Program-made: the position numbers and the translations under genes
Source: Dehalococcoidia bacterium
Lineage (GTDB): Bacteria; Chloroflexota; Dehalococcoidia; GIF9; JBFMDU01
Length of the DNA stretch: 64,000 nucleotides
Assembly: GCA_034431935.1 (NCBI GenBank)
Contig: DAOUCU010000059.1
Coordinates: 2,132 to 66,131 of the forward strand
Direction of reading: 5' to 3'
Notes under the pieces: model-generated
What the model was told of the DNA's origin: nothing
What the model saw: the letters and a program-made list of their open reading frames with translations, nothing else
The model's database searches: none
Part shown: piece after piece, positions 1 to 64,000 of the stretch
How positions within the stretch are numbered: the stretch's first letter is position 1
Layout of the letters: every line of letters starts with the position of its first letter

Positions 1-1071
1 TGGGTCTTTGATATCAAGGATGAGGACATCTTCTGGTGCACTGCAGACATCGGCTGGATTACCGGTCACAGCTATTGTGTTTACGGCCCGCTGGCCGCCG
101 GTGCTACCAGTCTTATGTTTGAATCGGTCCCGACGTATCCCAAAGTCGACCGTTTCTGGCAGATTGTGGAAAAGTTCAAGGTGAGCGTGTTCTATACAGC
201 ACCGACCGTCCTTCGCTCCTTGATGAGGGAGGGGGATGAGTGGCCAAACAGAAGGGACCTCTCCAGCCTGAGACTGCTTGGCAGTGTCGGCGAGCCGATT
301 AACCCCGAAGCCTGGATGTGGTATTACCGGGTTATCGGTAAGGAAAGGTGTCCGATCGTGGACACATGGTGGCAGACTGAGACCGGCGGCCACATGATTA
401 CGCCCATCCCCGGAGCCACCCCGTTGAAGCCGGGTTCGGCGACTTTTCCTTTCATGGGTGTTGACCCGGTAATTCTGCGTGAGGATGGTAGTGAGGTCGG
501 CGTAAATGAGGGGGGCTACCTTTGCATACGCAAGCCATGGCCCGGCATGATGCGGTCGCTCTTCGGGGATCCGAAGCGTTTTAAGGAAGCTTACTTCACC
601 AAGTTTCCGGGCTATTACTGCGCCGGTGATGGCGCCCGCCGCGACGAGGACGGCTATTTCTGGCTCCTCGGCCGTATCGACGACGTTATCAAGGTGTCCG
701 GCCATCGTATCGGCACTGCTGAAGTTGAAAGCGCCCTGGTTTCTCATGCCAAGGTTGCCGAGGCGGCGGTGGTCCCGATGCCTCACGATATCAAGGGTGA
801 GTCTATTTACGCCTACGTTACCCTTAAGGCCGGCGTGCCCAAGAGCCCGGAACTGGCCAAGGAGCTTATTGCCCATGTCCGCACCACCATAGGCCCCATC
901 GCGGCTCCTGAGAAGATACAGTTTGCGGACGCTCTCCCCAAGACACGCAGCGGCAAAATCATGCGCCGGATTCTGGTGAAAATCGCCTCCGGTGATGTTT
1001 CGAATCTGGGCGATACCAGCACCCTGGCTGACCCGAGCGTGGTTGACCAGCTCGTTAAAGGCAGAGTCTAA
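1..1071 (+). CDS. acs: Acetyl-CoA synthetase (AMP-forming), 3' part; the gene begins upstream of the window
   Basis: The ORF frame is open from base 1 (115-1 is divisible by 3). The C-terminal Acs region shows the motifs [31 protein letters not shown] and the acetylatable-lysine motif [11 protein letters not shown]. Confidence 0.9.
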
Positions 1072-1110
1072 GAGCCATCAAAGAAACGTTTTAAGGAGGT
1101 TTTCCAACAC

Positions 1111-1668
1111 ATGTCTTCCACCGAAGCGGGACAGGTGAAGTGGGCGCACCCGGGAGCACTCGGTCTGATGTGCTTCGGGTTCAACACTATCCTGCTCCAA
1201 ATCCACAACATCGGACTCATCAAGGGCGATATCCCCATCCTGTACGCTTTCTTCTGGGGAGGACTGGCTCAGGTCGTTTGTGGCATAATTGACGCCCGCC
1301 GGGGCGATACCTTCGGATTCACGGCCTTTACCGCCTACGGATTCTTCTGGATTGGTCTGGCATTCTTGCACTTCTTTGGCTATACCAAGGACTCCGCCGG
1401 CTTAGCGTGGGCCATGTTGTTATGGGGGTTGTTTACCCTGTACATGACTTTCCCGGCCACCAAGGTCTCGGTTACCCATACCATCATCTTCGCGTCTTTA
1501 ACGGTGCTTTTTTTCCTGCTGGCGGGCGCCTTCTTCGGTTTCTTGCCGGTGCAGGTAGCCGGCTGGGAGGGACTTATCTGCGGTGGTTCCGCTGTTTACG
1601 GTTCTGCGGCGGTCATCTTTAACGATAAGTATGGCAGGTGGGTGCTACCCCTCGGCTTGCCGAAGTAG
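1111..1668 (+). CDS. satP: GPR1/FUN34/YaaH (SatP) family acetate/succinate transporter
   Basis: 185 aa and about 6 TM segments. The N-terminal motif NPGALGLMCFGFNTILLQIHNIG and a GNTFGFTAFTAYGFFW block match the YaaH family signature (NPAPLGL...FG.TAF..YG.FW). An SD-like AAGGAGG lies 10 nt upstream. Confidence 0.8.
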   Translation: MSSTEAGQVKWAHPGALGLMCFGFNTILLQIHNIGLIKGDIPILYAFFWGGLAQVVCGIIDARRGDTFGFTAFTAYGFFWIGLAFLHFFGYTKDSAGLAWAMLLWGLFTLYMTFPATKVSVTHTIIFASLTVLFFLLAGAFFGFLPVQVAGWEGLICGGSAVYGSAAVIFNDKYGRWVLPLGLPK

Positions 1669-1704
1669 CGTGGCGTTGGACTGAAGGCACATAACTGGTG
1701 GACA

Positions 1705-1741
1705 AACAGAATGGCGGCGTTCTCAACGCCGCCATTCTGTT
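1705..1741. terminator. GC-rich perfect hairpin between convergent satP and the CoA-transferase/GNAT gene; putative bidirectional terminator
   Basis: AACAGAATGGCGGCGTT-ctc-AACGCCGCCATTCTGTT forms a 17-bp perfect stem with a 3-nt loop. No clear T-tract on either side. Confidence 0.4.
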
Positions 1742-1795
1742 AGGGCGTAAACTAAACAACTGAGTGATAGTCGAACCGTGGTCTGATTTCGCCAG

Positions 1796-3733
1796 TCAGG
1801 CCATGCGGTTGCTGAAGTCGTTTGTCTGGCCGGGTGGCGGTTCTTCTTCGAAACTTGTCTTTAAGGTACACATCCCCTCATCCTCTTTTTCGATATTGAA
1901 GCCGCTCTTGCACAGTACGTGGATAACCGCTCTGTTGTCAGCCAGCGCTTCAGCCGTACAACCGAGAAGCCCTTCGCGGCGCGCGATGTAGGTAAGGTAT
2001 TTTAGCAGTTCAGTGCCGACTCCCCTGTTCTGGTAATCGTCACGAATCGCCAGGGCGGTTTCAGCATGATGAGTTTTTTCATTGATGAAGTACTGGCCCA
2101 GTCCGATAATCTCTTCTCTTTCGCCGCGTTTGATAATCGCCAGTATCGCCATTTCTCGGTTGTAATCGACCACCACGAAGCTCTGGAGCCGCTCGTGAGG
2201 CATGTCCTGGCGGCGGTTCAGGAACCTGCGGTACATGCTTATATCGGAGAACGAGTAGAAGAAGTCCTTGAGTTTCGGCTCGTCGCTGATGCGGACCGGC
2301 CTTATGAAGATTTCAAGCCCTGACTTGGTGGTACGATAGGTTTCAAGGTGCTCCGGGTACTCGCCGCCCTTGCCCGTAACGTATTTCTGGTCCTGGTAGA
2401 TAAGACGGCGTTTCTTGGCCTCCTCGATGAGCCAGGGCCGGAACTTCGGATGGGCGATGGCGATAAGCTCCATGGCCCTTTCCCGGATGTTCTTGCCGTG
2501 GAGATAGGCAATGCCGTATTCAGTCACGACATAGTGAATGTCGCCGCGGTTTAACGTCACGCCGGCGCCTTCTTTGAGGAAGGGTACGATTCTGGAGACT
2601 TCGCCATTCTCGGCGGTGGACTGAAGGGCGACGATTGTGCGCCCGCCGGGAGACAGGACAGCCCCGCGCATGAAATCGGCCTGACCGCCGATACCGCTGT
2701 AAAAAGTCTGACCGATTGATTCGGCTGTGGCCTGGCCGGTGAGGTCGATTTCGAGAGCGCTGTTGATCGCTACCATGTTGCGGTGCCGGGCGATGACGAG
2801 CGGGTTGTTGGTGTAGTCGATCCGGCGGAACTCGATGGAAGGGTTATCGTGAATGAATTCATAGGTTGCCTTCTTGCCCATGCAGTAGGAGGCAATTGTC
2901 TTGCCCATGTTGACATTCTTTCGGCTGTTATCGATCGTGCCCTTCTTGATGAGGTCAACGATCCCATCCCAGAGCACCTCAGTATGAACTCCGAGGTGGG
3001 CTTTTCCTTCCAGGTGCGGCATGATGGCATTTGGTATATCGCCATAGCCGACCTCGATCGTGTCGCCGTCCTTTATCAGGCTGGCGACGTATTTGCCGAT
3101 ACGCCGTGTCTCTTCACCGTCGGTCGGGCTGTCGAATTCGAGGATGGGTTCATCGTATGGTACGATGAAGTTGACATTTTTAATGTGAATGAAGCCGTCG
3201 CCGTGCACTCTGGGCATGAATGAGTTAACCTGAGCGATTACCGTAGAAGCATTCTCGGCGGCGGCCTTGACGACATCAACACTGACTCCGAGGCTCATAT
3301 ACCCGTGTTCGTCGGGAGGGGAGGTCTGGATTAGGGCCACATCAATAGGGACAGCTTTGCGATAGAACAATTCGGGGACTTCTGAGAGGAAAATCGGCGT
3401 GTAGTCGGCAGTCCCCTGGTTGACCGCCTCGCGACTGTTGCTGGCGACGAAGAAAGAATTGTGTCGAAAGTTGTGCTGGAATTTTTCGTCGGCGTAAGGC
3501 GAATAGCCCAGAGTCCAGATATGGATGACTTCAGCATCGAAGAAAGCTTTGGGGTGGGTCTCGACGTAGTTGATCAGAGCACGGACGAGGTACTGTGGTT
3601 CGCCGCAGGCGGAGCTTATGAAAATGCGGTCGCCACGGTGAATATGACTGAATACCTCGTCCTCGAGACGAAACTTCTCGGGGTACTTATTCCTGACCTC
3701 TTCAAGCCTGGCTGTCTTCTGTAGAAGACTCAT
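1796..3733 (-). CDS. Acetyl-CoA hydrolase/transferase family protein with a C-terminal GNAT acetyltransferase domain (fusion)
   Basis: 645 aa. The N-terminal ~480 aa resemble the Ach1/Cat1 CoA-transferase family. The C-terminal ~150 aa form a GNAT fold with the acetyl-CoA motif QNRGVGTELLKYL. Confidence 0.75.
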   Translation of the reverse strand: MSLLQKTARLEEVRNKYPEKFRLEDEVFSHIHRGDRIFISSACGEPQYLVRALINYVETHPKAFFDAEVIHIWTLGYSPYADEKFQHNFRHNSFFVASNSREAVNQGTADYTPIFLSEVPELFYRKAVPIDVALIQTSPPDEHGYMSLGVSVDVVKAAAENASTVIAQVNSFMPRVHGDGFIHIKNVNFIVPYDEPILEFDSPTDGEETRRIGKYVASLIKDGDTIEVGYGDIPNAIMPHLEGKAHLGVHTEVLWDGIVDLIKKGTIDNSRKNVNMGKTIASYCMGKKATYEFIHDNPSIEFRRIDYTNNPLVIARHRNMVAINSALEIDLTGQATAESIGQTFYSGIGGQADFMRGAVLSPGGRTIVALQSTAENGEVSRIVPFLKEGAGVTLNRGDIHYVVTEYGIAYLHGKNIRERAMELIAIAHPKFRPWLIEEAKKRRLIYQDQKYVTGKGGEYPEHLETYRTTKSGLEIFIRPVRISDEPKLKDFFYSFSDISMYRRFLNRRQDMPHERLQSFVVVDYNREMAILAIIKRGEREEIIGLGQYFINEKTHHAETALAIRDDYQNRGVGTELLKYLTYIARREGLLGCTAEALADNRAVIHVLCKSGFNIEKEDEGMCTLKTSFEEEPPPGQTNDFSNRMA

Positions 3734-3879
3734 TCACGTCCCCCAACGTGCACCTTTCAGGGACTGGCAGTGGATACCACTAAGTAATTACCCTGAAGCT
3801 TATTCTACATCTGGACTCGTGCCTTTTCAACGTAGTGACTTCCGGGAATAATGTGATGAAGAAAGCTGTCGGGACGCAG

Positions 3880-3918
3880 GTCGGAAAGAAAATGAGAAAC
3901 TGGTCTGTTAGACCAGTT
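3880..3918 (-). terminator. Putative rho-independent terminator of mtaB (minus strand)
   Basis: The hairpin AACTGGTCT-gtt-AGACCAGTT overlaps the stop codon. On the minus strand it is followed by TCTCATTTTCTTTCC. Confidence 0.4.
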
Positions 3919-5173
3919 CACCCCATAGTCCGTTGCTGGCGTATCCAATGAGCCGGGCATGAAGGAACATGTTGGTGATGGGCCTTCCGCTTTTCGTAAA
4001 GACACGAAGGTAGTTTGAAGTCAAACCGGAGTAGATCCCGCTTCCCGGCAGCGTCTCGGCTTCCCAGAGTATCCGTTGTACGGAACCGATCATGTTCTCT
4101 CGGAATTTTCTCGCTGAACTGCGCGCCAGGCTTAATGCTTTAAGTGTCCGTTCCCGTTTGACTGATACTGGTACTTGTTGCGGCATCCCAGCGGCGGCCG
4201 TTTCCGGCCGTGGCGAGAATGGGAAAACATGCACGGCAGAGAAACCGCACGCCTCGACGAAGGCACAGCTTTCGGCGAAGTGGCGGTCATTCTCGCCGGG
4301 GAAACCAATAATGAGGTCGGTGGTAATGCCGGCGTCTGGCACATATTCGCGAATCATGGCCAGGGTTTGGCGGTAGGCGTTTGCTGAGTAACCCCGCTTC
4401 ATTGCGGCCAAGGTGGCATCGCAGCCGCTCTGGAGGGCGACATGGAAATGACGGGCTAGCCTGGGGTCCTGCCAGGATGACAGCATCTCCGCCGTAATCT
4501 GGCGCGGCTGGAGTGATGACAGATGCAGTCTCTCCAGCGAGGTCTCATTGAGAACACGTTTGATAAGCCCGGCGAGATTAACGGTCTGGTGGTTGTAGGT
4601 TCCGATTTCCGTTCCGGTCAGCACGACCTCTTTGTATCCCATGGCGATGCGGCGGTTTATCTCGGCCACGACCTGGTCAGGCGGTGTTGAATAAACGTCA
4701 TGACGTATTCTGGGCACGATGCAATAGGCGCAGGAACGGTGACAGCCGTCCTGAATTTTGATAAAACTGCGCGTCCTGAATCGCGGTTGGGGTGCGTTGT
4801 CGGTGTTGTTGTGTGTATCGTTGCCAAGGCGTTGTGCAATGAGCTGAGCGAGACGTTCTTTGTCGTGGTTACCGTAGATTAGGTCGGCACCGAGGCGGTT
4901 AAGCTCGGGTGCCGCCCTTTCGGCATAGCACCCGGTGACTATTACCAGACTGTCTGGGCTCTGCCGGCGCGCCCGTCTTAGCCATTGCCGTGCTTTGCGG
5001 TCGGCAACGTGGGTAACGGTGCAGGTATTGAGCACCATCACGTCTGCGGGACTATCATCAGTCACGGCATATCCAAAGCTGGCGAGTTGCAGGGCGATAC
5101 TTTCGCTCTCGGCCTGGTTAAGCTTGCAGCCATGGGTTTGCAGGCATATCCTTATGGGTTTGGAGTTTCCCAT
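3908..5173 (-). CDS. mtaB: Radical-SAM methylthiotransferase of the MiaB/RimO/MtaB family (MtaB-like, tRNA ms2t6A)
   Basis: 421 aa. The N-terminal MTTase domain has Cys in [16 protein letters not shown] and VTGCYAE. The radical-SAM motif [11 protein letters not shown] is present. Confidence 0.85.
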
Positions 5174-5333
5174 ATCATGGCATTATAAGATTGGCCCGGC
5201 AGGTGGTCAAAAAAGTCAGGGTTATCCCTGCCTGGGACTGTACGAGTCGTTTTGCAAGGGTTGTCTCGTTTGTGGTATAAACCGCGGAACTAGTGGCGGG
5301 TGTCCCGCTCGGGTAATGGAGGCATTGGCAATT

Positions 5334-6584
5334 ATGAGTCGTCGTGTTGTGGTTACCGGACTTGGGGTTATCAGTCCTCTCGGGTTGAATGTTGCGGATA
5401 CCTGGAAGAATGCCATATCCGGCAAGTCAGGTGTCGGCCCGATTACCCATTTTGATGCTAGCGGGTATGAAGTCAGAATTGCTGCGGAAGTTAAGGGGTT
5501 CGACCCCGGCGTCTATTTGGACCGCAAAGAAGCCCGGCACATGGACAGGTTCAGCCAGTTCGCGCTGGCGGCGACACTTCAGGCGATGCGGGAATCGGGT
5601 CTGAAGGTGGACGAGACGAATCAGGACGATGTTGGCGTGCTGTTTGGAAGCGGTGTCGGCGGCATACTTACTATTTACAATCAGGTCAGGATGCTTGTGG
5701 AAAAAGGTCATGACCGGGTGAGCCCATTCACCGTCCCGATGATGATTGCTGATGCGGCTTCGGGGCAGATTTCCATCAGGCTCGGCGTGCGCGGGCCAAA
5801 TCTCTGCGCCACGTCGGCGTGTTCGAGCAGTTCCGATGCTATCGGTGAGGCTTATGAGATAGTAAAGCGCGGTGATGCAGTAGCGATGATAACCGGCGGC
5901 AGTGAAGCGCCGATTAACCCGTTTGGCATCGCCGGGTTTCACGCGGCACGGGCACTTTCCACCAGTAATGCTGAGCCAGAGAAAGCCTCACGGCCGTTCG
6001 ACGCCAAGCGTGATGGTTTCGTAATGGGAGAAGGCGCTGCGGTGCTGGTTCTTGAGGAGCTCGAGCATGCTCTGGCCAGAGGAGCCAGGATCATCGCTGA
6101 GATAGTCGGCTACGGGGCGACCAGCGATGCCTACCACATAACTCAGCCCATGGAAGATGGTGATGGGGCTGGTCGGGCCATGATGAAAGCATTGAAGAAA
6201 GCTGGCCTCCGGCCGTCGGACGTGAACTATATCAATGCCCACGGGACTTCGACACCGCTTAACGACAAGTGTGAGACTATTGCTATTAAGAAAGTGTTCG
6301 GCGAGTATGCACGCTCAATCCCGATTAGCTCGACAAAGTCGATGACCGGGCATTTACTGGGGGCGGCGGGGGCTCTGGAGGCTGTTTTTACCATCCTTGC
6401 CATCAGGGACGGTATCGTCCCGCCGACTATCAACCTGGTTAACGCTGATCCGGACTGTGACCTTGACTATGTTCCTAATCAGGCGCGTCAGGTGGAGGTC
6501 GAAGTTGCAATGTCAAATACCTTTGGCTTCGGCGGTCATAACTCGGTGTTGGTCTTCAGAAGGTACACCGGGGCGCCGGCGTGA
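5334..6584 (+). CDS. fabF: 3-oxoacyl-[ACP] synthase II
   Basis: [17 protein letters not shown] with a Cys-His-His KAS II layout (ATSACSSS...HGTSTP...GHLLGAAG). GGAGG lies 11 nt upstream of the ATG at 5334. The longer ORF from 4935 is a spurious N-terminal extension that overlaps mtaB. Confidence 0.9.
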
Positions 6585-8263
6585 TCAAGAGCGATTGGAG
6601 AGTTCTGCCGCCAGTACCAACGGACGTACTGTCATCTGAAGAGCTGCCGCCTCTACTGCGGCAGCTCCTTTATAATCGCGGCGTCAGGGATGTTGTCCAG
6701 GCCAGAGCTTTCCTTGCCGCGGATAACACCAGTGGCGGTGACCCATTTGCCCTGCCTGACATGGATGCCGCAGTCAGCCGTATCTACCGGGCCCTACTTT
6801 CGAGCGAAAAGATTGCTGTCTATGGTGATTTCGATGCCGATGGTATTACTTCCACAGCCCTGCTTGTGGAAGGTCTCTCTTTACTTGGAGCCTCGGTTGT
6901 ACCCTACATCCCGCACCGCATTAACGAGGGATACGGGCTTCGCGCTAACAGCCTTGATAAGCTTCGGCAGGCTGGCGTCAGTCTGGTGATCACGTGTGAT
7001 TCTGGCATCACCGCCATCGAGGAAGTCAGGTACGCTCAGAAGATTGGACTTGATGTCATCGTGACCGATCATCACCACCCGCTTTCGTCGTTGCCGCGCG
7101 CCTGTGCCGTGGTAAACCCGAAGCGTAAGGATTCGCGGTATCGCTTTCCGGATTTGGCTGGGGTTGGGGTTGCCTACAAACTGCTTGAGGCGCTGTTTTG
7201 GGGGACCCGTCGGCGAAATGAGGTCAACAAATTCCTGGACCTGGTGGCGCTGGGTACCATTGCCGACATGTCGCCGCTGCTTGGAGAGAATCGATATCTG
7301 GTCAAAAGGGGGTTGGATCTTCTACGCTTGGGTCAACGTCCCGGGGTATGCGAGCTGGTGCGGCGAGCTGGGCTTGGACTGGAAAGCATAACTGCAGAGA
7401 CGGTTTCCTGGGTCTTGGGGCCACGGCTAAACTCCGCGGGGCGCCTTGACGAAGCTATTCCCAGCTATGACTTGCTGGTTACCAGGGATGTGGCTGAGGC
7501 GGGCAGACTGGCAGAGGAGCTTGAGCGGCGTAATGCCGAGCGCCAGCAACTTACCAAATCGGTGCTATCGAGTGTCCGTGCGATAATTCAAGAGACGGAA
7601 GCTACTTCGCCAGTACTGTTTGCCGGAGGAGAGGAATACCCGCCGGGAGTCGTTGGACTGGTTGCCGGGAAGCTGGTCGAGGAGTTCTATCGTCCGGTCT
7701 GTATCATAAAGAAAGGTGACGGGGTGTGTCGCGGAAGCGCTCGCAGTATACCTGAATTCGACCTGATGACTGCTCTGGAACAGTGCGCCGACCTGCTTAT
7801 TGAGTTCGGCGGCCATTCGCGGGCAGCCGGGTTTACGGTATCAAGTCAGAGACTGCCAGAGTTTGAAAGCCGTATGCGTGATCTGGCATCCAGACAGCTC
7901 CAGGGACTTGACCTGCGGCCGCACATTATTATTGACGCCGAAGTGCCACTGTCGTCTCTTAATCGAAATGTTTACAACACTATCCAGCAACTGGCACCCT
8001 TTGGCGTCGGTAACCCGGTTCCGGTGCTGTTGAGCCGCCGGGTCAAACTGGTTGAATCTCGCAGGATGGGTGGTCATGGTGAGCATCTACGCCTGAAGTT
8101 GAGGGATAAGAGCGCAGTCTGGCAGGGCGTCGGCTTTGGGCTGGGGAGTCTGGAGAGCGGGCTTGGGCCCTACGTTGACGTGGTCTATGATTTTGATTTG
8201 GATCGCTGGCGCGGCGAAGAAACGCTCCGGCTTAACCTGCTTGGTGTGGCCCCGAGTCAGTAG
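6581..8263 (+). CDS. recJ: Single-stranded-DNA-specific exonuclease RecJ
   Basis: 560 aa. DHH motifs ([22 protein letters not shown]) and a DHHA1 region (GGHSRAAGF). There is a 4-nt ATGA overlap with fabF. Confidence 0.9.
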
Positions 8264-9059
8264 TAGCGGTTGAGGATGTGATGACGGCGGTTTGGGCGCG
8301 GCGTATTCTAACGACCAGTATCGCCGCGGCGGTGAGCAGTACCGTCAAGCTGATAACCTGTGCCTGCAACAGGCCAGCGAGCGGCAGTTCTCCCTCCCGT
8401 ACGAAACGGATCGCAAAATCACCGGTGGCGTACGCAATCAGATAGAGAAGGAAGAGAGCCCCCTGCGGACGGATGCGGTAGCGGGCCCATAACAGCAGTC
8501 CGAAAACGGCTAGGTTCCACAGGAGGAGGTACACCTGGGCCGGATGAACGGCTATGCCGACTGGTGCGAAGCTTTTCGGATCGGTCCATATGAATGCCCA
8601 TGGCGCATCGGTCGGTGTACCGTAACAACACCCGTTGAGGGTACAGCCAACCCGTCCTATTGCCTGGGCCAGCACGGCTCCGGGAGCAACGGTGTCTCCC
8701 AGCTTCCAGAATGATATGCGCTTGCGCCAGGCATAGAGTCCGGTAGCTATTGCCGCGCCCAGGATAGCTCCCCAGACGGCAAAGCCCTCGAAGCCGAATA
8801 CCTCAAGCGGGTGCTGGGAATAGTAGCTCCAGTGGTCAACGATGTGGACGAGTCTGGCGCCGATGATTCCGGCCAGAATGGCATATGCCGCCAGTTCGTA
8901 AATCTGTTCTCTGGAGATGCCGTAGCGCCTTGCCTCACGGGCCGAAAAAAGCACTACGGCTACCATGGCCAGTACAATCATGATACCGTACCAGGCAACG
9001 GCCAGCGGTCCAATCCGAAAAGCAATCGGGTTTACCGGGATAGTTATGACAGCATTCAC
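8232..9059 (-). CDS. lgt: Prolipoprotein diacylglyceryl transferase
   Basis: 275 aa membrane protein with the Lgt signature GRVGCTLNGCCYGTP. Its 3' end overlaps the recJ 3' end by 32 nt (convergent). Confidence 0.9.
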   Translation of the reverse strand: MNAVITIPVNPIAFRIGPLAVAWYGIMIVLAMVAVVLFSAREARRYGISREQIYELAAYAILAGIIGARLVHIVDHWSYYSQHPLEVFGFEGFAVWGAILGAAIATGLYAWRKRISFWKLGDTVAPGAVLAQAIGRVGCTLNGCCYGTPTDAPWAFIWTDPKSFAPVGIAVHPAQVYLLLWNLAVFGLLLWARYRIRPQGALFLLYLIAYATGDFAIRFVREGELPLAGLLQAQVISLTVLLTAAAILVVRIRRAQTAVITSSTATTDSGPHQAG

Positions 9060-10075
9060 TGGTGTTGCTCTCTAGTATCTTCGAATATCGCTTCGACGAA
9101 TGTACGGGGGTCGAATGGCACGATGTCCTCCAGTTGCTCGCCCGTACCTATATAGAGTATCGGTATTCTGAGTTCGTCGCAAATCGTCAGCGCAATCCCG
9201 CCGCGGGCTGTGCCGTCGAGCTTGGAAAGAAAGATGCCGCTGACTCCTACCGCTTCGGTGAAATTCTTGGCCTGCGAGAGGCCATTTTGTCCGGTGGTAG
9301 CATCGATTACCAGGAGCACCTGCTGTAGGAGATTGCCATCGCTCTTAGATGCAACGCGCTGTATCTTTTTCAGCTCTTCCATCAAGTTAAATTTGGTATG
9401 CAGGCGTCCTGCGGTATCGATGATAATCACGTTAGCCCGGCGGGCATGAGCGGCCTGAATGGTATCGAAAACAACGGCGCCCGGGTCGCTGCCCGGCTGG
9501 TGGGCAATAACATCGGCCCCGGACAGTTCTCCCCAAAGTTTGAGCTGGTCTATGGCCGCGGCGCGGAAAGTATCGGCCGCTCCCAGGATAACCTTCGCTC
9601 CATCATTTTTGACATAGTAGTTGGCCAGCTTGGCGATGCTTGTTGTCTTGCCCGAGCCATTGACACCAACCACCAGGATGAGTCGCCTGTTGCTTTTCAC
9701 CGGGTGTTCTACAACAGCGGCAGGTCTGGCGGAGTTAAGAAGGTTCACCATTTCCTGCTTGAGCAGGGCATAGACCCGGGAACCATCATTTGTCCTCTCT
9801 TCGCGTGCTCCCGTCTTCACCAGCTCCAGCAGTCTAGAAGTCGTGGAAACGCTGACGTCGGCTGAAATTAATAGTTCCTCAAGCTGGTCCCAAGTGTCGT
9901 CGTTGATATTGCTGCGGAATAGTCCAGCAATCCGGTGGAACCATTGCTGACGGCTCTTGCTTACGCTTTGGCTGGTACGTTTGAAGAGGTCAAGCAACTG
10001 AGAATGCCCCTGACTTCCCAAGTTTATGTTGACACAAGGACACGTGATTATACTACCGGTACTTGTGGCAATCAA
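9056..10075 (-). CDS. ftsY: Signal recognition particle receptor FtsY
   Basis: SRP GTPase motifs [20 protein letters not shown] and TKLDG, plus an NG domain. The true start may be the internal TTG at 9997 (LLDLFKRT... aligns with the short-FtsY N-terminus), because no SD precedes the ATG at 10075. Confidence 0.9.
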
Positions 10076-10108
10076 ACGTTGCCTGGCAGCTATCGAACCG
10101 GTTTCAGG

Positions 10109-12406
10109 TCAGGGGGCGTGTTTCTCCGCTGATACCAGTGCTTCGAGCAGAATAATTGCCGCCTCCTTGTCGAGGGGTTCATTGTTATTGCCGCATTTTG
10201 GGGACTGGATGCAGGCAGGGCAGCCGTCCTGGCATGGGCACTCGGCGACCGCTTGTAAAGTAGCCCGCCACAGGCGGGGAAGTATCCTATAGCCGTTCTC
10301 AGCTATGCCAATGCCTCCGGGGTGGGCATCATAGATGAAGACCTGCGGTTTGCCTGTTCGCGACTGGAGGGGAGTTGAGACACCACCGATGTCGTTGCGG
10401 TCGCAGAGTGCAAAGAGAGGCAGGATGCCGATAGCGGCGTGCTCAAGTGCGTGGATACCGCCATGAAAGTCCAGCCCCCGCTCGTTTACAAAGTCGATGC
10501 CGCATTGAGGGAGTTCGAACCATAGAGCTTGGGTCATGAAGCGCTGGGGTGGTAAATCCAGAGGCTGCTCGTCAATAACCTCTTCAGAATATTGGCGCTT
10601 CTTCTTGAAGCTGACGACCATGGTAGTGACTTCTACCTCACCGAAACATACCGTGACTCCAGATTCGGTGCGTTCTTGGACAGTTCGTAGAATAGATATG
10701 TCGGTAAGTTCTTTAGCGACGGTATAGTAAGGTACATCCGCCGGCTCGACAATGGCGGTCTTGGTTTCAAGGTCGAGGCGGGTGACGATGAAAGATTCTC
10801 CCTGATGGAAGTAAACGGCGCCGGTGTGCAGTTGGGAGAAGGCGGTATTTGCAGGGACGGTCTCAAGGAGCTGGTAACCGTGTGAAGCGTTGACCAGCGC
10901 GTAGTTGTCGTTACTGCTGGAACGGATGTTGATGTCCTGGGCCGGATAGGTTACCGATGTGGCCGGATACCATTGCCGTCCACGTCTTCTTAGTTTGCCT
11001 TCGCTCTCAAGCGAGGTGACCGCGGCTTTGAATGCGTCTCCGAGGAGCGGTACGTCTGAGTCATCGAGTGGCTTTTCCCAGGCGGCGCATAGCAGGTGGG
11101 GTTTCAGGATTTGAGGGTTGTGCGGGTTGATGAGGGCGCTTTCAAAATTTCTGGCGAAAAAGAAATCCGGATGTCTCATGAAATACTGGTCAAGAGGGTC
11201 GTTCTGTGCGATGAGGAAGCTGAGGGCTTTGCGGCGGTCCCGGCCGCTTCTTCTGGCCTGCTGCCATGTACTTGATATGCTTCCGGGGTAGCCGGTGAGG
11301 ATGGTTGCCTCGAGGTCACCGATGTCGATACCGAGTTCGAGGGCTGTTGTTGCCACCACTCCGCGGAGGTCACCGTTGAATAGTCCGCGCTCGATACGTC
11401 GCCGGTCTTCAACGAGATAGCCGGCCCGGTAGGGGCTAATTGTTCCTGCCAACTCTGCTGGGAGCCGTCCTCTGACGTATCGGTAGATGAGTTCAGTCAG
11501 CTTCCGTGTTCTGGCAAAAACGAGGGTACGGAGGCCGTTTTTAATCAGGTGACTGAAAATGAAGGTAGCTTCAGTGTTGGGACTGCGCCGGGTCGCCTTG
11601 ATTTTATCAACTATCGGTGGGTTCCAGAACACGAATCGTCTGGGACCAGCTGGTGAGCCATCCTGCACAATGACTTCGAAGGGTAGCCCGGTCAGCCTCT
11701 CGGCATGCTCCTTCGGGTTGGCGATGGTGGCCGAGCACAGTATGAACTGCGGGAAGGACCCGTAGAGGCGGCATAACCGGCGCAGTCGGCGCATGATGTT
11801 GCTCACATGTGACCCAAAGACGCCACGATAGATGTGTGCTTCGTCACAGACTACGAAGCGGAGCTGTCGCAGAAGTCGTATCCAGGACTGATGGTTGGGG
11901 AGGATGCCGAAGTGAAGCATGTCGGGGTTGGTCAGGATGACGCGAGCCCTGGACTTAATCCGCGCCCGAATGTCGGACGGCGTGTCGCCATCGAAAGTGG
12001 CGTATTCGTCATGGTTAAGTATGTCGGGGTGAGCCAGTTGATGGAAGTGCCGTAGCTGGTCTTGGGCAAGAGCCTTAGTAGGGAAAAGGTAAATAGTGCG
12101 GCTGATGTGCTGGGTGAGTATGGATTCGAGGACCGGTACGTTGTAGCACAGACTCTTGCCGCTGGCGCTTGGTGTCGCGACTATGACGTTCTTGCCGGAA
12201 CGGATGAGGTTGATAGCATCGACCTGATGTGAGTAAAGCTTGGAGATGCCAGCGGATGCGAGCTTATTTTGCAAGATCTCGGGTAAAGAGTAGCTCAATT
12301 CTGCGGTCTTGGCAGACCGCGGTGGTATGTACTGGATGTGGCTCGCCTGTCCCTCATAGTCGGGGAGGGATAGCAGCCGGTCGAGGAAGGCAAATGCATC
12401 GCTCAT
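10109..12406 (-). CDS. DEAD/DEAH-box helicase with a C-terminal DUF1998 zinc-finger domain (MrfA/YprA-like)
   Basis: 765 aa. Walker A (ATPSASGKSL), DEAH box (VVCDEAH) and helicase C domain, followed by a C-terminal 4-Cys cluster CPCQDGCPACIQSPKC typical of DUF1998. Confidence 0.8.
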   Translation of the reverse strand: MSDAFAFLDRLLSLPDYEGQASHIQYIPPRSAKTAELSYSLPEILQNKLASAGISKLYSHQVDAINLIRSGKNVIVATPSASGKSLCYNVPVLESILTQHISRTIYLFPTKALAQDQLRHFHQLAHPDILNHDEYATFDGDTPSDIRARIKSRARVILTNPDMLHFGILPNHQSWIRLLRQLRFVVCDEAHIYRGVFGSHVSNIMRRLRRLCRLYGSFPQFILCSATIANPKEHAERLTGLPFEVIVQDGSPAGPRRFVFWNPPIVDKIKATRRSPNTEATFIFSHLIKNGLRTLVFARTRKLTELIYRYVRGRLPAELAGTISPYRAGYLVEDRRRIERGLFNGDLRGVVATTALELGIDIGDLEATILTGYPGSISSTWQQARRSGRDRRKALSFLIAQNDPLDQYFMRHPDFFFARNFESALINPHNPQILKPHLLCAAWEKPLDDSDVPLLGDAFKAAVTSLESEGKLRRRGRQWYPATSVTYPAQDINIRSSSNDNYALVNASHGYQLLETVPANTAFSQLHTGAVYFHQGESFIVTRLDLETKTAIVEPADVPYYTVAKELTDISILRTVQERTESGVTVCFGEVEVTTMVVSFKKKRQYSEEVIDEQPLDLPPQRFMTQALWFELPQCGIDFVNERGLDFHGGIHALEHAAIGILPLFALCDRNDIGGVSTPLQSRTGKPQVFIYDAHPGGIGIAENGYRILPRLWRATLQAVAECPCQDGCPACIQSPKCGNNNEPLDKEAAIILLEALVSAEKHAP

Positions 12407-12454
12407 GGTGATAAGATGTGCTCGCAGGCATTGTACAGGTATTGCCGCGTGAGA

Positions 12455-12748
12455 CTAGAACACCGGGATTATCTCAGTCTCGTGGCTGACAATCTCCACC
12501 TGTGGGTAGTTGTGGACAATGAAGTTTAGCGCATTGGCAAGGACTTCATCGGCGTGGCGGGAGTGGTTGCTGACGCAAGCGATGCCGATGCTCGCAAGTT
12601 GCCAGAGCTCATGGTTCTCGACTTCGGCCACGGATATGCGGTATTCGTTCTGGAGACGAGCGATGAGGGACTTTATGATTCGCCGCTTGTCTTTCAGTGA
12701 CTGGCTTTCGGGTAAACGAATCTCTACTCTACAAACTCCGATATTCAT
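12455..12748 (-). CDS. DUF503 (YlxP-like) family protein
   Basis: 97 aa. MNIGVCRVEIRLPESQSLKDKRRIIKSLIARL...SNHSRHADEVL matches the DUF503 consensus. Confidence 0.7.
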   Translation of the reverse strand: MNIGVCRVEIRLPESQSLKDKRRIIKSLIARLQNEYRISVAEVENHELWQLASIGIACVSNHSRHADEVLANALNFIVHNYPQVEIVSHETEIIPVF

Positions 12749-12823
12749 CGGGCGAGTAAAGTTGGCTCCGGGTAATATAGGTGCCTCTCAGGGGAGGAGG
12801 GCTGAGAGGCTGTTCCCAGCTAG

Positions 12824-13123
12824 TTAGCGGGTTTCTTTGATTTTCGCGTAGCAGGCGCTGCAGTATACGGGCCGGTCCTGCTTGGGTTCGAAAGGAACCT
12901 CGGCCGGCTGGCCGCAGGACGCACAGGTTGTCTGAAACATAGTCCTGGGGCGAGCGCTACCTCCGGTTGCGGAGCGGGACTGTCTCCTGGCCGCCCGGCA
13001 CTCCGGACAGCGTCCAGGGTCATTCTGGAGTCCCTTGGAGCGATAGAACTCCTGTTCACCGACGGTGAAGGTGAACGTCTTGCCGCATTCCCGGCAGGTC
13101 AGGGTTTTGTCCGCCAGAGTCAT
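12824..13123 (-). CDS. Small zinc-ribbon protein (duplicated CxxC pairs, zf-trcl-like)
   Basis: Start at the internal ATG (MTLADKTLTCRECGKTF...), with GGAGGT 8 nt upstream. Cys pairs are CRECG...CPECR and CASCG...CSACY. The longer ORF to 13210 lacks an RBS. Confidence 0.6.
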   Translation of the reverse strand: MTLADKTLTCRECGKTFTFTVGEQEFYRSKGLQNDPGRCPECRAARRQSRSATGGSARPRTMFQTTCASCGQPAEVPFEPKQDRPVYCSACYAKIKETR

Positions 13124-13425
13124 TAACTTACCTCCTAGGTGGTGAAAAATTGCGCCTCGTTGCGGTTCCCGTCTCTGAGCGTCAAACCCCTCTTTGCCAG
13201 GCTGCCACAAAAACGCAAAAGGGCGAACCCGCTCCTCCCGGTGAAGGGTGCCAGATGATCAACAGAACTGAACGAAGGTGCCACCTTATGTTTTAGTATA
13301 GGATTGGTGTCTGGCCGAAGTCAATATCTTGCATGAAAGACTGACCATAATCGCTGCAGGAGGCGATTGTGAAAGCTGCCTGTGCTCACAATCAGTTATT
13401 GCTATGATGTCGTATCTGACGTTGG

Positions 13426-13456
13426 GTCACAGTATTTTGGCAGTTGTGATATAATC
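13426..13456 (+). promoter_or_regulatory. Putative sigma70-type promoter for rpsO-pnp
   Basis: Extended -10 TGaTATAAT (13447-13455) with a weak -35 GTCACA 18 bp upstream. It lies about 40 nt upstream of the rpsO start in an AT-rich divergent region. Confidence 0.3.
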
Positions 13457-13495
13457 TTCCGACATTATTTTTTAGTATTGTTAAGGAGACTTATA

Positions 13496-13759
13496 GTGGA
13501 CGCAGAGAGGAAGAAGCGTATCATCGCCGATTTTAAAATGCGTGACGGTGATACCGGATCCACCGAAGTGCAGGTTTCGCTGCTTACGGAACGGATTAAC
13601 GAAATCACGGCACATCTCAAGGCAAATCCCCACGATTTTCATTCACAGCGCGGATTGTTCAAATTGATCGGTCGGCGCCGCCGTCTTCTCACCTACCTGA
13701 ACAAGAAGAATCTGAAGAGTTATCAGGCATTAATTGACAAGCTCGGCTTGAGGAAGTGA
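13496..13759 (+). CDS. rpsO: 30S ribosomal protein S15
   Basis: GTG start with AAGGAG 7 nt upstream. DGDTGSTEVQVSLLTERINEITAHLKANPHDFHSQRGLFKLIGRRRRLLTYL is a canonical uS15 sequence. Confidence 0.9.
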   Translation: MDAERKKRIIADFKMRDGDTGSTEVQVSLLTERINEITAHLKANPHDFHSQRGLFKLIGRRRRLLTYLNKKNLKSYQALIDKLGLRK

Positions 13760-13767
13760 CACTGGTG

Positions 13768-15969
13768 ATGGTTAATTCTGTTAGGGCTTCAGTTGCTGGC
13801 CGGGATCTGGTTATTGAGACTGGTCTGCTGGCTTCTCAGGCCGACGGTGCGGTTACCATAAGGTATGGCGAATCAGTGGTTCTCGTGACAGCGTGTGTTG
13901 GCCGGGAGCCTCGGGAAGGGGTTGACTTTCTGCCACTGACAGTAGACTACGAGGAGCGGCTGTATGCCGCGGGTAAAATCCCTGGGGGATTCATTAGACG
14001 TGAGGGGCGTCCCAGTGAGGACGCGATTCTGGCCAGCCGTCTAACTGACCGGCCATTGCGACCGCTCTTTCCGAAGGGGTTCCGTAACGACGTTCAGGTT
14101 ATCATCACCGTTTTATCGGCTGATCAGGTTAATGATCCGGATATTCTGGCGCTTGTCGGTGCTTCTGCTGCGCTGACAATATCGTCAATCCCGTTCGCGG
14201 GACCGGTTGGGGCGGTGAGGATGGGCTACATGAATGGGCGGTTGGTGGTTAACCCGACGCTTGTTGAGTTGATGGACAGCGACCTTGATTTGGTAGTGGC
14301 CAGTACTAGGGACGCTATTGTGATGGTAGAAGCCGGTTCGCGTGAAGTGTCACGCGAGCTTCTAGTTGAGGCGATCAAGGTCGGTCATGAGGCTAACCAG
14401 GATATCATCCGGATCCAGGAAGAACTGCGAAAGGCGTGCGGAAAGCCGAAACTGGACTTCCAGCCGCCTGAGGTCAAACCGGACATCACGGCGGCTTGTT
14501 CGGCTATTGTGGAGCGGCTGAATCAGGCACTGACGAGCGGTAATAAGTCCGACCGCGAGAAGATGGTCAGTGCGCTGCAACAGGAGATAGTGGCTCAGCT
14601 TGGCGGTGATTATCCGGAGGGGGAGATAGCTTCAGCATTCGACGCGCAACTGAAGAAGTGCGTTAGGGAGCGTATACTCCAGTTAAATCAGCATGTCGAT
14701 GGCCGGCGGTTTGATGAGATACGTCCTATCAGCTGTCAGGTTGGCCTTCTGCCGCGAACTCATGGCTCGGGACTGTTTAGCCGTGGCCAGACTCAGGTTC
14801 TAACGATTACAACGCTTGGTTCCAAAGGCGAACAGCAAATGCTTGACGGCCTTGGGATAGAGGAAACAAAGCGGTTTATGCACCATTACAATTTTCCCCC
14901 GTTCTCGACCGGCGAAGTGAAACGTGTTGGGTCGCCGGGGCGTCGGGAAATCGGGCATGGGGCACTTGTGGAGCGAGCCATTTCCAGGGTGCTTCCCAAA
15001 GAAGAGGAGTTCCCTTACACTATCCGGCTGGTGTCGGAAGTGCTCAGTTCCAACGGTAGTACCTCTATGGCGAGTGTCTGTGGGTCAAGCCTTTCCCTAA
15101 TGGATGCCGGTGTACCTATCAAAGCGCCAGTGGCCGGCATCGCTATGGGGCTGGTTATGGGAGACGATGGCCGACGGGTTATCCTTACCGATATCGAAGG
15201 TATGGAAGATGCCTGCGGCGATATGGACTTTAAGATAGCCGGTACCGCTAAGGGGATTACGGCGCTACAGCTCGACATAAAGCGGCCCGGTTTGAGCTGG
15301 GAGATACTGGCTGAAGCTCTGGGGCAGGGGTGCAAGGGCTACCTTTTTGTCCTGGATAGGATTAAGGAAACAATCAGCACCAGTCGGCCGGAGACGAGCC
15401 GGTACGCGCCACGCATTTATCAGATAACGATTCCCACGGAGAAGATTGGCGCAGTTATCGGACCTGGTGGTAAGACGATACGGTCAATTATTGAGAAGAC
15501 CAAGGTGACGATTGATGTTGGCGATGATGGTAAGGTGCAAATAGGTTCGACCAGTGAAGATGCGGCTCAGGCCGCCATTCGGATGATTGAGGACCTTACA
15601 CGTGAGGTGGCCGTGGGTGCCGTGTATACTGGCAAGGTGACACGGATATTGAATTTTGGTGCTATGGTGGAGATTCTGCCAGGAAAAGAAGGGCTGGTTC
15701 ACATCAGTGAACTCGCTCCTTACCGGGTGAATGCGGTGGAAGATGTTGTCAAGGTTGGCGACGAAATAATGGTCAAGGTTATAGAAATCGACCGTATGGG
15801 AAGGGTGAATCTGTCCCGGCGGGCGGTCTTTGACGAACAAGCCAAAGCTCCGGTAGCCGGCGGCAGAGCCACCGCTGTATCAAGCCGCGGTGCTGACAGG
15901 CCTGATAAGCGTCGGCCGGGGCCACCGCCATCGCGTCCGACTGGTGGTACTGGGCGCCGTCGTAACTAG
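13768..15969 (+). CDS. pnp: Polynucleotide phosphorylase
   Basis: Two RNase PH domains, a KH domain (GPGGKTIRSI) and an S1 domain. There is an Arg/Pro-rich C-terminal tail. An alternative GTG start exists at 13756. Confidence 0.9.
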   Translation: MVNSVRASVAGRDLVIETGLLASQADGAVTIRYGESVVLVTACVGREPREGVDFLPLTVDYEERLYAAGKIPGGFIRREGRPSEDAILASRLTDRPLRPLFPKGFRNDVQVIITVLSADQVNDPDILALVGASAALTISSIPFAGPVGAVRMGYMNGRLVVNPTLVELMDSDLDLVVASTRDAIVMVEAGSREVSRELLVEAIKVGHEANQDIIRIQEELRKACGKPKLDFQPPEVKPDITAACSAIVERLNQALTSGNKSDREKMVSALQQEIVAQLGGDYPEGEIASAFDAQLKKCVRERILQLNQHVDGRRFDEIRPISCQVGLLPRTHGSGLFSRGQTQVLTITTLGSKGEQQMLDGLGIEETKRFMHHYNFPPFSTGEVKRVGSPGRREIGHGALVERAISRVLPKEEEFPYTIRLVSEVLSSNGSTSMASVCGSSLSLMDAGVPIKAPVAGIAMGLVMGDDGRRVILTDIEGMEDACGDMDFKIAGTAKGITALQLDIKRPGLSWEILAEALGQGCKGYLFVLDRIKETISTSRPETSRYAPRIYQITIPTEKIGAVIGPGGKTIRSIIEKTKVTIDVGDDGKVQIGSTSEDAAQAAIRMIEDLTREVAVGAVYTGKVTRILNFGAMVEILPGKEGLVHISELAPYRVNAVEDVVKVGDEIMVKVIEIDRMGRVNLSRRAVFDEQAKAPVAGGRATAVSSRGADRPDKRRPGPPPSRPTGGTGRRRN

Positions 15970-16042
15970 CGCCGCAGGCTCATCGGCCTCTTGAGTTTCA
16001 CTGGAGGCTGTTTTTAGAGAAACTAGTTAGGAAGATTATTCA

Positions 16043-16855
16043 ATGGGGAGTGCTGTAGTGGAACCAATTAGAGTAGTTGTCAACGGAGCTTTGGGTCGCA
16101 TGGGGAAGGAGGTGATGTGGGGGTTGTCCCGGGATCCGGGGATTGAGATTGTCGGCGCGGCTGAGAAGCAGGTGACCCAGATGCGCCTGCCGCTCCCGGA
16201 AAAGTCGGAGTCGGTGCCGTTCTCATCGAATCTGGGTGCACTTCTTGATAGTGTGCGCCCCGATGTCCTGATCGACTTTACCACGTATGAGGCGTGCATG
16301 GCTGCGGCCCGTATTTCCCTTTCGCATGGAGTAAATATAGTGGTGGGCACCACCGGGCTTGCCCCGGCGGATTTGCAAGAAATAGAAGAACTTGCAATTA
16401 AGAACAAGGTAGGCGCAGTTGTCGCGGCCAACTTTTCCATCGGGGCAGTTCTTCTTCAGCACTACTGCAAACTGGCGGCAAAATGGTTTGACCATGCTGA
16501 GATAATTGAGTTGCACCACAACGAAAAGGCCGACGCGCCGTCCGGTACAGCTCTGTCCACTGCCAGAATGATGGTTGAAGGGAAGGGGGGTAAGTTCGCC
16601 TACTCGCCAACGAAAAAGGAGACCCTCGGCAACGTCCGGGGCGGCCAGGTCGACGGCATCGCGATTCACAGTGTGCGTTTGCCAGGCTTCATGGCCAGTC
16701 AGGAAGTCATCTTTGGAACGCTCGGGCAAAGGCTGGTTCTGCGTCACGACGCAATTAACCGAGAGTGCTACATCCCCGGTGTTACCATGGCCGTCAAGGA
16801 GGTGGTCAAGAGGAAGGGTCTGGTGAACGGTCTGGACAAACTGCTTAACTTGTGA
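16043..16855 (+). CDS. dapB: 4-hydroxy-tetrahydrodipicolinate reductase
   Basis: RVVVNGALGRMG NAD(P)-binding N-terminus and the EIIELHHNEKADAPSGTA signature. AGGAAG lies 8 nt upstream. Confidence 0.9.
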   Translation: MGSAVVEPIRVVVNGALGRMGKEVMWGLSRDPGIEIVGAAEKQVTQMRLPLPEKSESVPFSSNLGALLDSVRPDVLIDFTTYEACMAAARISLSHGVNIVVGTTGLAPADLQEIEELAIKNKVGAVVAANFSIGAVLLQHYCKLAAKWFDHAEIIELHHNEKADAPSGTALSTARMMVEGKGGKFAYSPTKKETLGNVRGGQVDGIAIHSVRLPGFMASQEVIFGTLGQRLVLRHDAINRECYIPGVTMAVKEVVKRKGLVNGLDKLLNL

Positions 16856-16871
16856 TTCTGCGGGAGGCATA

Positions 16872-17885
16872 ATGAAGAAGTACCGCGTTGCCGTGGTAGG
16901 GGCGACGGGCATGGTAGGGCAGGAGTTTGTCAAGATGCTCCAGCAGCGGAATTTTCCCCTGTCCTCCATCCAGCTTCTCGCATCCGATCGTTCTGTTGGC
17001 AAGAAGATGTTCGTCGGTCATAAGGACTTCATTGTTCGCGAGACCACCGCTGAGTCGTTCCGGTATGTTGACCTGACTCTTTTCTCCGCCGGACCTGAGG
17101 TTAGCCGGTATTTCGCACCGATTGCGGTGAGATCTGGTTCCATTGTTATCGATCACAGCGCGGCCTTCCGCATGGATACGACAGTGCCACTGGTTGTCCC
17201 GGAGATTAATCCTGATGATATCAGGAACCACAAGGGCATTATCGCTAATCCGGACTCGCCGACCACCCAGCTTGTGGTTGCCCTTTATCCTCTGCATAAG
17301 GTCAATCCAATAAAGCGCATTATTGTTACAACCTTCCAGTCGGTTTCCAGTACCGGCACCGCAGGTATGGAGGAATTGACCCTCCAGACCAAGCTGGTAC
17401 TCGAAGGGCATGCGGTCATTCCCCATGTGTATTCTCATCAGATAGCCTTTAACATCTTGCCTGAGATAGACGTTTTTATGGATGACGGCTACAATAAAGA
17501 GGAATGGCGTATTGCCGAGGAGACCCGCAAGATCCTGCGTTCTGACCAAATAGGTATATCTGCTACCTGTGTCCGTGTGCCTGTGTTTATGGGGCATAGT
17601 GAGTCGGTGAACGTTGAGTTCACCTATCCCATGGGTCCGGATGAGGCACGACAGATCCTTGCCCAGGCGCCGGGTGTCAAAGTGCTTGATGACCCCAGTG
17701 TCAGCCTGTATCCTCAGCCGTGGACAGCGGCCGGACTGGATGACGTGCTGGTCGGCAGGATTCGCAAAGACCCGTCGCATCCTAACGGCCTGGCGATGTG
17801 GATTGTAGCTGATAATCTGCGCAAAGGAGCGGCATTGAACGCCATCCAGATTGCTGAGGAGGCAATTCGAAGGGGTGTTCTCTAG
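16872..17885 (+). CDS. asd: Aspartate-semialdehyde dehydrogenase
   Basis: RVAVVGATGMVGQE N-terminus, a QSVSSTG active-site Cys-to-Ser variant region, 337 aa. Confidence 0.9.
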   Translation: MKKYRVAVVGATGMVGQEFVKMLQQRNFPLSSIQLLASDRSVGKKMFVGHKDFIVRETTAESFRYVDLTLFSAGPEVSRYFAPIAVRSGSIVIDHSAAFRMDTTVPLVVPEINPDDIRNHKGIIANPDSPTTQLVVALYPLHKVNPIKRIIVTTFQSVSSTGTAGMEELTLQTKLVLEGHAVIPHVYSHQIAFNILPEIDVFMDDGYNKEEWRIAEETRKILRSDQIGISATCVRVPVFMGHSESVNVEFTYPMGPDEARQILAQAPGVKVLDDPSVSLYPQPWTAAGLDDVLVGRIRKDPSHPNGLAMWIVADNLRKGAALNAIQIAEEAIRRGVL

Positions 17886-17952
17886 CCTCATGATTCCAGT
17901 CGCATACTCTGTCTCAGTACCAAGTCACACGATGATGTTCAAGGAGTAGGCT

Positions 17953-18843
17953 GTGGCTGAAATCGGTCGGTTGCTGACAGCAATGGTCACGCCTTTCGAC
18001 GCCGCAGGCAAAGTCAACTATGAAAAGGCCAAGAAGCTGGCCGTGGCTTTGTTGAAGTCTGGAAGTGACGGCCTGGTGGTTGCCGGTACAACTGGCGAAT
18101 CACCAACTTTGACCCACGAAGAGAAACTGAGGTTGTTTTCGGAAATCAGGTCGGTGGTAGACAAACCGGCGGCGGTCATTGCGGGGACCGGCAATAACGA
18201 TACGGCCGAAAGTATCCGGTTTACCATGGAGGTGGAGAAGACTGGCGTTGATGCCGTTCTTCTGGTGGTACCTTATTACAACCGTCCGACTCAGGACGGC
18301 CTTTACCTGCACTTTAAATCGATTGCCGACGCTACTAGATTGCCGTGCATTCTCTACAACGTGCCGGGACGTACTGTCACCAGCCTATCTTCTGAGACGG
18401 TTGTCAAATTGAGTCAGATTCCCAACATCATCGGGATTAAAGAGGCCAGTGCCAATTTGGAACAGATTGCTAGGATAATCGACGGTGCGCGTAAGGGCTT
18501 CCTCGTCTGGAGCGGTAACGACGCCGACACTCTGCCGATTATGGCAATCGGCGGTTACGGCGTTATCGCTGTGGCCTCACACCTGGTGGGCAACCAGATT
18601 AAAGACATGATTAACCTCGTGCTTGCAGGCAAAGTGACTGAGGCGGCGGTGATCCATAGAAGGCTTCTACCGCTGGTTAATGCGCTGTTTGTCATACCTA
18701 ATCCTATGCCGATTAAATACGCACTTGGTGTTGTCGGCTTCGACGTCGGCAAGCCACGCCTACCGTTGACAGAGCCGGATGAAAAGTCGGCCGGTGTTAT
18801 CAGGAGTGCTCTCAGGAACTGCCAGATTGACCTTCTAATCTAG
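17953..18843 (+). CDS. dapA: 4-hydroxy-tetrahydrodipicolinate synthase
   Basis: GTG start with AAGGAG 6 nt upstream. Motifs TAMVTPF, VVAGTTGESPTLT and YNVPGRT, 296 aa. Confidence 0.9.
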   Translation: MAEIGRLLTAMVTPFDAAGKVNYEKAKKLAVALLKSGSDGLVVAGTTGESPTLTHEEKLRLFSEIRSVVDKPAAVIAGTGNNDTAESIRFTMEVEKTGVDAVLLVVPYYNRPTQDGLYLHFKSIADATRLPCILYNVPGRTVTSLSSETVVKLSQIPNIIGIKEASANLEQIARIIDGARKGFLVWSGNDADTLPIMAIGGYGVIAVASHLVGNQIKDMINLVLAGKVTEAAVIHRRLLPLVNALFVIPNPMPIKYALGVVGFDVGKPRLPLTEPDEKSAGVIRSALRNCQIDLLI

Positions 18844-18885
18844 GGCCGAGTGCCCGGCAATTCGAAAATTGGGAGTTGAGACAGC

Positions 18886-21078
18886 ATGAGCGAGATTATC
18901 CTCACAATCGACGGGGTGGAAGTGAAAGGAAAAGAAGGGTCTACCGTGCTTCAGGCATCCCGGGACGCCGGCATCTACATCCCGGCATTGTGTTCGCATC
19001 CCGATTTGAAGTCCATGGGACAGTGCCGACTATGTGTGGTAGAGATCGAAGGCGCCTCGGAGCCGATGCTGGCTTGCCAGACCCAGGTTGCCTCCGGAAT
19101 GGCGGTGGTCACGAACTCAGAAACAGTGAAGAAGCGAAGACAGGAGAATCTGAGGGATATTCTGCTGACTCATCCTCACGCCTGCCTTGACTGCTGGAGA
19201 CGTGAGCGTTGTAAACCGTTTGATATCTGCCTGCGTAACGTGACTATTACTGAGCGATGCGTTACCTGTGAGAAGAACGGCCACTGCGAATTGCAGATGG
19301 TGGCCGATTTTATCGGCGTGCTACCGGAGATACCTTACACGCCCAAAAAGGAACCGGTCCGGGTTGAGAGTCCGTTCTTCATTCGTGACTACAATCTGTG
19401 TATTCTTTGCGGCAGATGTGTCCGTGTTTGTCGTGATGTGCGCGGCGTCGGCGTCTATGCCTTTGATAACGAAGAGAAACCGACCAGAGTGCTGACGGTG
19501 AAGGATGATTCGGTACTCGAGTCCGGATGTCGGTCGTGCATGGCCTGCGTCGAAGTCTGTCCTACAGGGGCCCTGATGGACCGGCGTAAGGAGAAGCTCT
19601 GGGACGACCGTCAGGCATTCGTAGTGCCGTGCAAGCACGCCTGTCCGGCCCACATCAATATCCCCCGTTATGTCACCTTGTGCGGTGCCGGTAAGTATGC
19701 CGAAGCCCTCGCGGTGATCCGGGAGAAGGTACCGTTCCCGGGGTCACTTGGCCGGGTGTGTATTCACCCATGTGAAGAAGCCTGCCGCCGCGGCGAGTTG
19801 AACTCACCCATTTCCATCAAGGAGCTGAAGCGCATTGCCGCCGACCGCGGGGGAGATAACTGGAAGGTCAAATCGAGGAAGCTGGCTGCGACCGGCAGGA
19901 AAGTTGCTGTAGTCGGCGCCGGACCGGCTGGTCTGACGGCGGCATACTATCTGGCGAAATGCGGCCATTCCGTTACCGTCTTTGAGGCTTTGCCAGAAGC
20001 CGGGGGAATGATGCGCGTGGGCATTCCTGAGTATCGTTTGCCAAGGAATGTTCTGGCTGACGAGGTGAGGGTAATTACGGACACCGGAGTGGAACTGAAG
20101 ACGAATACCAGGGTAGAGTCGGTTGACGAGCTTATGTCCAAGGGTTTTGAGGCTGTTCTGCTGGCGGTAGGCGCCCATCGCGGCACCAAGATGCGGGTGC
20201 CCGGCGAAGAATTGCCGGGCGTTATGGATGGGGCCACTTTTCTCAGGGAAGTGAATCTTGGCAGGAAAGTGAATGTCGGGAACAAAGTCGCGGTTATCGG
20301 CGGCGGCAACTCGGCGATTGACAGTGCCCGTGTGGCGCTGAGGGCCGGTGCCAGGGAGGTGGTGATGATCTACCGGCGGACACGCGCTGAGATGCCGGCG
20401 GCCCCCGAAGAGATTGAGGACGCTTTGCATGAGGGAATCAAGATTGAATTCCTGGCGGCGCCAAATAAGATTGTCCAGAAAGACGGCCGGCTCAGCCTTG
20501 AGTGTATCCGTATGAGGCTGGGCAGACCTGACGCCAGCGGGCGGCGTTCTCCGGAACCGATACCAGGGAGCGAGTATTCCGTGGAGTACGACACCATCAT
20601 CGCGTCTATCGGCCAGGCTCCGGATGTGCCCCAGGGATTCGGCGTCAAGACCGGCCGGGGCAATGTCATAGCGGCCGATGAAAAGACACTTGAGACCAGC
20701 CGCAGGGGAGTGTTCGCCGCCGGTGACACGGTTACCGGTCCGGCTTCGGTAATAGAGGCCATTGCCGCCGGCCGCTTGGCGGCTGTCTCCATCGATAAGT
20801 ACCTTGGTGGTAAGGGTGTGATTGAAGAGTCGCTGGCCCCGGTCGAGCCTGTAAGCAGGTGGCTGGGTAAAGACGACGGCTTCAGTGAGAAGAAGCGTGA
20901 GGAAGGCGCTCTGCTGGCTCCGGCTGCCCGTGTCGGGAGTTTTATCGAGTGTAAAGCGGCCTTAACCGACGAACAGGCAAGGCGCGAGGGCAACCGCTGT
21001 CTTCGTTGCGATCTGAGATTGACTATATGTCCCGCGCCGATGCCTCCGGCACGGAAGGAGTCACCGGTCTTAGCCTAG
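18886..21078 (+). CDS. Fusion protein: NuoG/HydA-type N-terminal Fe-S module ([2Fe-2S], His-ligated and two [4Fe-4S]) joined to a GltD/NfnB-like FAD/NAD(P)H oxidoreductase
   Basis: 730 aa. The N-terminal Cys patterns (CSHPDLKSMGQCRLC...C; HPHACLDCWRRERC; CILCGRCVRVC; CRSCMACVEVCP) are followed by GltD-type clusters (CKHACPAHINIP...CIHPCEEACRRG) and by FAD (VAVVGAGPAGLTAAYYL) and NAD(P)H (VAVIGGGNSAIDSAR) dinucleotide folds. Confidence 0.8.
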   Translation: MSEIILTIDGVEVKGKEGSTVLQASRDAGIYIPALCSHPDLKSMGQCRLCVVEIEGASEPMLACQTQVASGMAVVTNSETVKKRRQENLRDILLTHPHACLDCWRRERCKPFDICLRNVTITERCVTCEKNGHCELQMVADFIGVLPEIPYTPKKEPVRVESPFFIRDYNLCILCGRCVRVCRDVRGVGVYAFDNEEKPTRVLTVKDDSVLESGCRSCMACVEVCPTGALMDRRKEKLWDDRQAFVVPCKHACPAHINIPRYVTLCGAGKYAEALAVIREKVPFPGSLGRVCIHPCEEACRRGELNSPISIKELKRIAADRGGDNWKVKSRKLAATGRKVAVVGAGPAGLTAAYYLAKCGHSVTVFEALPEAGGMMRVGIPEYRLPRNVLADEVRVITDTGVELKTNTRVESVDELMSKGFEAVLLAVGAHRGTKMRVPGEELPGVMDGATFLREVNLGRKVNVGNKVAVIGGGNSAIDSARVALRAGAREVVMIYRRTRAEMPAAPEEIEDALHEGIKIEFLAAPNKIVQKDGRLSLECIRMRLGRPDASGRRSPEPIPGSEYSVEYDTIIASIGQAPDVPQGFGVKTGRGNVIAADEKTLETSRRGVFAAGDTVTGPASVIEAIAAGRLAAVSIDKYLGGKGVIEESLAPVEPVSRWLGKDDGFSEKKREEGALLAPAARVGSFIECKAALTDEQARREGNRCLRCDLRLTICPAPMPPARKESPVLA

Positions 21079-21104
21079 ATTAGGGTGTAGTGTTCGTGTG
21101 TCAT

Positions 21105-21143
21105 AAAGGAGCGCTGTCGACCTTACCGGCGCTCCTTTTTTGC
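21105..21143 (+). terminator. Rho-independent terminator after the Fe-S/GltD fusion gene
   Basis: AAAGGAGCGC-(13-nt loop)-GCGCTCCTTTTTTGCG is a 10-bp GC-rich stem followed immediately by a T6 tract. Confidence 0.7.
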
Positions 21144-21169
21144 GTCCGTTATTTATATTGTCGATGCCT

Positions 21170-21198
21170 GTTGACCGAAGCGGGATTGTGTGATTAAA
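21170..21198 (+). promoter_or_regulatory. Putative promoter of the nuoE-nuoF-fdhA-nfnAB operon
   Basis: -35 TTGACC (21170-21175), a 17-bp spacer, and an extended -10 TGaTTAAAT (21190-21198). This leaves a leader of about 110 nt to the nuoE-like start. Confidence 0.4.
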
Positions 21199-21314
21199 TA
21201 TCCGGGACATACGCGGTTTACTCTAAGTGATTTCACTATCTACCTGGGCCGCCCGAGCGCGGCTCATTTCTATGTACGGTGGCTCCGTTCCAAAGCTTGC
21301 CTGTTGGAGGTACC

Positions 21315-21764
21315 ATGGATGTTGAGCTAGCCAAATCGCTTGAGCCTTACCGCAACCAGAAGGGTGCCCTGATCACCGTGCTTCAGAAGGTTCAGGAAAA
21401 GTACGGCTACCTGCCAAAGGATTTGTTGTCTGAGGTTGCCAAACTCTGCCGTACCTCCGTGAGTGACGTATTTGGAGTGGCCTCATTCTACGCACAGTTC
21501 TATTTCTCTCCCAGAGGGCGTCATACAATAAAGTGCTGTGTGGGAACTGCCTGCCACGTTCGTGGTGGTCAGCGTATTCTGGAAAGTGTGGAGAGAGAAC
21601 TGGAGACGAAGGCTGGTGGTACAACCCCGGATGGCAGATTCTCGGTGGAGAAAGTGGCTTGTTTCGGTTCTTGTGCGCTGGGGCCAGTAATCGTTATTGA
21701 CCGCAATGTTTACGGCCGCATGACACCAACTAAGGTTAAGGGTGCTCTGGAGAATTATCGTTAA
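21315..21764 (+). CDS. NuoE/FdsG/HoxE-like thioredoxin-fold [2Fe-2S] subunit
   Basis: CxxxxC...CxxxC arrangement (CCVGTACHVRGG ... CFGSCALGP). GGAGG lies 4 nt upstream of the ATG at 21315. An in-frame upstream ATG exists at 21279. Confidence 0.8.
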   Translation: MDVELAKSLEPYRNQKGALITVLQKVQEKYGYLPKDLLSEVAKLCRTSVSDVFGVASFYAQFYFSPRGRHTIKCCVGTACHVRGGQRILESVERELETKAGGTTPDGRFSVEKVACFGSCALGPVIVIDRNVYGRMTPTKVKGALENYR

Positions 21765-21777
21765 GGTGCGGTGAGAC

Positions 21778-24700
21778 ATGACCTTCGAAGAGTTAAAGTC
21801 ACGAGCTTTGGCTGAATGGCAGAGCTGGCACGACAGCCCAAAAGTACGTATCCTCGTGGGTACAGCTACGTGCGGCAAGGCCGCCGGTGCCGACAGTGTT
21901 GTAAAGGCTATTAGAGAGGAGCTGGCAAATCGGCACGTGGACGCAATTGTAACCGGGGTTGGTTGCATAGGCCTGTGCTATTTGGAGCCGATAGTAGATA
22001 TCATCAAGCCGGGTCAGCCCCGCATCGCGTACGGAAATGTCACGCCGGAGATTGCCGTTGAATTAGTGCGTGACTACGTCGTCGGAGACAATCCTCGTCG
22101 GGACTTGGCGCTGGGGACTATTGGAGAAGGTTCAGTCCAAGGAATACCCCGGCTTTTCGATACTCCGGTTCTCAAGCACCAGGTTCGGCTAGTCTTACGC
22201 AATTGCGGTTTTATCGACCCTGAAAGTATTAGTCACTATATTGCCAATGGTGGCTACTCAGGCTTTGTCAGGGCTCTCGGTATGAAGGCCGATCAGGTGA
22301 TTGACGAACTAAAGAAATCGGGGTTGAGGGGACGTGGTGGTGCCGGTTTTCCTACGTGGCAGAAGTGGGAATTCTGCCGCAGGTCACCCGGCACCCCAAA
22401 GTATGTCATTTGTAATGCCGATGAGGGTGACCCGGGGGCATTTATGAACCGCTCGCTACTGGAGGGCGACCCCCACGCCTTGTTAGAGGGCATGTTGATC
22501 GGCGGCTATGCGATTGGTGCTAGTCATGGCTACATATACTGCCGCGCTGAATACCCCCTGGCTTTGGAGCGCCTGCGCCTTGCGATTAGCCAGATGGGAA
22601 AGTGCGGTTTGATCGGCGATAACATTCTGGGCTCTGGCTTCAGCTTCGATATTACGATTAAGGAGGGTGCCGGAGCCTTTGTTTGTGGTGAAGAGACTGC
22701 TTTGATGGCCTCAATCGAAGGCAAGCGGGGTATGCCGCGTCCCCGTCCGCCCTTCCCGGCGGTCTCGGGTCTATGGGGTAAGCCAACGAATATCAATAAC
22801 GTTGAGACCTGGGCCGATGTTGCCCTGATACTTCAAAGAGGTGCCGACTTTTATGCTGGTTATGGTGTTCCTTCATGCAGGGGTACTAAGACCTTCTCGC
22901 TTGTGGGTAAGGTTGAGCGCACGGGGTTAATCGAAATCCCGTTTGGCATGACGCTGAGAAAAGTAATATATGACATCGGCGGCGGTATTCTGAAAGGAAA
23001 GAAATTCAAAGCAGTTCAGACCGGTGGTCCATCGGGGGGATGTTTGCCTCCTGCGGTGCTTGATATGCCGATTGATTACGAGTCCTTGACTGCCGCCGGG
23101 TCAATTATGGGGTCGGGTGGGATGATTGTGATGGATGAAGGGACATGTGTTGTCGACCTGGCCAAATACTTTCTTAATTTTGTTCAGGCCGAATCGTGCG
23201 GCAAGTGCGTGCCGTGCCGTGTGGGGACGCGGCAGATGCTGTCAGTCTTGACCCGGATAACCAGTGGCCAGGGTCGGGTGGGTGACATCGAACTGCTAGA
23301 AAAACTGGCCAGCACCGTCAAGAATGGCTCGCTCTGCGGTCTTGGCCAGACAGCTCCGAACCCGGTGCTAACCACGCTTAAGTATTTTCGCGAGGAGTAC
23401 GAAGAGCACATCAAGAAGCATCACTGCCGCGCGGCGGTATGCAAGGGGCTGGTTGAGGCGCCGTGCAGTCATACCTGCCCTGCCGGTATCGATGTACCGA
23501 GGTACATACGGTTTATCGAACAGGGCGAGTTTGGTGAGTCTTGCGCCACTATCCGTGAGAAGGTGCCGTTCCCCGGTGTGCTGGGCAGGGTCTGTTTCCA
23601 TCCATGTGAATCGAGATGCCGGCGCGGCCAGCTCGAACAGCCTGTTGCTATCAAGGAACTTAAGCGGCTTGCGGCTGATTTCGATAGCGGCGTCTGGAAG
23701 AAGCGGTTGACGCCAACCAAGCCGACAGGGAAAAGGGTGGCGGTAGTCGGCTCCGGTCCGGCCGGTCTGACCGCGGCTTACTATCTGGCCCGGCTGGGGC
23801 ATGAGGTGACTGTTTTTGAGGCATTGCCTCATGCCGGCGGCATGATGCGAGTTGGTATTCCTGAGTACAGGTTGCCCCGTAAAGTGTTGGATGGTGAAAT
23901 TGATGACATTCTCAGCATGGGCGTCACTATTAAAACGAATACGAAAGTGGCTTCACTGGATGTCCTCAAGGCTGATGGGTTTCAGGCGGTATTCGTGGCT
24001 GTCGGTGCCCACCGTGGTCAAAAGATTGGTATACCCGGAGAAGGAAGCTCCGGTGTCATGGAGGGTGTGGAGTTTCTGAGGTGCATCAGCCTTGGTGGAA
24101 AAGTGGTGGTGGGGGAGCGCGTAGCGGTTATCGGCGGCGGTAATGTTGCTATCGATGCCGCGCGCACCGCTCTGAGATTGGGTGCTAAGGATGTCTTGAT
24201 CCTTTATCGCCGTACCGAGGCGGAGATGCCGGCGGCACCAGAGGAAATCGAAGGTGCACGGCAGGAAGGAGTCAAGATAGTCTTTCTTGTAGCACCGCAC
24301 CGCATAGAGAAAAGGGATGGTAAGCTGGTTCTGGAAATGTTGCGGATGACACTCGGGGACAAGGCTGATGCCAGAGGTCGAAGACAGCCGGTAGCCGTTG
24401 ATGGTAGCCAGTTCTCGGAAGAGTTTGATACGGTAATTGTGGCCATTGGTCAGGTCCCCGATGTTCCCGCAAATTTCGGACTACCATCGGGTGACGGCGG
24501 CGTTATCAAAGTTGACCCGGATACGCTGGCGACTGTGAAGCCGGGAGTATTCTCCGGTGGTGACTGTGTCAGCGGTCCGGCTTCTGTGATTGAGGCAATA
24601 GCCGCCGGCCGCCAGGCTGCGGTCTCGATCGACCAATTCCTCGGCGGTAAAGGGAACATCGAAGAGAAATTGGCTCGTGAGGAGACGATAACCCCGCCGG

Positions 24701-24861
24701 AAATAGAAGAGGGAGAGGCCTACCGTCCCAAAATGCGTCATGCAAGCATGATTAGGCGCTGTGCCAGCTTCACCGAGGTAGATATTGGTCTCACTAGAAA
24801 AGCCGGAGTAAAGGAAACAAAGCGATGCCTTCGGTGCGACCTCGAGCCGAGGGAGGAGTAG
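21778..24861 (+). CDS. NuoF/FdsB-like NAD(H)/FMN subunit with an N-terminal thioredoxin-like [2Fe-2S] domain, fused C-terminally to a GltD/NfnB-like FAD/NAD(P)H oxidoreductase
   Basis: 1027 aa. FMN motif GRGGAGFPTWQKW, NADH site CNADEGDPGAF, N3 cluster ESCGKCVPCRVG...CGLGQ, then GltD-type Cys clusters (CSHTCPAGIDVP...CFHPCESRCRRG) and two dinucleotide folds (VAVVGSGPAGLTAAYYL, VAVIGGGNVAIDAAR). Confidence 0.85.
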   Translation: MTFEELKSRALAEWQSWHDSPKVRILVGTATCGKAAGADSVVKAIREELANRHVDAIVTGVGCIGLCYLEPIVDIIKPGQPRIAYGNVTPEIAVELVRDYVVGDNPRRDLALGTIGEGSVQGIPRLFDTPVLKHQVRLVLRNCGFIDPESISHYIANGGYSGFVRALGMKADQVIDELKKSGLRGRGGAGFPTWQKWEFCRRSPGTPKYVICNADEGDPGAFMNRSLLEGDPHALLEGMLIGGYAIGASHGYIYCRAEYPLALERLRLAISQMGKCGLIGDNILGSGFSFDITIKEGAGAFVCGEETALMASIEGKRGMPRPRPPFPAVSGLWGKPTNINNVETWADVALILQRGADFYAGYGVPSCRGTKTFSLVGKVERTGLIEIPFGMTLRKVIYDIGGGILKGKKFKAVQTGGPSGGCLPPAVLDMPIDYESLTAAGSIMGSGGMIVMDEGTCVVDLAKYFLNFVQAESCGKCVPCRVGTRQMLSVLTRITSGQGRVGDIELLEKLASTVKNGSLCGLGQTAPNPVLTTLKYFREEYEEHIKKHHCRAAVCKGLVEAPCSHTCPAGIDVPRYIRFIEQGEFGESCATIREKVPFPGVLGRVCFHPCESRCRRGQLEQPVAIKELKRLAADFDSGVWKKRLTPTKPTGKRVAVVGSGPAGLTAAYYLARLGHEVTVFEALPHAGGMMRVGIPEYRLPRKVLDGEIDDILSMGVTIKTNTKVASLDVLKADGFQAVFVAVGAHRGQKIGIPGEGSSGVMEGVEFLRCISLGGKVVVGERVAVIGGGNVAIDAARTALRLGAKDVLILYRRTEAEMPAAPEEIEGARQEGVKIVFLVAPHRIEKRDGKLVLEMLRMTLGDKADARGRRQPVAVDGSQFSEEFDTVIVAIGQVPDVPANFGLPSGDGGVIKVDPDTLATVKPGVFSGGDCVSGPASVIEAIAAGRQAAVSIDQFLGGKGNIEEKLAREETITPPEIEEGEAYRPKMRHASMIRRCASFTEVDIGLTRKAGVKETKRCLRCDLEPREE

Positions 24862-24863
24862 AG

Positions 24864-27539
24864 ATGACGACGAATGTCACTCTTACCATAGATGGCAGGG
24901 CAGTCTCTGTTCCACCGGGAGTAACCGTCCTGGAGGCGGCACGTAAGGCTGGCGTTTACATACCGACCCTCTGTCACCATGAGGCGTTAGACCCCTACGG
25001 CGGTTGCCGTATGTGTATCGTCGAAATTGAAGGTATGCGTGGCTTCCCTACCTCGTGTTCGACGCCCGTGGCCGATAAAATGGTGGTCAGGACCAGCACA
25101 ACCCAGATTCAGGAACTGAGGCGCAATATCTTCGAGCTGGTCCTTAGCGAGCACCCTTTCCAGTGCACGTCCTGTGTCAAGAATATGCGCTGTGAACTTC
25201 AACAGGTGGCTGCCCATATCGGGCTGGACAGAGTTTCTCTGCCGTCTGCAGTCAAGGACCTGCCGGTGCTTACTGATAGTGCTTTCTTTGACCGCGATTA
25301 CAAGCTGTGTATTCTCTGCGGCCGCTGTGTGCGTATGTGTCAGGAAGTGCGTGGCGCCGCCGCTATCGCTTTTACTTACAGGGGTGGTGATTCGCTGGTA
25401 GGCACTGCATTCGGGCAGACCCTTCAGGATGCCGAATGCCAGTTCTGCGGCGCCTGTGTTGACGTTTGTCCCACCGGCGCCCTGATGGACCGTGCTCTCA
25501 AGCCGGTCCGCTCGGTTGACCGCCGCGTCATTACCACCTGTCCTTACTGCGGAGTCGGCTGTCAGCTTCTTCTTTCGGTCAAGGACGGGAAGATAGTCTA
25601 TTCGGAAGCCGCACCCGGCATGTCGCCCAACAATGGACAGTTATGCGTCAAGGGCAAATACGGTATTCAAGAGTTCGTGCACCATCCGGAGCGTCTGGCC
25701 AGACCACTAATCCGTAAGGGCGGCAGGCTGGTCGAAAGCACCTGGGACGAGGCGCTTTCGTTGGTCGCATCCAGGCTATCACAATACAGGGGTGACCAGT
25801 TCGGTTTCGTCTCTTCGGCCAAGTGTACCAACGAGGAGAACTACGTGGGGCAGAAATTCGCTCGTCTGGTCATGGGCACCAACAACGTCGACCATTGCGC
25901 CCGGCTGTGTCACGCCTCGACCGTGGCTGGTCTAGCACAGGCCTTTGGTAGTGGTGCTATGACAAATCCCATCGGAGAAATCGCTGATGCCGGCTGTATC
26001 GTGGTCATCGGCAGTAACACCACGGAAGCTCACCCGGTGATCGGCCTCGAGGTCAAGCGCGCGGTGCGGCGTGGTGCTAAACTCATCGTGATTAATCCAC
26101 TTGAAATTGCTCTCTGCCGCAGGGCTGATATCTGGCTCAGACACAGACCGGGCAGTGACGTAGCCCTTGTTATGGGCATGGCCCGGGTTATTCTGGAGCA
26201 GGGTTTGGCCGATATGGACTTCGTCAATCAGCGCTGTGAAAACTTTGATGAGTTTAAAGAATCGCTGGGGGAATACGACCTTGATACAGTTGAAAGGCTG
26301 ACCGGTGTCAGCCGAGAAAATATCGTCGAAGCCGCCCGGACGTATGCCACCTTCAAACCGGCGGCTATTCTTTACACAATGGGCATAACACAGAGCAGCC
26401 ACGGCACCGATAATGTCCTCGCCATCGCCAACCTTGCCATGCTCACGGGCAATCTCGGCAGGTCTTCCAGCGGGGTTAATCCACTGCGCGGGCAGAATAA
26501 TGTCCAGGGTGCCTGCGATATGGGTGCTTTGCCTAACGTCTATCCGGGTTATCAGTCGGTTGCCGACCCGGCAATTGCTGCTAAGTTCGAAGCCGCTTGG
26601 GGCGGTAAGATGAACACCAAACCAGGGCTGACCATGACCGAGATGGTCGGCGCCATTGACCGCGGTGAAATGAGGGCTTTATATGTCATGGGCGAGAACC
26701 CGGTGCTGGCCGATGCTGATGCCAATCATGTTATTAAGGCTCTTGAGAAGCTGGAATTCCTTGTAGCTCAGGACATCTTTCTGACTGAGACCAGTCGGCT
26801 GGCCCATGTGGTACTCCCGGCGGCCAGCTTTGCCGAGAAAGATGGTACTTTTACCAACACCGAGCGCCGTGTCCAGCGTGTTCGTAAGGCGGTCGAGCCA
26901 CCGGGAGAGGCTTTGCCTGACTGGAGGATTGTCTGTAATGTAGCGTCCAGAATGGGGGCGAGCGGGTTCGCCTATTTGACTGCGGAAGAGATTATGAAAG
27001 AGATTGCTGCCTTGACACCGAGCTACGGAGGTATTACCTACGAGCGTCTGGAAAGTTGCGGGTTGCACTGGCCGTGTCCCATGATAGACCATCCCGGGAC
27101 GCCGGTCCTGCACCGGACAACCTTCAGCCGCGGCAAGGGTAGATTCTTCCCGCTCAAGTACCGTCCGCCGGCAGAGTTGCCGGACGCGGACTATCCACTG
27201 GTTCTAACTACAGGACGCTCTCTATTCCACTATCATACCGGCACTATGACTAGGAAGGTAGCGGGGCTTAACCAGATTGAGCCGGGCGGCACCGTTGAAA
27301 TCAATCCGGTTGATGCTGAAAGTCTTGGCATCGCTGATGGCGAGACGGTGAGAGTGAGTTCGCGGCGCGGCGCGGTCATGACCAAGGCAAAGGTGACCGA
27401 AGCTGTGGCCCCCGGAGTGGTCTTCATGGCGTTCCATTTTGCCGAGAGTCCGGCCAATGTGCTGACAAATGCGGCGCTTGACCCGGTGTGCAAGATACCG
27501 GAGTTCAAGGTATCCGCAGTAAGGATAGAAAAGGCTTAA
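24864..27539 (+). CDS. fdhA: Formate dehydrogenase catalytic subunit (FdsA/FdhF-like), Cys-type, with a NuoG-like N-terminal Fe-S domain
   Basis: Start at ATG 24864 with GGGAGGAG upstream, 2 nt after the previous stop. It has the Mo/W-bisPGD fold and a 4Fe-4S site CPYCGVGC...C. The catalytic motif NNVDHCARLCHAS aligns with FdhF RVUHGPS with Cys replacing Sec, and the Arg motif PLRGQNNVQGACDMGALPN is present. Confidence 0.9.
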   Translation: MTTNVTLTIDGRAVSVPPGVTVLEAARKAGVYIPTLCHHEALDPYGGCRMCIVEIEGMRGFPTSCSTPVADKMVVRTSTTQIQELRRNIFELVLSEHPFQCTSCVKNMRCELQQVAAHIGLDRVSLPSAVKDLPVLTDSAFFDRDYKLCILCGRCVRMCQEVRGAAAIAFTYRGGDSLVGTAFGQTLQDAECQFCGACVDVCPTGALMDRALKPVRSVDRRVITTCPYCGVGCQLLLSVKDGKIVYSEAAPGMSPNNGQLCVKGKYGIQEFVHHPERLARPLIRKGGRLVESTWDEALSLVASRLSQYRGDQFGFVSSAKCTNEENYVGQKFARLVMGTNNVDHCARLCHASTVAGLAQAFGSGAMTNPIGEIADAGCIVVIGSNTTEAHPVIGLEVKRAVRRGAKLIVINPLEIALCRRADIWLRHRPGSDVALVMGMARVILEQGLADMDFVNQRCENFDEFKESLGEYDLDTVERLTGVSRENIVEAARTYATFKPAAILYTMGITQSSHGTDNVLAIANLAMLTGNLGRSSSGVNPLRGQNNVQGACDMGALPNVYPGYQSVADPAIAAKFEAAWGGKMNTKPGLTMTEMVGAIDRGEMRALYVMGENPVLADADANHVIKALEKLEFLVAQDIFLTETSRLAHVVLPAASFAEKDGTFTNTERRVQRVRKAVEPPGEALPDWRIVCNVASRMGASGFAYLTAEEIMKEIAALTPSYGGITYERLESCGLHWPCPMIDHPGTPVLHRTTFSRGKGRFFPLKYRPPAELPDADYPLVLTTGRSLFHYHTGTMTRKVAGLNQIEPGGTVEINPVDAESLGIADGETVRVSSRRGAVMTKAKVTEAVAPGVVFMAFHFAESPANVLTNAALDPVCKIPEFKVSAVRIEKA

Positions 27540-27552
27540 AGGAGGCCTGCTG

Positions 27553-28410
27553 ATGTACCGGATTGTAGCCAAGGAGACGCTGGTCCCAAGCATCCAGTTG
27601 ATGAAAATAGACGCTCCGGCGGTGAGCCGCAAAGGCAGGGCTGGCCAGTTCGTCATTGTCCGCACCCACGAGCGCGGCGAGCGGATTCCTCTGACTATTG
27701 CCGATATGGACCCCAAAGAAGGGACGGTGACCATTGTTTTTCAGGAGGTCGGCAAGAGCACTCGCGAGCTGGCCATGTTTAAAGCCGGGGACTTAATTAA
27801 GGACTTCGTCGGCCCGCTGGGCATTCCAACTCATGTTGATAAAGTCGGCACTGTCGTTTGCGTCGCTGGCGGCGTTGGAGTGGCTCCCATCGCCCCCATT
27901 GCCCGGGCCTTTAAGCAGGCGGGCAACAGGGTGATTACCATCATGGGCGCGCGGAGCAAGAACCTGCTTTTCTGGGAAGACCGACTGAAGGCCGTCAGTG
28001 ACGAGTTGATTGTAACTACCGATGATGGCACCTACGGCCGCAAGGGCGTCGTCACCGTTCCTCTGAAAGAGGTGCTGGAGCGGCCTGAAAAAATAGCCGA
28101 GGTCATTGCTATCGGTCCGGTGGTGATGATGAAGTTCTGCTGTGTGACCACCAGGCCGTTCAACGTCAAGACCATCGTCAGCCTCAACTCGCTGATGCTT
28201 GATGGTACCGGTATGTGCGGCTGTTGCCGTGTTTCTGCTGGCGGTCAGACCAAGTTCGTCTGCGTTGACGGCCCGGATTTCGATGGTCACACTATCGACT
28301 GGGACATCTTCCAGGCACGCCAACAGATATATCTTGACGAAGAAAAGCAGGCGTTGCAGGAGTGGGAAAGGTGTGGGTGTGTCAGCGCCGCTCAGAAAGC
28401 GAGGGCTTAA
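27553..28410 (+). CDS. nfnA: NfnA/SudB/PyrK-like FAD/NAD(P)H oxidoreductase subunit with a C-terminal [2Fe-2S]
   Basis: 285 aa. AAAGGAGG lies 8 nt upstream. It has a ferredoxin-NADP reductase fold (GQFVIVR...RIPLTIAD; VVCVAGGVGVAPI) and a C-terminal Cys cluster MCGCCRVS...CVDGP. Confidence 0.8.
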   Translation: MYRIVAKETLVPSIQLMKIDAPAVSRKGRAGQFVIVRTHERGERIPLTIADMDPKEGTVTIVFQEVGKSTRELAMFKAGDLIKDFVGPLGIPTHVDKVGTVVCVAGGVGVAPIAPIARAFKQAGNRVITIMGARSKNLLFWEDRLKAVSDELIVTTDDGTYGRKGVVTVPLKEVLERPEKIAEVIAIGPVVMMKFCCVTTRPFNVKTIVSLNSLMLDGTGMCGCCRVSAGGQTKFVCVDGPDFDGHTIDWDIFQARQQIYLDEEKQALQEWERCGCVSAAQKARA

Positions 28411-28413
28411 GCC

Positions 28414-29808
28414 ATGGCCAAGCTTGATTTGAACCGTGTGGAGATGCCTCGTCAGGAGCCTAAGGTCCGGGCGAAGAACTTCAAAGAAGTGGCCCTGGGA
28501 TATACTGAAGATATGATGAAGGCTGAGGCCAGCCGGTGCATTCAGTGCGCCAAGCGTCCCTGCGTCGCCGGCTGTCCGGTCAATGTTGATATTCCCGAGT
28601 TCATCAGGGCACTTAAAGAGGGCAATTTGGCCGAGTCAGTGCGAATTCTCAAGGGCAAAAATGCCCTGCCGGCTATATGCGGTCGCGTCTGTCCTCAGGA
28701 GACTCAGTGCGAGGAGGCATGTACTTTGGGCAAGAAAGGCGCGCCTGTAGCCATCGGCCGCCTCGAGCGGTATGTCGCCGACTGGGAGCTTGCCCACCAC
28801 TCTGAGGGCAAGCCTCAGATACCGCCGCCGACCGGTAAGAGAATAGCCGTGGTTGGCACCGGGCCTGCCGGCCTCACCTGCGCCGCCGATCTCGCTAAGA
28901 TGGGCCATAAGGTGACCATGTTTGAGGCACTCCATGAGCCCGGTGGGGTGCTTATCTACGGTATCCCCGAGTTCCGTCTTCCCAAGGCTATCGTCAAGGC
29001 CGAGGTCGAGTACGTCAAGTCACTCGGCGTCGAGGTGCGTCTCGATTCCGTTATCGGCAAGCTGAATACCGTTGATGAGATTCTGGGCAGCTACGATGCC
29101 GTTTTCCTCGGCACCGGTGCCGGTCTGCCGATGTTTCTCGGTATCCCGGGAGAGAACCTGAATGGGGTCTATTCTGCCAACGAGTTCCTGACTCGTGTGA
29201 ACCTTATGAAAGCATACCTGTTTCCCGAGTACGACACGCCGGTGAAGAAAGGCCGTAAGGTGGCTGTCGTCGGCGCTGGCAATGTCGCCATGGACGCTGC
29301 CCGTTGTGCCCTGCGTCTGGGCGCCGAGCAGGTCTATATCGTCTACCGCCGCTCCAAAGTGGAAGCTCCGGCCAGGCATGAAGAGCTGGAAAACGCCGAA
29401 GAAGAGGGTGTCATTTTCAAATGGCTGACCAACCCCAAGCGCTTCATCGGCGACGCCAGAGGGTGGGTGACCGGGATGGAATGCCTTGAGATGGAGCTTG
29501 GCGAGCCGGATGCGTCGGGTCGGCGCCGTCCCATTCCCAAACCCGGTACCGAGTTCACCATTGAGTGCGATGTCGCCATCGTCGCCCTCGGCACTACCCC
29601 CAACCCTCTAATTGCCCAGACCACCCAGGGCCTGGCGACTACCAGCCACGGTACTGTAGTGGCCGATGAGCAGACTGGTAAGACAAAGAAAGATAGGGTC
29701 TGGGCCGGAGGCGATGTCGTCACCGGTGCCGCCACCGTCATCAGTGCTATGGGTGCTGGCAAACGTGCCGCGGCCTCAATAGACCAGTTCCTTAGAGGCG
29801 CTCAATAA
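28414..29808 (+). CDS. nfnB: NfnB/SudA/GltD-like NADPH-dependent oxidoreductase subunit
   Basis: 464 aa. Fe-S cluster motifs CIQCAKRPCVAGCP and CGRVCPQETQCEEAC, an FAD fold IAVVGTGPAGLTCAADL and an NADPH fold VAVVGAGNVAMDAARCALR. Confidence 0.85.
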   Translation: MAKLDLNRVEMPRQEPKVRAKNFKEVALGYTEDMMKAEASRCIQCAKRPCVAGCPVNVDIPEFIRALKEGNLAESVRILKGKNALPAICGRVCPQETQCEEACTLGKKGAPVAIGRLERYVADWELAHHSEGKPQIPPPTGKRIAVVGTGPAGLTCAADLAKMGHKVTMFEALHEPGGVLIYGIPEFRLPKAIVKAEVEYVKSLGVEVRLDSVIGKLNTVDEILGSYDAVFLGTGAGLPMFLGIPGENLNGVYSANEFLTRVNLMKAYLFPEYDTPVKKGRKVAVVGAGNVAMDAARCALRLGAEQVYIVYRRSKVEAPARHEELENAEEEGVIFKWLTNPKRFIGDARGWVTGMECLEMELGEPDASGRRRPIPKPGTEFTIECDVAIVALGTTPNPLIAQTTQGLATTSHGTVVADEQTGKTKKDRVWAGGDVVTGAATVISAMGAGKRAAASIDQFLRGAQ

Positions 29809-29852
29809 AATCACCCCTGCCAAATTGGAGAGCGCAGGTTGCGGGTGAGAAC

Positions 29853-30368
29853 CTAACCCGTCAGTGTTTTTGCTATCTCCGTCGCCCACTTATCTATTGC
29901 ATCCCACTTGCGGAAGTCGCCGGCCTGTGCCTTGACCCGGCCCGTCATGAATTTCTCCAGGAAATTCAGTCTCTTAGTATCAATCAACCCGTGGAAAATG
30001 GCGATATCATTGGGGTGTATCCGTTCGATAGCCGGTTTCAGCCTTCCCGGATATTTCCAGCCGCTCACTAATTCCACCGCATCGCCTTCGCCCGTTGGAC
30101 CGCTGGAAAATATCCATACCTGACGTTCGGTTAACAGCTTTTCATTCCGGATGACGAACTTGACCGCCTCCCTGCGCCACTGCCCGATGTAAACGGCGCT
30201 GCCCATGATTATCGCCCGGTAATGGGAAAGGTCGCTTGCCCGGTTGAAAGGCAGGACATCCACTTCCAGCCCTGCCTTACGTAGCACCTGTCCTATCTTG
30301 TTAGCGATCTCCGCCGTTGCGCCGTACTTGGAAGCAAACGCCACCAGAACCCTGTTCTCAATCTGCAT
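29853..30368 (-). CDS. Flavodoxin-domain protein (long-chain flavodoxin-like, HemG-like architecture)
   Basis: 171 aa. Flavodoxin-like phosphate-binding N-terminus VLVAFASKYGATAEIA and IMGSAVYIGQW. Confidence 0.55.
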   Translation of the reverse strand: MQIENRVLVAFASKYGATAEIANKIGQVLRKAGLEVDVLPFNRASDLSHYRAIIMGSAVYIGQWRREAVKFVIRNEKLLTERQVWIFSSGPTGEGDAVELVSGWKYPGRLKPAIERIHPNDIAIFHGLIDTKRLNFLEKFMTGRVKAQAGDFRKWDAIDKWATEIAKTLTG

Positions 30369-30460
30369 CGTAGCTCTCCGTTACCACCTGTCTGCTAATA
30401 GCCTACCATACCGTGCAATAGACCCTTTGTAGATACTGCCGGGTGGGGTAGAATATCTCC

Positions 30461-33025
30461 ATGTCGGTAACTCCCATCCGCCGCCAGTACCTGCGCGTCA
30501 AACAGCAGCACCCCGGTGCTATTGTCCTCTTCCGCCTCGGTGATTTTTACGAGACCTTCGACGAGGACGCTAAGGTCGCTTCACGTGAGCTTGAAATCGT
30601 CCTTACCTCACGTGAAATGGGCAAGGGCCAGCCGGTGCCGATGGCCGGAATTCCATATCACGCACTTGATAATTATTTAGCGAAGCTCATCGACCGTGGC
30701 TACAAGGTGGCCATATGCGAGCAGTTGACCACGTCGGGTAAGGGGTTGGTAGAGCGTGATGTGGTGCGCGTCGTCACACCGGGGACGGTCACCGAGCCAG
30801 ACCTCCTGGAAGGTAAGAGCAACAATTATCTGGTCGCCTTATCGCTTGAAGGCGATGCCGCAGGGATAGCTTACGTAGATATCAGTACCGGAGAGTTCGC
30901 TGTTACCCAGCTTGCGGCCGGTCGGGCCAATGCCGAACTGGAACGCCTCGATCCCGCGGAACTGCTCGTCCCCGAAGGCGTTCCGTTAGACGGCGTCAGG
31001 TGTCCGAAGACGGTAACGAAGCTGGAAGCCTACTGGTTTGACGTCGAGGTCGCCGCCGAGACTCTTAAGGGCCATTTTAAGGTATCCAGTCTTGAAGGCT
31101 ACGGTTGTGCCGGGCTTCCCCTCGCTATCGGCGCCGCCGGCGCCGTCGTGCACTACCTTCAGGAAACGCAGAAATTGGTCTTGGCACAGCTCGAGCGTCT
31201 TTCCACTTATTCTACCGGGTCGTTCATGGTGCTTGACGCTCAGACACGTCGCAATTTGGAATTGTTTCAGAATAGCCGCACCGGTGCCGCGACCGGGTCA
31301 TTACTTTCTGTTGTTGATATGACCGTTACCGCGATGGGCGGGCGGCTGTTGAAGCGCTGGCTGGGGCAACCCCTGCTCGATATCGGAGAGTTAGGCAAGC
31401 GGCACCAGGCGGTTGGATGGCTTGTTTCAAATACCACCGCGCGGCAGTCAATTAGAGCGGCTCTGGGCGATATTGCCGATCTGGAAAGGCTTATGAACCG
31501 CGTGGTAGCATCATCGGCCATGCCGCGCGAAGTAGCCAGGATCGGCACCAGCTTGAGCAGGGTCCCTGAGCTTAAAGCTGCTATCGCTGGCAGTGAAGCC
31601 CTGTCGGCTATTGACGGTGAGTTGAAAGCCAGTCCCGAAGTCGTTGACCTGATATCCCGCGCCATTGTCCCCAATCCGGGCCTGCTGACCGATGGCAGCG
31701 TAATACGCGAAGGCTTCTCTGAAGAATTGGACAGGTTGCGCCAGGCATCCGGCGATGCCAGACAATACCTGGCCAATCTTGAGAAGCAGGAACGGGAGCG
31801 CACCGGCATCAAGACGCTTAAGGTGGGCTACAACCGCGTTTTCGGCTACTACATTGAAGTATCGAAGCCTAATTTGGCTTCGGTGCCCTCCGACTATATC
31901 CGCAAGCAGACCATTGCCAATGGAGAGCGTTTCTACACACCTCAGCTTAAGGAATACGAGTCGCTGGTCCTCTCTGCCGAAGAGCGGCTGGCCGAGCTCG
32001 AGCAGGGGCTTTTCCGGCAGGTCTGCGTACAGGTAGCGGCCTCGCGTCAGGTGGTACTTTCGACAGCGCGAGCGCTGGCCGAGCTCGACGTGCTGGCCAG
32101 TCTTGCCGAAGCCGCCGTCAGGTACGGCTATGTCCGGCCGGAAATGACCGCGGATGATGTTATTACAATAAAAGCGGGTCGGCACCCTGTTGTTGAACGG
32201 TTTCTCGGCGGCGATGGTTTTATTCCCAATGACGTCTATCTTTCGGGCAAGGACACTCAGGTCATCATCCTCACCGGGCCGAACATGTCGGGCAAGTCAA
32301 CATATTTGCGGCAGGTGGCTTTGATTGTTCTTATGGCGCAGATTGGCAGTTTTGTGCCGGCGGAATCGGCGAGAATTGGCATTGTTGACCGTGTTTTCAC
32401 TCGCATCGGGGCCCAGGAGGATCTGGCCGCCGGTCAGTCGACTTTTATGGTGGAGATGATCGAGACCGCTAACATCCTCAACAATGCCACGCCGCGTTCG
32501 CTGATAATCCTTGATGAGATTGGGCGTGGCACCAGCACCTATGACGGGCTTTCAATTGCCTGGGCGGTGGCTGAGTATATCCACAACCATCCTAAGCTCG
32601 GGGCAAAGACCCTGTTCGCCACCCACTACCATGAACTGGTCGAGCTCGCCGCCGTCCTGCCGCGGGTCAGGAACTTCAATGTGGCGGTGACCGAGGAAAA
32701 GGGCAGGGTGGTATTTCTCAGGCAGATTGTCCCCGGTGGTGCCGATCGCAGTTACGGCATTCACGTTGCCCAGCTTGCTGGCCTGCCGAAGTCAGTCCTC
32801 TACCGTGCGCAGGAAATCCTGGCCGGGCTTGAGAGAAAACAGCAGGTCGAGATTAAACTGGCCCGTGGCAAGGTGAAGGAAACGTCCGCGCCCCAGTTGC
32901 CGCTATTTACCGGCGGTACTGAGCTTGTAAAAGAGCTTGCCGGTCTTGATGTTGACTCCATGTCGCCGCTGGAAGCTATCGCCAAGCTGTACGAGTTGAA
33001 GAGGAAGGCGAGAGACTCGGCGTAG
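30461..33025 (+). CDS. mutS: DNA mismatch repair protein MutS
   Basis: 854 aa. Mismatch-binding N-terminus TPIRRQYLRVKQQHPGAIVLFRLGDFYETF, Walker A GPNMSGKST and the DEIGRGTSTYDG motif. Confidence 0.9.
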   Translation: MSVTPIRRQYLRVKQQHPGAIVLFRLGDFYETFDEDAKVASRELEIVLTSREMGKGQPVPMAGIPYHALDNYLAKLIDRGYKVAICEQLTTSGKGLVERDVVRVVTPGTVTEPDLLEGKSNNYLVALSLEGDAAGIAYVDISTGEFAVTQLAAGRANAELERLDPAELLVPEGVPLDGVRCPKTVTKLEAYWFDVEVAAETLKGHFKVSSLEGYGCAGLPLAIGAAGAVVHYLQETQKLVLAQLERLSTYSTGSFMVLDAQTRRNLELFQNSRTGAATGSLLSVVDMTVTAMGGRLLKRWLGQPLLDIGELGKRHQAVGWLVSNTTARQSIRAALGDIADLERLMNRVVASSAMPREVARIGTSLSRVPELKAAIAGSEALSAIDGELKASPEVVDLISRAIVPNPGLLTDGSVIREGFSEELDRLRQASGDARQYLANLEKQERERTGIKTLKVGYNRVFGYYIEVSKPNLASVPSDYIRKQTIANGERFYTPQLKEYESLVLSAEERLAELEQGLFRQVCVQVAASRQVVLSTARALAELDVLASLAEAAVRYGYVRPEMTADDVITIKAGRHPVVERFLGGDGFIPNDVYLSGKDTQVIILTGPNMSGKSTYLRQVALIVLMAQIGSFVPAESARIGIVDRVFTRIGAQEDLAAGQSTFMVEMIETANILNNATPRSLIILDEIGRGTSTYDGLSIAWAVAEYIHNHPKLGAKTLFATHYHELVELAAVLPRVRNFNVAVTEEKGRVVFLRQIVPGGADRSYGIHVAQLAGLPKSVLYRAQEILAGLERKQQVEIKLARGKVKETSAPQLPLFTGGTELVKELAGLDVDSMSPLEAIAKLYELKRKARDSA

Positions 33026-33195
33026 CCCTTTAGTCTGCCTACAGGAGTAGGCCACTTCTTGATTTGCGGTTGTTGTCAACCCCGACAGGCCCTCAGTACT
33101 AGGCGACTCTGATGCCGCAGTGAAATGACATATTAGGAGGGGAGTATTGTGCTGCTCATTGGCAGTGCTGTTGGCGGCTGATATACTATCCGCCT

Positions 33196-34398
33196 ATGGA
33201 TACGAAGCTGACACGAATCAATGGCGGCACGGTTACTACGCCAAAAGGATTTCTGGCGGGAGCAGTTGAGGCGGGTATTAAGTACCGGGGGCGGCTCGAT
33301 TTCGGCGTGCTGTTTTCGGAAAGACCGTGCAACGCCGCGGCTGTTTTTACGACTAACAAAATAAAGTCGGCGCCGGTGGTCTTTGACCGCCAGCAGATGA
33401 CCAAAGGTAAGGTCCAGGCAATAGCCGTCAACTCCGGCTGTGCCAACGCCTGTACCGGCGACAAAGGGATGAAGAACGCCGCGGAAATGGCGGCACTGAC
33501 CGGCCGCAAGCTGGCCATTTCCCGCAATGCGGTACTTGTTGCCAGTACCGGCGTCATCGGGACGCAACTGCCTATGGACAAAATTGAGGATGCGATTAAG
33601 CGGCTGAAACTGGCCGCGAGCGGGGGACATGACCTGGCCCGGGCCATGATGACCACAGATACCTTCCCCAAGGAAATTGCCGTTCTGGTGGAGACAGCCA
33701 GCGGCAGATACGCTATCGGTGGCGTAGCCAAGGGCGCGGGTATGATCCACCCGAATATGGCGACTTTGCTGTGTTTCATCACCACCGACGCCTCGGTAAA
33801 CCGGGCACTCCTGAGTTCTGCTTTGAAGAAGGCAGTTAATCAGTCGTTCAATATGGTCAGTGTAGACGGAGATACCAGCCCGAGCGATACCTTGGTTGTG
33901 ATGGCTAACAGTCTGTCCGGCGTGAAGGTAGACCGCGAGAATATGCCGGCATTTCAGGCGGGACTGAACGAGGTATGCTTGCATCTGGCCAAATGTGTCG
34001 CCCGGGACGGCGAGGGCGCGACCAAGCTGGTTGAGATTATAGTAGAGGGCGCGGTCAGTGAAAAAGAAGCGCGACAGGCGGCACGGACCATAAGCACCTC
34101 GCCGCTGGTCAAGACGGCAATACACGGCGCCGATCCCAACTGGGGAAGGGTCATCGCCGCGGTCGGGCGGAGCGGGATCAGACTTGATGAGAAGAGAATA
34201 GACATGTTCCTGAACGGGACGTGCGTTATGTGTGGGGGAGTACCGCGCGACTTTGATAAGGAGGCCCTCAGCCTTTCCATGAAAAGCAAAGAAGTCAACA
34301 TTAAGGTTAAGCTTAACCTAGGGGTCGGTAAGGCCACAGCCTGGGGATGTGACCTGTCCAAGGAATATGTCGCTATAAATGCGGATTATACAACATGA
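33196..34398 (+). CDS. argJ: Bifunctional ornithine acetyltransferase / N-acetylglutamate synthase
   Basis: 400 aa. Autoproteolytic cleavage site ATLLCFITTDA (ATML-type). Confidence 0.9.
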   Translation: MDTKLTRINGGTVTTPKGFLAGAVEAGIKYRGRLDFGVLFSERPCNAAAVFTTNKIKSAPVVFDRQQMTKGKVQAIAVNSGCANACTGDKGMKNAAEMAALTGRKLAISRNAVLVASTGVIGTQLPMDKIEDAIKRLKLAASGGHDLARAMMTTDTFPKEIAVLVETASGRYAIGGVAKGAGMIHPNMATLLCFITTDASVNRALLSSALKKAVNQSFNMVSVDGDTSPSDTLVVMANSLSGVKVDRENMPAFQAGLNEVCLHLAKCVARDGEGATKLVEIIVEGAVSEKEARQAARTISTSPLVKTAIHGADPNWGRVIAAVGRSGIRLDEKRIDMFLNGTCVMCGGVPRDFDKEALSLSMKSKEVNIKVKLNLGVGKATAWGCDLSKEYVAINADYTT

Positions 34399-34578
34399 TT
34401 TGTAACCGCTTCTCTCGAGCAAGGTGGGAGGAAAGACCTATCTATGAAAGGGATCCAGCCCCTCTTAGTATTTGATTAGGTGAAGTAGTTCTCCAGAGGG
34501 ATTGATCTCCTCTGGATACCCGAATGAGGCATACGTCAACAAACGGGCCAGTGATGCTGCAGGACTCCGGAGGAGCTG

Positions 34579-35358
34579 ATGAAAGGAACTTTAGTAGTCA
34601 AGATTGGCGGCAGCACATTTGGGAGTGGTGATACCACGGTGGAAGACCTGGTGGCGCTCCAGAAGCGCAGTGTCCCGCAGGTGGTGGTACACGGTGGCGG
34701 TGCGATGGTGACCGACTGGCTGAAGAGGCTGGGTGTGACGGCGAAGTTCGTCCACGGCTTGCGTGTCACCGATGGTGGGACACTCGAGGTGGTTGTCGCT
34801 GTTCTTGCGGGGCTCGCCAATAAGGCCTTAACGGCGGCGATTGAGCTGGCCGGCGGTAAGGCTATTGGTTTGAGCGGGGTTGATGGCGGGTTGCTTAAAG
34901 CAGAGGTGACCAACCCGGAACTCGGCCTGGTGGGCGACGTTACAGGCGTCAATACTGCGCTCCTGGGGACAGTCCTTCGGGCCGGTTTCATCGCCGTGGT
35001 GGCGCCGGTGAGCCTGAACGCTGGTTTTAAGGCGGGTACAGACATGATACTTAATGTCAACGGCGATACTGTCGCCGGTGAAATTGCCGCGGCTTTGAAG
35101 GCGGAGCGGCTTATTTTCCTGACTGATGTCGCCGGCGTACGCGACAGGGACGGAAAGACGGTGGCGAAGCTCACGCCTGAAGAAGGAGAGGGTCTCATCG
35201 CCTCGGGAGTCGCTACCGGCGGCATGGAGCCCAAGATTCGCGCCAGTATTAAGGCGCTGAAAACAGTCAAAGCTGCCCGCATTATTGACGGGCGTCAGCC
35301 CCATGCCCTCCTGGCCGAGATTGATGGCAAGGGACAGGGAACCACGATCAGTGTATAA
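34579..35358 (+). CDS. argB: Acetylglutamate kinase
   Basis: VVKIGGS N-terminus and amino-acid-kinase-family motifs VVVHGGG and NVNGDTVAGEIA. GGAGGAG lies 4 nt upstream. Confidence 0.9.
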   Translation: MKGTLVVKIGGSTFGSGDTTVEDLVALQKRSVPQVVVHGGGAMVTDWLKRLGVTAKFVHGLRVTDGGTLEVVVAVLAGLANKALTAAIELAGGKAIGLSGVDGGLLKAEVTNPELGLVGDVTGVNTALLGTVLRAGFIAVVAPVSLNAGFKAGTDMILNVNGDTVAGEIAAALKAERLIFLTDVAGVRDRDGKTVAKLTPEEGEGLIASGVATGGMEPKIRASIKALKTVKAARIIDGRQPHALLAEIDGKGQGTTISV

Positions 35359-35404
35359 TAGGCAATTCAACCGGTCTTGCGTCGGTTGAGGTGCCTGCAG
35401 GCTT

Positions 35405-36610
35405 ATGAAAGACATGGACAAGTGGCAGGAACTCGAAGCCAAATACTTCATGCGCACGGTGAAACGTCTCCCGGTGACGCTGGTCAGAGGGAGGGGTTGC
35501 CGCGTGTGGGATGCGTCCGGCAGGGAATACCTCGACTTCGTCGGTGGTTGGGCCGTCAATAGCCTCGGCCATTGCCACCCTGTGTTGACCAGGGCAATTA
35601 GGGATCAGGCGGGGAAGCTTATTCAGGCCTCAAACCAGTACTACACCGTACCACAGGTGGAACTGGCGGAACTGCTGGTGAAGAACTCATGCCTGGAGCG
35701 CGTCTTTTTCTGCAACAGCGGCGCTGAAGCCAACGAAGGCGCCACTAAGCTGGCGCGCCGCTACGGCAAACTGCACCTCAAGGGTGCCTACGAAATCATC
35801 ACCACCCACAGTTCCTTCCATGGGCGGACGCTGGCGATGGTAGCTGCTACCGGGCAGCACAAGTTCCAGGACCCGTATATTCCGCTGCCTGATGGCTTCG
35901 TTAATGTGGAGTACAACAGCATCGAGGCAATCAAGTCGGCGGTGTCAGATAAGACCTGCGCCGTGATGCTGGAGCCTATCCAAGGTGAGGGTGGGGTCAA
36001 TGTGCCCGCCGATGACTACCTGAAAAAGGTCCGTGCCCTCTGCGACGAGAAGGGCATACTGCTTATTCTCGACGAGGTGCAGACGGGGCTGGGACGCATC
36101 GGCAGTCTTTTCGGTTACCAGCAGTACGGCGTCGAGCCGGATATCATGACGTTAGCCAAGGGGCTTGGGAGTGGTGTGCCGATAGGGGCGCTGATGGCCA
36201 AGGAACGGGCCGCGGTGTTCCAGCCGGGTGAGCATGGTTCGACTTTCGGAGGCAATCCGCTGGCCTGCGCCGCGGCGGTAGCGGTGGTGAAATACATTAT
36301 TGAAAACGACATCCCGGGCAAGGTGATGAAGCTGGGCGAGTACTTCACCGCGGGGCTGCTCCAGATGAAACAGGAGTTCCCCTTTATCACCCAGGTGCGG
36401 GGACGCGGTCTCTTGCTGGCCATTGAGTTCAGCACTGATATTGGGGAGCAGATAACCGATGCCTGCCTGGAACGGCGATTACTGGTCAACCGGGTCAAGC
36501 CCAACGCACTGCGCTTTATCCCGCCGCTCATCGTGACCAAAAGCGAAATCGATGAGGGACTGGGCATACTGAGGGAGGTCTTTAAGAAATGGCAAGTCGA
36601 AAGAAAGTAG
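35405..36610 (+). CDS. argD: Acetylornithine aminotransferase
   Basis: Class-III PLP aminotransferase with ILLILDEVQTGLGRIG and the PLP-lysine region TLAKGLGSG. Confidence 0.9.
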   Translation: MKDMDKWQELEAKYFMRTVKRLPVTLVRGRGCRVWDASGREYLDFVGGWAVNSLGHCHPVLTRAIRDQAGKLIQASNQYYTVPQVELAELLVKNSCLERVFFCNSGAEANEGATKLARRYGKLHLKGAYEIITTHSSFHGRTLAMVAATGQHKFQDPYIPLPDGFVNVEYNSIEAIKSAVSDKTCAVMLEPIQGEGGVNVPADDYLKKVRALCDEKGILLILDEVQTGLGRIGSLFGYQQYGVEPDIMTLAKGLGSGVPIGALMAKERAAVFQPGEHGSTFGGNPLACAAAVAVVKYIIENDIPGKVMKLGEYFTAGLLQMKQEFPFITQVRGRGLLLAIEFSTDIGEQITDACLERRLLVNRVKPNALRFIPPLIVTKSEIDEGLGILREVFKKWQVERK

Positions 36611-37797
36611 TTTTAGCTTACAGCGGCGGGCTGGATACATCGGTTGCCGTCCGCTGGATTGGTGAGAAATACAACATGGACGTTATTGCCGTCTGTGTCG
36701 ATATCGGCACAGTGAAAGACCTGCCGGCGATACAGGAGAAGGCGCTCAAAGTTGGCGCCGTCAAGTCGATGGTTATCGACGCCCGCGATACCTTCGTCAA
36801 TGACTATGTTTTTTCGGCGTTGATGGCCGATGCCGTCTATGAGGGGCAGTACCCGCTGGCGACGGCACTGGGACGGCCGCTGATTGTCAAAATCATGGTG
36901 GACATCGCGCGCCAGGAGAAGGCGGTGGCGGTGGCCCATGGCTCGACCGGAAAGGGCAACGACCAGGTGCGCTTTGACGCCGGTATAATCGCGCTGGCGC
37001 CGGACCTAAAAATCATCGCACCGGCCCGGGAGTGGGGTATGACCCGCGAGCAGACGATGGCCTACGCTAAGAAGCACGGTATCCCGGTGCCGACCACGGT
37101 TGCCAAGCCGTACTCGATTGACGAGAACCTCTGGGGCCGCAGTATTGAGTCCGGTATCCTCGAAGACCCGATGGTCGAGCCGCCGGAAGATATCTACAGT
37201 TGGACGAAGTCGGTGGACAAGTGCCCGGAGAAGCCGGCCTACGTTGAGATTGGCTTTGACAGAGGCGTGCCGGTCAGTCTTGACGGCAAGAAGCTCGGCG
37301 GTGTGGCCCTGGTTCAACAGTTGAACAAGCTGGCCGGTGATAACGGAGTGGGCCGTATTGACCATATTGAAAGCCGGCTGGTGGGCATTAAGTCGCGTGA
37401 AATCTACGAAGCACCGGCTGCGGTGACGCTGGTCAAAGCGCACCTAGCGCTGGAGGCGATGACGATGACGCGCCAGCAGTTGCGCTTCAAGGAACGGGTA
37501 GCCCAGGAGTACTCCGAGCTTGTCTACAACGGGTTATGGTTTTCCGCTTTGAGGCAGGAGCTTGATGCCTATGTGAGGATGTCGCAGCGCTTTGTCAGTG
37601 GCACGGTACGGGTTCGCCTGCACAAGGGCAACTGCACCGTGGTCGGGCGCGAGTCCGAGGTCTCCCTTTACAGTCATGCTTTGGCCACCTATGATAAGGG
37701 TGACGCGTTCGACCAGAGTCTCTCACCGGGTTTCATCCAGCTCTGGGCGCTGCCTTCCAAGATTCAGACTCAGAAACAGACTAAGGGGAAGTACTAG
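36589..37797 (+). CDS. argG: Argininosuccinate synthase
   Basis: KVVLAYSGGLDTS PP-loop, 402 aa. Its first 22 nt overlap the argD 3' end in a different frame. Confidence 0.9.
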   Translation: MASRKKVVLAYSGGLDTSVAVRWIGEKYNMDVIAVCVDIGTVKDLPAIQEKALKVGAVKSMVIDARDTFVNDYVFSALMADAVYEGQYPLATALGRPLIVKIMVDIARQEKAVAVAHGSTGKGNDQVRFDAGIIALAPDLKIIAPAREWGMTREQTMAYAKKHGIPVPTTVAKPYSIDENLWGRSIESGILEDPMVEPPEDIYSWTKSVDKCPEKPAYVEIGFDRGVPVSLDGKKLGGVALVQQLNKLAGDNGVGRIDHIESRLVGIKSREIYEAPAAVTLVKAHLALEAMTMTRQQLRFKERVAQEYSELVYNGLWFSALRQELDAYVRMSQRFVSGTVRVRLHKGNCTVVGRESEVSLYSHALATYDKGDAFDQSLSPGFIQLWALPSKIQTQKQTKGKY

Positions 37798-37804
37798 GGC
37801 AGGT

Positions 37805-39199
37805 ATGAAAGTGAAGACGGAGCAACTGCGCGGGCGCTTCGCCGGAAAACTGGATGATGCGGCCGCTGGCTACATCGCTTCGATTAACTTCGACCAGCGA
37901 CTCTACAAGCACGACATCGCCGGCAGTATCGCCCATGCCCGTATGCTGGGGGAGACCGGCATCATCAAGAAGGTTGAGGCAAAAAAAATTATCGCCGGGC
38001 TTAATGCCGTTCTGAAGGATATCGAATCCGGGAATGCCAAGCTGACGGTAGAGCTTGAGGATATCCACATGAACGTGGAATCGCTTTTGGCGGCGAAAAT
38101 CGGTGACGTTGCCGGCAAGCTTCATACGGCGCGGTCTCGTAACGACCAGATAGCGCTGGACATGCGCCTGTTCGTAAGAGACGCCATTGACGAGACGGTC
38201 GGTGCTTTGAGCGCAATGCAGGAAGCGCTGGTCAACCTGGCTGAGGCCAACAGGACCGTCGTCATGCCCGGCTATACACACCTCCAGCGTGCTCAGCCGG
38301 TGCTCTTTGCCCATTACCTGCTGGCTTATTTCGAGATGTTCCAGCGCGATGTCGAGCGGTTTGAGGACTGCCTGGACCGGGTAGACGTACTGCCGCTGGG
38401 GAGTGGGGCATTGGCTGGGGTGGCTTATCCCATCGACCGCGAGATGGTGGCGAAGGAGCTGGGATTTACTAATATCAGCCGCAACAGCCTTGATGCCGTC
38501 TCCGACCGCGACTTTATTGTTGAGTATGAGGCAGCGGCGGCGCTGGTTATGGCGCACCTTTCGCGGCTGGCTGAAGAGATAGTTTTGTGGTCGTCGGCCG
38601 AGTTCGGGTTCATCGAAGTCAGCGATGCTTACGCTACCGGCTCGAGCATTATGCCGCAGAAGAAAAACGCCGATACCGCCGAACTGGCGCGTGGCAAGGC
38701 GGGCAGGGTCTTCGGCCATCTGGCGGCGGTGCTGGCAACGCTCAAGGGCCTGCCGCTGGCTTACAACCGCGACATGCAGGAAGATAAGGAGGGGCTGTTC
38801 GATACGGTTGACACGGTCGTAAACAGTCTTAACATGATGGCCAGCGTGTTAGCGACGTTGAAAGTCAACGCCGATAGAATGCGTGCGGCTGCGGCGGGTA
38901 GCTATACGCTGGCTACGGACGTTGCTGATTACCTCGTTAAGAAAGGCCTGCCCTTCCGACATGCTCATAACATCGCCGGCAATCTGGTGAAATACGCCGC
39001 GGCGAAAGGCAAAGAGCTAAAGGAGTTGACTCTTAAAGAGTACCGTTCGTTCTCGCCGCTGTTCTCAAAAGATGTGCTTGACATAACAATCGAAGCGTCT
39101 TTGATGGCGCGCTCGGTCTATGGCGGCACGGCGCCGTTGCAAGTCAACAGGGCGCTGGCCGAAGCCAGAAAACTTCTGCGAGGCGAAGGTGGTGGGTAG
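37805..39199 (+). CDS. argH: Argininosuccinate lyase
   Basis: Internal ATG at 37805 ([14 protein letters not shown]...). Fumarate-lyase signature [12 protein letters not shown]. The ORF-track extension from 37592 overlaps argG and is rejected. Confidence 0.9.
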
Positions 39200-39860
39200 G
39201 AAAATCAAACTGGCGCCGTCAATTCTTTCGGCCGATTTCAGCCGGCTGGGTGAGCAGGTTGAGGAAGTTGCTAGGGCCGGTGCCGATTATATTCACCTTG
39301 ATGTTATGGATGGTCACTTTGTGCCGAATATCAGCTTTGGGCCGGCAGTGGTCGAGGCGGTCAGGGGAGTGACCAAAATGCCGCTCGATGTGCATCTGAT
39401 GATTTCGAAGCCGGAGAACTACGTCGCCCGGTTCGCCGAGTCGGGGGCAGATATCATTACCGTGCATGTCGAGGCCTGCCTGCATCTGCACCGAACGGTC
39501 CAGCAGATAAAAGACTTGAAGGTGAAAGCCGGCGTGGCACTCAACCCGGCGACGCCACTCATTTCAATCGAGGAAATCCTGCCGATGGTTGACCTGGTGC
39601 TACTGATGTCGGTCAATCCCGGCTTCGGTGGGCAGAAGTTTATCCCTGAGAGTTTTGGTAAGATTAGAGCCCTTCGGGAAGCGCTCGACGAAAACCGGCT
39701 GAAGGCGGAAATCGAGGTTGACGGTGGCATCGGGCCGGAAAACATCGCCGCTATAGTTAATGCCGGAGCGAGGGTAATTGTCGCCGGTGCGGCGGTATTC
39801 AACAACAAAGAGAGCGCCACAAGGGCGCTCCTGAGACTGAGGAAGGCGGCCGCCGGCTAG
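39189..39860 (+). CDS. rpe: Ribulose-phosphate 3-epimerase
   Basis: GTG start 11 nt inside the argH 3' end. Motifs [27 protein letters not shown] and [12 protein letters not shown]. Confidence 0.85.
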
Positions 39861-40045
39861 CGGACCAGCCGTTGCTGGCTGCGGATGCAGCGGGTGCAGA
39901 AGTTGCCATGGACCGGCTTACCATCAATGATGAGGGTTGCAGGGTGGATATTCGGCATCCAGCGGCGCCGGGTATGAACTTTAGAGTGGCTCACGTTACT
40001 GCCGTACACGGGAGCTTTGCCGCAAAGGTCACATTTGGTGTTCAC
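39857..40045 (-). CDS. rpmB: 50S ribosomal protein L28
   Basis: 62 aa. [28 protein letters not shown] is a bL28 signature. Confidence 0.85.
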
Positions 40046-40224
40046 AGGACGAACCTCTTTACCTTGGACTAACTTCTGTTGTAATATAAGTCACAATGGC
40101 GGATATGATACCACACCGCGGTTGGCGCTAGCAACAATCCACAGCTAGGGCGCTTGGTCTTCTACAATTGTTCAACGTGCGTCTTCTATTCGCGTGCTAA
40201 TTAGCGGCCCTGGTAAGGAGAACT

Positions 40225-41862
40225 ATGAAAGCAACAATCGAAACCGGGCAGGAACTCCGCGATATGTTCGGGGCCGCTGCCAGATGGCTTGAGAAGAGTG
40301 CCTCCGAAGTCGATGCAATTAATGTGTTCCCGGTGCCTGATGGGGATACCGGCACCAACATGCTCTTTACCATGCGCTCCACTATGGAAGAGGCGTTTCG
40401 CGCTCCGGACCACAGCACTGCTCAGGTGATGAAGGCGATGGCGCATGGGGCCTTGATGGGTGCCCGGGGTAACTCTGGAGTAATCCTGTCCCAGGTCTTT
40501 CGCGGTTTGGCCAAGAAGCTGGGCGACAAAGACGGCATCGGCCCCAAAGAATGGGCAGAGGCGCTGGGGGAGGCTTCTCGAACCGCCTATCAGGGTCTTT
40601 CGCGTCCGGTAGAGGGAACCATACTGACAGTCATGCGTGATGCGGCTGAGGCAGCCACAGCGGCGGCGGAGAAGGGTGGCGTTACCTTAACTGAAGTTAT
40701 GGAGGCTGCAGTGGAGGCGGCGAAGAGGTCGGTAGCCAGGACGCCTTTGCTCCTTCCAGTACTGAAAGAGGCCGGGGTTGTGGATGCCGGGGGACAGGGA
40801 CTGTATATTATTCTTGATGGTGCTTTACACTATATGCGTGGTGAGGCCGATGAGCTACAGTACCGTCGGCCGCAGCTGGTCGCCGCTGCGGACCCGATGC
40901 CGCCAAAGGTGACACCGCTGACTGGTGTTAAAGAAGAGCCTTACGGCTACTGTACCGAGTTTATTATCACCGGCGAAAAGCTCGATGCTGACCGCATCAG
41001 AAAACGTCTTGACCGGAAAGGGCAATCCCTGGTGGTTGTTGGGAATGAAAATGCGGTCAGAGTGCATATACATACACTCGACCCGGGCGCCATCCTGCAC
41101 TGGGCGGTCTCCTTGGGTACTCTGCATCAGCTCAAAATACAGAACATGGATGACCAGCACGTTGATTTCATAGAGATGCAGAAGGAAAGACTGCCGACCC
41201 TTGATATTGGAATTGTTGCGGTGGCCGCTGGCCAGGGCATTACCGAACTGCTTCAAAGTCTCGGCGCCTCCGCCATTGTTCCCGGTGGTCAGACAATGAA
41301 CCCTAGTGTCAGGGATATCCTTCAGGCAGTGGAGACGGTCCCATCAGATAAAGTCATTATCCTGCCGAACAATAAAAACATCATCCTGACGGCCTCTCAG
41401 GTACACAACCTGACTTCAAAAAAGGTAGCGGTTATCCCGACCAAAACGATTCCCCAAGGCGTGGCGGCTTTGCTGGCCTTTAACTACGAAGGCAATCTCG
41501 AGGAAAACACCAGGGCTATGGAAGCGGCGGTAAAATCGGTGCGGACAATTGAGGTGACCAGGGCGGTGCGTTCGACGCGGTTCGACGGGCTGAGGATAAA
41601 ACGCGGGCAGTACATTGCGATTGTCGATGATGAAGCGCTCATCGCCAACGATGACGAGATAGAACCGGTGATTCTCCGTGCCCTGCAGAAGATGGTATGT
41701 GGGAACGTCGAAGTGATTACACTCTACTACGGGGCTGACAGTCAGGCGTCGCAGGCAGAAGGGATAGTCCAGCAGATACGTCAGAAGTATCCGCAGGTGC
41801 AGGTGGAACTGGTCCGTGGCGGACAGCCGCATTACAATTACATAATATCTCTGGAAGGATAA
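40225..41862 (+). CDS. yloV: DAK2 domain fusion protein YloV (DhaL-like N-terminal domain plus C-terminal domain)
   Basis: 545 aa. Dak2 motifs (PVPDGDTGTNM, GARGNSGVILSQ). AAGGAG lies 6 nt upstream. The rpmB/yloV/degV/recG neighbourhood is conserved in Firmicutes-like genomes. Confidence 0.85.
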   Translation: MKATIETGQELRDMFGAAARWLEKSASEVDAINVFPVPDGDTGTNMLFTMRSTMEEAFRAPDHSTAQVMKAMAHGALMGARGNSGVILSQVFRGLAKKLGDKDGIGPKEWAEALGEASRTAYQGLSRPVEGTILTVMRDAAEAATAAAEKGGVTLTEVMEAAVEAAKRSVARTPLLLPVLKEAGVVDAGGQGLYIILDGALHYMRGEADELQYRRPQLVAAADPMPPKVTPLTGVKEEPYGYCTEFIITGEKLDADRIRKRLDRKGQSLVVVGNENAVRVHIHTLDPGAILHWAVSLGTLHQLKIQNMDDQHVDFIEMQKERLPTLDIGIVAVAAGQGITELLQSLGASAIVPGGQTMNPSVRDILQAVETVPSDKVIILPNNKNIILTASQVHNLTSKKVAVIPTKTIPQGVAALLAFNYEGNLEENTRAMEAAVKSVRTIEVTRAVRSTRFDGLRIKRGQYIAIVDDEALIANDDEIEPVILRALQKMVCGNVEVITLYYGADSQASQAEGIVQQIRQKYPQVQVELVRGGQPHYNYIISLEG

Positions 41863-41879
41863 AACAGGAGGACAGCGTT

Positions 41880-42788
41880 GTGGTCAAGATTGTGACGGAT
41901 ACCCTTTCGGATCTTCCGGCAAGCCTGATAAAAGAACTCGGGATAAGCGTCGTCCCTTTGAATCTGCATTTCGGTACCGAGGTGTATCGGGATACGGTAG
42001 ACATCACAACGGATGTTTTTTACCAGAAGCTGATGAGCAAGCAGGTATTTCCGACCACTTCGGCACCAGGCCCCGGTATTTTCGTGGAGTTGTACAATCA
42101 GTTGGCCAAAGAGACGGATGCCATAGTCGCTATCATGACATCGCGCAAAATAAGCGCCGTTGGCGAAAGCGCCATGCAGGCCAAAAACATGGTCAAGCTC
42201 GATGCGCGGATTGAGGTGATTGATACCCAGCAGGTTGCTGGTGCTCTGATGCTTGTGGTCATTACTGCTGCCGAAGCGGCTAAAGCCGGTGCTAATTTCG
42301 AGCAGGTGGTGTCTCTGGTGAAAGACACCGTACAGCGGACACATGTACGCATGGCGTTCGATACGCTGGAGTATCTGAGGCGCGGTGGTCGCATCGGCAA
42401 AGCGCAGGCGCTTCTTGGCAGTCTCTTGAAGATCCATCCTGTGCTTGGCCTCAAGGACGGTGAGGCGTTTCCTCATCATCGGGCCAGGAACCGGGCGGGC
42501 GCCGTGGATTTTCTGGTAAATTTCGCCCGCGGCTTCGCCAAGATTGAGAAGATGGTCGTTGAAGATGCCACCACGCCACAGGAAGCGGATGATCTGGTTG
42601 ATCGTCTTGCAGCCTTCTATCCCAAGGAGCGCATCTACCGCGCCAAGGTTAGTCCGGTCTTCGGCGCTCACGTCGGGCCGCATGTTCTCGATGTGGCGAT
42701 TATAGAGGGGAAGAAAGAAGCCGGCGATATCCCGGTACCGGCTGCCCAGAAGGCGAAGGGCCTCTCTCCGTCTCCAGCTATCCTCTGA
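41880..42788 (+). CDS. DegV family fatty-acid-binding protein
   Basis: GTG start with AGGAGG 8 nt upstream. DegV N-terminus KIVTDTLSDLP and TSAPGPG motif, 302 aa. Confidence 0.85.
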   Translation: MVKIVTDTLSDLPASLIKELGISVVPLNLHFGTEVYRDTVDITTDVFYQKLMSKQVFPTTSAPGPGIFVELYNQLAKETDAIVAIMTSRKISAVGESAMQAKNMVKLDARIEVIDTQQVAGALMLVVITAAEAAKAGANFEQVVSLVKDTVQRTHVRMAFDTLEYLRRGGRIGKAQALLGSLLKIHPVLGLKDGEAFPHHRARNRAGAVDFLVNFARGFAKIEKMVVEDATTPQEADDLVDRLAAFYPKERIYRAKVSPVFGAHVGPHVLDVAIIEGKKEAGDIPVPAAQKAKGLSPSPAIL

Positions 42789-42803
42789 CGAGGATATTGT
42801 CTC

Positions 42804-45266
42804 TTGATTGTGCCTGTAGAGCCGCTGAAAAGCATCCTCCAGCTTGAGCAGAAGCGGCACTATGATAACGGAGCGGTCATTGGAGGGCTTGATGGCTTTG
42901 TGTCGAGATGGGCCGCTCAGGTGAGCCAGCGGAGGGTCGGGCCGCGTTTTCTTGCACGTCTCAAAAAGCTTGAGCTAACCCGGCCCAACTATGCCTCATG
43001 GGATGTCGAAAAGCGGCGCAAATGGGTGGAGCGCCTTCTAGCATGGCTGGCGGTCGCCGAGGACGAGGCACAGCAGTCCGCTACGGTTTCGTCTAAAGCA
43101 CCGCCTTTGTCTCGTCCAACAAAGCCGGTCGTGTGGCGTGCCATACCGGACGCCGGTCTCAATGCGCCTATTGCCAGCGTGAAGGGCGTTGCCTCGGGTG
43201 TTGGTGGTAAGCTGTCGCGTCTCGGAGTCAGAACGGTACGGGACATGCTCTATTTCTTCCCACGGCGTCATATCGATTACAGCAACCGGCGCTTCATTGC
43301 CGATTTGAAGGAGGGTGAAGAGCAGACCGTCGTGGCTACAGTGTGGCAGGCCAGCAGTGAGTTTCTTGGCGGCCGGCGTGGTACGGTGGCGGTGGTAGGT
43401 GATGAGACCGGGAACATGCGGGTGGTGTGGTTCAATCAGCCGTACCTTGCCGAGCGTCTACGGACGAACTCTCGAATTGCCATCAGCGGCCGGATAACGG
43501 TGTATCGTGGGATCAAGCAGTTTGAGTCTCCTGAATGGGAGTTCATCGGTGATGCTGATGAGGACCTGCTTCATACCGGTCGCCTCGTGCCCGTCTACCC
43601 GCTGACCCAGGGGCTTTTCCCCAAGCAGATGCGTCGTTTGGCCAAGACGGTGGTCGATGGGTGGGCCGACCGTGTGGTGGACTTCATGCCGGATGCAATT
43701 CGGGAAAGGTGTCATCTGGCAGGACTGTCCTGGGCGATCCGACAGGCGCATTTCCCCGATTCCCATGAGACTCTGGGTGGGGCCAGGCGTCGGCTGGCCT
43801 TCGACGAGCTGTTTCTTTTCCAGATGGGTGTTCTTGGGCGAAAGAGGGAGTGGCAGGAAAGCCAGCCGGGTAGTCCGCTATCGGTTGACCGTGGACTGGT
43901 TGACCGGCTGGTAGCCAGTCTGCCGTTTAGCCTGACCAAGGCGCAGGCGAAGGCGCTGGATGAGATTCTAACCGACATCCAGAAGCCCAAGGCGATGTCG
44001 AGGCTCCTTCAGGGCGAGGTCGGTAGTGGTAAGACCGTGGTGGCAGTAGTGGTGCTGATTGTGGCGGTAGCTAACGGTTGTCAGGGCGCATTCATGGCGC
44101 CCACCGAGATACTCGCTGAACAACACTTCAACAGCGTTTGCCAGTTTTTGAAGATGCTGGGCGGTAGAGAAGAGGAGAGTGAGGCTAGTATGCGTCGCTA
44201 TCACGGTGTCCTAGATAGGCCGGTGGTCGTGGCGCGCCTGGTGGGTGCGCTTTCGGCTAGAACCAAGAAGGCTTTGCATCAACAGGTTGAAGACGGTGAA
44301 GTGGGAATCACTATCGGTACGCATGCCATCATTCAGAAGGACGTATCTTTCAGAAAGCTGGGACTGGTAGTTGTTGACGAACAGCACCGCTTCGGCGTGG
44401 AACAGCGCTCGGCGCTGCGCCAGAAGGGTTTTAACCCGCATGTGCTGGCGATGACGGCGACACCGATCCCGCGCACCATGGCCCTAACTTTGTACGGTGA
44501 TCTCGACCTATCGGTCATCGATGAACTGCCTCCTGGCAGACAGAGGGTGAGAACGAGGTGGGTATACCCGGAGGAACGTCCTAAGGCATATGATTTCGTC
44601 CGGCGCCAAGTAGCCGAGGGCCGACAGGCGTTCATCATCTGTCCTTTGATTGAGGAGTCTGAAGCGGTGCAGGCCAGAGCCGCAGTCGCTGAATACGAGC
44701 GTTTGTCCGGTGAGGTTTTTCCTCAGCTGCGTCTGGGACTGCTTCATGGGCGCATGTCGGCTGAAGACAAGGAAAGTGTTATGGCTCAATTCCGTGCCGG
44801 CGATCTTGATATTCTTGTTTCCACGGCGGTGGTCGAGGTTGGTATTGATGTCCCCAATGCCACGGTTATGCTGGTCGAGGGCGCTGATAGGTTTGGCCTT
44901 TCTCAGCTTCACCAGTTCCGCGGTCGAGTGGGTCGCGGCCAGTATGCCAGCTATTGTCTCCTGCTAGCGGAAAACCCGTCTGAGGAAGGCAGGGAACGCC
45001 TGAGGCTGATCGAGCGGGTTCATAACGGATTCCTGCTGGCGGAAGAGGACCTCAAGATGCGAGGCCCTGGAGAATTCTTTGGGACGCGCCAGAGCGGACT
45101 AGCCGACTTTCGCATGGCGAAGCTGTCAGACGTGGCCTTGCTGGAGCTGGCAAGAACTGAGGCGATGTCGCTGTGGAAGGATATGCGTCTCATTAAGAGC
45201 CCTGAGTATCAGCCTTTGATGGCGGAACTGGCACGGACCTGGCCCGGCGTGGCCGAGTGGAGCTAG
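42804..45266 (+). CDS. recG: ATP-dependent DNA helicase RecG (about 110-aa N-terminal extension)
   Basis: 820 aa. Wedge-domain region, Walker A GEVGSGKTVVA, DEQHRFGV, and the TRG motif region. TTG start with GAGGA upstream; an alternative GTG lies at 42810. Confidence 0.9.
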   Translation: MIVPVEPLKSILQLEQKRHYDNGAVIGGLDGFVSRWAAQVSQRRVGPRFLARLKKLELTRPNYASWDVEKRRKWVERLLAWLAVAEDEAQQSATVSSKAPPLSRPTKPVVWRAIPDAGLNAPIASVKGVASGVGGKLSRLGVRTVRDMLYFFPRRHIDYSNRRFIADLKEGEEQTVVATVWQASSEFLGGRRGTVAVVGDETGNMRVVWFNQPYLAERLRTNSRIAISGRITVYRGIKQFESPEWEFIGDADEDLLHTGRLVPVYPLTQGLFPKQMRRLAKTVVDGWADRVVDFMPDAIRERCHLAGLSWAIRQAHFPDSHETLGGARRRLAFDELFLFQMGVLGRKREWQESQPGSPLSVDRGLVDRLVASLPFSLTKAQAKALDEILTDIQKPKAMSRLLQGEVGSGKTVVAVVVLIVAVANGCQGAFMAPTEILAEQHFNSVCQFLKMLGGREEESEASMRRYHGVLDRPVVVARLVGALSARTKKALHQQVEDGEVGITIGTHAIIQKDVSFRKLGLVVVDEQHRFGVEQRSALRQKGFNPHVLAMTATPIPRTMALTLYGDLDLSVIDELPPGRQRVRTRWVYPEERPKAYDFVRRQVAEGRQAFIICPLIEESEAVQARAAVAEYERLSGEVFPQLRLGLLHGRMSAEDKESVMAQFRAGDLDILVSTAVVEVGIDVPNATVMLVEGADRFGLSQLHQFRGRVGRGQYASYCLLLAENPSEEGRERLRLIERVHNGFLLAEEDLKMRGPGEFFGTRQSGLADFRMAKLSDVALLELARTEAMSLWKDMRLIKSPEYQPLMAELARTWPGVAEWS

Positions 45267-45282
45267 AAGACTGGCCGCCGTA

Positions 45283-45311
45283 TTGGACTTATGATGGCTT
45301 TCGTGTACAAT
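45283..45311 (+). promoter_or_regulatory. Putative sigma70 promoter upstream of the small ORF and argS
   Basis: -35 TTGGAC (45283-45288), a 17-bp spacer, and -10 TACAAT (45306-45311). Confidence 0.4.
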
Positions 45312-45359
45312 AGGCGTTCAAAGCACGTGCCGGAGCGCCAAGAAAGGAGGGCCTATATC

Positions 45360-45443
45360 ATGCCCCGCTGTGGTTGTGGAGCCTCCAAGAAGACAGCTGC
45401 GTCGAAAGGTGAGGCCAAAAAGACAGCTTCCAAGAAGTCCCTC
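45360..45443 (+). CDS. Hypothetical small protein (27 aa, MPRCGCGASKKTAASKGEAKKTASKKSLK)
   Basis: Strong SD AAAGGAGG 9 nt upstream of the ATG. A promoter-like element lies upstream and a perfect 13-bp hairpin immediately downstream. Lys-rich with an N-terminal CxC. No family recognised. Confidence 0.35.
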
Positions 45444-45460
45444 AAATAGTATCCGGTAGA

Positions 45461-45491
45461 GTGAGTGCCGCTGCGTCACAGCGGCACTCAC
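45461..45491 (+). other. Perfect 13-bp stem-loop between the small ORF and argS (terminator- or attenuator-like, no T-tract)
   Basis: GTGAGTGCCGCTG-cgtca-CAGCGGCACTCAC. Confidence 0.5.
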
Positions 45492-45502
45492 TTAATCCTT
45501 GT

Positions 45503-47161
45503 ATGTTGAGACGAAGAATAGCTGAATCCCTTGAGGTGGCGGTCCGCACGGCGCAGGAGCGCGGAGCTATCGTTCCCACGACGCTCCCGGAGTTGCTGGT
45601 AGAACGTCCTCAGGATCCCAAACACGGCGACTATGCCTCAAGCTTGGCTTTGAAGCTGGCAAGGGCGACACGTGCCAACCCGATGATAATTGCCGAGAAG
45701 CTTGCTGAATTGCTGCCCCCTATCGCTGGCGTGGAGCGCGTGACTATTGCGGCTCCAGGGTTCATCAATTTCACGATTTCCGGCAAGTGGCTGACGGAGC
45801 AGGTGAATGTAGTCCTCAAGCAGGGGGATGCTTATGGCAATGTGCCTCTCGGCGGCGGTAAGCGTGTGCAGGTCGAGTTCGTAAGTGTGAACCCGACAGG
45901 TCCACTGCATGTCGGCCACGGACGCGGCGCGGTATTGGGGAGTACCCTGGCTAACGTACTAACCGCGGCCGGTTATGATGTTGAGAGAGAGTACTACGTC
46001 AACGACGCGGGTACCCAGATAGACAACTTCCGGATTTCACTGTACGTGCGTTATCAGCAATGTTTCGACCGTGATGTGCCGATGCCTAACGAAGGGTATT
46101 TCGGCAAATACATGGTCGAACTGGCAAGGGATATTGCCTCATCCGAAGGTGACCGATTCTTGAGGATGCCGGAGGACAGAGCCATCTGCGAACTTGGGGC
46201 GATTGGTCTGAGCAGGATGGTCGATGCTATCAGGGATGAGCTGGATCGACTGCGCGTCAAGTTCGATACTTGGTTCAGCGAGCATGACCTGTATCAGGGT
46301 GGTCAATGGGATCGGGCTATGGACATTTTGAGGAACGGGGGATATGTGACCCAGAAGGAGAATGCCATCTGGTTCGTTTCCACGGCGCTTGGCGAAGACA
46401 GGGACAACGTTCTGGTTCGTAGTAATGGTTCGCCGACTTATTTTGCTTCGGACGTTGCCTATCATTACAACAAGTTCCTGGAGAGGAAATTCGACCAGGT
46501 CATTAATATCTGGGGAGCGGATCATCAGGGGCATGTATCGCGGATGAAGGCAGTGATCGGCGCCCTTGGAGTTTCCCCGGAGCGTCTAAAGGTGATTATC
46601 ACCCAGCTTGTGACGCTGCGGCGCGGCCAGGAAGTAGTAAGGCTATCCAAGCGCAGCGGGGACATCATTACTCTGGCTGAGGTCATGGATGAGGTCGGAG
46701 TTGACGCTTGCCGGTTTGTCTTCCTTTCCCGTTCCGCCGACAGCCAGATGGACTTTGACCTGGAACTGGCCAAGAAGCAGTCAGTTGAGAACCCGGTCTA
46801 CTATGTCCAGTATGCCTATGCCCGTATCGCCAGCATCCTCCGGCTGGCCCAAGAGCAGGGTATTAACTTCGCTGACGGCGACGTTTCTCTGCTGACGAAC
46901 GATGCCGAACTAGCGCTCCTTCGTGAGATAGTAAGATTGCCGGAATTGATAGAAATGATGGCCGCCAGGCTCGAACCGCACCATCTTCCGCATTATGCCC
47001 AGGACCTCGCTACCATTTTTCACAGCTTTTATCAACAGTGCCGCGTGATCTCCCCTGATCAGGCGGTGACCAAAGCACGGCTCAAGCTGGTTATGGCGGC
47101 GCGTATAGTCCTTGCCCGAGTATTGGATCTGATGGGGATGACTGCGCCAGAGCGCATGTAG
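45503..47161 (+). CDS. argS: Arginine--tRNA ligase
   Basis: Class I aaRS with HVGH (PTGPLHVGHGRG) and the KMSK-like SKRSG region, plus the DALR anticodon-binding C-terminus. The ATG at 45503 was chosen because it lies after the hairpin; the ORF-track GTG at 45461 sits inside the stem. Confidence 0.9.
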   Translation: MLRRRIAESLEVAVRTAQERGAIVPTTLPELLVERPQDPKHGDYASSLALKLARATRANPMIIAEKLAELLPPIAGVERVTIAAPGFINFTISGKWLTEQVNVVLKQGDAYGNVPLGGGKRVQVEFVSVNPTGPLHVGHGRGAVLGSTLANVLTAAGYDVEREYYVNDAGTQIDNFRISLYVRYQQCFDRDVPMPNEGYFGKYMVELARDIASSEGDRFLRMPEDRAICELGAIGLSRMVDAIRDELDRLRVKFDTWFSEHDLYQGGQWDRAMDILRNGGYVTQKENAIWFVSTALGEDRDNVLVRSNGSPTYFASDVAYHYNKFLERKFDQVINIWGADHQGHVSRMKAVIGALGVSPERLKVIITQLVTLRRGQEVVRLSKRSGDIITLAEVMDEVGVDACRFVFLSRSADSQMDFDLELAKKQSVENPVYYVQYAYARIASILRLAQEQGINFADGDVSLLTNDAELALLREIVRLPELIEMMAARLEPHHLPHYAQDLATIFHSFYQQCRVISPDQAVTKARLKLVMAARIVLARVLDLMGMTAPERM

Positions 47162-47272
47162 CCGTTATCTACGCATCAATCCTACCTACTATCTACCAGG
47201 ATTTTTTATGCTACCTATTGCTTTTCGGTAAAGTGATGTTTAGAATAGCTTTACAGTCAGCTGTATGGCAAC

Positions 47273-47305
47273 AATGACCGGCCGTATCAGCGCCGGACGG
47301 TCATT
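47273..47305 (+). other. Inverted repeat immediately upstream of the MFS-like ORF
   Basis: AATGACCG-(17 nt)-CGGTCATT, 8-bp arms. Confidence 0.25.
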
Positions 47306-49704
47306 TGGATATAGGTGATCAATTGGAAGGCGACCACGGGCGTTCCGGTTTATCCGGAATGCTTTCTCGTGAGCAGGTCAGGTCGAGCATAAGGTACTCC
47401 ACCGGTGAAGGGGTGGCGTCGGCGGCGAGTGAAGGAGCGACAGAGGAGTACTATGTTCCCTATGCACTGGCGGCCGGCGCATCAGCTTCAATTGTCGGTT
47501 GGCTGGTTGCTCTGGCGCAGCTGGCGCTGGCACTATGCTATTTAAAGGTCCCCGACTACGTCAGAAAGATAGGCAGCCGCAGGCGTTCTATTCTCGTCCT
47601 AGTTTTCGTTGATGTTGTCACCTTTCTACCCTTCGTGATTCTTCCGTTCCTGGTCAGAGACTATTTGGTCCAGACTATTTTCCTGTTTTACATTCTTTCG
47701 GTTGTTCCCACCATCGTCGTCGGCCCTATCTGGGCAAGCTGGATAACGGACCTGGTACCAGTGGGGGTTCGAGGCAGGTATCTGGGCCAGCGACTGACGT
47801 TTATGGGAGCCAGCGAACTGGCTTGCTTCATTGCCGCCGGAGTAATATTGAACTGGTTCAGCGGTCAGGTATTTGTTGGTTTCTCCATTATCTTCACTTT
47901 CGCCGCGCTAGCGAGACTGGCCTCATGGTTCATGTACTGGAAGATGAATGAGGTTCCGATAATACGGCGGGAAGAGGTCAGTCATTTCGGCTTCCACGAT
48001 GTGATGCCGGCGTTAAAGAATGGCAATGTCGGCCAGTTTATGGTATTTGCCGCGTCTTTGTATTTCACAATTTTCCTGGCGTCGCCTTTCTTCGCCGTGT
48101 TCATGCTTACGGAACTCAAATTCTCTTATCTGGCGTTTATGATTGTTATCTGCAGTGAGCAGGCGGCGCGGCTGGTCATTCTCAGGTTCTGGGGAAAGTA
48201 CGCCGACGCTAGGGGCAGTCTGAAGGTCGTAAAACTGGTATCTGTGGTTATCCCGGTAGTTCCGGCTTTGTGGCTGGTGTCTCAAAACATCATCTACCTT
48301 GTTTTCGTTCAGATAATTACAGGTCTGGCTCTGGCCGGGTTTGAGCTTTGCGCGGCCAATTTCATGTATGGGGCGGCGCCAACAGGCGGCCGCATTAAGT
48401 ATATAGCGTTGTTCCGTTCTCTTAACGGTATAGGGGCTGCGGCTGGTGCTTTGCTTGGCGGATATCTGGCAATAGTATTGGTCCCCATCTTCGGGCATAA
48501 GCTGCTGGCGCTTTTCCTGTTGTCCGGGATACTGCGCGGCGTCGTTGTTCTGAAGTTCCTGCCGCCGATAATCGATGTCTCTTTGAAAAGCGCTAAGAAA
48601 CCGGCGTGGGGTACCTTTCGGCCCAAAGGCATGCTGGCGGATGACGCTATCAGCGATGGTTTTGGCTGGGGACTGTTATACATACCCGAAAGCATGCGTC
48701 GCGATTTGAGTCGTGTTTTCGACATGGACCGGGGGCTTCTCCATGAGAAGTCCCACCCGGGCAGGGAAGGACTGTTTCAAAGGTGGGCGCGTCTCGCGGA
48801 GCGGCATCACGTTGTGGATGGGCCGCCGCCATCGCCGGGATCTGGTCAGCGCGAGGAATTGAGGCGCGCTGGTCTAATACATCTGGCGGCTGGCCAGGCC
48901 GCGGAAAGGCGTGTTAATGGGGAAAAGAAGACGTCTGCAGGTGAAAAAAGCCTGCACTATGGTGAGAGGTTATGGCACCGTCTCCGGCGGCGGTTCGGAA
49001 TCGAGACCGCGGCGTCTTCCGCGCAGGCTCGGGCCGGGGTTGCCTTACTTCATAATGTCGAGATCAGGCAGAAGGTGTCCGAGGCAGCGCTCAGTCAAGG
49101 TAATGCTGAGGTCTCAGGTCGAGAATGGCGCAGCGACCTGCGTCAGAAATGGTTGCGGGATGCCCTTAAACAGTGTGCGCAGACCGGGGGAAAAGCTCCA
49201 GTGGAGACAGGCAAGGCTCGGACTTTCGAGGGGCTACTTCATAACTCACGGGCATGGCAGGCGCACCTTGGTAAAGCTTCCAAGAATGGTGCAGGCTCGA
49301 GTGGCCAGCTTCAGCCAGAAGCCAGGATAGAAGGCCTGCTGCACAGAGATGGTGCACGGGAGGCGTTTAGGAGCCGGTCAGACGGTAACAGTGTGGGTGA
49401 CCATGGTGGCAAAACAAGTTCGTCCCATCGTGAAGGACTGCTTTATGATGAACGTGCGTGGGGTAGGTATCTTGGAGACTCGGGCAAGAGTTGGGACGCG
49501 CATGGTGAGATTGGAAATGTTACCCAGCCCGGTCAGCTTGGTACGGATAGGCGGAACGAAGTCCTGACTCGCGTAGATACGTGGAGTATGGAAAAACGTC
49601 AGGTATGGCGCATCGACAGGAGAGTCTCGGGTAGGGCAATGGTAGCGAGGTTAAGGAGTGGGCTAAACGAATTCGGTCGGAAGCGGTCCCGTTATTCTTT
49701 TTAA
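47305..49704 (+). CDS. MFS-like multi-pass membrane transporter (11-12 TM) with a ~350-aa hydrophilic C-terminal tail carrying repeated GLL(H/Y) motifs
   Basis: 799-aa continuous ORF. The ORF-track start is TTG; an in-frame ATG lies at 47359. TM segments occupy the first ~440 aa. The tail contains seven G-L-(L/I)-(H/Y) motifs: GLLY, RGLLHEK, GLIHL, ALLHN, EGLLHNSRAW, EGLLHRDGA and EGLLYDERAW. Confidence 0.6.
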   Translation: MDIGDQLEGDHGRSGLSGMLSREQVRSSIRYSTGEGVASAASEGATEEYYVPYALAAGASASIVGWLVALAQLALALCYLKVPDYVRKIGSRRRSILVLVFVDVVTFLPFVILPFLVRDYLVQTIFLFYILSVVPTIVVGPIWASWITDLVPVGVRGRYLGQRLTFMGASELACFIAAGVILNWFSGQVFVGFSIIFTFAALARLASWFMYWKMNEVPIIRREEVSHFGFHDVMPALKNGNVGQFMVFAASLYFTIFLASPFFAVFMLTELKFSYLAFMIVICSEQAARLVILRFWGKYADARGSLKVVKLVSVVIPVVPALWLVSQNIIYLVFVQIITGLALAGFELCAANFMYGAAPTGGRIKYIALFRSLNGIGAAAGALLGGYLAIVLVPIFGHKLLALFLLSGILRGVVVLKFLPPIIDVSLKSAKKPAWGTFRPKGMLADDAISDGFGWGLLYIPESMRRDLSRVFDMDRGLLHEKSHPGREGLFQRWARLAERHHVVDGPPPSPGSGQREELRRAGLIHLAAGQAAERRVNGEKKTSAGEKSLHYGERLWHRLRRRFGIETAASSAQARAGVALLHNVEIRQKVSEAALSQGNAEVSGREWRSDLRQKWLRDALKQCAQTGGKAPVETGKARTFEGLLHNSRAWQAHLGKASKNGAGSSGQLQPEARIEGLLHRDGAREAFRSRSDGNSVGDHGGKTSSSHREGLLYDERAWGRYLGDSGKSWDAHGEIGNVTQPGQLGTDRRNEVLTRVDTWSMEKRQVWRIDRRVSGRAMVARLRSGLNEFGRKRSRYSF

Positions 49705-49778
49705 GAGGTTTTGGCTCGGATGTTTTGGGGTGGAAGCATCTTGTTAGCACGTTGCCTTTCTGATAAACTACCTCGAAC

Positions 49779-50780
49779 ATGAAGCGTGTCTTTTCCGGGG
49801 CCCGGCCGACGGGCCGCCAGCATATCGGTAATTACCTCGGCGCCATCCAGAATTACGTCAAGTTACAGGATGAATACGAGTGCGTCTACTGCGTGGTGGA
49901 TGTTCACGCGCTGACGACCATGGAGGAGACGGAGAAACTGGCCGAGAATACTCGTGAGATGATGCTGGACTGGCTGGCGGCGGGGCTTGACCCTGAGCGC
50001 AGCATTCTGTTCGTCCAATCGCACGTGCCTGAGGTGATGGAGCTTCACACCTTGCTGAGTATGGTGACCCCGCTGGGCTGGCTTCTGCGTGTGCCAACAT
50101 TCAAGGAGAAAGCACGTTCCCAGCCGCACAATGTCAACTACGGGTTGGTCGGTTATCCGGTATTGATGACTGCCGATATCATCCTTTACAAAGCCGAGGT
50201 GGTTCCGGTCGGTGAGGACCAACTGCCGCATCTGGAACTGGCGAGGGAGATTGTACGGCGTTTCAACACTATCTTCGGCGATACGTTTCTTGAGCCGCAG
50301 GCTAAGCTGACTTCATTTCCGATGGTGCTTGGTCTTGACGGGGCGCAGAAGATGAGCAAAAGTTACGGCAATACTATAGATTTGGTATTGACGGACGAGG
50401 AAACAACCCAGCGGGTAATGACAGCGGTTACGGACCCGGCACGCAGGTTCCGGAATGACCCCGGGCATCCTGATGTCTGCAATGTTTACCGGCTTCACCA
50501 GTACTTCAATGCTGGGCAGGCTAGTCTAATTCATAATGAATGCACTTCAGCAAAGCGCGGTTGTGTAGACTGTAAGAAGCAACTCGCGGTGAGCATGAAT
50601 ACCTTTCTGGCTCCGTTCCGCCAGCGCCGGGCTGAGTTAGCGGGCCGGCCTGATTATGTGGATGACGTGCTTGTGGACGGGGCCAGACGTGCCCGCGCCA
50701 TCGCTCAAGGGACAATCGCCGAGGTTCGCCAGAGAATGGGCTTCCTCAAACTGCCAGCGTCCAGACCTGTCAATGGTTGA
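49779..50780 (+). CDS. trpS: Tryptophan--tRNA ligase
   Basis: 333 aa. HIGH-type motif (TGRQHIGNYLGA) and KMSKS (KMSKS at QKMSKSYGN). Confidence 0.9.
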   Translation: MKRVFSGARPTGRQHIGNYLGAIQNYVKLQDEYECVYCVVDVHALTTMEETEKLAENTREMMLDWLAAGLDPERSILFVQSHVPEVMELHTLLSMVTPLGWLLRVPTFKEKARSQPHNVNYGLVGYPVLMTADIILYKAEVVPVGEDQLPHLELAREIVRRFNTIFGDTFLEPQAKLTSFPMVLGLDGAQKMSKSYGNTIDLVLTDEETTQRVMTAVTDPARRFRNDPGHPDVCNVYRLHQYFNAGQASLIHNECTSAKRGCVDCKKQLAVSMNTFLAPFRQRRAELAGRPDYVDDVLVDGARRARAIAQGTIAEVRQRMGFLKLPASRPVNG

Positions 50781-51588
50781 GCTTCCGCAATCGTCAAGCG
50801 GCCGCGATATTATGGATGTTGTTGACAGTGCGGCCAGGCAAGCCGGAGCGATTATCAGGGCGAGCTTCCGTGGCCATAACCAGGTCAAAGTCAAAGGCAG
50901 GAGCAATCTCGTTACTCAGGTGGATGTGTCAGCTGAGCAGGCTGTCCTCACAATCCTGCGGGCTGAGTATCCGGGATGTCCGGTACTTTCCTAGGAGACG
51001 AACAGTAGTACAGAGCTTTCCGGCTATACGTGGATAGTCGATCCTCTGGACGGTACTAACAATTTCGTTTTTGGCATACCCTTCCTGTGCGTTAACATTG
51101 CGCTGGTAAGAGATGGTGATGTTATCTTCGGTCTTACTTACGATCCTCTTCAGGACGAGTGCTTTCGTGCCCGGGCGGGATCGGGCTGTTTTCTTAATGG
51201 TGAGCGGATTTGCGTCTCATCACGCTCGAAATTAGAGGCCGCCATCGTAGGGTTTGACATCGGATATGACGTGAAATGGGGTGAGGAGGTATTTGAGTTG
51301 GCAAGTTTTCTCCGACCTGAGGTGCATAGCCTGAGGGTGATGGGTTCTGCGGCATTGTCTCTGGCGTATGTCGCCTGCGGCCGGCTGGACCTCTATTTTC
51401 ACAAGTACTTGTATCCGTGGGACACCGCACCGGGGATACTGCTGATCAAAGAGGCCGGTGGTATGGTTTCAGACTGGAACGGCCAGATGGCCACGCCGCT
51501 GACGCGCCAGATAGTCGGGGCGGGTGACGAGTTGAGACGGGAGTTCCTGCAATGGATAACAGGCCGTGGAATTGAAGGCAGGCGTTGA
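50773..51588 (+). pseudogene. suhB: Inositol monophosphatase (SuhB/IMPase family) gene interrupted by an in-frame TAG at 50992-50994
   Basis: Two same-frame ORFs (50656..50994 and onward to 51588) are separated only by TAG. Read-through gives ...AEYPGCPVLS*ETNSSTELSGYTWIVDPLDGTNNF..., in which * aligns with the first Glu of the conserved metal-binding EE(S)G motif. The downstream motifs WIVDPLDGT and YPWDTAPGILLIKEAGG are intact. The start is ambiguous (ATG 50773, overlapping the trpS stop, or ATG 50812). Confidence 0.7.
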
Positions 51589-51589
51589 A

Positions 51590-52783
51590 TTATGTTTTGC
51601 CGTGACGGCTCATGAAACTGCCGATCCTTCGGAGGGCCTCTTCGATTTCAGGAAGCGAAGTCGCGTAGCAACAGCGTACATGTCCCTCTCCGCATCTGCC
51701 GAAGGCGGAACCGGGCACCACGGCAACTTTTTCCTCCATCAGTAGCTTTTCGGCGAATTCATCGGAATTCATGCCGCTCTTGCGTATTGACGGGAAGACG
51801 TAGAAAGCGCCTTTCGGTTCAAAGCAGGTGAAGCCGATGTCCCTCAGCCCCTTCAGGATAATGCGTCGGCGCTGGTCGTATTCTTGAAGCATGCTGGCAG
51901 TGTCGGCATCGCCGTTCTTGAGGGCTTCTAACGCCGCCATTTGGCCGACGGTTGGAGCGCACATCATGGAATACTGGTGAATCTTGGTGATGGCCTCAAT
52001 CAATTCGTGCCTGGCGGCTACGTAGCCGACTCTCCATCCCGTCATAGCGTAAGACTTGGAGAAACCGCCGACGAGGATAGTGTTATCTTTCATGTTTGGC
52101 AGTGCGGGAAAGCATACCGGCTCGACTCCGTAGACGAGCTCACGGTAAATCTCATCGGAGATGACGAGGATATCATGGTCGCGAGCAAACTCACCGATTT
52201 CAAGAAGTTCATCTTGGGACATGGTGGCGCCTGTCGGGTTGGCCGGATAGCCGAGTAAAACTGCTTTGGTTCGCGGAGAGAGTCGCGATTCGACGTCATG
52301 CGGACCGATGTGAAAATCGGTCTTTTCCGATGTCGGCACCATCACCGGCATGCCGCCGGCCAGAATGGTGCAAGCCGGGTAAGCTACGTATGATGGGTCG
52401 GGCATAATGACCTCGTCGCCCGGATTGAGAATGGCCCTTAGTGCAAGATCGAGCGCCTGGCTGCTGCCGGTAGTGATGAGTAATTCTCTGGTGGGATCGT
52501 AGGAGACTCTGTAATGCGATTCCAGGTACTTTGCCAGCTCCTGCCGCAGCTCAATCAGGCCGAAGTTTGAGGTATACATGGTATACCCCTTCTCGATTGA
52601 GTAGATAGCGGCCTCCCGGATGTGCCATGGCGTCACGAAATCAGGCTCACCGACACCAAGGGATATGACGTCCTGCATGGTCGTAATCAGGTCGAAAAAC
52701 TTCCTGATGCCGGAGGGTGAGACCATGTTTACCCTGTCGGAGATGGGACTGCGTGTAGTCTTGGTTGAATGGCTTGCGGACAT
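51590..52783 (-). CDS. Class I/II PLP-dependent aminotransferase (aspartate/aromatic aminotransferase-like)
   Basis: 397 aa from ATG 52783, with GGAGA 5 nt upstream. PLP lysine in GGFSKSYAMTGWRVGY. The ORF-track TTG at 52795 lies further upstream. Confidence 0.85.
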   Translation of the reverse strand: MSASHSTKTTRSPISDRVNMVSPSGIRKFFDLITTMQDVISLGVGEPDFVTPWHIREAAIYSIEKGYTMYTSNFGLIELRQELAKYLESHYRVSYDPTRELLITTGSSQALDLALRAILNPGDEVIMPDPSYVAYPACTILAGGMPVMVPTSEKTDFHIGPHDVESRLSPRTKAVLLGYPANPTGATMSQDELLEIGEFARDHDILVISDEIYRELVYGVEPVCFPALPNMKDNTILVGGFSKSYAMTGWRVGYVAARHELIEAITKIHQYSMMCAPTVGQMAALEALKNGDADTASMLQEYDQRRRIILKGLRDIGFTCFEPKGAFYVFPSIRKSGMNSDEFAEKLLMEEKVAVVPGSAFGRCGEGHVRCCYATSLPEIEEALRRIGSFMSRHGKT

Positions 52784-52807
52784 GGCTGTCTCCAACGCCG
52801 CCGGTGG

Positions 52808-53287
52808 CTATGGCGAGACGGGCAGACGTCTGATCTCTTCGCCGCCTTCGATGATGTCTCCGTCTTCCTTGTATTTTTTGAGGAGGAAGTGGGTCACGGT
52901 GCTTTGAACTCCCTCGATAGGCGCCAGCTTATCGGAGACAAACATGGCGACATCCTGCATTGTCTTGCCTGACACAAGGACGGCCAGATCATAGGTGCCG
53001 GAGACGAGATATACGGAGCGCGCCTGCGGGAATTCGTAAACGCGCCTGGCGATCTTATCGAAGCCCACATCCCGCTGGGGCGTGATTTTGACCTCCACCA
53101 GGGCCCAGACCTGCTCTTCTCCCAGCTTCGCCCAGTTAATGACTGTCTTGTATCTCAAGATGGTGTGATCCTTCTCAGCCTGTTTGATGGCCTCACTAAC
53201 CTTGCTCACCGGTATACCGGTCATTGTTGCAATCTGATCCGGGGTGGTACGAGCGTTATTCTGAAGTATCTCGAATATCTGTTTCAC
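52808..53287 (-). CDS. lrp: Lrp/AsnC family transcriptional regulator
   Basis: 159 aa. N-terminal HTH (ILQNNARTTPDQIATMTGIPVSKVSE) and a C-terminal RAM/AsnC_trans_reg domain. Confidence 0.85.
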   Translation of the reverse strand: MKQIFEILQNNARTTPDQIATMTGIPVSKVSEAIKQAEKDHTILRYKTVINWAKLGEEQVWALVEVKITPQRDVGFDKIARRVYEFPQARSVYLVSGTYDLAVLVSGKTMQDVAMFVSDKLAPIEGVQSTVTHFLLKKYKEDGDIIEGGEEIRRLPVSP

Positions 53288-53392
53288 TTGGGCTGTCCCC
53301 TTTTAATATACTGGCTTCGATCTTGAATTATAGCAAAGCTTAAGCAGATAGTCCTCTCAGTACTCCGGTATGAGTCAGCAGACAGCCTTAAC

Positions 53393-54850
53393 TTACAGCG
53401 CCGGGCGACGTTTGTGCCAGTCGGTCGCCTGCTCGTAAGTGTAGGCGATGCGTAGAAGCGTCTCTTCGGCAAACGGCCTGCCCATGATTTGCATGCCGAC
53501 CGGCAGGCCATTGGCGAACCCGGCTGGTATGGAAATGGCGGGTATACCGGCGATGTTGACTGAAAGGGTGCACACATCGCTGAGGTACATCTGGAGCGGG
53601 TCGCCGACTTTCTGTCCCAGCTTGAAAGGGACGGTGGGTGAGGTGGGAGTAATTAGAGCATCACATTTCTGGAACGCAAGATCAAAGTCCCGCCGGATCA
53701 GTGTCCGCACCTTCTGTGCCTTCAAGTAGTACGCGTCGTAGTATCCGGCCGAGAGTGCGTAGGTGCCGAGCATAATGCGGCGCTTGACCTCCGGCCCGAA
53801 GCCTATCTGGCGGGTTTTCTCGGTGGCATCCCAGATGTTTCTGGCCTCGTGGTAAGAGAACCCGTATTTGACGCCGTCGTATCGTGCCAAATTGGCCGAT
53901 GCTTCTGATGGCGCGATGATGTAGTAGACGGCAAGCGCATATTCCGTGTGGGGTAGGGAGAGCCACTCAAGCCTCGCTCCCATAGACTCAAACTTGGCCA
54001 GCGCCTGGTCCAGGACGTCCCTGACTTCAGCCTGCATGCCGGCCACGAAGTACTCTTTTGGCACGCCGAGGCGCATACCGGTTATGTTCGGGGAAAGGGC
54101 TCCGGGGTAGTCGGGGACCGGCTCGGCCACGGAGGTGGAATCGCGCTGGTCGTGTCCCGATATGGCGTTCAGCATGATGGCGCAGTCGGTAACATCCTTG
54201 GTCAGGGGGCCAATCTGGTCGAGGGAGCTGGCGAACGCGATAAGCCCGTAGCGGCTGACACGGCCGTAGGTAGGCTTCAGTCCGACAACATTGCAAAAGC
54301 CGGCCGGCTGGCGGATACTGCCGCCGGTATCGGAACCCAGGGCCGCCAGTGCCTCGTCCGCGGCCACCGCGGCGGCCGAGCCACCGCTGCTACCGCCGGG
54401 CACCCTTGTCAGGTCCCACGGGTTGTGTGTTGGATGGAAGGCCGAGTTTTCGGTGGATGACCCCATGGCGAATTCGTCCATATTGGTCTTGCCGACGATT
54501 ACGGCTCGACGCGATTTTAACTTCTCAATCACCGTTGCATCGAATGGAGGCACATAGGTCTCCAGAATGCGTGAAGAGCAGGTAGTGCGGATACCCTTGG
54601 TCGAGATGTTGTCCTTGATCAAGATTGGGATACCGGTGAGATGGTCAACTATGCCGCTCGCCAGGGCATCGTCGGCGGCTTTGGCCTGTTCCATCGCTGG
54701 TTCTTCGTTGACGGTGACGCACGCTTTGATTTTAGGTTCAACAGCGGCGATGCGGGACAGAACGGCCTTGGTCAACTCCACAGCTGATATCTTCCTTTGG
54801 TGCAGAAGCCGGGCGGCATCGTGGATGGTCAGGTGGTGTAGTTCGGTCAT
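53393..54850 (-). CDS. gatA: Glutamyl-tRNA(Gln)/aspartyl-tRNA(Asn) amidotransferase subunit A
   Basis: 485 aa. Amidase signature [13 protein letters not shown] and the Ser-cisSer-Lys region. Confidence 0.9.
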
Positions 54851-54853
54851 CGT

Positions 54854-55144
54854 TCAGTCTTCCAGGACAGCTCGCACCTTGAAGTAGCCGTCTTCTTTCT
54901 GCGGTGCGTTTGACAGGATTTGCTCGCGTGGATACGAAGGCATAACCGCGTCCTGCCGGAAGACGTTCTGGAGTGGTACCGAATGCGTGGTCGGTGCTAT
55001 ATCCCCGGTATCGAGCTGTCTCAGCACTTCGAAGTTTTCGAGAATGTTTGACAGCTGGGTTTGCATCAGCTCAATTTCGGCCTCGGTCAGACTTAGGCGA
55101 GCCAGAGTGGTAATGTGCCGGACTTCTTCTCGGCTCAGTTTCAT
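54854..55144 (-). CDS. gatC: Glutamyl-tRNA(Gln)/aspartyl-tRNA(Asn) amidotransferase subunit C
   Basis: 96 aa. MKLSREEVRHITTLARLSLTEAE is a GatC signature. It sits immediately upstream of gatA. Confidence 0.85.
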   Translation of the reverse strand: MKLSREEVRHITTLARLSLTEAEIELMQTQLSNILENFEVLRQLDTGDIAPTTHSVPLQNVFRQDAVMPSYPREQILSNAPQKEDGYFKVRAVLED

Positions 55145-55355
55145 AGGCTGCGCTCCTGTGTTTCACTGTGTTCTCGCCAGAGAATGGCAGGCATTATAGC
55201 ACGTGGCACGAATAGTGGTCATCTTCATTGAAGTTGCCGTGACCGCCGGGAACAAGCTATAATGTGCCAACGTCCCCAGACTGGCAGAGTTTTCACTGCG
55301 CCGTACTTTTTTGTTGCGGAGTATGCCAGACTCAGATCGTAGAGGTTAGATAGAA

Positions 55356-57425
55356 TTGCAACAGTATCTGCCGAAGCAAATTAGAAACGTGGTTCTATTG
55401 GGCCATTCCAATAGTGGCAAGACCTCTCTTGTCGAATCCGTGTTATTTTCTGCGGGGGCTATAAGCCGTCTTGGTACGGTTAATGACGGTACCACCACCT
55501 CCGACTTTGAGCCGGAGGAGACCAGAAGGAAGATCAGCATCAGCCTTTCTTTGCTTCCTCTGGAATGGAAGGGTACCAAGGTAAATTTTCTGGACACACC
55601 GGGTTATCCAGACTTCGTCGGTGAGGTCAAGTCGGGGCTTCGTGTTACCGAGGCGGCGATTATTGTGGTGTGCGCCGCTTCCGGAGTCGAGGTCGGTACG
55701 GAACAGGCCTGGGCTTTTGTCAATGAGGCCCGTATGCCCAGGGTCATTTTTGTCAACAAGATGGATCGTGACAACGCCGACTTCTTCCGGACGTTAAAGG
55801 ATATCGAGGCCAAATTCGGCGCAAACTGTCTGCCTTTGCAACTGCCAATTGGCGCCGAGAAGAACTTCAAAGGAATTGTGGACATTATCAGCGGCAAAAC
55901 TCTCGGTGCCGGCCAGACCGCCGGCCCAGGGGTGCCGGCCCAATTGAAACAGCAGATAGATTCCTATCGGGAGAAGCTGGTGGAGGTGGCGGTTGAGGCT
56001 GATGATGCTATCCTATCGCGATACCTCGAAGGCGGTACGGTTACCGATGAAGAAATACTTCGGGGATTGAAGCAGGCGGTCATTCAGGGCAGGCTTACTC
56101 CGGTACTTGTCGGGTCGGGGCTTGCTAATATGGGCGCCGCCGCGCTTCTTGATGTCGTTTGTCAGTATTTGCCGTCACCGGCGGATGTCGGCGTGGAAGC
56201 CGTAATAGCCTCGGGCGAAAAGGTCAAAATTGATGCCGATCCATCTGGCCCGCTGGCGGCCTTTGTTTTTAAGACTACCGCTGATCCGTATGTCGGAAAG
56301 CTAAGCTACTTCCGGGTGTATTCCGGGACGGTTTTCAGCAACTCTCAGGTGTGGAATGCGGCCAAGAACTCGGTGGAGAGACTTGGGCAGCTATTCATTC
56401 TCCGCGGCAAGAACCAGGAGACGGTCCAGCAGGTCATGGCTGGCGATATCGGGGCAGTAGCGCGCCTGTCAGCTACCAGCACAGGTGATTCATTGACGGC
56501 GCGTGAGAAGCCGGTGCTATTGCCGCCGGTCAATTTTCCTCAACCGAACTTGAGCAAGGCGGTCTATCCGAAGTCTAAGAATGACCTGGACAAGATGAGT
56601 ACCATCTTGCCCAGGCTTTGTGAGGAGGATCCGACTCTGACCGTGAGGCGCGATTCTGATACGGCTGAGATTATCCTTTCCGGGCTCGGTGAGACCCATC
56701 TTGAGGCTGCTGCTGAAAAGATGGCGCGCAAGTTCGGGGTTGAGGTCAAATTGGAGCCGCCGAAGATTCCCTACCGTGAAACCATACTGAAAAAGGTTAC
56801 GGCCGAGTACAAGCACAAGAAGCAAACGGGAGGGCACGGGCAGTACGGGCATGTGGTGATTGAGTTGGAACCGTTGCCCCGCGGCACCGGATTTGAGTTC
56901 GCCGAGCGTGTCGTTGGCGGAGCGGTACCAAAGAACTATTATCCTGCGGTTGAGAAGGGAATCAACGAAGCCAGGCAGGAAGGCGTGATGGCCGGATATC
57001 CGGTGATAGATGTCCGAGCAACGTTGACTGACGGCAGTTCACACCCGGTGGACTCGTCGGAAATAGCATTTAAAATTGCGGCCGCTGCGGCTTTGAAGAA
57101 AGGCCTGACAGAGGGGCAGCCAGTTCTTCTTGAGCCGGTGGTAAATCTGAATGTTGCGGTTCCTGAGGGTTTTGTCGGCGATATTATCAGTGACCTCAAT
57201 ACCAAGCGTGGCCGTGTCATGGGGATGACTCCGCAGGGAGGTGTTACTACAATTCAGGCGCAGGTGCCTCTGGCTGAGGTTATGAGATACTCAATTGATT
57301 TGAGGTCGATTACTCAGGGTCGCGGGACTTACAGCATGGAATTCAGCCATTACGAGGAAGTCCCGGCCCACGTGGCGCAAAAGGTGATAGCCGAAAAGCA
57401 AGCTCGCGAAACGGAAAAACAGTAG
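55356..57425 (+). CDS. Elongation factor G family GTPase (divergent EF-G paralogue; catalytic His of the DxPGH motif replaced by Tyr)
   Basis: 689 aa. TTG start with GAGG 9 nt upstream; it is the first start codon after an in-frame stop. G1 GHSNSGKT, G3 DTPGYPDF, G4 NKMD. EF-G domains II-V are present (for example GDIGAVARL and the domain IV/V regions). Confidence 0.8.
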   Translation: MQQYLPKQIRNVVLLGHSNSGKTSLVESVLFSAGAISRLGTVNDGTTTSDFEPEETRRKISISLSLLPLEWKGTKVNFLDTPGYPDFVGEVKSGLRVTEAAIIVVCAASGVEVGTEQAWAFVNEARMPRVIFVNKMDRDNADFFRTLKDIEAKFGANCLPLQLPIGAEKNFKGIVDIISGKTLGAGQTAGPGVPAQLKQQIDSYREKLVEVAVEADDAILSRYLEGGTVTDEEILRGLKQAVIQGRLTPVLVGSGLANMGAAALLDVVCQYLPSPADVGVEAVIASGEKVKIDADPSGPLAAFVFKTTADPYVGKLSYFRVYSGTVFSNSQVWNAAKNSVERLGQLFILRGKNQETVQQVMAGDIGAVARLSATSTGDSLTAREKPVLLPPVNFPQPNLSKAVYPKSKNDLDKMSTILPRLCEEDPTLTVRRDSDTAEIILSGLGETHLEAAAEKMARKFGVEVKLEPPKIPYRETILKKVTAEYKHKKQTGGHGQYGHVVIELEPLPRGTGFEFAERVVGGAVPKNYYPAVEKGINEARQEGVMAGYPVIDVRATLTDGSSHPVDSSEIAFKIAAAAALKKGLTEGQPVLLEPVVNLNVAVPEGFVGDIISDLNTKRGRVMGMTPQGGVTTIQAQVPLAEVMRYSIDLRSITQGRGTYSMEFSHYEEVPAHVAQKVIAEKQARETEKQ

Positions 57426-57439
57426 GGGTTCCCGGGGGT

Positions 57440-57479
57440 GTGAGTAAAGGGGGCCGTCGCGACAACCCCCTTTACTCAT
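57440..57479. terminator. Strong GC-rich hairpin between convergent EF-G paralogue and etfA; putative bidirectional terminator
   Basis: GAGTAAAGGGGG-ccgtcgcgacaa-CCCCCTTTACTC is a 12-bp perfect stem extendable by TG/CA. The loop itself contains the palindrome GTCGCGAC. Confidence 0.5.
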
Positions 57480-57497
57480 CCGTTGTGATGCGCTGGT

Positions 57498-58496
57498 TTA
57501 CCCGGCCAGCAGTTCTTTCACCTTTGCAGTGAAGGCGGGCAGGACCTGTTTCCAATCGCCAACAACACCGAAGCGGGCTTCTTTGAAGATGTTTGCCTCC
57601 GGGTCCTTGTTGATGGCGACGATGGTCTTGGCACCGGAGCATCCAGCAAGGTGCTGGCTGGCGCCGGAAATGCCGACCGCAATGTAGAGCTCCGGCGTGA
57701 CAATCTTGCCGGTGAGGCCGACCTGTATCGTAGCCGGTACCCAGTTGTTGTCGCATGGCGGACGGCTGGCTCCAACAGCGGCCTTGAGCACTTTGGCTAG
57801 CTCTTCAAGTTGCTTGAAACCGTCGGGGCCGCCGATGCCGCGGCCACCGGCCACTACCGTCTGAGCGTCCTCAAGCTTGATACCGGCCACTTCTTCCTTA
57901 ACTTTGCCGAGGTATTTTGTCTTAATCTGGGCGGGGTCAATGGTCACACTCACCGGAATCACCTGTCCCTGCCGGGTCGTGTCTGCGGGTAATGGGCTCA
58001 TGGCCTTCTGGCGGATGGTGGCCATCTGAGGGAACAACTCCGAAGTGAAGACGGCCCTGGCGTTGCCGCCGTAGACAGGTTTGGTCATGAGCAGGAACTT
58101 GGTGTCCGGGCTTAAAGCAAGGTCGATGCAGTCCAGGGTAGCCGCCGTGCCAAGCCGGAAGGCAAGTCTGGGCGCGAGGTCGCGGCCGATTGCTGTTTGA
58201 CCCATCAGCAGGATGCGCGGGAAGGTTTCCTTCACAAGCTTTTCCATCACGGCTACATAAGTGGCCGTCTGGTAGTCTTTGAGTTGGGCATCTTCGGCGA
58301 CGTATACTTTATCGGCCCCGAGAGCTATCAGTTCATTGGCGAAACCGGCGACTTTATCGCCGAGCAGAACCGCGGAAACTTCCTCGCCGAGTTCGGTGGC
58401 CAGTTTTCTGGCACAGCCCAGCAGTTCGCCGCTTATGTTTACCAGCTTGTCATTGGCGGCTTCAGCGATAATCATTACACCTTTGTATTCAGCCAT
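57498..58496 (-). CDS. etfA: Electron transfer flavoprotein alpha subunit
   Basis: 332 aa. C-terminal FAD-binding domain with [18 protein letters not shown]. Confidence 0.9.
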
Positions 58497-58532
58497 GTGT
58501 CCTCCTTAAATGCAATTTTAAAATGCCGAGCT

Positions 58533-59333
58533 TCAAATCACCTTGACCTCTCTGAGCTTCAAGGCCAGGTTGGTGCCAGCCTCGGCAGGGGTTTCGCCTT
58601 TCATGATTTCACACTTGCCTTCACGGACCGGCTGGAAGAGCTTCACCAGCCGCTGTCTTCGGCCAGAACTGCCGACCTGTGCTGCGTTGACGCCAATAGC
58701 GGCTGGTCCCCACACTATTGGGGCTTTCTTGGCGGCGGCCATAATACCCTTGAGGGTGGCGTACCGTGGTTCTCCGAGTTCGTTGCTCACGGTTATCAGC
58801 GCCGGTAGCATGACCTCGACGGTCTCGAAACCGTCCGAGACGACCCGGTCTACTTTGGCTTTGCCATCGACGATCTCGACCTTTTTGGCCACAGTGACAC
58901 TTGGTATGCCGAGCAGTTCAGCGATGCCGGAGCCAACCATACCTGCATCCCAGTCAGCGGCCTGGCGTCCGCAAAAAATGATGTCATACTGCCCGATTTT
59001 CTTGATAGCCTGAGCCAGAGCGAAAGCCGTTGACCAGCTGTCACCGCCATCAAATGCCGGGTCTTCCAGCAGAATCAGTTCGTCAGCACCCATAGACAGG
59101 GGCTTTTTGACAACATCACGCACCAGGTTGTTGCCCAAACTCAGCACGGTGACTTTTCCTCCCAGCTTGTCCTTCAGACGAAGTGCCGCTTCTACAGCCT
59201 GCTCGTCAAAGGGACTGACAACCGGCGGTACTCCTTGTGGGGGGAGCACCTTGTTGGCGGCGGCGTCAATTTTGAAGCTTGCCGGAGGCGCTTCAGGGTC
59301 AAGGACCTGCTTGCAGCAGACAATGATGTTCAT
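58533..59333 (-). CDS. etfB: Electron transfer flavoprotein beta subunit
   Basis: 266 aa. MNIIVCCKQV N-terminus and the ETF beta signature region. Confidence 0.9.
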   Translation of the reverse strand: MNIIVCCKQVLDPEAPPASFKIDAAANKVLPPQGVPPVVSPFDEQAVEAALRLKDKLGGKVTVLSLGNNLVRDVVKKPLSMGADELILLEDPAFDGGDSWSTAFALAQAIKKIGQYDIIFCGRQAADWDAGMVGSGIAELLGIPSVTVAKKVEIVDGKAKVDRVVSDGFETVEVMLPALITVSNELGEPRYATLKGIMAAAKKAPIVWGPAAIGVNAAQVGSSGRRQRLVKLFQPVREGKCEIMKGETPAEAGTNLALKLREVKVI

Positions 59334-59357
59334 ATGCGACAGTACCTCCTTGCTACT

Positions 59358-60212
59358 TTAATTCAGGACCAATCTGATTGTCCTGTCGAGGCCGTTAGGA
59401 TCTCTAAACAGCTCAACTTTTGAACGGGGAAAGCAGTTATCGACCATCGCCAGGACTGCTTTCGCCTGATCAGTACCTATTTCCATCACGATACAACCAC
59501 CGGGACGGACTTTTCCAGGGCTTTGTTCCAGAAACCGCCTGATTAGCTCCAGGCCGTCATTGCCGCCGGCCAGAGCAATACGCGGCTCGTACAGGGAGAC
59601 CTCCCTGGGGAGGCTTTCGATTTCTCGATCCGGTATATATGGCAGGTTGGCTGTGATAAGATCCGCAGGCCCAAGCAGGGGCTCCAGGAGGTCGCCGTGC
59701 AGAAACTTGATACGGTCGGAAACACCGAGCCGTGCTGCGTTCAGTTTGGCCACGTCCAGGGCGTCCCTGGAGATATCCACTGCGAAGAGCATTGCTGCGG
59801 GAAGTCTGGTTGCCAGCGCAATGGCGATGGCACCACTGCCAGTTCCAATATCAGCGATGACAAGCTGCTTCTCTCTATGTGCGGAGGCAAAGTCGAGCGC
59901 CTTATCCACGAGCAGTTCGGTCTCCGGTCTTGGTATTAAGACGTTCTGGTTCACATAGAACTCTAGCCCGTAAAACTCGCGTTTGTTTGTAATGTAGGCC
60001 GCAGGCCAACCAGCGGCACGCAGTGCCAGTGCCTGTCTCAATGCGCTGGCCTCGTTCTGTGTAAGCGGCCGTTCCGGATTTGTATACAGGTGCGATAGTT
60101 CAAGTCCGACGGTGTCCTGGAGTAAGAACCTGGCTTCGAAATAGGCATCATGAAGGCCGTGCGCATTCAGGAATCTTACTCCGTCACGAAAGGCTGTGCG
60201 AAGGGTCGTCAT
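59358..60212 (-). CDS. prmC: Release factor glutamine N5-methyltransferase
   Basis: 284 aa. SAM motif [14 protein letters not shown] and catalytic NLPYIP (NPPY-type). There is a 4-nt overlap with prfA. Confidence 0.9.
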
Positions 60213-61300
60213 GCCAAACTGGCCTCCAATAATTGGGCCTGTTCCCGAATGGCCAGCGCGTCAATAAGCTCGTCCAGGTTGCCATTCATGATATCCGGTA
60301 GGTTGTGGAAGCTCATGTCAATCCGGTGGTCAGTGATGCGGTCCTGGGGGAAATTGTAGGTGCGGATTTTTTCGGCCCGTTCACCACTGCCGATCTGTGC
60401 TCGCCGCGTTTCAGTTATCTCGGCGTTATGAGCGCGCTGTTTCAAATCATACAAGCGAGCCTTCAGTACCGCCATGGCTTTCATGCGGTTCCTGAGCTGG
60501 GAGCGCTCATCCTGACAGGAGGCCACGATGCCGGTGGGAATGTGAGTCAGACGTACCGCAGTCGTTACCTTGTTTACGTTCTGGCCTCCAGCGCCTCCAC
60601 TGCGGAAAAACTCCATCTTGATGTCGTCCGGGTCAATGTTGATATCAACATCCTCTGGCTCAGGGAGGACAGCTACGGTAGCGGTTGAGGTATGGATGCG
60701 CCCGGAGGCTTCGGTGACGGGTACACGCTGGACGCGGTGAACGCCCCGTTCAAACTTCAGACGGCTGAAGGCGCCTTTACCATTGACCTGGAAGATGATC
60801 TCTTTGAAACCGCCGACAGAGCTTTCGCTGACATCAACGACGTCTATTTGCCAGCCACGTGCCTGAGCGTATCGAGAGTACATTCGAAACAGGTCAGCGG
60901 CGAAGATGCTGGCTTCATCGCCGCCGGTGCCGGCCCTTATTTCCATGACTACGTTCCGGTTGTCGTTACGGTCACGGGGGATGAGAAGCAGTCTAATCTG
61001 GCGGAACAGTTCTTCCTGACGACGTTTTAGTGACGCGAGTTCGTCTTTGATCAGCGTCAGCATTTCCGGCTCGGTAGCATTGCCGAGCATTGCCTCGGTG
61101 ACTTCCATGTTGTGGAGTGTTTTCTTGTAGTCGCGGAACTTCAAGACTTTGTCTTTGAGCCCGGCCTGTTCCTGGGCCAGCGTCTGCAGGCGCTGGGGGT
61201 CACGAACGGTGTCCGGATCGGCCATCAACCGGTTGAGTTCCTCGTACCTTTTCTCGAGCAGTTCCAGTTTTTCTAAAATTGCCTTCTCTGTAGGCGGCAT
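60209..61300 (-). CDS. prfA: Peptide chain release factor 1
   Basis: PxT-type tripeptide region [13 protein letters not shown] and the GGQ motif [11 protein letters not shown]. Start chosen at the second ATG ([13 protein letters not shown]); an alternative lies at 61318. Confidence 0.9.
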
Positions 61301-61634
61301 AATTTGTCGCTTCCCCAAGCGCCAGTAAATTGGCCAATTATATCACAGTCCGCTATTGTTCATAAGGGTCCTGAGCATGTTTTGCGGGTATAAGCTGTAC
61401 GGTCATTAAGGCGCTACGGTGGCGAATTGTCCATATCGCCTTCACAAACTCTCTAAATTAGGTTGCTAACTTTTGGGTCATAAATCCCGTTAACTACAAG
61501 GATGCCGGCTACTTGGGCTTTCAAAATGATGGAGTCAGTCCTATAATGCTTTCTTAAACGCGGTTTTGCCGACCGTTACTTCCGGGACTACAGGGCCCGG
61601 GTGAGGCTTGTCTTGAAAGGCGGTAGATAGAGTT

Positions 61635-62969
61635 ATGAAGCGCTTCTTGCTGGTTGCAGTCGTTGTTATGATGGTTGGACTTCTGCTGTTGTCCGGTTGC
61701 ATGGCCGGTGGCAGCAGTCAACCTCGCCAGACAACCACGGTTCGTGTGGGCGACCTCGTCGTTAGCGTCGTTGCCACAGGTAATCTATCGTTTTCACAGA
61801 TACAGGACTTGACCTTTAGCATCGCTGGCACGTTGAAGGAATTAAAAGTTGATGAAGGAATGGTGGTGAAGAAAGGACAGGTAATAGCCACGCTTGATGA
61901 CCAGTCTTACCGGGACGACGTGACCGCCAAGGAATTGGCTTTGAAACAGCAGGAGCATGCCCTGCAAACGGCGGCGCTGGACCTCAGGAGGTCTCAGGAG
62001 CAGTTGGAAGAGATTGCTCCGAGGACATCTACGACGTACACGTACTACACCGATATTCCGACGGTGCAGCAGAATGTCTCTATAGCTATTGCCAGTATTC
62101 TGGATGCCCAAGAAAACCTGGCGGCTGGCAAGACACAGGAGGCAAAGTGGTTGCTGGATGATGCCATCAAATACCTGAATCTTGCATACTCGGCCTCCAG
62201 CACAAGCCAGTTTATACCGATTGAAAGACAGAAGGCAGTTAGCGATACGATAGTCACTCTCCGGCAGTACACTTACCAGGCGGAGAAGAACCAGTTGGCA
62301 TATGACAGAGCGGTTGCAGCAAGGGATGCTGCCAGGCTGGCGCTTGATCAGGCTAAGAAACAGCTTGATAAAACGGTGCTGACCGCACCATTTGACGGGA
62401 TAATCTCTGCGGTAAACGTCAAAGAGGGGGCGAATGTTGGCGTCAACACTGCAATTTGCCGACTTGTCGATCCGACTCAGGTCAAGATGAAAGGGCTGGT
62501 GGACGAAGGCGATGTGGGTAAGTTGAAGGTCGGGCAGGAAGCTCTTATTACCCTGGATGCAGTGCCTGATGTGGAATTGAAGGGCAAGCTGACGTTCATT
62601 TCTCCCGTGGCTACGATGCAATCAGGCGTCGTTTACTATCAGGTGATTGCCTCGGTTGAGCCATCGAAGAACGTCGTACTGCGTGATGGTATGACGGCAA
62701 GTGCCAATGTGGTGCTGGAGAAACGTACCGGCGTTCTGCTTGTGTCACGGCGGGCTATAGCCGGCACGGCCCGTGAGCGGTATGTCGATGTTATTGTGGA
62801 CGAAGCCACGGGCAGGACGGAGCGGCGGACTGTGACCACCGGCATGAGTGATGATGATAATATTGAGATCAAGTCCGGTCTCAAAGCCGGGGAAAAGGTG
62901 CTGATTGCTCAGTCAGCAGGAGCACGTACCACGGCTCAGACAGGGATGGGTGGTATGGTCATCAGGTAG
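61635..62969 (+). CDS. Efflux transporter periplasmic adaptor (HlyD/MacA-family membrane fusion lipoprotein)
   Basis: 444 aa. Lipoprotein signal peptide with lipobox LLSGC, a long coiled-coil, and beta-barrel/MPD domains. Confidence 0.85.
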   Translation: MKRFLLVAVVVMMVGLLLLSGCMAGGSSQPRQTTTVRVGDLVVSVVATGNLSFSQIQDLTFSIAGTLKELKVDEGMVVKKGQVIATLDDQSYRDDVTAKELALKQQEHALQTAALDLRRSQEQLEEIAPRTSTTYTYYTDIPTVQQNVSIAIASILDAQENLAAGKTQEAKWLLDDAIKYLNLAYSASSTSQFIPIERQKAVSDTIVTLRQYTYQAEKNQLAYDRAVAARDAARLALDQAKKQLDKTVLTAPFDGIISAVNVKEGANVGVNTAICRLVDPTQVKMKGLVDEGDVGKLKVGQEALITLDAVPDVELKGKLTFISPVATMQSGVVYYQVIASVEPSKNVVLRDGMTASANVVLEKRTGVLLVSRRAIAGTARERYVDVIVDEATGRTERRTVTTGMSDDDNIEIKSGLKAGEKVLIAQSAGARTTAQTGMGGMVIR

Positions 62970-62979
62970 GAATTCGGCA

Positions 62980-63660
62980 GTGGTCAAGATAGAGAAGGTA
63001 ACCAAGCTATATAAGATGGGCCGGACGGAGCTCTGGGCCCTGAAGGGTGTGAGCCTTGATATCGATGGTGGGGAGATGGTCTCCATTATGGGGGCTTCCG
63101 GTTCGGGCAAGTCAACGCTTATGCATATCATAGGCTGTCTTGACCGACCTACATCCGGCAAGTACTGGCTTGACGGGTCAGAAGTCAGTCGTCTCAATGA
63201 CAACAGGCTGGCCGAGATACGGAACAAGAAGGTGGGATTCGTTTTCCAAGCCTACAATCTGCTGGCTCAAAACAGTGCCCTGGCAAATGTGGAATTGCCG
63301 ATGATATATTGCGGTGGTAAACAACGTCGTGAACGGGCGATGATGGCCCTTGAGATGGTGGGGCTGGCGCACCGTGCGAAGCACAAGCCAAATGAGATGT
63401 CTGGCGGTGAACAGCAGCGGGTCGCTATCGCCCGGGCTCTTGTCAATAATCCCCCACTCATTCTGGCTGACGAACCGACCGGCAACCTGGATACAGCCTC
63501 GTCGCACGAGATAATGACGCTTTTCCAAAAACTTAATGACCGCGGTATTACTATTGTGCTGGTAACCCACGAACAGGATATAGCCGGCTACACGAAGCGT
63601 ACTATTAGACTTCGCGATGGCGAAATCATCAGCGACGTGAAAAATGATCATATTAAATAG
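62980..63660 (+). CDS. ABC transporter ATP-binding protein (MacB/LolD-type)
   Basis: GTG start with AGGTAGG upstream ([14 protein letters not shown]). Walker [10 protein letters not shown], signature [15 protein letters not shown] and Walker [12 protein letters not shown]. Confidence 0.85.
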
Positions 63661-63664
63661 CTTC

Positions 63665-64000
63665 ATGATGGCCCTGCGCACCCTATGGAGCAATAAAATG
63701 CGCTCCGGCCTGACCATGCTCGGCATCATCATTGGTGTTAGCGCTGTGATATCGTTGATGTCGGTCGGGCGCGGTACCCAGGAGCAGATTATTTCCCGCT
63801 TCGAGAGCATGGGGACTAATCTGCTCATGGTACGTCCCGGCGGGATGGTTGCCGGGCGTGTTGCTCAGACGACGCCAGCTTTCTTGACGATGGATGACGT
63901 GAAGGCATTGTCCAAGCCGGATGCGGCGCCAGCCGTAGCCATGGTGGCACCCCAAGTCAGCATGAATGTCCAGGTGAGTGCGGGTACGCAGACAACTACT
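63665..64000 (+). CDS. ABC transporter permease (MacB/FtsX family), 5' part; continues beyond the window
   Basis: MMALRTLWSNKMRSGLTMLGIIIGVSAVISLMSVG is the typical MacB_PCD/FtsX N-terminus with TM1. The frame is open to the window end. Confidence 0.8.
   Translation, partial: MMALRTLWSNKMRSGLTMLGIIIGVSAVISLMSVGRGTQEQIISRFESMGTNLLMVRPGGMVAGRVAQTTPAFLTMDDVKALSKPDAAPAVAMVAPQVSMNVQVSAGTQTTT

Follow-up and report, generated by a model that had tools for sequence, protein, structure and literature searches.

The locus described here lies in a window of 64,000 nucleotides, the whole stretch of DNA that was analyzed, and is a Chloroflexota gene cluster from an uncultured bacterium in which six genes (g1 to g6) are arranged around the formate dehydrogenase subunit FdhA. 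All six ORFs are intact and located on the + strand (18886-29808), and every cofactor motif checked was present. The first gene, g1 (18886..21078), codes for a 730-aa protein with the Pfam domains Fer2_4, His-ligated 4Fe-4S, 2x4Fe-4S, Fer4_20, and Pyr_redox_2. It is followed by a 236-nt spacer containing a terminator-like hairpin with a U-run (21105..21142, + strand; 12-bp stem, -21.2 kcal/mol, z = -3.2 vs. shuffled sequences). Downstream, the operon g2-g3-g4-g5-g6 is packed with intergenic gaps of 13, 2, 13, and 3 nt. It starts with g2 (21315..21764, 149 aa), encoding a BfuC/NuoE-like protein with a thioredoxin-like [2Fe-2S] domain (C1 cluster; PF01257, 163 bits), and continues with g3 (21778-24861, 1027 aa; Complex1_51K, SLBB, NADH_4Fe-4S, Fer4_20, Pyr_redox_2), g4 (24864..27539, 891 aa), g5 (27553..28410), and g6 (28414..29808). 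The ATG at 21315, which has GGAGG ahead of it and agrees with the public gene call, is the likely start of g2, rather than the GTG at 21279; for g4, a start at 24825 was judged less likely than the ATG at 24864. Domain annotation (Pfam, NCBIfam) bore out the six-gene content, the two fusions (in g1 and g3), and the three GltD-like modules reported in a first-pass annotation of this DNA, and the short gaps and the hairpin agree with its tight operon and separately terminated g1. The identical six-gene set was seen again in independent assemblies (L082, L083) and is therefore not an assembly artefact. Each of the six genes, like those flanking the cluster, was assigned to a family other than FdsD, and no ferredoxin gene was found within the cluster.

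The N-terminal half of g3 (21778..23412) corresponds to a BfuB/NuoF-type core made up of an N-terminal thioredoxin-like domain, an FMN/NADH site, [4Fe-4S] cluster B1, and Zn site B2. The best PDB matches of the BfuBC core were the Stn/NfnABC enzymes of Sporomusa ovata, Caldicellulosiruptor saccharolyticus, and Thermococcus sibiricus (8oh5, 9bov, 9n5u; 708–719 bits): g3 scored 719 bits against C. saccharolyticus NfnB (9bov_B), 713 against T. sibiricus NfnB, and 708 against StnB, with 711 for NiFe-HydB. Its identity to proven bifurcating BfuB proteins was 60–65%. The ligands of B1 (C474/477/480/520) and of B2 (C457/H544/C550/C555) are invariant, and the B2 ligands together with the pattern of the N-terminal domain agree with NfnB/StnB, while non-bifurcating NuoF homologues known so far are devoid of the B2–B5 features (PMC9304861). 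In g2, Cys75/80/116/120 correspond to C74/79/115/119 of T. sibiricus NfnC. Both proteins had been named FdsG/FdsB-like; the NuoE/NuoF-like part of that naming stands, but the Fds type does not, as g3 reached only 374–449 bits against FdsB and g2 fell below the FdsG cut-off in the NCBIfam profile search, which rules out a classical FdsG/FdsB identity. Judged from these alignments, the g2/g3 pair is a Bfu-family core of the HydC/HydB and StnA/StnB kind.

The C-terminal half of g3 (23413..24861) is a StnC/NfnA(ABC)-type NADPH-FAD-2x[4Fe-4S] module. It matched residues 98–567 of C. saccharolyticus NfnA with 418 bits, and C567/C606/C610/K629 line up with the A7 ligands C108/C147/C151/K170, so that g3 carries the same Lys-ligated GltD-type module as Stn/NfnABC with all ligands aligned. 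The kinship to Stn/Nfn enzymes proposed earlier is borne out. The C-terminal 2x[4Fe-4S] ferredoxin-like domain of BfuB (B3/B4) is absent from g3. When g3 was aligned (alignment A3) with unfused Chloroflexota relatives, one of them 73% identical across the N-half, the unfused proteins of L169 and L170 ran on into 2x CxxCxxCxxxCP exactly at the g3 junction. By this alignment, the GltD module is placed, residue for residue, precisely where the B3/B4 domain normally sits. In an AF2 monomer of g3 the junction is of low confidence (pLDDT < 50 at residues 550–566). The fusion is widespread: the distribution search suggested in the first-pass annotation recovered NuoF::GltD in > 100 loci from many phyla, with formate dehydrogenases, [FeFe] hydrogenases, or glutamate-synthase-like proteins as partners.

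The two remaining GltD-like modules belong to g1 and g6. In g1, the [2Fe-2S] ligands C36/47/50/64, the set H96-C100-C103-C109, an extra Cys4 set (C115/125/128/134), two CxxCxxCxxxC motifs, and the GltD cluster residues C249/253/292/296/300, K315, and C705/708 are all invariant among 14 homologues, and FAD (GxGxxG) and NADPH (GGGN...YRR) motifs are present. The protein is a fusion of a NuoG-N-terminal Fe-S domain with a StnC/SfrB-type NADPH-FAD (GltD) module and resembles FdhB/SfrB2. By profile and motif, g5 and g6 are a canonical NfnAB pair like that of Thermotoga maritima and Pyrococcus furiosus. The g5 product (NfnA/NfnS, PyrK-like FAD/NAD(H) and [2Fe-2S]) reached 412 bits against NF004862 (PRK06222; cut-off 220) and has a DHODB_Fe-S_bind domain (Pfam) with Cys222/224/225/237. 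The g6 product (NfnB/NfnL, bifurcating-type NADPH-FAD-2x[4Fe-4S]) scored 611 bits against TIGR01316 (cut-off 472) and 614 bits against T. maritima NfnB (4ylf_B), and contains CxxCxxxxCxxxCP. At the site of Glu118 in g6, both g1 and g3 have Lys. As Lys marks the non-bifurcating FAD module (StnC/NfnA(ABC)) and Glu marks NfnL (PMC10482914), the three modules, counted correctly before but treated as one kind, are by this residue of two kinds. Unlike in T. maritima and P. furiosus, the NfnAB pair is found inside an Fdh operon, and in relatives a third conserved gene, g1, precedes it. This g1-nfnA-nfnB trio is conserved in Chloroflexota and is free-standing in L172.

In T. sibiricus NfnABC, ferredoxin binds at B3/B4 (PMC12018979; PMC11829005). 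A probable link to ferredoxin, as assumed in the first-pass annotation, is thus unsupported for the core, in which the GltD module replaces the ferredoxin-reducing BfuB domain. Ferredoxin could nevertheless still be a core substrate if it docks beside the mobile BfuC domain, on the Fe-S part of the GltD module in g3; formate, NAD(H), NADP(H), and ferredoxin would then all be substrates of one complex, which might also join g1 and NfnAB in a supercomplex. For archaeal hybrid hydrogenases, such docking has been proposed, with the glutamate-synthase domain of HydB as the place of a low-potential acceptor that is probably ferredoxin (Greening et al., PMC11216029), and NfnSL reduces ferredoxin through the [4Fe-4S] clusters of NfnL. 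In several phyla nfnAB directly follows the Bfu genes (L053-55, L057, L058, L062, L168), and relatives show translational coupling of fdhA and g1. We consider such docking distinctly unlikely, given that the ligand in the g3 module is the Lys of StnC and not the Glu of NfnL, that the cluster is devoid of a ferredoxin gene, that g1 and nfnAB accompany just 3/19 Fdh-type fused loci, and that the trio occurs also alone. Ferredoxin most plausibly enters via NfnAB only.

The g4 product, FdhA, is a predicted Cys-type Mo/W-bisPGD protein with a NuoG-like N-terminal Fe-S domain. It reached 863 bits against TIGR01591 (cut-off 666) and 782–800 bits, over its full length, against R. capsulatus-type FdsA. 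The active-site residues Cys349-His350 and Arg542, embedded in the conserved motifs CARLC349H350 and NPLR542GQNNVQG, are the same as in FdsABG(D) of Rhodobacter capsulatus and Cupriavidus necator, enzymes that have no FAD/NADPH module; the Cys-type assignment made earlier is upheld, and relatives have TGA (selenocysteine) at the position of the catalytic Cys. These residues suggest a Cys-type enzyme that is complete for catalysis; with its Mo/W-bisPGD site and NuoG-like Fe-S chain, FdhA takes the BfuA role.

The combination of an Fdh subunit with a GltD-type FAD/NADPH subunit is known from the NADP-Fdh of Moorella thermoacetica (beta SfrB2, alpha SfrA2/FdhF3; PMC13040438) and from T. onnurineus Fdh3 (PMC8965080), in which it gives NADP-dependent enzymes; unlike the cluster in the window, they have no NuoE/NuoF module. 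We likened g1 and g4 to Moorella beta and alpha by annotation (JGI labels g1 homologues 'formate dehydrogenase (NADP+) beta subunit') and by length, as 730 and 891 aa are near those implied by the 76- and 96-kDa subunits. FdhA might accordingly pair only with g1, leaving g2-g3 to act on its own as an NADH:NADP+ diaphorase or transhydrogenase encoded in the same operon, and in L083, L087, L169, and L170 g1 does directly follow fdhA within a tightly packed fdhA-g1-nfnA-nfnB array. In the window, however, g1 is split from fdhA by the terminator and two genes, while fdhA begins 2 nt after g3. In most fused loci with an identifiable partner a NuoG-type BfuA follows the E-F::GltD pair (or precedes it, in five loci), FdhA is the sole candidate for this role in the window, and 16/19 Fdh-type fused loci have no g1. 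An exclusive FdhA-g1 pairing therefore seems to us very improbable; a second, Moorella-type NADPH route for FdhA through g1, an FdhB/SfrB-type subunit, is probably present.

We propose, with a probability of about 45%, that g2-g3-g4 form a soluble Bfu-family Fdh/CO2 reductase that couples to NAD(H) as well as to NADP(H), the latter in the place of ferredoxin. The 2-nt gap between g3 and fdhA supports this unit. By sequence, FdhA supplies the Mo/W-bisPGD site and a NuoG-like Fe-S chain, g2 the C1 [2Fe-2S] cluster, and the N-half of g3 FMN/NAD(H), B1, and the B2 Zn site. Electrons from formate would pass through the FdhA clusters to the B1-FMN-C1 site and leave it either to NAD+ at FMN or, through the former ferredoxin branch and FAD, to NADP+. 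The net stoichiometry would be roughly 2 formate + NAD+ + NADP+ <-> 2 CO2 + NADH + NADPH. The enzyme would be reversible and serve the Wood-Ljungdahl pathway in relatives, with the NfnAB transhydrogenase tying the resulting NADH and NADPH to ferredoxin. The cofactor-binding motifs checked are present, and the links to both nucleotides suggested earlier appear to hold. The cluster may show a ferredoxin-free coupling of CO2/formate to both nicotinamide pools. On the other hand, sending low-potential electrons to NADP+ wastes energy that a kept bifurcation core would conserve, and such a loss fits poorly with the strong conservation of Bfu-specific features.

Alternatively, the enzyme might be an uncoupled NAD(P)+-dependent Fdh in which the Bfu features are inherited baggage and FMN and FAD serve as independent ports of entry and exit along a single Fe-S wire, like a Moorella or T. 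onnurineus NADP-Fdh with an added NADH port. Where an Fdh with a GltD-type subunit has been characterized, it is a simple NADP-dependent enzyme, and the glutamate-synthase-like partner beside the E-F::GltD pair (27/107 loci) needs no low-potential chemistry and suits a general dual-nucleotide diaphorase. Yet the N-terminal domain, the B2 site, and the high identity to proven bifurcating BfuB proteins are all retained in g3, which makes this unlikely in our view.

The topology may also be the opposite one, with Stn-like bifurcation in which CO2 takes the role of ferredoxin and NADPH donates electrons of mid potential at the g3 FAD. The B1-FMN-C1 site would send one share of these downhill to NAD+ and the other uphill into the FdhA chain (about -430 mV), according to 2 NADPH + NAD+ + CO2 <-> 2 NADP+ + NADH + formate, and the reverse reaction would be a formate-driven transhydrogenase. 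All Bfu-specific bifurcation features are conserved, E0' of CO2/formate is near that of ferredoxin (PMC9304861, Table 1), and in Stn/NfnABC it is through the Lys-ligated GltD module that NADPH feeds in. Moreover, five fused loci (L009, L010, L014, L024, L045) have an inactive Fdh-like BfuA and resemble rearranged Stn enzymes; NADPH there must be a donor and not a terminal acceptor, which favors this topology, and L085 lies within a CODH/ACS-MTHFR (Wood-Ljungdahl) cluster, a setting that requires CO2 to be reduced uphill. In Stn/NfnABC, GltD is inserted in a BfuA with an inactive Fdh-like domain and BfuB keeps its ferredoxin arm, whereas in the window GltD replaces that arm and BfuA appears catalytically complete. 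Mid-potential donors enter on the BfuA side in all solved Bfu enzymes, but GltD is attached here at the low-potential exit (B3/B4), and the roles of the B1 and C1 branches would therefore have to be swapped. In characterized Fdh-Bfu enzymes formate is the mid-potential third substrate (PMC9304861). We regard this topology as doubtful, though with an appreciable chance of being correct.

For the proposed g2-g3-g4 enzyme, the closest parallels include the Bfu-family Fdh of Gottschalkia acidurici (HylABC-FdhF2) and the predicted Type 1 Fdh-Bfu of Carboxydothermus hydrogenoformans, which share the NuoE/NuoF-like core with Bfu features and a NuoG-type Fe-S chain that runs to a Mo/W-pterin site for formate; the Type 1 enzyme, like FdhA in the window, has the pterin inside BfuA itself (PMC9304861). 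These enzymes retain the B3/B4 domain and reduce ferredoxin, while g3 has the NADP(H)-FAD module instead. The first-pass annotation did not recognize the architecture among described enzymes, and our literature search found no biochemical characterization of NuoF::GltD. Its parts are not wholly undescribed: the g1 type shares its source annotation and approximate size with Moorella Fdh beta, and what is probably the NuoF::GltD fusion was already noted once, in archaeal hybrid [FeFe]/[NiFe] hydrogenases (Greening et al., Cell 2024, PMC11216029). The HydB with a glutamate-synthase domain in that study, likened here by the paper's description, is probably the same fusion and is described there by an AlphaFold model only, based on a NuoF-type chain and a GltD chain. 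In that study it pairs with a hydrogenase or with a glutamate-synthase-like protein, and not with an Fdh as in the window. Among the loci collected here, one from a Loki archaeon (L038) also carries the NuoF::GltD fusion.

The six open reading frames at 18886-29808 of the window are all co-directional, and searches against Pfam and NCBIfam bore out the domain content that had been read from the sequence in the first-pass annotation. The first gene (g1, 730 aa) encodes a NuoG-type N-terminal Fe-S domain joined to a GltD-type FAD/NADPH module; in the NCBIfam search of g1 no model attained its cut-off. It is followed by g2, a NuoE-type [2Fe-2S] protein (PF01257, 163 bits), g3 (1027 aa), a NuoF-type FMN/NADH protein joined to a second GltD-type module, g4, a formate dehydrogenase alpha subunit (FdhA; TIGR01591, 863.5 bits vs. 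a cut-off of 666.25), and the NfnA- and NfnB-like g5 and g6 (411.8 and 611 bits vs. curated NCBIfam cut-offs of 220 and 471.75, respectively). The corrected starts of g2 (ATG 21315) and g4 (ATG 24864) are each preceded by a Shine-Dalgarno-like GGAGG and are the same as in the public gene calls; with these starts the gaps between the five genes g2-g6 are 13, 2, 13, and 3 nt, as expected for the tight operon described earlier. Downstream of g1 we found a hairpin (12-bp stem, -21.2 kcal/mol, z = -3.2) with a U-run, and a 236-nt spacer, so that the description of this gene as separately terminated is correct. The promoter scan gave a signal no higher than the shuffle expectation, and an Rfam scan of 17500-31000 for Moco or other riboswitches matched no family. 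The cluster is nearly identical (g3 ~100% identity) on a 67-kb contig of NCBI MAG GCA_964523555.1, and its closest named homologues are from Chloroflexota/Dehalococcoidia. Outside the cluster the window contains housekeeping genes; no Wood-Ljungdahl genes are found within it, and the pathway context comes solely from a related locus (L085) that lies within a CODH/ACS-MTHFR (Wood-Ljungdahl) cluster.

The NuoE/NuoF pair had been labeled FdsG/FdsB-like, but the scores favor the B subunits of the Bfu family, i.e., HydABC/Stn-type electron-bifurcating enzymes. Over its entire length, the N-terminal half of g3 aligned with B subunits of bifurcating enzymes of known structure, namely Caldicellulosiruptor saccharolyticus NfnB (9bov_B, 719 bits), T. 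sibiricus NfnB (713 bits), A. mobile NiFe-HydB (711 bits), and S. ovata StnB (708 bits), vs. just 374-449 bits for FdsB chains. The FdsG model PRK05988 scored 123.6 bits on g2, under its cut-off of 198, and on these scores a classical FdsGBA identity of the cluster was rejected. Each gene of the cluster and its flanks was assigned to some family other than FdsD. In g2, Cys75/80/116/120 are counterparts of T. sibiricus NfnC C74/79/115/119, which hold the C1 [2Fe-2S] cluster of the BfuC subunit. The FMN/NAD(H) and B1 motifs GRGGAGFPT, CNADEGDPGAF, and GAGAFVCGEETAL are all found in g3, and the B1 [4Fe-4S] ligands C474/477/480/520 are invariant among homologues. Features absent from plain NuoF/FdsB separate bifurcating BfuB from these proteins (PMC9304861). 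Such features are retained in g3: an N-terminal thioredoxin-like domain (B5 site) with the pattern C32...C63-x3-C67 shared with StnB and C. saccharolyticus NfnB, and a B2 Zn site whose ligands C457/H544/C550/C555 aligned to T. sibiricus NfnB C437/H524/C529/C534 and are invariant in 16 homologues. Judged by these alignments, g2 and g3 make up a core of the Bfu type rather than a module of the Fds type.

Alignments of g3 to BfuB proteins all end at residue 560, inside HIKKHHCRAAVCKGLVE, and the C-terminal ferredoxin-like B3/B4 domain, a feature of the Bfu family, is missing. Two unfused Chloroflexota loci of the same operon type, L170 and L169 (N-half identity to g3 of 73 and 59%, respectively), carry past this point the two CxxCxxCxxxCP motifs of the B3/B4 domain; in g3 and in the relatives that share its fusion this point is followed by PCSHTCPAGIDVPRY, the beginning of the GltD Fe-S domain. 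In the solved NfnABC transhydrogenase, low-potential electrons go from C1 to B3 and then B4, and ferredoxin docks between the C-terminal domain of BfuC and the B3/B4 domain (PMC11829005; PMC12018979). Since ferredoxin binds there and g3 is devoid of B3/B4, the fusion takes away the mapped ferredoxin site, where an NADP(H)-FAD-2x[4Fe-4S] unit now stands. For the core, the cofactor inventory and the B3/B4 replacement are thereby established at the level of sequence. A rival reading is that the core still uses ferredoxin, which could interact at the Fe-S domain of GltD, as suggested for archaeal HydB (PMC11216029); the docking site lost from g3 is the one mapped in NfnABC. An AlphaFold2 monomer of g3, meant to show where the GltD clusters lie with respect to the core, had a mean pLDDT of 70.9 and a pTM of 0.48, with junction residues 550-566 below 50; with the junction this uncertain, no geometry was inferred.

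A search for the fused architecture in other genomes, proposed in the first-pass annotation and run for NuoF::GltD, revealed that it is widespread. The protein search gave more than 120 full-length sequences with 64-79% identity, and 104-107 of about 170 loci from genome and metagenome scans are fused; record titles include Desulfobacterales, Chloroflexota, Planctomycetota, Omnitrophota, Verrucomicrobiota, Acidobacteriota, Bacteroidota, Firmicutes, and a Loki archaeon. This number of loci, the invariant junction residues, and the concordance of independent assemblies led us to reject a frameshift or assembly error as the source of the fusion. A single origin of the fused BfuB did not come out cleanly: for 13 of the 104 fused N-halves the nearest neighbor is unfused, and recombination confounds the signal. 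In a partner census of 107 loci, 42 of them without a determined partner, the NuoE and NuoF::GltD gene pair is accompanied by an Fdh-type subunit in 19 loci, by [FeFe] hydrogenase in another 19, and by a small NuoG-N protein with a PF01645 glutamate-synthase-domain protein in 27. This last, commonest identified partner consists of a NuoG-N-like protein of ~240 aa and, after it, a PF01645 protein of ~530 aa (L003, L038 from the Loki archaeon, L044, L089, and 23 more), and the whole set looks like an NADH/NADPH-fed glutamate-synthase-like enzyme.

Three GltD/NfnB-like modules had been claimed for the cluster; all three are present, but they are not of one kind, as g1 and g3 have Lys and g6 has Glu at the proximal cluster. 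The C-terminal half of g3 matched C. saccharolyticus NfnA residues 98-567 with 418 bits, and C567/C606/C610/K629 coincide with the ligands C108/C147/C151/K170 of the A7 site; the second GltD cluster of g3 is accounted for by C563/C614/C1017/C1020. The g1 module has the same ligand set, including K315 (invariant in 14 homologues). Both K629 and K315 are invariant and aligned to K170, the Lys ligand typical of Stn/NfnABC. Identity between the g3 and g1 modules is 58%, vs. 41% of each to g6. The latter carries an N-terminal CxxCxxxxCxxxCP motif (Cys42/45/50/54) and Glu118 at the Lys position, and scored 614 bits vs. T. maritima NfnB (4ylf_B). By these features g5 and g6 fit NfnAB (NfnSL), with a PyrK-like NfnS and an NfnL with a Glu-ligated proximal cluster. 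The StnC/NfnA module has Lys at the proximal cluster whereas bifurcating NfnL has Glu, and the FAD of the Lys-type module was concluded to be a non-bifurcating NADPH input (PMC10482914; PMC12018979). The C-terminal tail FxEV...RCLRC of g3 (window 24745-24840), which g1 has as well, aligned to the N-terminal FKEV...RCIQC of NfnB (28468-28560). The segment with two cluster ligands is thus circularly permuted between the two GltD subtypes, which explains how a GltD module can attach behind another domain.

The entire g4 protein could be aligned with FdsA of the R. capsulatus type (782-800 bits), and it has the clusters of a BfuA subunit: C37/48/51/65 for [2Fe-2S], H97-C101-C104-C110 for a His-ligated [4Fe-4S], and C149/152/155/159 with C192/195/198/202 for 2x[4Fe-4S]. 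Cys349-His350 (CARLCH) and Arg542 (NPLRGQNNVQG), typical of metal-dependent formate dehydrogenase alpha subunits, are conserved, and FdhA is predicted to be catalytically complete. The open reading frame is continuous with Cys349, in agreement with the proposed Cys-type enzyme. A selenocysteine-containing or split fdhA was rejected for the window, selenocysteine being confined to relatives: a TGA codon stands at the Cys position in L083, L085, and L087, so these are selenoproteins and the window holds the Cys version. Among Fdh-type partners of the fused pair, the catalytic Cys/Sec-His and Arg are present in 11 of 16 checked, plus the window; the other five are inactive remnants. These five fused loci, in which the Fdh-like BfuA precedes NuoE-NuoF::GltD and is without the catalytic residues, like StnC (L009, L010, L014, L024, L045), resemble a rearranged Stn. 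BfuA is likewise without Cys/Sec-His and Arg in unfused BfuC-BfuB-BfuA loci (L053-L058, L062, L168; from Bacteroidales, Eubacteriales, Syntrophorhabdus, Methanothrix, and Desulfocapsaceae), followed by nfnA-nfnB in 6 of 7 and by nfnA only in L058. L087 encodes at 3925-7998 a StnC-like protein with [2Fe-2S], GltD, 2x4Fe-4S, and molybdopterin domains and an in-frame TGA, then His, at the catalytic position; it would be an 'active-type' StnC with selenocysteine. Its neighbors are the genes for a canonical BfuCB pair and for a small, separate protein resembling BfuA.

By its sequence features the cluster is a cross of Fdh-Bfu and Stn/NfnABC, one defining feature short of each. Fdh-Bfu has the B3/B4 domain, which is absent here, whereas Stn/NfnABC has GltD inserted in a BfuA with an inactive Fdh-like domain; in the window GltD is on BfuB, and BfuA has Cys349-His350-Arg542. 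Our main reading, to which we give a probability of about 45%, is a formate dehydrogenase linked to both NAD(H) and NADP(H), the former ferredoxin branch serving NADP+. Electrons of formate would pass through the FdhA clusters to B1-FMN-C1 and leave either to NAD+ at the FMN or via the former ferredoxin branch and FAD to NADP+, the net reaction being roughly 2 formate + NAD+ + NADP+ <-> 2 CO2 + NADH + NADPH. NfnAB would tie the resulting NADH and NADPH pools to ferredoxin. The same inventory may also be read as an uncoupled dual-nucleotide formate dehydrogenase. The main rival, to which we give a clearly lower probability, retains bifurcation, with NADPH as the donor and CO2 as the low-potential acceptor; energetically it accounts better for the conservation of the Bfu machinery and for the Stn-like fused loci with inactive BfuA, yet electrons would have to enter via the branch that is the exit in every solved structure. 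Extended to the whole family, the doubtful proposal would make NuoF::GltD a widespread Bfu branch of ferredoxin-independent bifurcation, splitting NADPH between NAD+ and a low-potential partner (CO2 here, protons with hydrogenases). If true, Wood-Ljungdahl organisms could reduce CO2 to formate at -430 mV with nicotinamide cofactors only (2 NADPH + NAD+ + CO2 -> 2 NADP+ + NADH + formate).

In the dual-nucleotide reading preferred here, g1 would provide a Moorella-type NADPH route to FdhA. The NADP-dependent formate dehydrogenase of Moorella consists of a 76-kDa SfrB2 beta and a 96-kDa alpha subunit (PMC13040438), and another characterized GltD-type NADP-dependent formate dehydrogenase is Fdh3 of T. 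onnurineus (PMC8965080). Compared via name and length, g1 homologues are called NADP-dependent Fdh beta type in JGI and g1 is near the length implied by 76 kDa. A rival reading takes the enzyme to be FdhA and g1 only; genomic neighborhoods associate g1 with NfnAB as well. A g1-NfnA-NfnB trio is conserved in Chloroflexota; its genes either lie 12-15 nt apart or overlap slightly in those loci that were checked. It stands directly after fdhA in L083 (15820-20290), L087 (8001-12480), L169 (7001-11475), and L170 (7001-11481), after a NuoE fragment in L171 (7001-11470), and by itself in L172 (8001-12457), L173, and L174, while in L086 and L088 g1 occurs without the other two. The trio suggests a three-subunit Nfn-type enzyme, a description of which was not found in the literature searched. 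At residues 115-134 (window 19228-19287) g1 has an extra invariant Cys4 set, C115, C125-x2-C128-x5-C134, beyond the canonical NuoG N-terminal motifs and without a counterpart in the N-terminal domain of FdhA; it may bind an additional Fe-S cluster.

From the conserved operon and the position of the trio in relatives, the window looks like a derivative of a bfuC-bfuB-fdhA-g1-nfnA-nfnB operon in which the BfuB ferredoxin domain was exchanged for GltD and g1 was relocated upstream. L083 has NuoE-NuoF::GltD-FdhA(Sec)-g1-NfnA-NfnB in a single tight operon, L082 has the synteny of the window, and L084 adjoins hyp genes. DNA of the window and L082 is 91-98% identical across dapB...g1 and from 23195 on, vs. 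only 24-71% at 21400-23195 (g2 codon ~30 to g3 codon ~472), with sharp boundaries. The divergent stretch spans BfuC and the N-terminal/FMN/NADH core of BfuB up to the B1 motif, as if recombination had exchanged the NADH-dehydrogenase cassette within an otherwise near-identical operon.

To our knowledge, no class of electron-bifurcating enzymes is larger or less well understood than the Bfu type, whose ferredoxin site was not mapped until 2025. A natural variant with an NADPH-flavin module at this site amounts to an experiment, already set up, on how the low-potential branch works; it is present in more than 100 loci of Chloroflexota, Desulfobacterota, Planctomycetota, Omnitrophota, Verrucomicrobiota, Asgard archaea, and others. 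Two questions are touched by its formate version: how the first Wood-Ljungdahl step is driven or reversed in uncultured Chloroflexota of the subsurface, and whether a CO2 reductase powered by NAD(P)H alone can be designed; the cluster is directly testable and of real interest to the bifurcation field. Our literature search for a characterized NuoF::GltD enzyme found none, the sole mention of the fusion being in silico models of archaeal hydrogenases (PMC11216029), and no paper was found that describes the fusion with Fdh in the company of g1 and NfnAB.

Further genes were observed downstream of the cluster. A Flavodoxin_5 (PF12724) gene at 29853-30368, on the minus strand, is convergent with the end of nfnB; window 29855-30297 has no counterpart in the otherwise syntenic L082, indicating a recent insertion or deletion. 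An EtfA/EtfB pair at 57498-59333, also on the minus strand and ~28 kb downstream, may be part of another flavin-based electron-transfer system of the same organism.

What the first reader, a model, noticed from the sequence alone, without database searches (positions are those of the whole stretch)
18886..21198. NuoG/HydA-type N-terminal Fe-S module fused to a GltD-like oxidoreductase, set apart from the Fdh operon by a canonical terminator and a promoter
The 730-aa protein carries the same four-cluster N-terminal module found at the N-terminus of FdhA (24864-27539), but attached to an NAD(P)H:FAD module instead of a Mo-bisPGD domain. It is followed by a textbook rho-independent terminator (21105-21143, stem plus T6). 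A TTGACC-17 bp-TGaTTAAAT promoter (21170-21198) then precedes the nuoE-like gene. It may be an alternative electron-input subunit of the downstream complex or an independent NAD(P)H:ferredoxin-type enzyme, possibly co-transcribed with dapB-asd-dapA.
Basis: seen in the sequence. Interest (0 to 1): 0.5.

Follow-up and report, generated by a model that had tools for sequence, protein, structure and literature searches.

The report
Stand-alone NADPH flavoprotein with iron-sulfur wire
This gene encodes a 79-kDa protein that joins an NADPH/FAD module to a chain of about seven iron-sulfur clusters; it is a rearranged, shortened relative of the NADPH-binding subunit of known electron-bifurcating transhydrogenases, and here it is transcribed apart from the neighbouring formate dehydrogenase operon.

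Summary
ORF 18886-21078 (730 aa) joins a NuoG/HydA-type N-terminal Fe-S module to a GltD-like FAD/NADP(H) module. A strong hairpin plus T-run (21105-21143) follows it and is the only such terminator in the 64 kb. The hairpin and a TTGACC-17-TTAAAT promoter are both conserved in a related genome.

Two corrections. The N-terminal module is not identical to FdhA's: it has a 25-residue insertion with four invariant extra cysteines, probably a fifth cluster. The GltD part is the permuted type found in NfnA/StnC of Bfu-type transhydrogenases, but the domain order differs and the Fdh-like C-terminal domain is missing.

In Dehalococcoidia the family occurs four ways: as the third gene of nuoE-nuoF clusters, directly after fdhA, fused to an active Sec/Cys formate dehydrogenase domain, or alone. 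The target's own clade is mostly alone. The downstream NuoF carries its own fused GltD.

Best reading: an independently transcribed NADP(H)-to-iron-sulfur oxidoreductase that exchanges electrons with ferredoxin, or with a partner encoded elsewhere. It is a new variant of a known kind, of moderate interest.

The parts
16043..18843 (+). dapB (16043-16855), asd (16872-17885) and dapA (17953-18843): the probable upstream genes of the same transcription unit
   Evidence: Pfam DapB_N/DapB_C, Semialdhyde_dh/dhC and DHDPS. Gaps are 16, 67 and 42 nt with no terminator-like hairpin between them. L001 has the same order.
18886..21078 (+). Target gene: 730-aa, 79.2-kDa Fe-S flavoprotein (NuoG/HydA-type N-terminal module plus permuted GltD/NfnL-type FAD-NADP(H) module)
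18892..19119 (+). [2Fe-2S] ferredoxin-like domain (residues 3-78; ligands C36, C47, C50, C64)
   Evidence: Pfam Fer2_4, 5.3e-19. The four Cys are invariant.
19171..19287 (+). His-ligated [4Fe-4S] motif region with a 25-residue, 4-Cys insertion (H96, C100, C103, C109, C115, C125, C128, C134). Predicted to bind two clusters instead of one.
   Evidence: The gap in the alignment to FdhA. The family alignment. All eight ligands are invariant. No counterpart in any PDB sequence. AF2 pLDDT is below 50 for residues 102-126.
19384..19575 (+). 2x[4Fe-4S] ferredoxin-like domain (residues 167-230; C172, C175, C178, C182 and C215, C218, C221, C225)
   Evidence: Pfam Fer4_7 and Fer4_Nqo3. The Cys are invariant.
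19627..19848 (+). GltD/DPD-type helical Fe-S domain (residues 248-321; C249, C253, C292, C296, C300). It lacks the usual N-terminal Cys motif.
   Evidence: Pfam Fer4_20 matches profile positions 31-107 only. The Cys are invariant.
19900..20772 (+). FAD-binding and NADP(H)-binding Rossmann domains (residues 339-629; GAGPAG at 344, GGGNSA at 472, YRRTR at 496-500)
   Evidence: Pfam Pyr_redox_2, 2.9e-33. Motifs. GxGxxA is read as an NADP(H) motif in StnC (PMC7483475).
20995..21012 (+). C-terminal RCLRCD motif (C705, C708). This is the displaced Cys pair of the GltD cluster, as in NfnA/StnC.
   Evidence: Aligned to SRCLEC at the end of the NfnL-like domain of 9bov_A. Invariant. Also present in the NuoF-fused GltD.
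21105..21143 (+). Rho-independent terminator: 12-bp stem, 10-nt loop, T6
21171..21199 (+). Promoter-like site: -35 TTGACC (21171-21176), 17-nt spacer, TG (21191-21192), -10 TTAAAT (21194-21199)
   Evidence: Sequence. Conserved as a footprint in L001. Not significant on its own.
21245..21266 (+). Conserved GC-rich hairpin in the presumed 5' leader of nuoE
   Evidence: Listed by the terminator scan. The 21245-21275 block is 94% identical to L001. No Rfam family matches.
21315..21764 (+). NuoE/HydC-like [2Fe-2S] subunit: first gene of the downstream operon (context)
   Evidence: Pfam 2Fe-2S_thioredx, 4.6e-48. NCBIfam NuoE. GGAGG lies 5 nt upstream of the ATG.
21778..24861 (+). NuoF-like FMN subunit fused to a second GltD module (1027 aa). 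It has no C-terminal 2x[4Fe-4S] ferredoxin domain (context).
24864..27539 (+). FdhA: canonical NuoG-type N-terminus (no insertion) plus a Mo/W-bisPGD domain with Cys in the active-site motif CARLCHASTVAGL (context)
   Evidence: (TIGR01591, 863 bits against a cut-off of 666)
27553..29808 (+). Canonical NfnA-like (27553-28410) and NfnB-like (28414-29808) pair (context)

Best explanation
The gene encodes a soluble NADP(H)-linked iron-sulfur flavoprotein.

Proposed electron path: NADPH donates a hydride to FAD in the GltD/NfnL-type domain. Single electrons then pass through the two GltD-type [4Fe-4S] clusters into a NuoG/HydA-type wire. That wire consists of 2x[4Fe-4S], a His-ligated [4Fe-4S], one extra predicted cluster from the 4-Cys insertion, and a [2Fe-2S]. 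The flow can also run in reverse, from a low-potential donor to NADP+.

The FAD is most likely not a bifurcating site. Its GltD part belongs to the NfnA/StnC lineage, in which that FAD only feeds a linear wire.

In this genome the gene is transcribed with dapB-asd-dapA, stopped by its own terminator, and separate from the nuoE / nuoF-gltD / fdhA / nfnAB operon. I therefore read it as a self-standing NADP(H):ferredoxin-type oxidoreductase. The exposed N-terminal clusters would serve as the docking port, as in monomeric CpI-type hydrogenases. It is probably not an obligate subunit of the neighbouring complex.

Shown: the architecture, the ligands, the terminator, the conservation and the gene contexts. 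Inferred: cofactor occupancy, NADP specificity, direction of electron flow and the identity of the partner.
For: Architecture and ligands.

The GltD part is closest to NfnA of Caldicellulosiruptor (9bov_A, 2.2e-147), StnC (8oh5_C, 4.6e-129) and Thermococcus NfnA (9n5u_A, 6.2e-125). NfnB of NfnAB scores only 1.6e-81. The match includes the displaced C-terminal Cys pair. Foldseek gives the same three top matches.

In Stn the FAD feeds a linear pathway and has lost bifurcation (PMC10482914). GxGxxA plus the invariant YRRTR indicate NADP(H) (PMC7483475).

Separate transcription unit: a unique, conserved terminator with a compensatory change, a conserved promoter footprint, and a 236-nt gap.

The target's own clade (61-67% identity) sits in unrelated neighbourhoods in L002, L004, L006, L081-L086, L088 and L089. 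Some members lie beside nfnAB only (L005, L087).

The downstream NuoF already has its own GltD, 58% identical to the target's. NuoF-GltD is followed by an insertion-less FdhA in 4 of 4 loci.

In CpI the homologous cluster domain is the predicted ferredoxin docking site (PMC9499530).
Against: Sister clades of the same family are clearly subunits or fusions. They are the third gene of nuoE-bfuB clusters (10 loci), lie immediately after fdhA (5 loci), or are fused to an active Sec/Cys FDH domain (more than 30 loci).

Within the target's clade, three members (window, L001, L011) lie directly upstream of nuoE-nuoF-fdhA in the same orientation. L011 has no recognisable terminator between them.

Absence of an adjacent partner gene does not exclude a partner encoded elsewhere. 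The invariant insertion suggests a specific docking or electron-transfer function that is still unexplained.

NADPH-to-ferredoxin electron flow is uphill, so a non-bifurcating enzyme would be useful mainly in the ferredoxin-to-NADP+ direction.

There are no biochemical or transcript data.
Confidence: 0.5

Rival explanations
1. The protein is a detachable NADP(H) arm (a BfuA-type or FDH beta-type subunit) of the neighbouring Fdh-NuoEF complex. It docks through its NuoG-type N-terminus, for example at the His-cluster interface that joins two HydA protomers in HydABC. This would couple formate oxidation or CO2 reduction to NADP(H).
For: Family contexts: nuoE-bfuB-T clusters, fdhA-T pairs with gaps of 0-85 nt, and T fused to active FDH domains. 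The order T > nuoE > nuoF > fdhA is conserved in window, L001 and L011, and L011 lacks a terminator. JGI names close homologues 'formate dehydrogenase (NADP+) beta subunit'. The Moorella NADP-dependent FDH is an alpha2beta2 enzyme with a 76-kDa Fe-S/NADP-binding beta subunit (PMC13040438, PMC5736913). The His-ligated clusters of two HydA protomers lie 9 A apart (PMC9499530).
Against: A conserved terminator and promoter lie between the genes. The downstream NuoF already carries a GltD module. The window's FdhA lacks the insertion that accompanies T-FdhA pairs elsewhere. Most members of the target's clade have no Fdh or NuoEF genes nearby.
Confidence: 0.33
2. The protein is the catalytic BfuA subunit of a compact Nfn-Bfu transhydrogenase (NADH-dependent ferredoxin:NADP+ oxidoreductase). 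It would use the downstream NuoE/NuoF as the bifurcating core, as an alternative to FdhA.
For: Ten Dehalococcoidia loci have nuoE-bfuB-T three-gene clusters with a canonical BfuB that has a C-terminal 2x[4Fe-4S] domain. NfnA and StnC are the top sequence and fold matches.
Against: The window's NuoF has lost the C-terminal ferredoxin-like domain of BfuB and carries GltD in its place, so the canonical core is absent here. The T proteins of those three-gene clusters form a different clade without the insertion. A canonical nfnAB pair is already present in the locus. The target lacks the Fdh-like domain that helps anchor NfnC in known structures (PMC11829005).
Confidence: 0.1
3. The protein is an ordinary glutamate synthase small subunit or an NfnB/SudA paralogue, and the N-terminal Fe-S domains have no special role.
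For: GltD, gltA and NfnB families give strong partial hits. Some sources name homologues 'NADPH-dependent glutamate synthase beta subunit-like oxidoreductase'.
Against: No NCBIfam model reaches its cut-off. PRK12814 scores 541 bits against 916. TIGR01317 and TIGR01318 score 222 and 257 bits against 448 and 483. There is no GltB gene in the window. The Cys motif is permuted as in NfnA/StnC. All N-terminal cluster ligands are invariant. A separate canonical NfnAB is encoded 6 kb downstream.
Confidence: 0.03

Closest known systems
NfnA / StnC, the NADPH-binding BfuA subunit of Bfu-type (Stn) transhydrogenases (PDB 9BOV/9BP5, 8OH5/8OH9, 9N5U/9N5V)
   Same: Best sequence and fold matches. Shared features: an N-terminal [2Fe-2S] domain; an NfnL/GltD-type FAD-NADP(H) domain with two [4Fe-4S] clusters whose Cys pair is displaced to the C-terminal end; and a 2x[4Fe-4S] ferredoxin-like domain. 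The predicted role is to feed NADPH electrons into a linear Fe-S wire.
   Different: Domain order differs. In NfnA/StnC the GltD domain is inserted straight after the [2Fe-2S] domain (residues 103-567) and the dicluster domain follows (601-675). Here the whole NuoG-type module comes first and GltD is C-terminal. The target lacks the 500-residue inactive Fdh-like domain that mediates tetramerisation and anchors NfnC (PMC11829005, PMC10482914). It has an extra 4-Cys insertion at the His-cluster. It is not in one operon with a canonical BfuBC.
Beta subunit of the NADP-dependent formate dehydrogenase of Moorella thermoacetica (FdhB / SfrB2, 76 kDa) and SfrB of Geobacter sulfurreducens
   Same: Similar size (79 against 76 kDa) and similar content of Fe-S plus a GltD-like NADP-binding module. 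The gene is associated with fdhA in many relatives. JGI names close homologues after this KEGG family (PMC13040438, PMC5736913, PMC7483475).
   Different: I could not obtain the Moorella or Geobacter sequences, so orthology and N-terminal architecture are untested. In Moorella the beta gene directly precedes the alpha gene. Here nuoE, nuoF-gltD, a terminator and a promoter lie in between.
F-domain of monomeric [FeFe]-hydrogenase CpI, and HydA of HydABC / NuoG N-terminus
   Same: The same succession of [2Fe-2S], H-x3-C-x2-C-x5-C [4Fe-4S] and 2x[4Fe-4S]. In CpI this module is the ferredoxin docking and entry wire. In HydABC the His-cluster links two protomers (PMC9499530).
   Different: The H-cluster domain is replaced by GltD. 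The His-cluster loop carries a 25-residue 4-Cys insertion that is absent from all solved structures.
NfnB of NfnAB / SudA / GltD
   Same: Same fold for the FAD/NADPH domains (TM-score 0.78 normalised to the target, rmsd 2.2 A, to 5jca_L), at about 40% identity.
   Different: The Cys motif is permuted. There is no NfnA-type partner fused or adjacent. In NfnB the FAD is the bifurcating site, and this property is lost in the NfnA/StnC lineage to which the target's GltD belongs (PMC10482914).

Membership tests
Nfn-Bfu BfuA (NfnA/StnC) | NfnL/GltD-type FAD-NADP(H) domain with two [4Fe-4S] clusters, of the permuted type | tested here: met
   Residues 248-709 align to NfnA residues 103-567, E=3e-124 for that stretch, including RCLRCD. 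Pfam Fer4_20 and Pyr_redox_2. Foldseek top matches.
Nfn-Bfu BfuA (NfnA/StnC) | GltD inserted between the [2Fe-2S] NTD and the rest of the NuoG-like part | tested here: not met
   The order here is 2Fe-2S, His-cluster, 2x4Fe-4S, GltD.
Nfn-Bfu BfuA (NfnA/StnC) | C-terminal Fdh/NuoG-like (molybdopterin-fold, inactive) domain | tested here: not met
   The protein ends 20 residues after the GltD Cys pair. No Molybdopterin Pfam hit. 730 aa against 953-1178 aa.
Nfn-Bfu BfuA (NfnA/StnC) | Encoded in one operon with BfuC (NuoE-like) and a BfuB that has the C-terminal 2x[4Fe-4S] domain | tested here: not met
   nuoE and nuoF follow, but behind a conserved terminator and promoter. The window's NuoF has GltD in place of the C-terminal ferredoxin domain.
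Nfn-Bfu BfuA (NfnA/StnC) | NAD+-dependent reduction of ferredoxin by NADPH (bifurcation) in the ABC complex | not testable with these tools
   Needs purified proteins.
NADP-dependent FDH beta subunit (Moorella FdhB/SfrB2, KEGG fdhB) | Fe-S plus NADP-binding GltD-like protein of about 76 kDa | tested here: met
   79.2 kDa. Domains. NADP motifs.
NADP-dependent FDH beta subunit (Moorella FdhB/SfrB2, KEGG fdhB) | Gene adjacent to, and co-transcribed with, the catalytic fdhA | tested here: inconclusive
   fdhA is 3.8 kb downstream, behind a terminator, a promoter, nuoE and nuoF-gltD. Relatives in L008, L010, L013, L024 and L029 are directly adjacent to fdhA.
NADP-dependent FDH beta subunit (Moorella FdhB/SfrB2, KEGG fdhB) | Sequence orthology to Moth_2314 / GSU0510 | not tested
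   The reference sequences could not be retrieved. Only JGI product names of homologues point to this family. A search for Moth_2314 in the paper library found nothing.
Glutamate synthase small subunit (GltD) | Reaches the curated family score, with a GltB large-subunit partner | tested here: not met
   TIGR01317 scores 222 bits against 448 and TIGR01318 scores 257 against 483. No GltB gene in the window.
NfnB of NfnAB | Canonical N-terminal Cys motif of the Fer4_20 domain, with an adjacent NfnA (PyrK-like) partner | tested here: not met
   The Fer4_20 match starts at profile position 31. TIGR01316 scores 300 bits against 472. The genuine nfnAB pair is at 27553-29808.
NuoG/HydA N-terminal Fe-S module | [2Fe-2S] Cys4, then H-x3-C-x2-C-x5-C, then two CxxCxxCxxxC motifs | tested here: met
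   An additional 25-residue 4-Cys insertion is present.

The most novel reading that the evidence does not exclude
The invariant 4-Cys insertion may bind an extra [4Fe-4S] cluster that extends the His-cluster 'Y-junction' outwards. That would create a dedicated electrical plug through which this protein couples to insertion-bearing FdhA proteins, to a second copy of itself, or to another partner. The Dehalococcoidia set of free, operon-linked and FDH-fused forms would then be the living intermediates from which the Stn/NfnABC transhydrogenases, with their dead Fdh domain, evolved. On this reading the locus would be part of a modular formate/NADH/NADPH/ferredoxin redox hub of a kind not yet described biochemically.
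Probability: 0.2. Interest if true: 0.65.

Novelty: new variant of a known kind. Interest (0 to 1): 0.4.

Why it matters
Dehalococcoidia are abundant in anoxic subsurface sediments and live close to the thermodynamic limit, so how they connect the formate, NADH, NADPH and ferredoxin pools is central to their energy budget.

This protein family has thousands of members in public data (7,999 at E<=1e-20 among the 8,000 candidates scored) and is annotated only generically. It shows that the NADPH module of Bfu-type transhydrogenases exists in a simpler, non-inserted arrangement.

It also occurs free, in operons and fused to active formate dehydrogenases. That gives a natural series for testing how Bfu enzymes were assembled from modules.

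The conserved extra Cys insertion at the His-ligated cluster is a concrete, testable candidate for a new inter-protein electron port.

For this window alone the result is modest: a correctly spotted gene and transcription boundary, with a function inferred by homology.

Tried and rejected
- NCBIfam naming: no model reaches its cut-off for the target.
- Rfam search of the intergenic region, looking for example for a Moco riboswitch: only a sub-threshold chance hit.
- PDB sequence search with the insertion region alone: only the canonical CxxCx5CELQ part matches, so there is no structural precedent.
- Literature search for Moth_2314: no hit.
- An early tblastn used an out-of-frame NuoE query and gave a spurious 38% identity to L001. 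The corrected value is 68%.
- The generic promoter scan does not list the proposed promoter and shows such matches are near chance. Only the conservation footprint supports it.
- Glutamate synthase, DPD and NfnB readings were rejected (see membership tests).
- Pseudogene or artefact was rejected. The ORF is intact, orthologues are 91-96% identical and the ligands are invariant.
Full report
**1. The observation**

The ORF at 18886-21078 (+) is intact, starts with ATG behind a GGGAG Shine-Dalgarno sequence, and encodes 730 aa (79.2 kDa).

Pfam finds these domains:
- a [2Fe-2S] Fer2_4 domain at residues 3-78;
- part of the NuoG His-cluster motif at 124-145;
- a 2x[4Fe-4S] dicluster/Fer4_Nqo3 domain at 167-230;
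- the GltD/DPD helical Fe-S domain Fer4_20 at 248-321;
- the FAD/NAD(P) Pyr_redox_2 domain at 339-629.

The rest of the window is housekeeping: mutS, arg genes, tRNA synthetases, recG, fusA and others. It holds no second FDH.

**2. The N-terminal module is not the same as FdhA's**

The N-terminal module is homologous to that of FdhA: 41% identity over 233 residues, E=2e-55. The alignment has a single 25-residue gap.

In the target the canonical H-x3-C-x2-C-x5-C motif is expanded to H96-x3-C100-x2-C103-x5-C109-x5-C115-x9-C125-x2-C128-x5-C134.

All eight of these residues, all the other cluster ligands, and the motif Y496-R-R-T-R are invariant in 46 homologues of 57-96% identity.

I infer that the insertion binds one additional cluster. 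The protein would then hold one [2Fe-2S], about six [4Fe-4S] and one FAD.

No PDB chain contains the insertion. AlphaFold2 models the protein well overall (pLDDT 89, pTM 0.86) but leaves residues 102-126 below pLDDT 50.

**3. The terminator, promoter and intergenic region**

The hairpin at 21105-21143 has a 12-bp stem, dG -21.2 kcal/mol and z=-4.1. In a stringent scan of both strands of the whole window it is the only hairpin with at least 9 perfect pairs followed by a T-run. Shuffles give 0-1.

The orthologous locus L001 is a Chloroflexota MAG whose protein is 91% identical to the target. It keeps the stem (83-92% identity), the T6 run, and one C:G to U:A double change, while the loop is only 30% identical.

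The proposed promoter is TTGACC (21171-21176), 17 nt, TG, then TTAAAT (21194-21199). It is weak by consensus and was not listed by the generic scan, which finds such sites at chance frequency.

However, the -35 block is 13/13 and the -10 block 16/18 identical in L001, against 30-33% in the adjacent spacers.

The 236-nt gap is the largest in the ten-gene run. I consider the transcription-unit boundary well supported by sequence and comparison, though not by transcript data.

A second conserved hairpin (21245-21266) lies in the presumed leader of nuoE. Rfam has no match for it.

**4. Closest known proteins**

By sequence, the best solved relatives are NfnA of Caldicellulosiruptor NfnABC (9bov_A, 2.2e-147), StnC of Sporomusa (8oh5_C, 4.6e-129) and Thermococcus NfnA (9n5u_A, 6.2e-125). 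These are far ahead of NfnB of NfnAB (1.6e-81). Foldseek gives the same order.

The target shares the permuted Cys arrangement of these proteins. The Fer4_20 match starts at profile position 31, and an RCLRCD pair sits at the C-terminal end of the module.

The domain order differs. NfnA/StnC have the [2Fe-2S] domain, then GltD (residues 103-567), then the dicluster (601-675), then an inactive Fdh-like domain. The target has the complete NuoG-type module first, GltD last, and no Fdh-like domain.

No NCBIfam model reaches its cut-off.

In StnC the FAD feeds a linear wire into the bifurcating StnAB core and is not itself bifurcating (PMC10482914). GxGxxA is read there as an NADP(H) motif (PMC7483475), and the target has GGGNSA at residue 472.

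**5. Family and genomic context**

The family is large: 7,999 proteins at E<=1e-20 among the 8,000 candidates scored. The best hits are 727-760 aa with the same architecture, mostly from Chloroflexota/Dehalococcoidia MAGs. JGI names some of them 'formate dehydrogenase (NADP+) beta subunit'.

A scan of one genome per GTDB species found 474 relatives, and 80 loci were fetched. Domain-level BLAST of all ORFs and a neighbour-joining tree separate four situations:
- (I) The target's clade: window, L001-L007, L011 and L042. Members are 730-748 aa and have the insertion.
- (II) nuoE-bfuB-T three-gene clusters with a canonical BfuB that has a C-terminal 2x[4Fe-4S] domain (for L001's version). Here T is 704-710 aa and lacks the insertion (L014, L016, L017, L019, L021, L022, L025-L027, L036).
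- (III) T immediately after fdhA, with gaps of 0-85 nt, usually behind nuoE-bfuB and sometimes followed by nfnAB (L008, L010, L013, L024, L029).
- (IV) T fused to a formate dehydrogenase catalytic domain in one chain of 1350-1400 aa, or split only by an in-frame TGA. This accounts for more than 30 loci.

In all 13 split cases the stop codon is TGA inside the motif CARL-U-HAPTVAGL. The unsplit cases have Cys at that position, so these are active-type Sec/Cys FDH domains.

**6. The target's own clade**

Clade I is mostly detached from these systems.
- L002, L004 and L006 are flanked by Dtd, Fur, CbiMNQO, a P-type ATPase, TfoX or a solute-binding protein.
- L081-L086 are flanked by a nitroreductase, a methyltransferase, TfoX, E1 dehydrogenase genes or a VapBC pair.
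- L088 is next to an OYE flavoenzyme gene. L089 is next to an aldehyde:ferredoxin oxidoreductase plus a polyferredoxin.
- L005, L087 and L090 lie beside nfnAB. L090 is also convergent with a fused FDH.

Only window, L001 and L011 have T upstream of nuoE-nuoF-fdhA. In L011 the T reading frame is broken, and no terminator is recognisable in the roughly 120-nt gap.

**7. The downstream operon**

The window's NuoF-like protein (1027 aa) is fused to a second GltD module that is 58% identical to the target's. It lacks the C-terminal ferredoxin-like domain of BfuB.

In L001 the NuoF protein is 73% identical up to residue 560 and then carries the canonical 2x[4Fe-4S] domain. NuoE is 68% identical. T, FdhA and NfnA are 87-92% identical.

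NuoF-GltD fusions recur in L010, L055 and L065. In all four loci, counting the window, the fusion is followed by an FdhA with the canonical His-cluster motif. In contrast, FdhA proteins that carry the insertion are in 5 of 7 cases immediately followed by a T that also has the insertion.

L010 shows both sets side by side: nuoE / nuoF-gltD / fdhA (canonical), then fdhA (insertion, Sec) and T (insertion).

This suggests that NuoE / NuoF-GltD / FdhA is a self-contained unit with its own NADP(H) module. It also suggests that the insertion marks a T-FdhA pairing for which the window has no FdhA partner in view. These counts are not phylogenetically independent.

**8. Mechanism**

Shown: the domains, the ligands, the homology to NfnA/StnC, the transcription boundary and the contexts.

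Inferred: NADP(H) binds at the second Rossmann fold. FAD exchanges a hydride with it and passes single electrons through the two GltD clusters into the NuoG-type wire.

The homologous wire in CpI is the ferredoxin entry route. In HydABC its His-ligated cluster links two protomers at 9 A (PMC9499530).

My preferred reading (confidence 0.5) has three elements:
- The protein works as an independently expressed NADP(H):ferredoxin-type oxidoreductase.
- It probably runs from a low-potential donor towards NADP+.
- It is transcribed with the NADPH-consuming dapB-asd-dapA genes.

Rival readings:
- It docks on the neighbouring Fdh-NuoEF complex as an FDH-beta-like or BfuA-like arm (0.33). The family-level contexts and the Moorella NADP-FDH precedent support this (76-kDa beta subunit; PMC13040438, PMC5736913).
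- It forms a compact Nfn-Bfu with NuoEF (0.1). This is weakened by the missing BfuB ferredoxin domain.
- It is a plain GltD or NfnB paralogue (0.03). This is effectively excluded.

**9. Novelty and score**

The parts are all known, and the closest family (NfnA/StnC) is structurally characterised.

What is not described, as far as the papers I could search show, is:
- the non-inserted, Fdh-domain-less arrangement;
- the conserved 4-Cys insertion;
- the series of free, operon-linked and FDH-fused forms in Dehalococcoidia.

I rate it a new variant of a known kind, with interest 0.4.

Noticed in passing
window 21778-24861 (+); also L010 1449-4481, L055 14266-17301, L065 7694-10795: The NuoF-like FMN subunit is fused to a GltD/NfnL-type NADP(H) module (1010-1033 aa). 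The GltD replaces the C-terminal 2x[4Fe-4S] ferredoxin-like domain that defines bifurcating BfuB. The otherwise syntenic L001 has the canonical 636-aa BfuB. The fusion is followed by an insertion-less FdhA in all four loci, which suggests a formate/NAD/NADP enzyme without a ferredoxin site.
   Followed up: partly
L029 10001-14131, L032 9905-14116, L046 9983-14032, L064 9983-14032 and more than 25 others; Sec-split forms e.g. L035 9989-12460 + 12473-13587: Single polypeptides of about 1350-1400 aa combine the target-like Fe-S/GltD module with an active-type formate dehydrogenase domain (CARL[U/C]HAPTVAGL). All 13 interrupted cases are split by TGA. They may be single-chain NADPH-dependent CO2 reductases and active-Fdh counterparts of StnC/NfnA.
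   Followed up: partly
FdhA N-termini in L010 7216-8325, L011 5147-6262, L013 477-1586, L016 8446-11211, L024 3418-6243, L029 7188-9941 (L008 7238-9982 has a variant lacking one Cys): The same 25-residue 4-Cys insertion at the His-ligated cluster also occurs in some FdhA proteins. Those proteins are mostly immediately followed by a target-like protein that has the insertion. The window's FdhA lacks it.
   Followed up: partly
window 27553-29808; L005 7367-9635, L008 12213-14479, L024 8705-10349, L048 8665-10904, L087 3376-5614, L090 1556-3799: A canonical nfnA-nfnB pair recurs next to fdhA, next to target-like genes or next to the fused FDH. It lies either directly downstream or divergently upstream. 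This hints at a functional link beyond a free-standing transhydrogenase.
   Followed up: no
window 21245-21275: A GC-rich hairpin followed by UUUCUAUGU in the presumed 5' leader of nuoE is 94% identical in L001, while its flanks are 61-72% identical. No Rfam family matches. It could be an attenuator or a processing or stability element.
   Followed up: partly
window, whole 64 kb: Under stringent criteria (at least 9 perfect pairs, at least 5 GC, then T5 or more), the hairpin after the target gene is the only canonical intrinsic terminator on either strand. Such terminators therefore seem rare in this genome.
   Followed up: yes
window 29853-30368 (-); L001 20032-20547 (-): A 171-aa Flavodoxin_5-domain protein is encoded convergently just after nfnB, and it is conserved in L001. 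It might be a low-potential electron carrier or a HemG-like enzyme.
   Followed up: no
window 24825 vs 24864: The longest fdhA ORF starts at 24825 and overlaps nuoF-gltD by 37 nt.
   Followed up: yes
L011 504-2610: The target homologue in this MAG contig changes reading frame near its 3' end. The RCLRCD motif continues in another frame. This may be a sequencing or assembly frameshift, or a decaying gene.
   Followed up: no

What the first reader, a model, noticed from the sequence alone, without database searches (positions are those of the whole stretch)
21778..24861. NuoF-like (FMN/NADH, N3 cluster, N-terminal Trx-like 2Fe-2S) fused in one 1027-aa polypeptide to a GltD/NfnB-like FAD/NADPH module
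The sequence has the GRGGAGFPTWQKW FMN motif and a CNADEGDPG NADH site, followed by GltD-type Cys clusters and two Rossmann folds. That places two different nicotinamide-nucleotide sites and two flavins (FMN plus FAD) in one chain. This is the cofactor complement expected for a bifurcating transhydrogenase core, comparable to Stn or Nfn logic, physically attached to the Fdh.
Basis: seen in the sequence. Interest (0 to 1): 0.65.

Follow-up and report, generated by a model that had tools for sequence, protein, structure and literature searches.

The report
NuoF-type subunit fused to NADPH module
This gene is a real, widespread but uncharacterised variant of the flavin subunit of electron-bifurcating enzymes, sitting in a formate dehydrogenase operon, in which an NADPH-binding flavin module has taken the exact place of the domain that normally hands electrons to ferredoxin.

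Summary
It is not an artefact: a 79%-identical copy occurs in three independent assemblies with the same synteny, and 151 fused homologues share an identical junction.

The N-half (residues 1-560) is a Bfu/HydB/StnB-type B subunit with FMN/NAD(H), cluster B1, the Zn hinge and the N-terminal [2Fe-2S]. The C-half (561-1021) is the circularly permuted, Lys-ligated, NADPH-type GltD cassette otherwise found inside StnC/NfnA.

The gene lies in a tightly packed operon: nuoE, the fusion, a Cys-type fdhA, nfnA and nfnB. A conserved SfrB-like FeS-GltD gene sits nearby.

My best reading is a soluble formate dehydrogenase/CO2 reductase wired to both NAD(H) and NADP(H), with ferredoxin coupling left to the co-encoded NfnAB. 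Whether it bifurcates is untested.

The only precedent I found is one passing remark on archaeal hybrid hydrogenases (Cell 2024). I rate it a new variant of a known kind, of moderate to good interest.

The parts
21778..24861 (+). Whole fused ORF (1027 aa): Bfu-type B subunit core plus Stn-type GltD cassette
21778..22167 (+). N-terminal thioredoxin-like domain (aa 1-130), B5 [2Fe-2S] site: C32, C63, C67 (plus C143 just downstream)
   Evidence: Cys align to StnB C13/C44/C48/C113 and are conserved in 119-120/120 close homologues. AF2 pLDDT 80-95.
22168..23052 (+). NuoF-type Rossmann/ubiquitin-like core (aa 131-425): FMN loop 185-197, NAD(H) site 212-222, GAFVCGEETAL 299-309
   Evidence: Pfam Complex1_51K and SLBB. 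Motifs invariant in 150 homologues.
23053..23457 (+). Four-helix bundle (aa 426-560) with B1 [4Fe-4S] (C474, C477, C480, C520) and the Bfu-signature Zn hinge B2 (C457, H544, C550, C555)
   Evidence: Ligand identities taken from PMC12018979.
23440..23466 (+). Fusion junction: last Zn-hinge Cys (C555) to first GltD-cluster Cys (C563), 7 residues apart. The BfuB ferredoxin-like domain (B3/B4) would start here and is absent.
   Evidence: StnB and Csac NfnB alignments end at chain residue 528; NfnA/StnC alignments begin at chain residue 97-98. Identical spacing in 151/151. Unfused relatives carry 2x CX2CX2CX3CP here.
23458..23712 (+). GltD Fe-S domain (aa 561-645). Proximal [4Fe-4S]: C567, C606, C610, K629. 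Distal [4Fe-4S]: C563 and C614, plus C1017 and C1020 from the tail.
   Evidence: Aligned to StnC C108/C147/C151/K170 and C104/C155/C562/C565.
23713..24657 (+). FAD and NADPH Rossmann domains (aa 646-960): G658xGxxG663, R698, G786GGNVA791, Y810RR812, GGD 927-929
   Evidence: Foldseek rmsd 2.0-2.1 A to P. furiosus NfnL.
24658..24861 (+). C-terminal tail (aa 961-1027) carrying the permuted segment ...FTEVDIGLT...RCLRCD that completes the distal cluster. The protein ends 7 aa after the CxxC.
   Evidence: Aligns to the N-terminus of classical T. maritima NfnB (4ylf_B 8-46) and to Csac NfnA/StnC 540-567.
21315..21764 (+). nuoE/bfuC-like gene (149 aa; thioredoxin-like [2Fe-2S], the C1 cluster), 13 nt upstream of the fusion
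   Evidence: Pfam 2Fe-2S_thioredx 163 bits, NCBIfam NuoE. Start as called.
24864..27539 (+). fdhA (891 aa from M14): NuoG-like N-terminus (2Fe-2S, His-4Fe-4S, 2x4Fe-4S) plus a Mo/W-bisPGD formate dehydrogenase with Cys at the active site (CARLCH). It starts 2 nt after the fusion's stop.
   Evidence: TIGR01591 863 bits, above its cut-off. 800 bits to FdsA-type FDH. A relative has Sec (TGA) at the same position.
27553..28410 (+). nfnA-like gene (285 aa; FAD/NAD plus [2Fe-2S])
   Evidence: NF004862 412 bits, above its cut-off. Conserved next to the module.
28414..29808 (+). Classical nfnB-like gene (464 aa; non-permuted GltD/NfnL type)
   Evidence: TIGR01316 611 bits, above its cut-off. Outgroup position in the cassette tree.
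18886..21078 (+). 730-aa protein: NuoG-type N-terminal FeS domains fused to a second Stn-type GltD cassette (SfrB-like / BfuA-GltD). Conserved member of the module.
   Evidence: It lies between fdhA and nfnA in L084. Its cassette is sister to the fused one.

Best explanation
The ORF encodes the flavoprotein (B) subunit of a soluble Bfu-type (HydABC/StnABC-like) iron-sulfur flavoenzyme. Together with the adjacent NuoE-like C subunit and FdhA, which acts as the NuoG-like A subunit and carries an active Mo/W-pterin site, it forms a cytoplasmic formate dehydrogenase/CO2 reductase.

Shown from sequence: the B core keeps FMN/NAD(H), cluster B1, the Bfu-specific Zn hinge and the N-terminal [2Fe-2S]. 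Its ferredoxin-like C-terminal domain (B3/B4) is replaced, seven residues after the hinge, by a Stn-type NADP(H)-FAD-2x[4Fe-4S] cassette.

Inferred: the cassette's two clusters sit where B3/B4 would. NADP(H) is therefore wired to the FMN/B1/C1 site through the arm that normally leads to ferredoxin. The complex would then interconvert formate/CO2 with both NAD(H), at FMN, and NADP(H), at FAD.

Also inferred: coupling to ferredoxin is delegated to the classical NfnAB encoded immediately downstream. The conserved 730-aa SfrB-like FeS-GltD protein would provide a second, Moorella-type NADP(H) entry to FdhA. Whether NAD+ and NADP+ reduction are energetically coupled (bifurcation) or merely parallel cannot be decided from sequence.
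For: - Domain identity and junction.
- Absence of B3/B4 versus presence in the closest unfused relatives: (L052, L038 and L033 each carry 2x CX2CX2CX3CP after the same hinge).
- Role of that domain: the B3/B4 domain and the NfnC C-terminal domain form the ferredoxin site, and C1 swings between FMN and B3/B4 (PMC12018979; PMC11829005).
- Cassette type: Stn-type Lys (K629) 150/150, R698 150/150, NADPH-type YRR 150/150. StnC FAD is described as a non-bifurcating NADPH entry (PMC10482914).
- Operon packing: gaps of 13, 2, 13 and 3 nt.
- Conserved module: the same six genes occur in a 79% relative and, in a different order, in a 68% relative.
- FdhA looks active: above-threshold TIGR01591 match, 800 bits to FdsA, and a Cys/Sec pair at the catalytic position.
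- No stand-alone dicluster ferredoxin ORF in the window.
- The fused B subunit pairs with different catalytic partners elsewhere (FdhA, HydA, HoxU-like plus GltB-like), as expected of a core module.
- Biochemical precedent for GltD-type NADPH modules driving FDH: Moorella NADPH-FDH with an SfrB-type beta subunit (PMC13040438).
Against: - No structure places the cassette. The AF2 monomer model has pTM 0.59 and pLDDT 52-63 at the junction, so the packing is undetermined.
- In StnABC/NfnABC the homologous cassette feeds the A-subunit cluster chain, not the C1/B3 arm. The tethered cassette could still dock there.
- Ferredoxin might bind the cassette's distal cluster, as it does in NfnAB/NfnSL. The one published comment on a similar archaeal fusion guessed ferredoxin as the partner.
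- An uncoupled enzyme with both NAD(H) and NADP(H) sites would short-circuit the two pyridine-nucleotide pools, which argues for some coupling or gating not explained here.
- NfnAB also sits next to unfused Bfu clusters (L046, L047, L068, L070), so its adjacency is not specific to loss of the ferredoxin domain.
- Nucleotide specificity of the FMN site was not determined.
Confidence: 0.55

Rival explanations
1. Stn-like wiring with a re-tethered cassette. The GltD module is attached to B only as a matter of gene topology. In the assembled complex it docks on the NuoG-like clusters of FdhA (or of the 730-aa protein), as in StnC/NfnA, and serves as a mid-potential NADPH entry. FMN/B1/C1 still bifurcate to NAD+ and to ferredoxin or flavodoxin, which binds elsewhere, for example at C1 or at the cassette's distal cluster. 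The enzyme would be a combined Fdh/Stn hub using formate, NADPH, NAD+ and ferredoxin.
For: The cassette is homologous and sister to the StnC insert: same permutation, same Lys ligand. The B core has the Bfu signatures (His of the Zn hinge, B5) that distinguish bifurcating from non-bifurcating NuoF homologues. The published guess for the archaeal fused HydB was ferredoxin. A flavodoxin-domain ORF lies directly downstream on the opposite strand.
Against: There is no linker. The first cluster ligand is 8 residues from the last Zn ligand in 151/151 proteins, which ties the cassette's Fe-S domain to the hinge where B3 normally sits. The experimentally defined ferredoxin site needs the missing Fd-like domain, and mutating B4 strongly lowers bifurcating activity. 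The flavodoxin ORF is absent from the 79% relative.
Confidence: 0.25
2. Non-bifurcating, dual-specificity NAD(P)+-reducing formate dehydrogenase. Loss of B3/B4 marks loss of bifurcation, as in non-bifurcating HydB/FdsB. Electrons from formate simply reach either FMN/NAD+ or FAD/NADP+ with no energetic coupling.
For: Characterised non-bifurcating homologues lack the extra B clusters (PMC9304861). Both NAD+ and NADP+ are thermodynamically downhill from formate at standard conditions (potentials). StnC-type FAD is described as non-bifurcating.
Against: The B core retains the Zn-hinge His and the B5 cluster, and its best matches are bifurcating B subunits (718 bits) rather than FdsB (449 bits). 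An uncoupled enzyme would act as a futile transhydrogenase. The strict conservation of the hinge-cassette geometry suggests a gated path.
Confidence: 0.15
3. Annotation at face value: a complex I NuoF subunit, or an assembly or frameshift artefact joining nuoF to gltD.
For: Public records name homologues 'NADH-quinone oxidoreductase subunit NuoF'.
Against: TIGR01959 scores 476.5, below its cut-off of 558.65. There are no membrane nuo genes nearby. Independent assemblies and 151 proteins share the same in-frame junction.
Confidence: 0.01

Closest known systems
StnABC / NfnABC (Nfn-Bfu) transhydrogenases: S. ovata 8OH5, C. saccharolyticus 9BOV, T. sibiricus 9N5U
   Same: The NuoE-like C subunit. 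The B core with FMN, B1, Zn hinge and B5 (55-59% identity). The same circularly permuted GltD cassette with a 3Cys+Lys proximal cluster, FAD and an NADPH site (39-46% identity).
   Different: There the cassette is inserted in the A subunit after its [2Fe-2S] domain, and B keeps its ferredoxin-like B3/B4 domain. Here the cassette is on B in place of B3/B4. The A subunit there is a dead Fdh-like remnant; here it is an apparently active FdhA.
Electron-bifurcating formate dehydrogenases of the Bfu family (Fdh-Bfu; G. acidurici HylABC-FdhF2, type 1 Fdh-Bfu as in C. hydrogenoformans)
   Same: NuoE/NuoF/NuoG-like module joined to a Mo/W formate dehydrogenase. The closest unfused relatives of the window's B core belong here (Dehalococcoidia L052, Kuenenia L038).
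   Different: Those B subunits end in the 2x[4Fe-4S] ferredoxin-like domain and use ferredoxin plus NAD+. This one has an NADP(H)-FAD cassette instead.
HydB with a 'glutamate synthase (GltA) domain' in archaeal group F hybrid [FeFe]/[NiFe] hydrogenases (Greening et al., Cell 2024, PMC11216029)
   Same: A NuoF-like diaphorase fused to a GltD-like domain, next to NuoE-like and NuoG-like subunits. This is the only published mention of such a fusion that I found.
   Different: Archaeal, and hydrogenase-linked rather than FDH-linked. It was only modelled, not analysed: replacement of B3/B4, the permutation, the Lys ligand and the NADPH signature were not discussed, and ferredoxin was assumed as partner. 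Sequence relationship to the window protein was not tested here.
Classical NfnAB / NfnSL and glutamate synthase GltD
   Same: Fold of the FAD/NADPH domains (rmsd about 2 A to P. furiosus NfnL) and two [4Fe-4S] clusters. A classical NfnAB pair is encoded in the same operon.
   Different: The classical form is not permuted (its CxxC is N-terminal), uses Glu rather than Lys at the proximal cluster, has a bifurcating FAD and pairs with NfnA.
Moorella thermoacetica NADPH-dependent formate dehydrogenase (alpha: SfrA2+FdhF3; beta: SfrB2)
   Same: A GltD-type NADPH module coupled through Fe-S clusters to a NuoG-N-terminal FdhA. The window's 730-aa protein has the SfrB-like architecture.
   Different: Moorella's enzyme has no NuoE/NuoF module. 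Orthology of the 730-aa protein to SfrB2 was not tested.

Membership tests
Bfu family B subunit (BfuB/HydB/StnB/NfnB of NfnABC) | NuoF-like FMN/NAD(H) core with N3-type [4Fe-4S] (B1) | tested here: met
   Pfam PF01512 and PF10589. C474/C477/C480/C520 and the FMN/NADH loops are invariant. 718 bits to 9bov_B.
Bfu family B subunit (BfuB/HydB/StnB/NfnB of NfnABC) | B2 hinge site with the Bfu-specific His (3 Cys + His; Zn in most structures) | tested here: met
   C457/H544/C550/C555 align to StnB C428/H515/C521/C526 and are conserved in about 150/150. Definition from PMC12018979.
Bfu family B subunit (BfuB/HydB/StnB/NfnB of NfnABC) | N-terminal thioredoxin-like domain with the B5 site | tested here: met
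   C32/C63/C67/C143 match StnB C13/C44/C48/C113 and are complete in 119-120/120 close homologues. The set is degenerate in distant fusions.
Bfu family B subunit (BfuB/HydB/StnB/NfnB of NfnABC) | C-terminal ferredoxin-like domain with B3 and B4 (two CX2CX2CX3CP motifs), the ferredoxin docking site | tested here: not met
   Alignments to five solved B subunits stop at the hinge. There is no such motif in the protein. Unfused relatives have it.
Bfu family B subunit (BfuB/HydB/StnB/NfnB of NfnABC) | Adjacent NuoE-like C subunit with the C1 [2Fe-2S] and a NuoG-like A subunit | tested here: met
   NuoE-like gene 13 nt upstream. FdhA with a NuoG-like N-terminus 2 nt downstream.
Bfu family B subunit (BfuB/HydB/StnB/NfnB of NfnABC) | Ferredoxin- and NAD-dependent electron bifurcation | not testable with these tools
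   Needs enzyme assays.
Stn / Nfn-Bfu transhydrogenase | Circularly permuted GltD cassette with a 3Cys+Lys proximal cluster, FAD and an NADPH site | tested here: met
   K629 equals StnC K170. The tail CxxC equals StnC C562/C565. YRR and GxGxxA are present.
Stn / Nfn-Bfu transhydrogenase | Cassette inserted in the A subunit (StnC/NfnA) between its [2Fe-2S] domain and the NuoG/Fdh-like part | tested here: not met
   The cassette is C-terminal on B. The A subunit (FdhA) has no GltD insert.
Stn / Nfn-Bfu transhydrogenase | Catalytically dead Fdh-like domain (no pterin site) | tested here: not met
   FdhA passes the TIGR01591 cut-off, has both Moco-binding domains, and shows a Cys/Sec pair at the active site.
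Classical NfnB / GltD | N-terminal CxxC segment (non-permuted) and a Glu (Nfn) ligand on the proximal cluster; partner NfnA or GltB | tested here: not met
   The segment is C-terminal and the ligand is Lys. TIGR01316 scores 311, below its cut-off of 471.75.
Complex I NuoF (as annotated in public records) | Equivalog-level match and a nuo operon with membrane subunits | tested here: not met
   TIGR01959 scores 476.5, below 558.65. NF010120 scores 383.4, below 389. There are no nuoH-N genes in the window.
Non-bifurcating NAD-FDH beta subunit (FdsB) | NuoF-like subunit lacking B2-B5 | tested here: not met
   It has the hinge His and B5 Cys. FdsB-type chains score 449/385/374 bits against 706-718 for Bfu B subunits.

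The most novel reading that the evidence does not exclude
Replacing the ferredoxin exit with an NADP+-reducing cassette creates a ferredoxin-independent bifurcating/confurcating enzyme. Electron pairs from a mid-potential donor (formate here; H2 or another substrate in sister operons) are split at the FMN/B1/C1 site. One goes to NAD+ on the high-potential side. The other goes, via the swinging C1 cluster and the cassette, to NADP+ on the low-potential side: 2 formate + NAD+ + NADP+ <-> 2 CO2 + NADH + NADPH. At the low formate or H2 levels of subsurface and syntrophic habitats this would allow NADPH (about -370 to -380 mV in vivo) to be made from donors too weak to reduce NADP+ alone. With the co-encoded NfnAB it would rebuild ferredoxin reduction in two steps, with NADPH as the diffusible intermediate.
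Probability: 0.25. Interest if true: 0.8.

Novelty: new variant of a known kind. Interest (0 to 1): 0.58.

Why it matters
The mechanism of Bfu-type (HydABC/Stn) bifurcation is still debated. Current models rest on the mobile C1 cluster handing low-potential electrons to B3/B4 and then to ferredoxin. This family is a natural experiment in which that arm ends in an NADP(H) flavin instead. It occurs across many anaerobic phyla, including Dehalococcoidia, Aminicenantes, Zixibacteria, Desulfobacterota, Planctomycetota, Bacteroidota and Clostridia, and it pairs with at least three catalytic partners.

If the arm is functional, it would show that the bifurcating core can use a pyridine nucleotide as its low-potential partner. 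That would change how formate, H2, NADH, NADPH and ferredoxin pools are connected in metabolic models of uncultured anaerobes. These genes are currently annotated as 'NuoF', so models treat them as complex I parts or as ordinary NAD-dependent FDH. Even if the arm is not functional, correct annotation matters for predicting whether formate metabolism in Dehalococcoidia is NAD-, NADP- or ferredoxin-linked.

Tried and rejected
1. Frameshift or assembly artefact: rejected.
2. Complex I NuoF: rejected.
3. AF2 monomer model to decide how the two halves pack: inconclusive. pTM is 0.59 and the junction pLDDT is 52-63. The tool gives no coordinates, so cofactor distances could not be measured. Foldseek only re-confirmed the two halves separately.
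4. Promoter/terminator scan: counts equal the shuffled expectation, so it says nothing about transcription units. A hairpin at 21245-21266 between the 730-aa gene and nuoE is only a hint.
5. Relocated B3/B4 domain as a small ORF: none found. The only CX2CX2CX3C motifs in the window lie inside the 730-aa protein and FdhA.
6. Single versus multiple origin of the fusion. On NJ trees without support values the cassette is monophyletic, but fused and unfused B cores are interspersed. This suggests module swapping at the hinge but is not resolved.
7. Literature. No description of the fusion appears in the Bfu, Stn and Nfn papers read. The only mention found is the archaeal HydB-GltA remark.
8. Orthology of the 730-aa protein to Moorella SfrB2 was considered but not tested, because no sequence was available.


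Full report
**1. Observation**

Window 21778-24861 (+) is a single uninterrupted ATG-initiated ORF of 1027 codons. Pfam places five domains along it: Complex1_51K (179-349), SLBB (374-421), NADH_4Fe-4S (460-544), Fer4_20 (548-635) and Pyr_redox_2 (653-944), with E-values of 1e-20 to 1e-44. The window corresponds to NCBI contig CAZFZZ010000079.1 of assembly GCA_964523555.1. The closest named relatives are Dehalococcoidia MAGs.

**2. The fusion is real, not an artefact**

- The protein database holds more than 120 clusters of 1022-1031 aa at 64-79% identity and about 100% coverage.
- The 79%-identical P0002 was assembled independently from ENA, JGI and Logan data. Each time the gene order was the same: S15, PNPase, DapB, Asd, DapA, the 730-aa gene, NuoE, the fusion, FdhA, NfnA, NfnB, MutS.
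- In an alignment of 151 fused proteins, including 30 from other phyla at 45-55% identity, the distance between the last hinge Cys and the first GltD Cys is always seven residues.
- An exhaustive HMMER search of 1.84 billion 50%-identity representatives returns about ten full-length fused representatives (1032-1130 aa, one alignment stretch across the junction) and many partial ones spanning the junction.

**3. Anatomy of the N-half**

Residues about 24-560 match the B subunits of bifurcating Bfu-type enzymes best: Csac NfnB 9bov_B (2.6e-214), Tsib NfnB, NiFe-HydB, S. ovata StnB and the FeFe-HydBs. These score far above non-bifurcating FdsB (about 374-449 bits) and complex I NuoF.

A ligand audit against Sporomusa StnB, using the published ligand lists, gives:

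- B1: C474/C477/C480/C520.
- Zn hinge (B2): C457/H544/C550/C555, including the His said to be conserved in virtually all Bfu B subunits.
- B5 [2Fe-2S]: C32/C63/C67/C143.

B1 and B2 are invariant in about 150 homologues. B5 is complete in the window's clade but degenerate in distant fusions.

**4. The junction**

Alignments to five solved B subunits all stop at the hinge (StnB residue 528...HIRDKKCPAKSCKPL versus ...HIKKHHCRAAVCKGL). Alignments to the GltD domain of Csac NfnA, Tsib NfnA and StnC begin 0-4 residues later, at chain residue about 97-105.

In canonical B subunits the hinge is followed by a ferredoxin-like domain of roughly 55 or more residues with two CX2CX2CX3CP motifs (clusters B3 and B4). 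The closest unfused relatives of this very protein have that domain (L052 Dehalococcoidia, L038 Kuenenia, L033). It is absent here, and no such motif occurs elsewhere in the protein. In the 64-kb window the motif is found only inside the NuoG-type domains of FdhA and the 730-aa protein.

According to the cryo-EM work on T. sibiricus and C. saccharolyticus NfnABC, this domain receives low-potential electrons from the swinging C1 cluster and forms, with the NfnC C-terminal domain, the ferredoxin binding site.

**5. Anatomy of the C-half**

Residues 561-1021 correspond to the insert of StnC/NfnA (chain residues about 98-567). By alignment to StnC:

- The proximal cluster is C567/C606/C610 plus K629, matching StnC C108/C147/C151/K170.
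- The distal cluster is C563/C614 plus C1017/C1020, matching StnC C104/C155/C562/C565.

The C-terminal segment ...FTEVDIGLT...RCLRC aligns to the N-terminus of classical T. maritima NfnB (residues 8-46). The cassette is therefore circularly permuted relative to NfnB/GltD, exactly as in StnC/NfnA.

K629, R698 (StnC R239), the FAD and NADPH glycine motifs and the 2'-phosphate YRR motif are invariant in 150 sequences. The protein ends seven residues after the CxxC. StnC C100 and C114 are Val here, and C114 is reported to vary among StnC homologues. The StnC FAD has been argued to be a non-bifurcating NADPH entry.

**6. Genomic context**

The gene order is nuoE (21315-21764), the fusion, fdhA (24864-27539), nfnA (27553-28410) and nfnB (28414-29808), with gaps of 13, 2, 13 and 3 nt.

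FdhA has the full NuoG-type N-terminus and both pterin-binding domains. It passes the TIGR01591 cut-off and scores 800 bits to FdsA-type enzymes, with CARLCH aligned to CARVCH. In the 68%-identical relative L084 the same position is an in-frame TGA (Sec).

Upstream lies a 730-aa protein with NuoG-type FeS domains and a second Stn-type cassette. In L084 this gene sits between fdhA and nfnA with a 4-nt overlap. The six genes therefore form a conserved module whose order varies.

The 730-aa architecture is SfrB-like, the class to which the beta subunit of Moorella's NADPH-dependent FDH belongs. This is a lead only, not a tested orthology.

**7. The family elsewhere**

In 80 loci from GTDB species representatives, the fused B subunit is always preceded by a NuoE-like gene and followed by a NuoG-N-terminal-like gene. 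The catalytic partner differs:

- FdhA (window, L001, L005, L023, L055).
- [FeFe]-hydrogenase HydA (L012; L016, Ca. Dichloromethanomonas).
- Most often, a HoxU-like protein of about 230 aa plus a protein of about 527 aa carrying the glutamate-synthase FMN domain PF01645. This occurs in Aminicenantes, Zixibacteria, Bacteroidales, Ignavibacteria and Planctomycetota.

On NJ trees without support values, the cassettes of all B-fusions form one clade, sister to the Firmicute StnC inserts. The window's 730-aa cassette falls next to the window's fused cassette. B cores of fused and unfused proteins are interspersed, and the window's core nests among unfused Fdh-linked B subunits. This pattern suggests module exchange at the conserved hinge.

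**8. Mechanism**

Shown: the cofactor-binding residues, the missing ferredoxin domain, the tight hinge-cassette junction, and the conserved operon.

Inferred: the cassette clusters occupy the B3/B4 position, so NADP(H) communicates with FMN/B1/C1 through the arm that normally ends at ferredoxin. The complex would then link formate/CO2 with NAD(H) and NADP(H), while the co-encoded NfnAB connects NADPH to ferredoxin.

Using the in vivo potentials quoted in the papers (NADH about -270 to -280 mV, NADPH about -370 to -380 mV, CO2/formate -420 to -432 mV standard), both reductions are downhill from formate at standard conditions. At the micromolar formate typical of anoxic sediments, NADP+ becomes the harder acceptor, and coupling to NAD+ reduction would be useful. 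In the reverse direction, NADPH plus NADH could reduce CO2 only at low formate.

Three things cannot be decided from sequence: whether coupling exists, whether ferredoxin still binds, and whether the cassette instead docks on the FdhA cluster chain as in Stn. The AF2 model did not settle the packing.

**9. Comparison and novelty**

The protein fails one defining feature of canonical Bfu B subunits (B3/B4) and two features of Stn (cassette in the A subunit; dead Fdh domain). It is clearly built from the same parts. It is best described as a new variant of the Bfu/Stn kind.

The Bfu phylogenomic paper, the Stn papers, the NfnABC structure papers, the Nfn review and the Dehalobacteriia and deep-sea Chloroflexi genome papers do not describe it. 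The only precedent found is a sentence and a modelling note on archaeal group F hybrid hydrogenases, whose HydB carries a 'GltA domain' assumed to serve ferredoxin. Public annotation calls these proteins NuoF.

**10. Verdict**

The Stn analogy is correct, but the claim of a complete bifurcating core overlooks the missing ferredoxin domain.
- Interest is moderate to good. It is a widespread, unstudied rewiring of a mechanistically debated enzyme core, though it sits within a family already known for modular rearrangements.

Noticed in passing
window 18886-21078 (+): A 730-aa protein with NuoG-type N-terminal FeS domains fused to a second Stn-type permuted GltD cassette (it also ends in RCLRCD). 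Its cassette is the closest paralogue of the fused one. The gene is conserved with the module but at a different position in L084. In L033 the same type of protein follows an unfused NuoE-NuoF pair. The architecture resembles SfrB / the Moorella NADPH-FDH beta subunit.
   Followed up: partly
window 27553-29808 (+): A classical NfnA/NfnB pair, translationally packed directly behind fdhA. NfnAB also follows unfused Bfu clusters with a degenerate Fdh-like A subunit in L046, L047, L068 and L070. Bfu-NfnAB adjacency is therefore recurrent across phyla.
   Followed up: partly
loci L002-L004, L013, L018-L022, L025, L026, L029, L031, L034, L042, L051, L053: The most common context of the fused B subunit outside the window's clade is NuoE, fusion, a HoxU-like FeS protein of about 230 aa, then a protein of about 527 aa with the glutamate-synthase FMN domain (PF01645). 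This may be a Bfu-linked glutamate-synthase-like enzyme. I found no description of it in the papers I read.
   Followed up: partly
L012 13013-15037; L016 13049-14842: In a Clostridiales MAG and in Ca. Dichloromethanomonas elyunquensis the fused B subunit is followed by a full [FeFe]-hydrogenase HydA. This suggests an NADP(H)-linked HydABC variant without the B3/B4 domain.
   Followed up: partly
L084 about 14183-14185 versus the window fdhA active-site Cys codon (in ...HCARLCHAS...): Sec (TGA) in the 68% relative versus Cys in the window at the FdhA catalytic position. The gene caller split the relative's fdhA into 353 + 541 aa at that codon.
   Followed up: yes
window 29853-30368 (-): A flavodoxin-domain ORF (PF12724, 83 bits) lies convergent with nfnB. 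It could be a low-potential carrier, but it is absent at this position in the 79% relative (L081).
   Followed up: partly
proteins P0211, P0214, P0218, P0229, P0242, P0252, P0257: Representatives of about 640-655 aa align only from the four-helix bundle (query residues about 418-441) through the hinge and the whole GltD cassette. They appear to have a B1 domain, hinge and GltD without the FMN domain. They may be truncated ORFs or a separate architecture.
   Followed up: no
window aa 194 of the fusion (nt 22357-22359): The FMN loop reads GFPTWQKW. The Trp replaces a Gly that is present in 30/30 distant fusions and is rare in the close family (Trp in only 8/120). Sporomusa StnB also has Trp here (GFPTWFKW).
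   Followed up: no
window 1796-3733 (-), 47305-49704 (+), 57498-59333 (-): Other items in the window: a 645-aa CoA-transferase with a C-terminal acetyltransferase-like region; a 799-aa MFS-domain protein with no NCBIfam match; and an EtfAB pair. The rest of the window is housekeeping (RecJ, FtsY, MutS, RecG, ArgS, TrpS, GatA, EF-G, PrfA).
   Followed up: no
window 21245-21266 (+): A GC-rich hairpin followed by a T-rich stretch lies in the 237-nt gap between the 730-aa gene and nuoE. It may be a terminator or attenuator separating two transcription units, but terminator-like hits in the region are no more frequent than in shuffled sequence.
   Followed up: no
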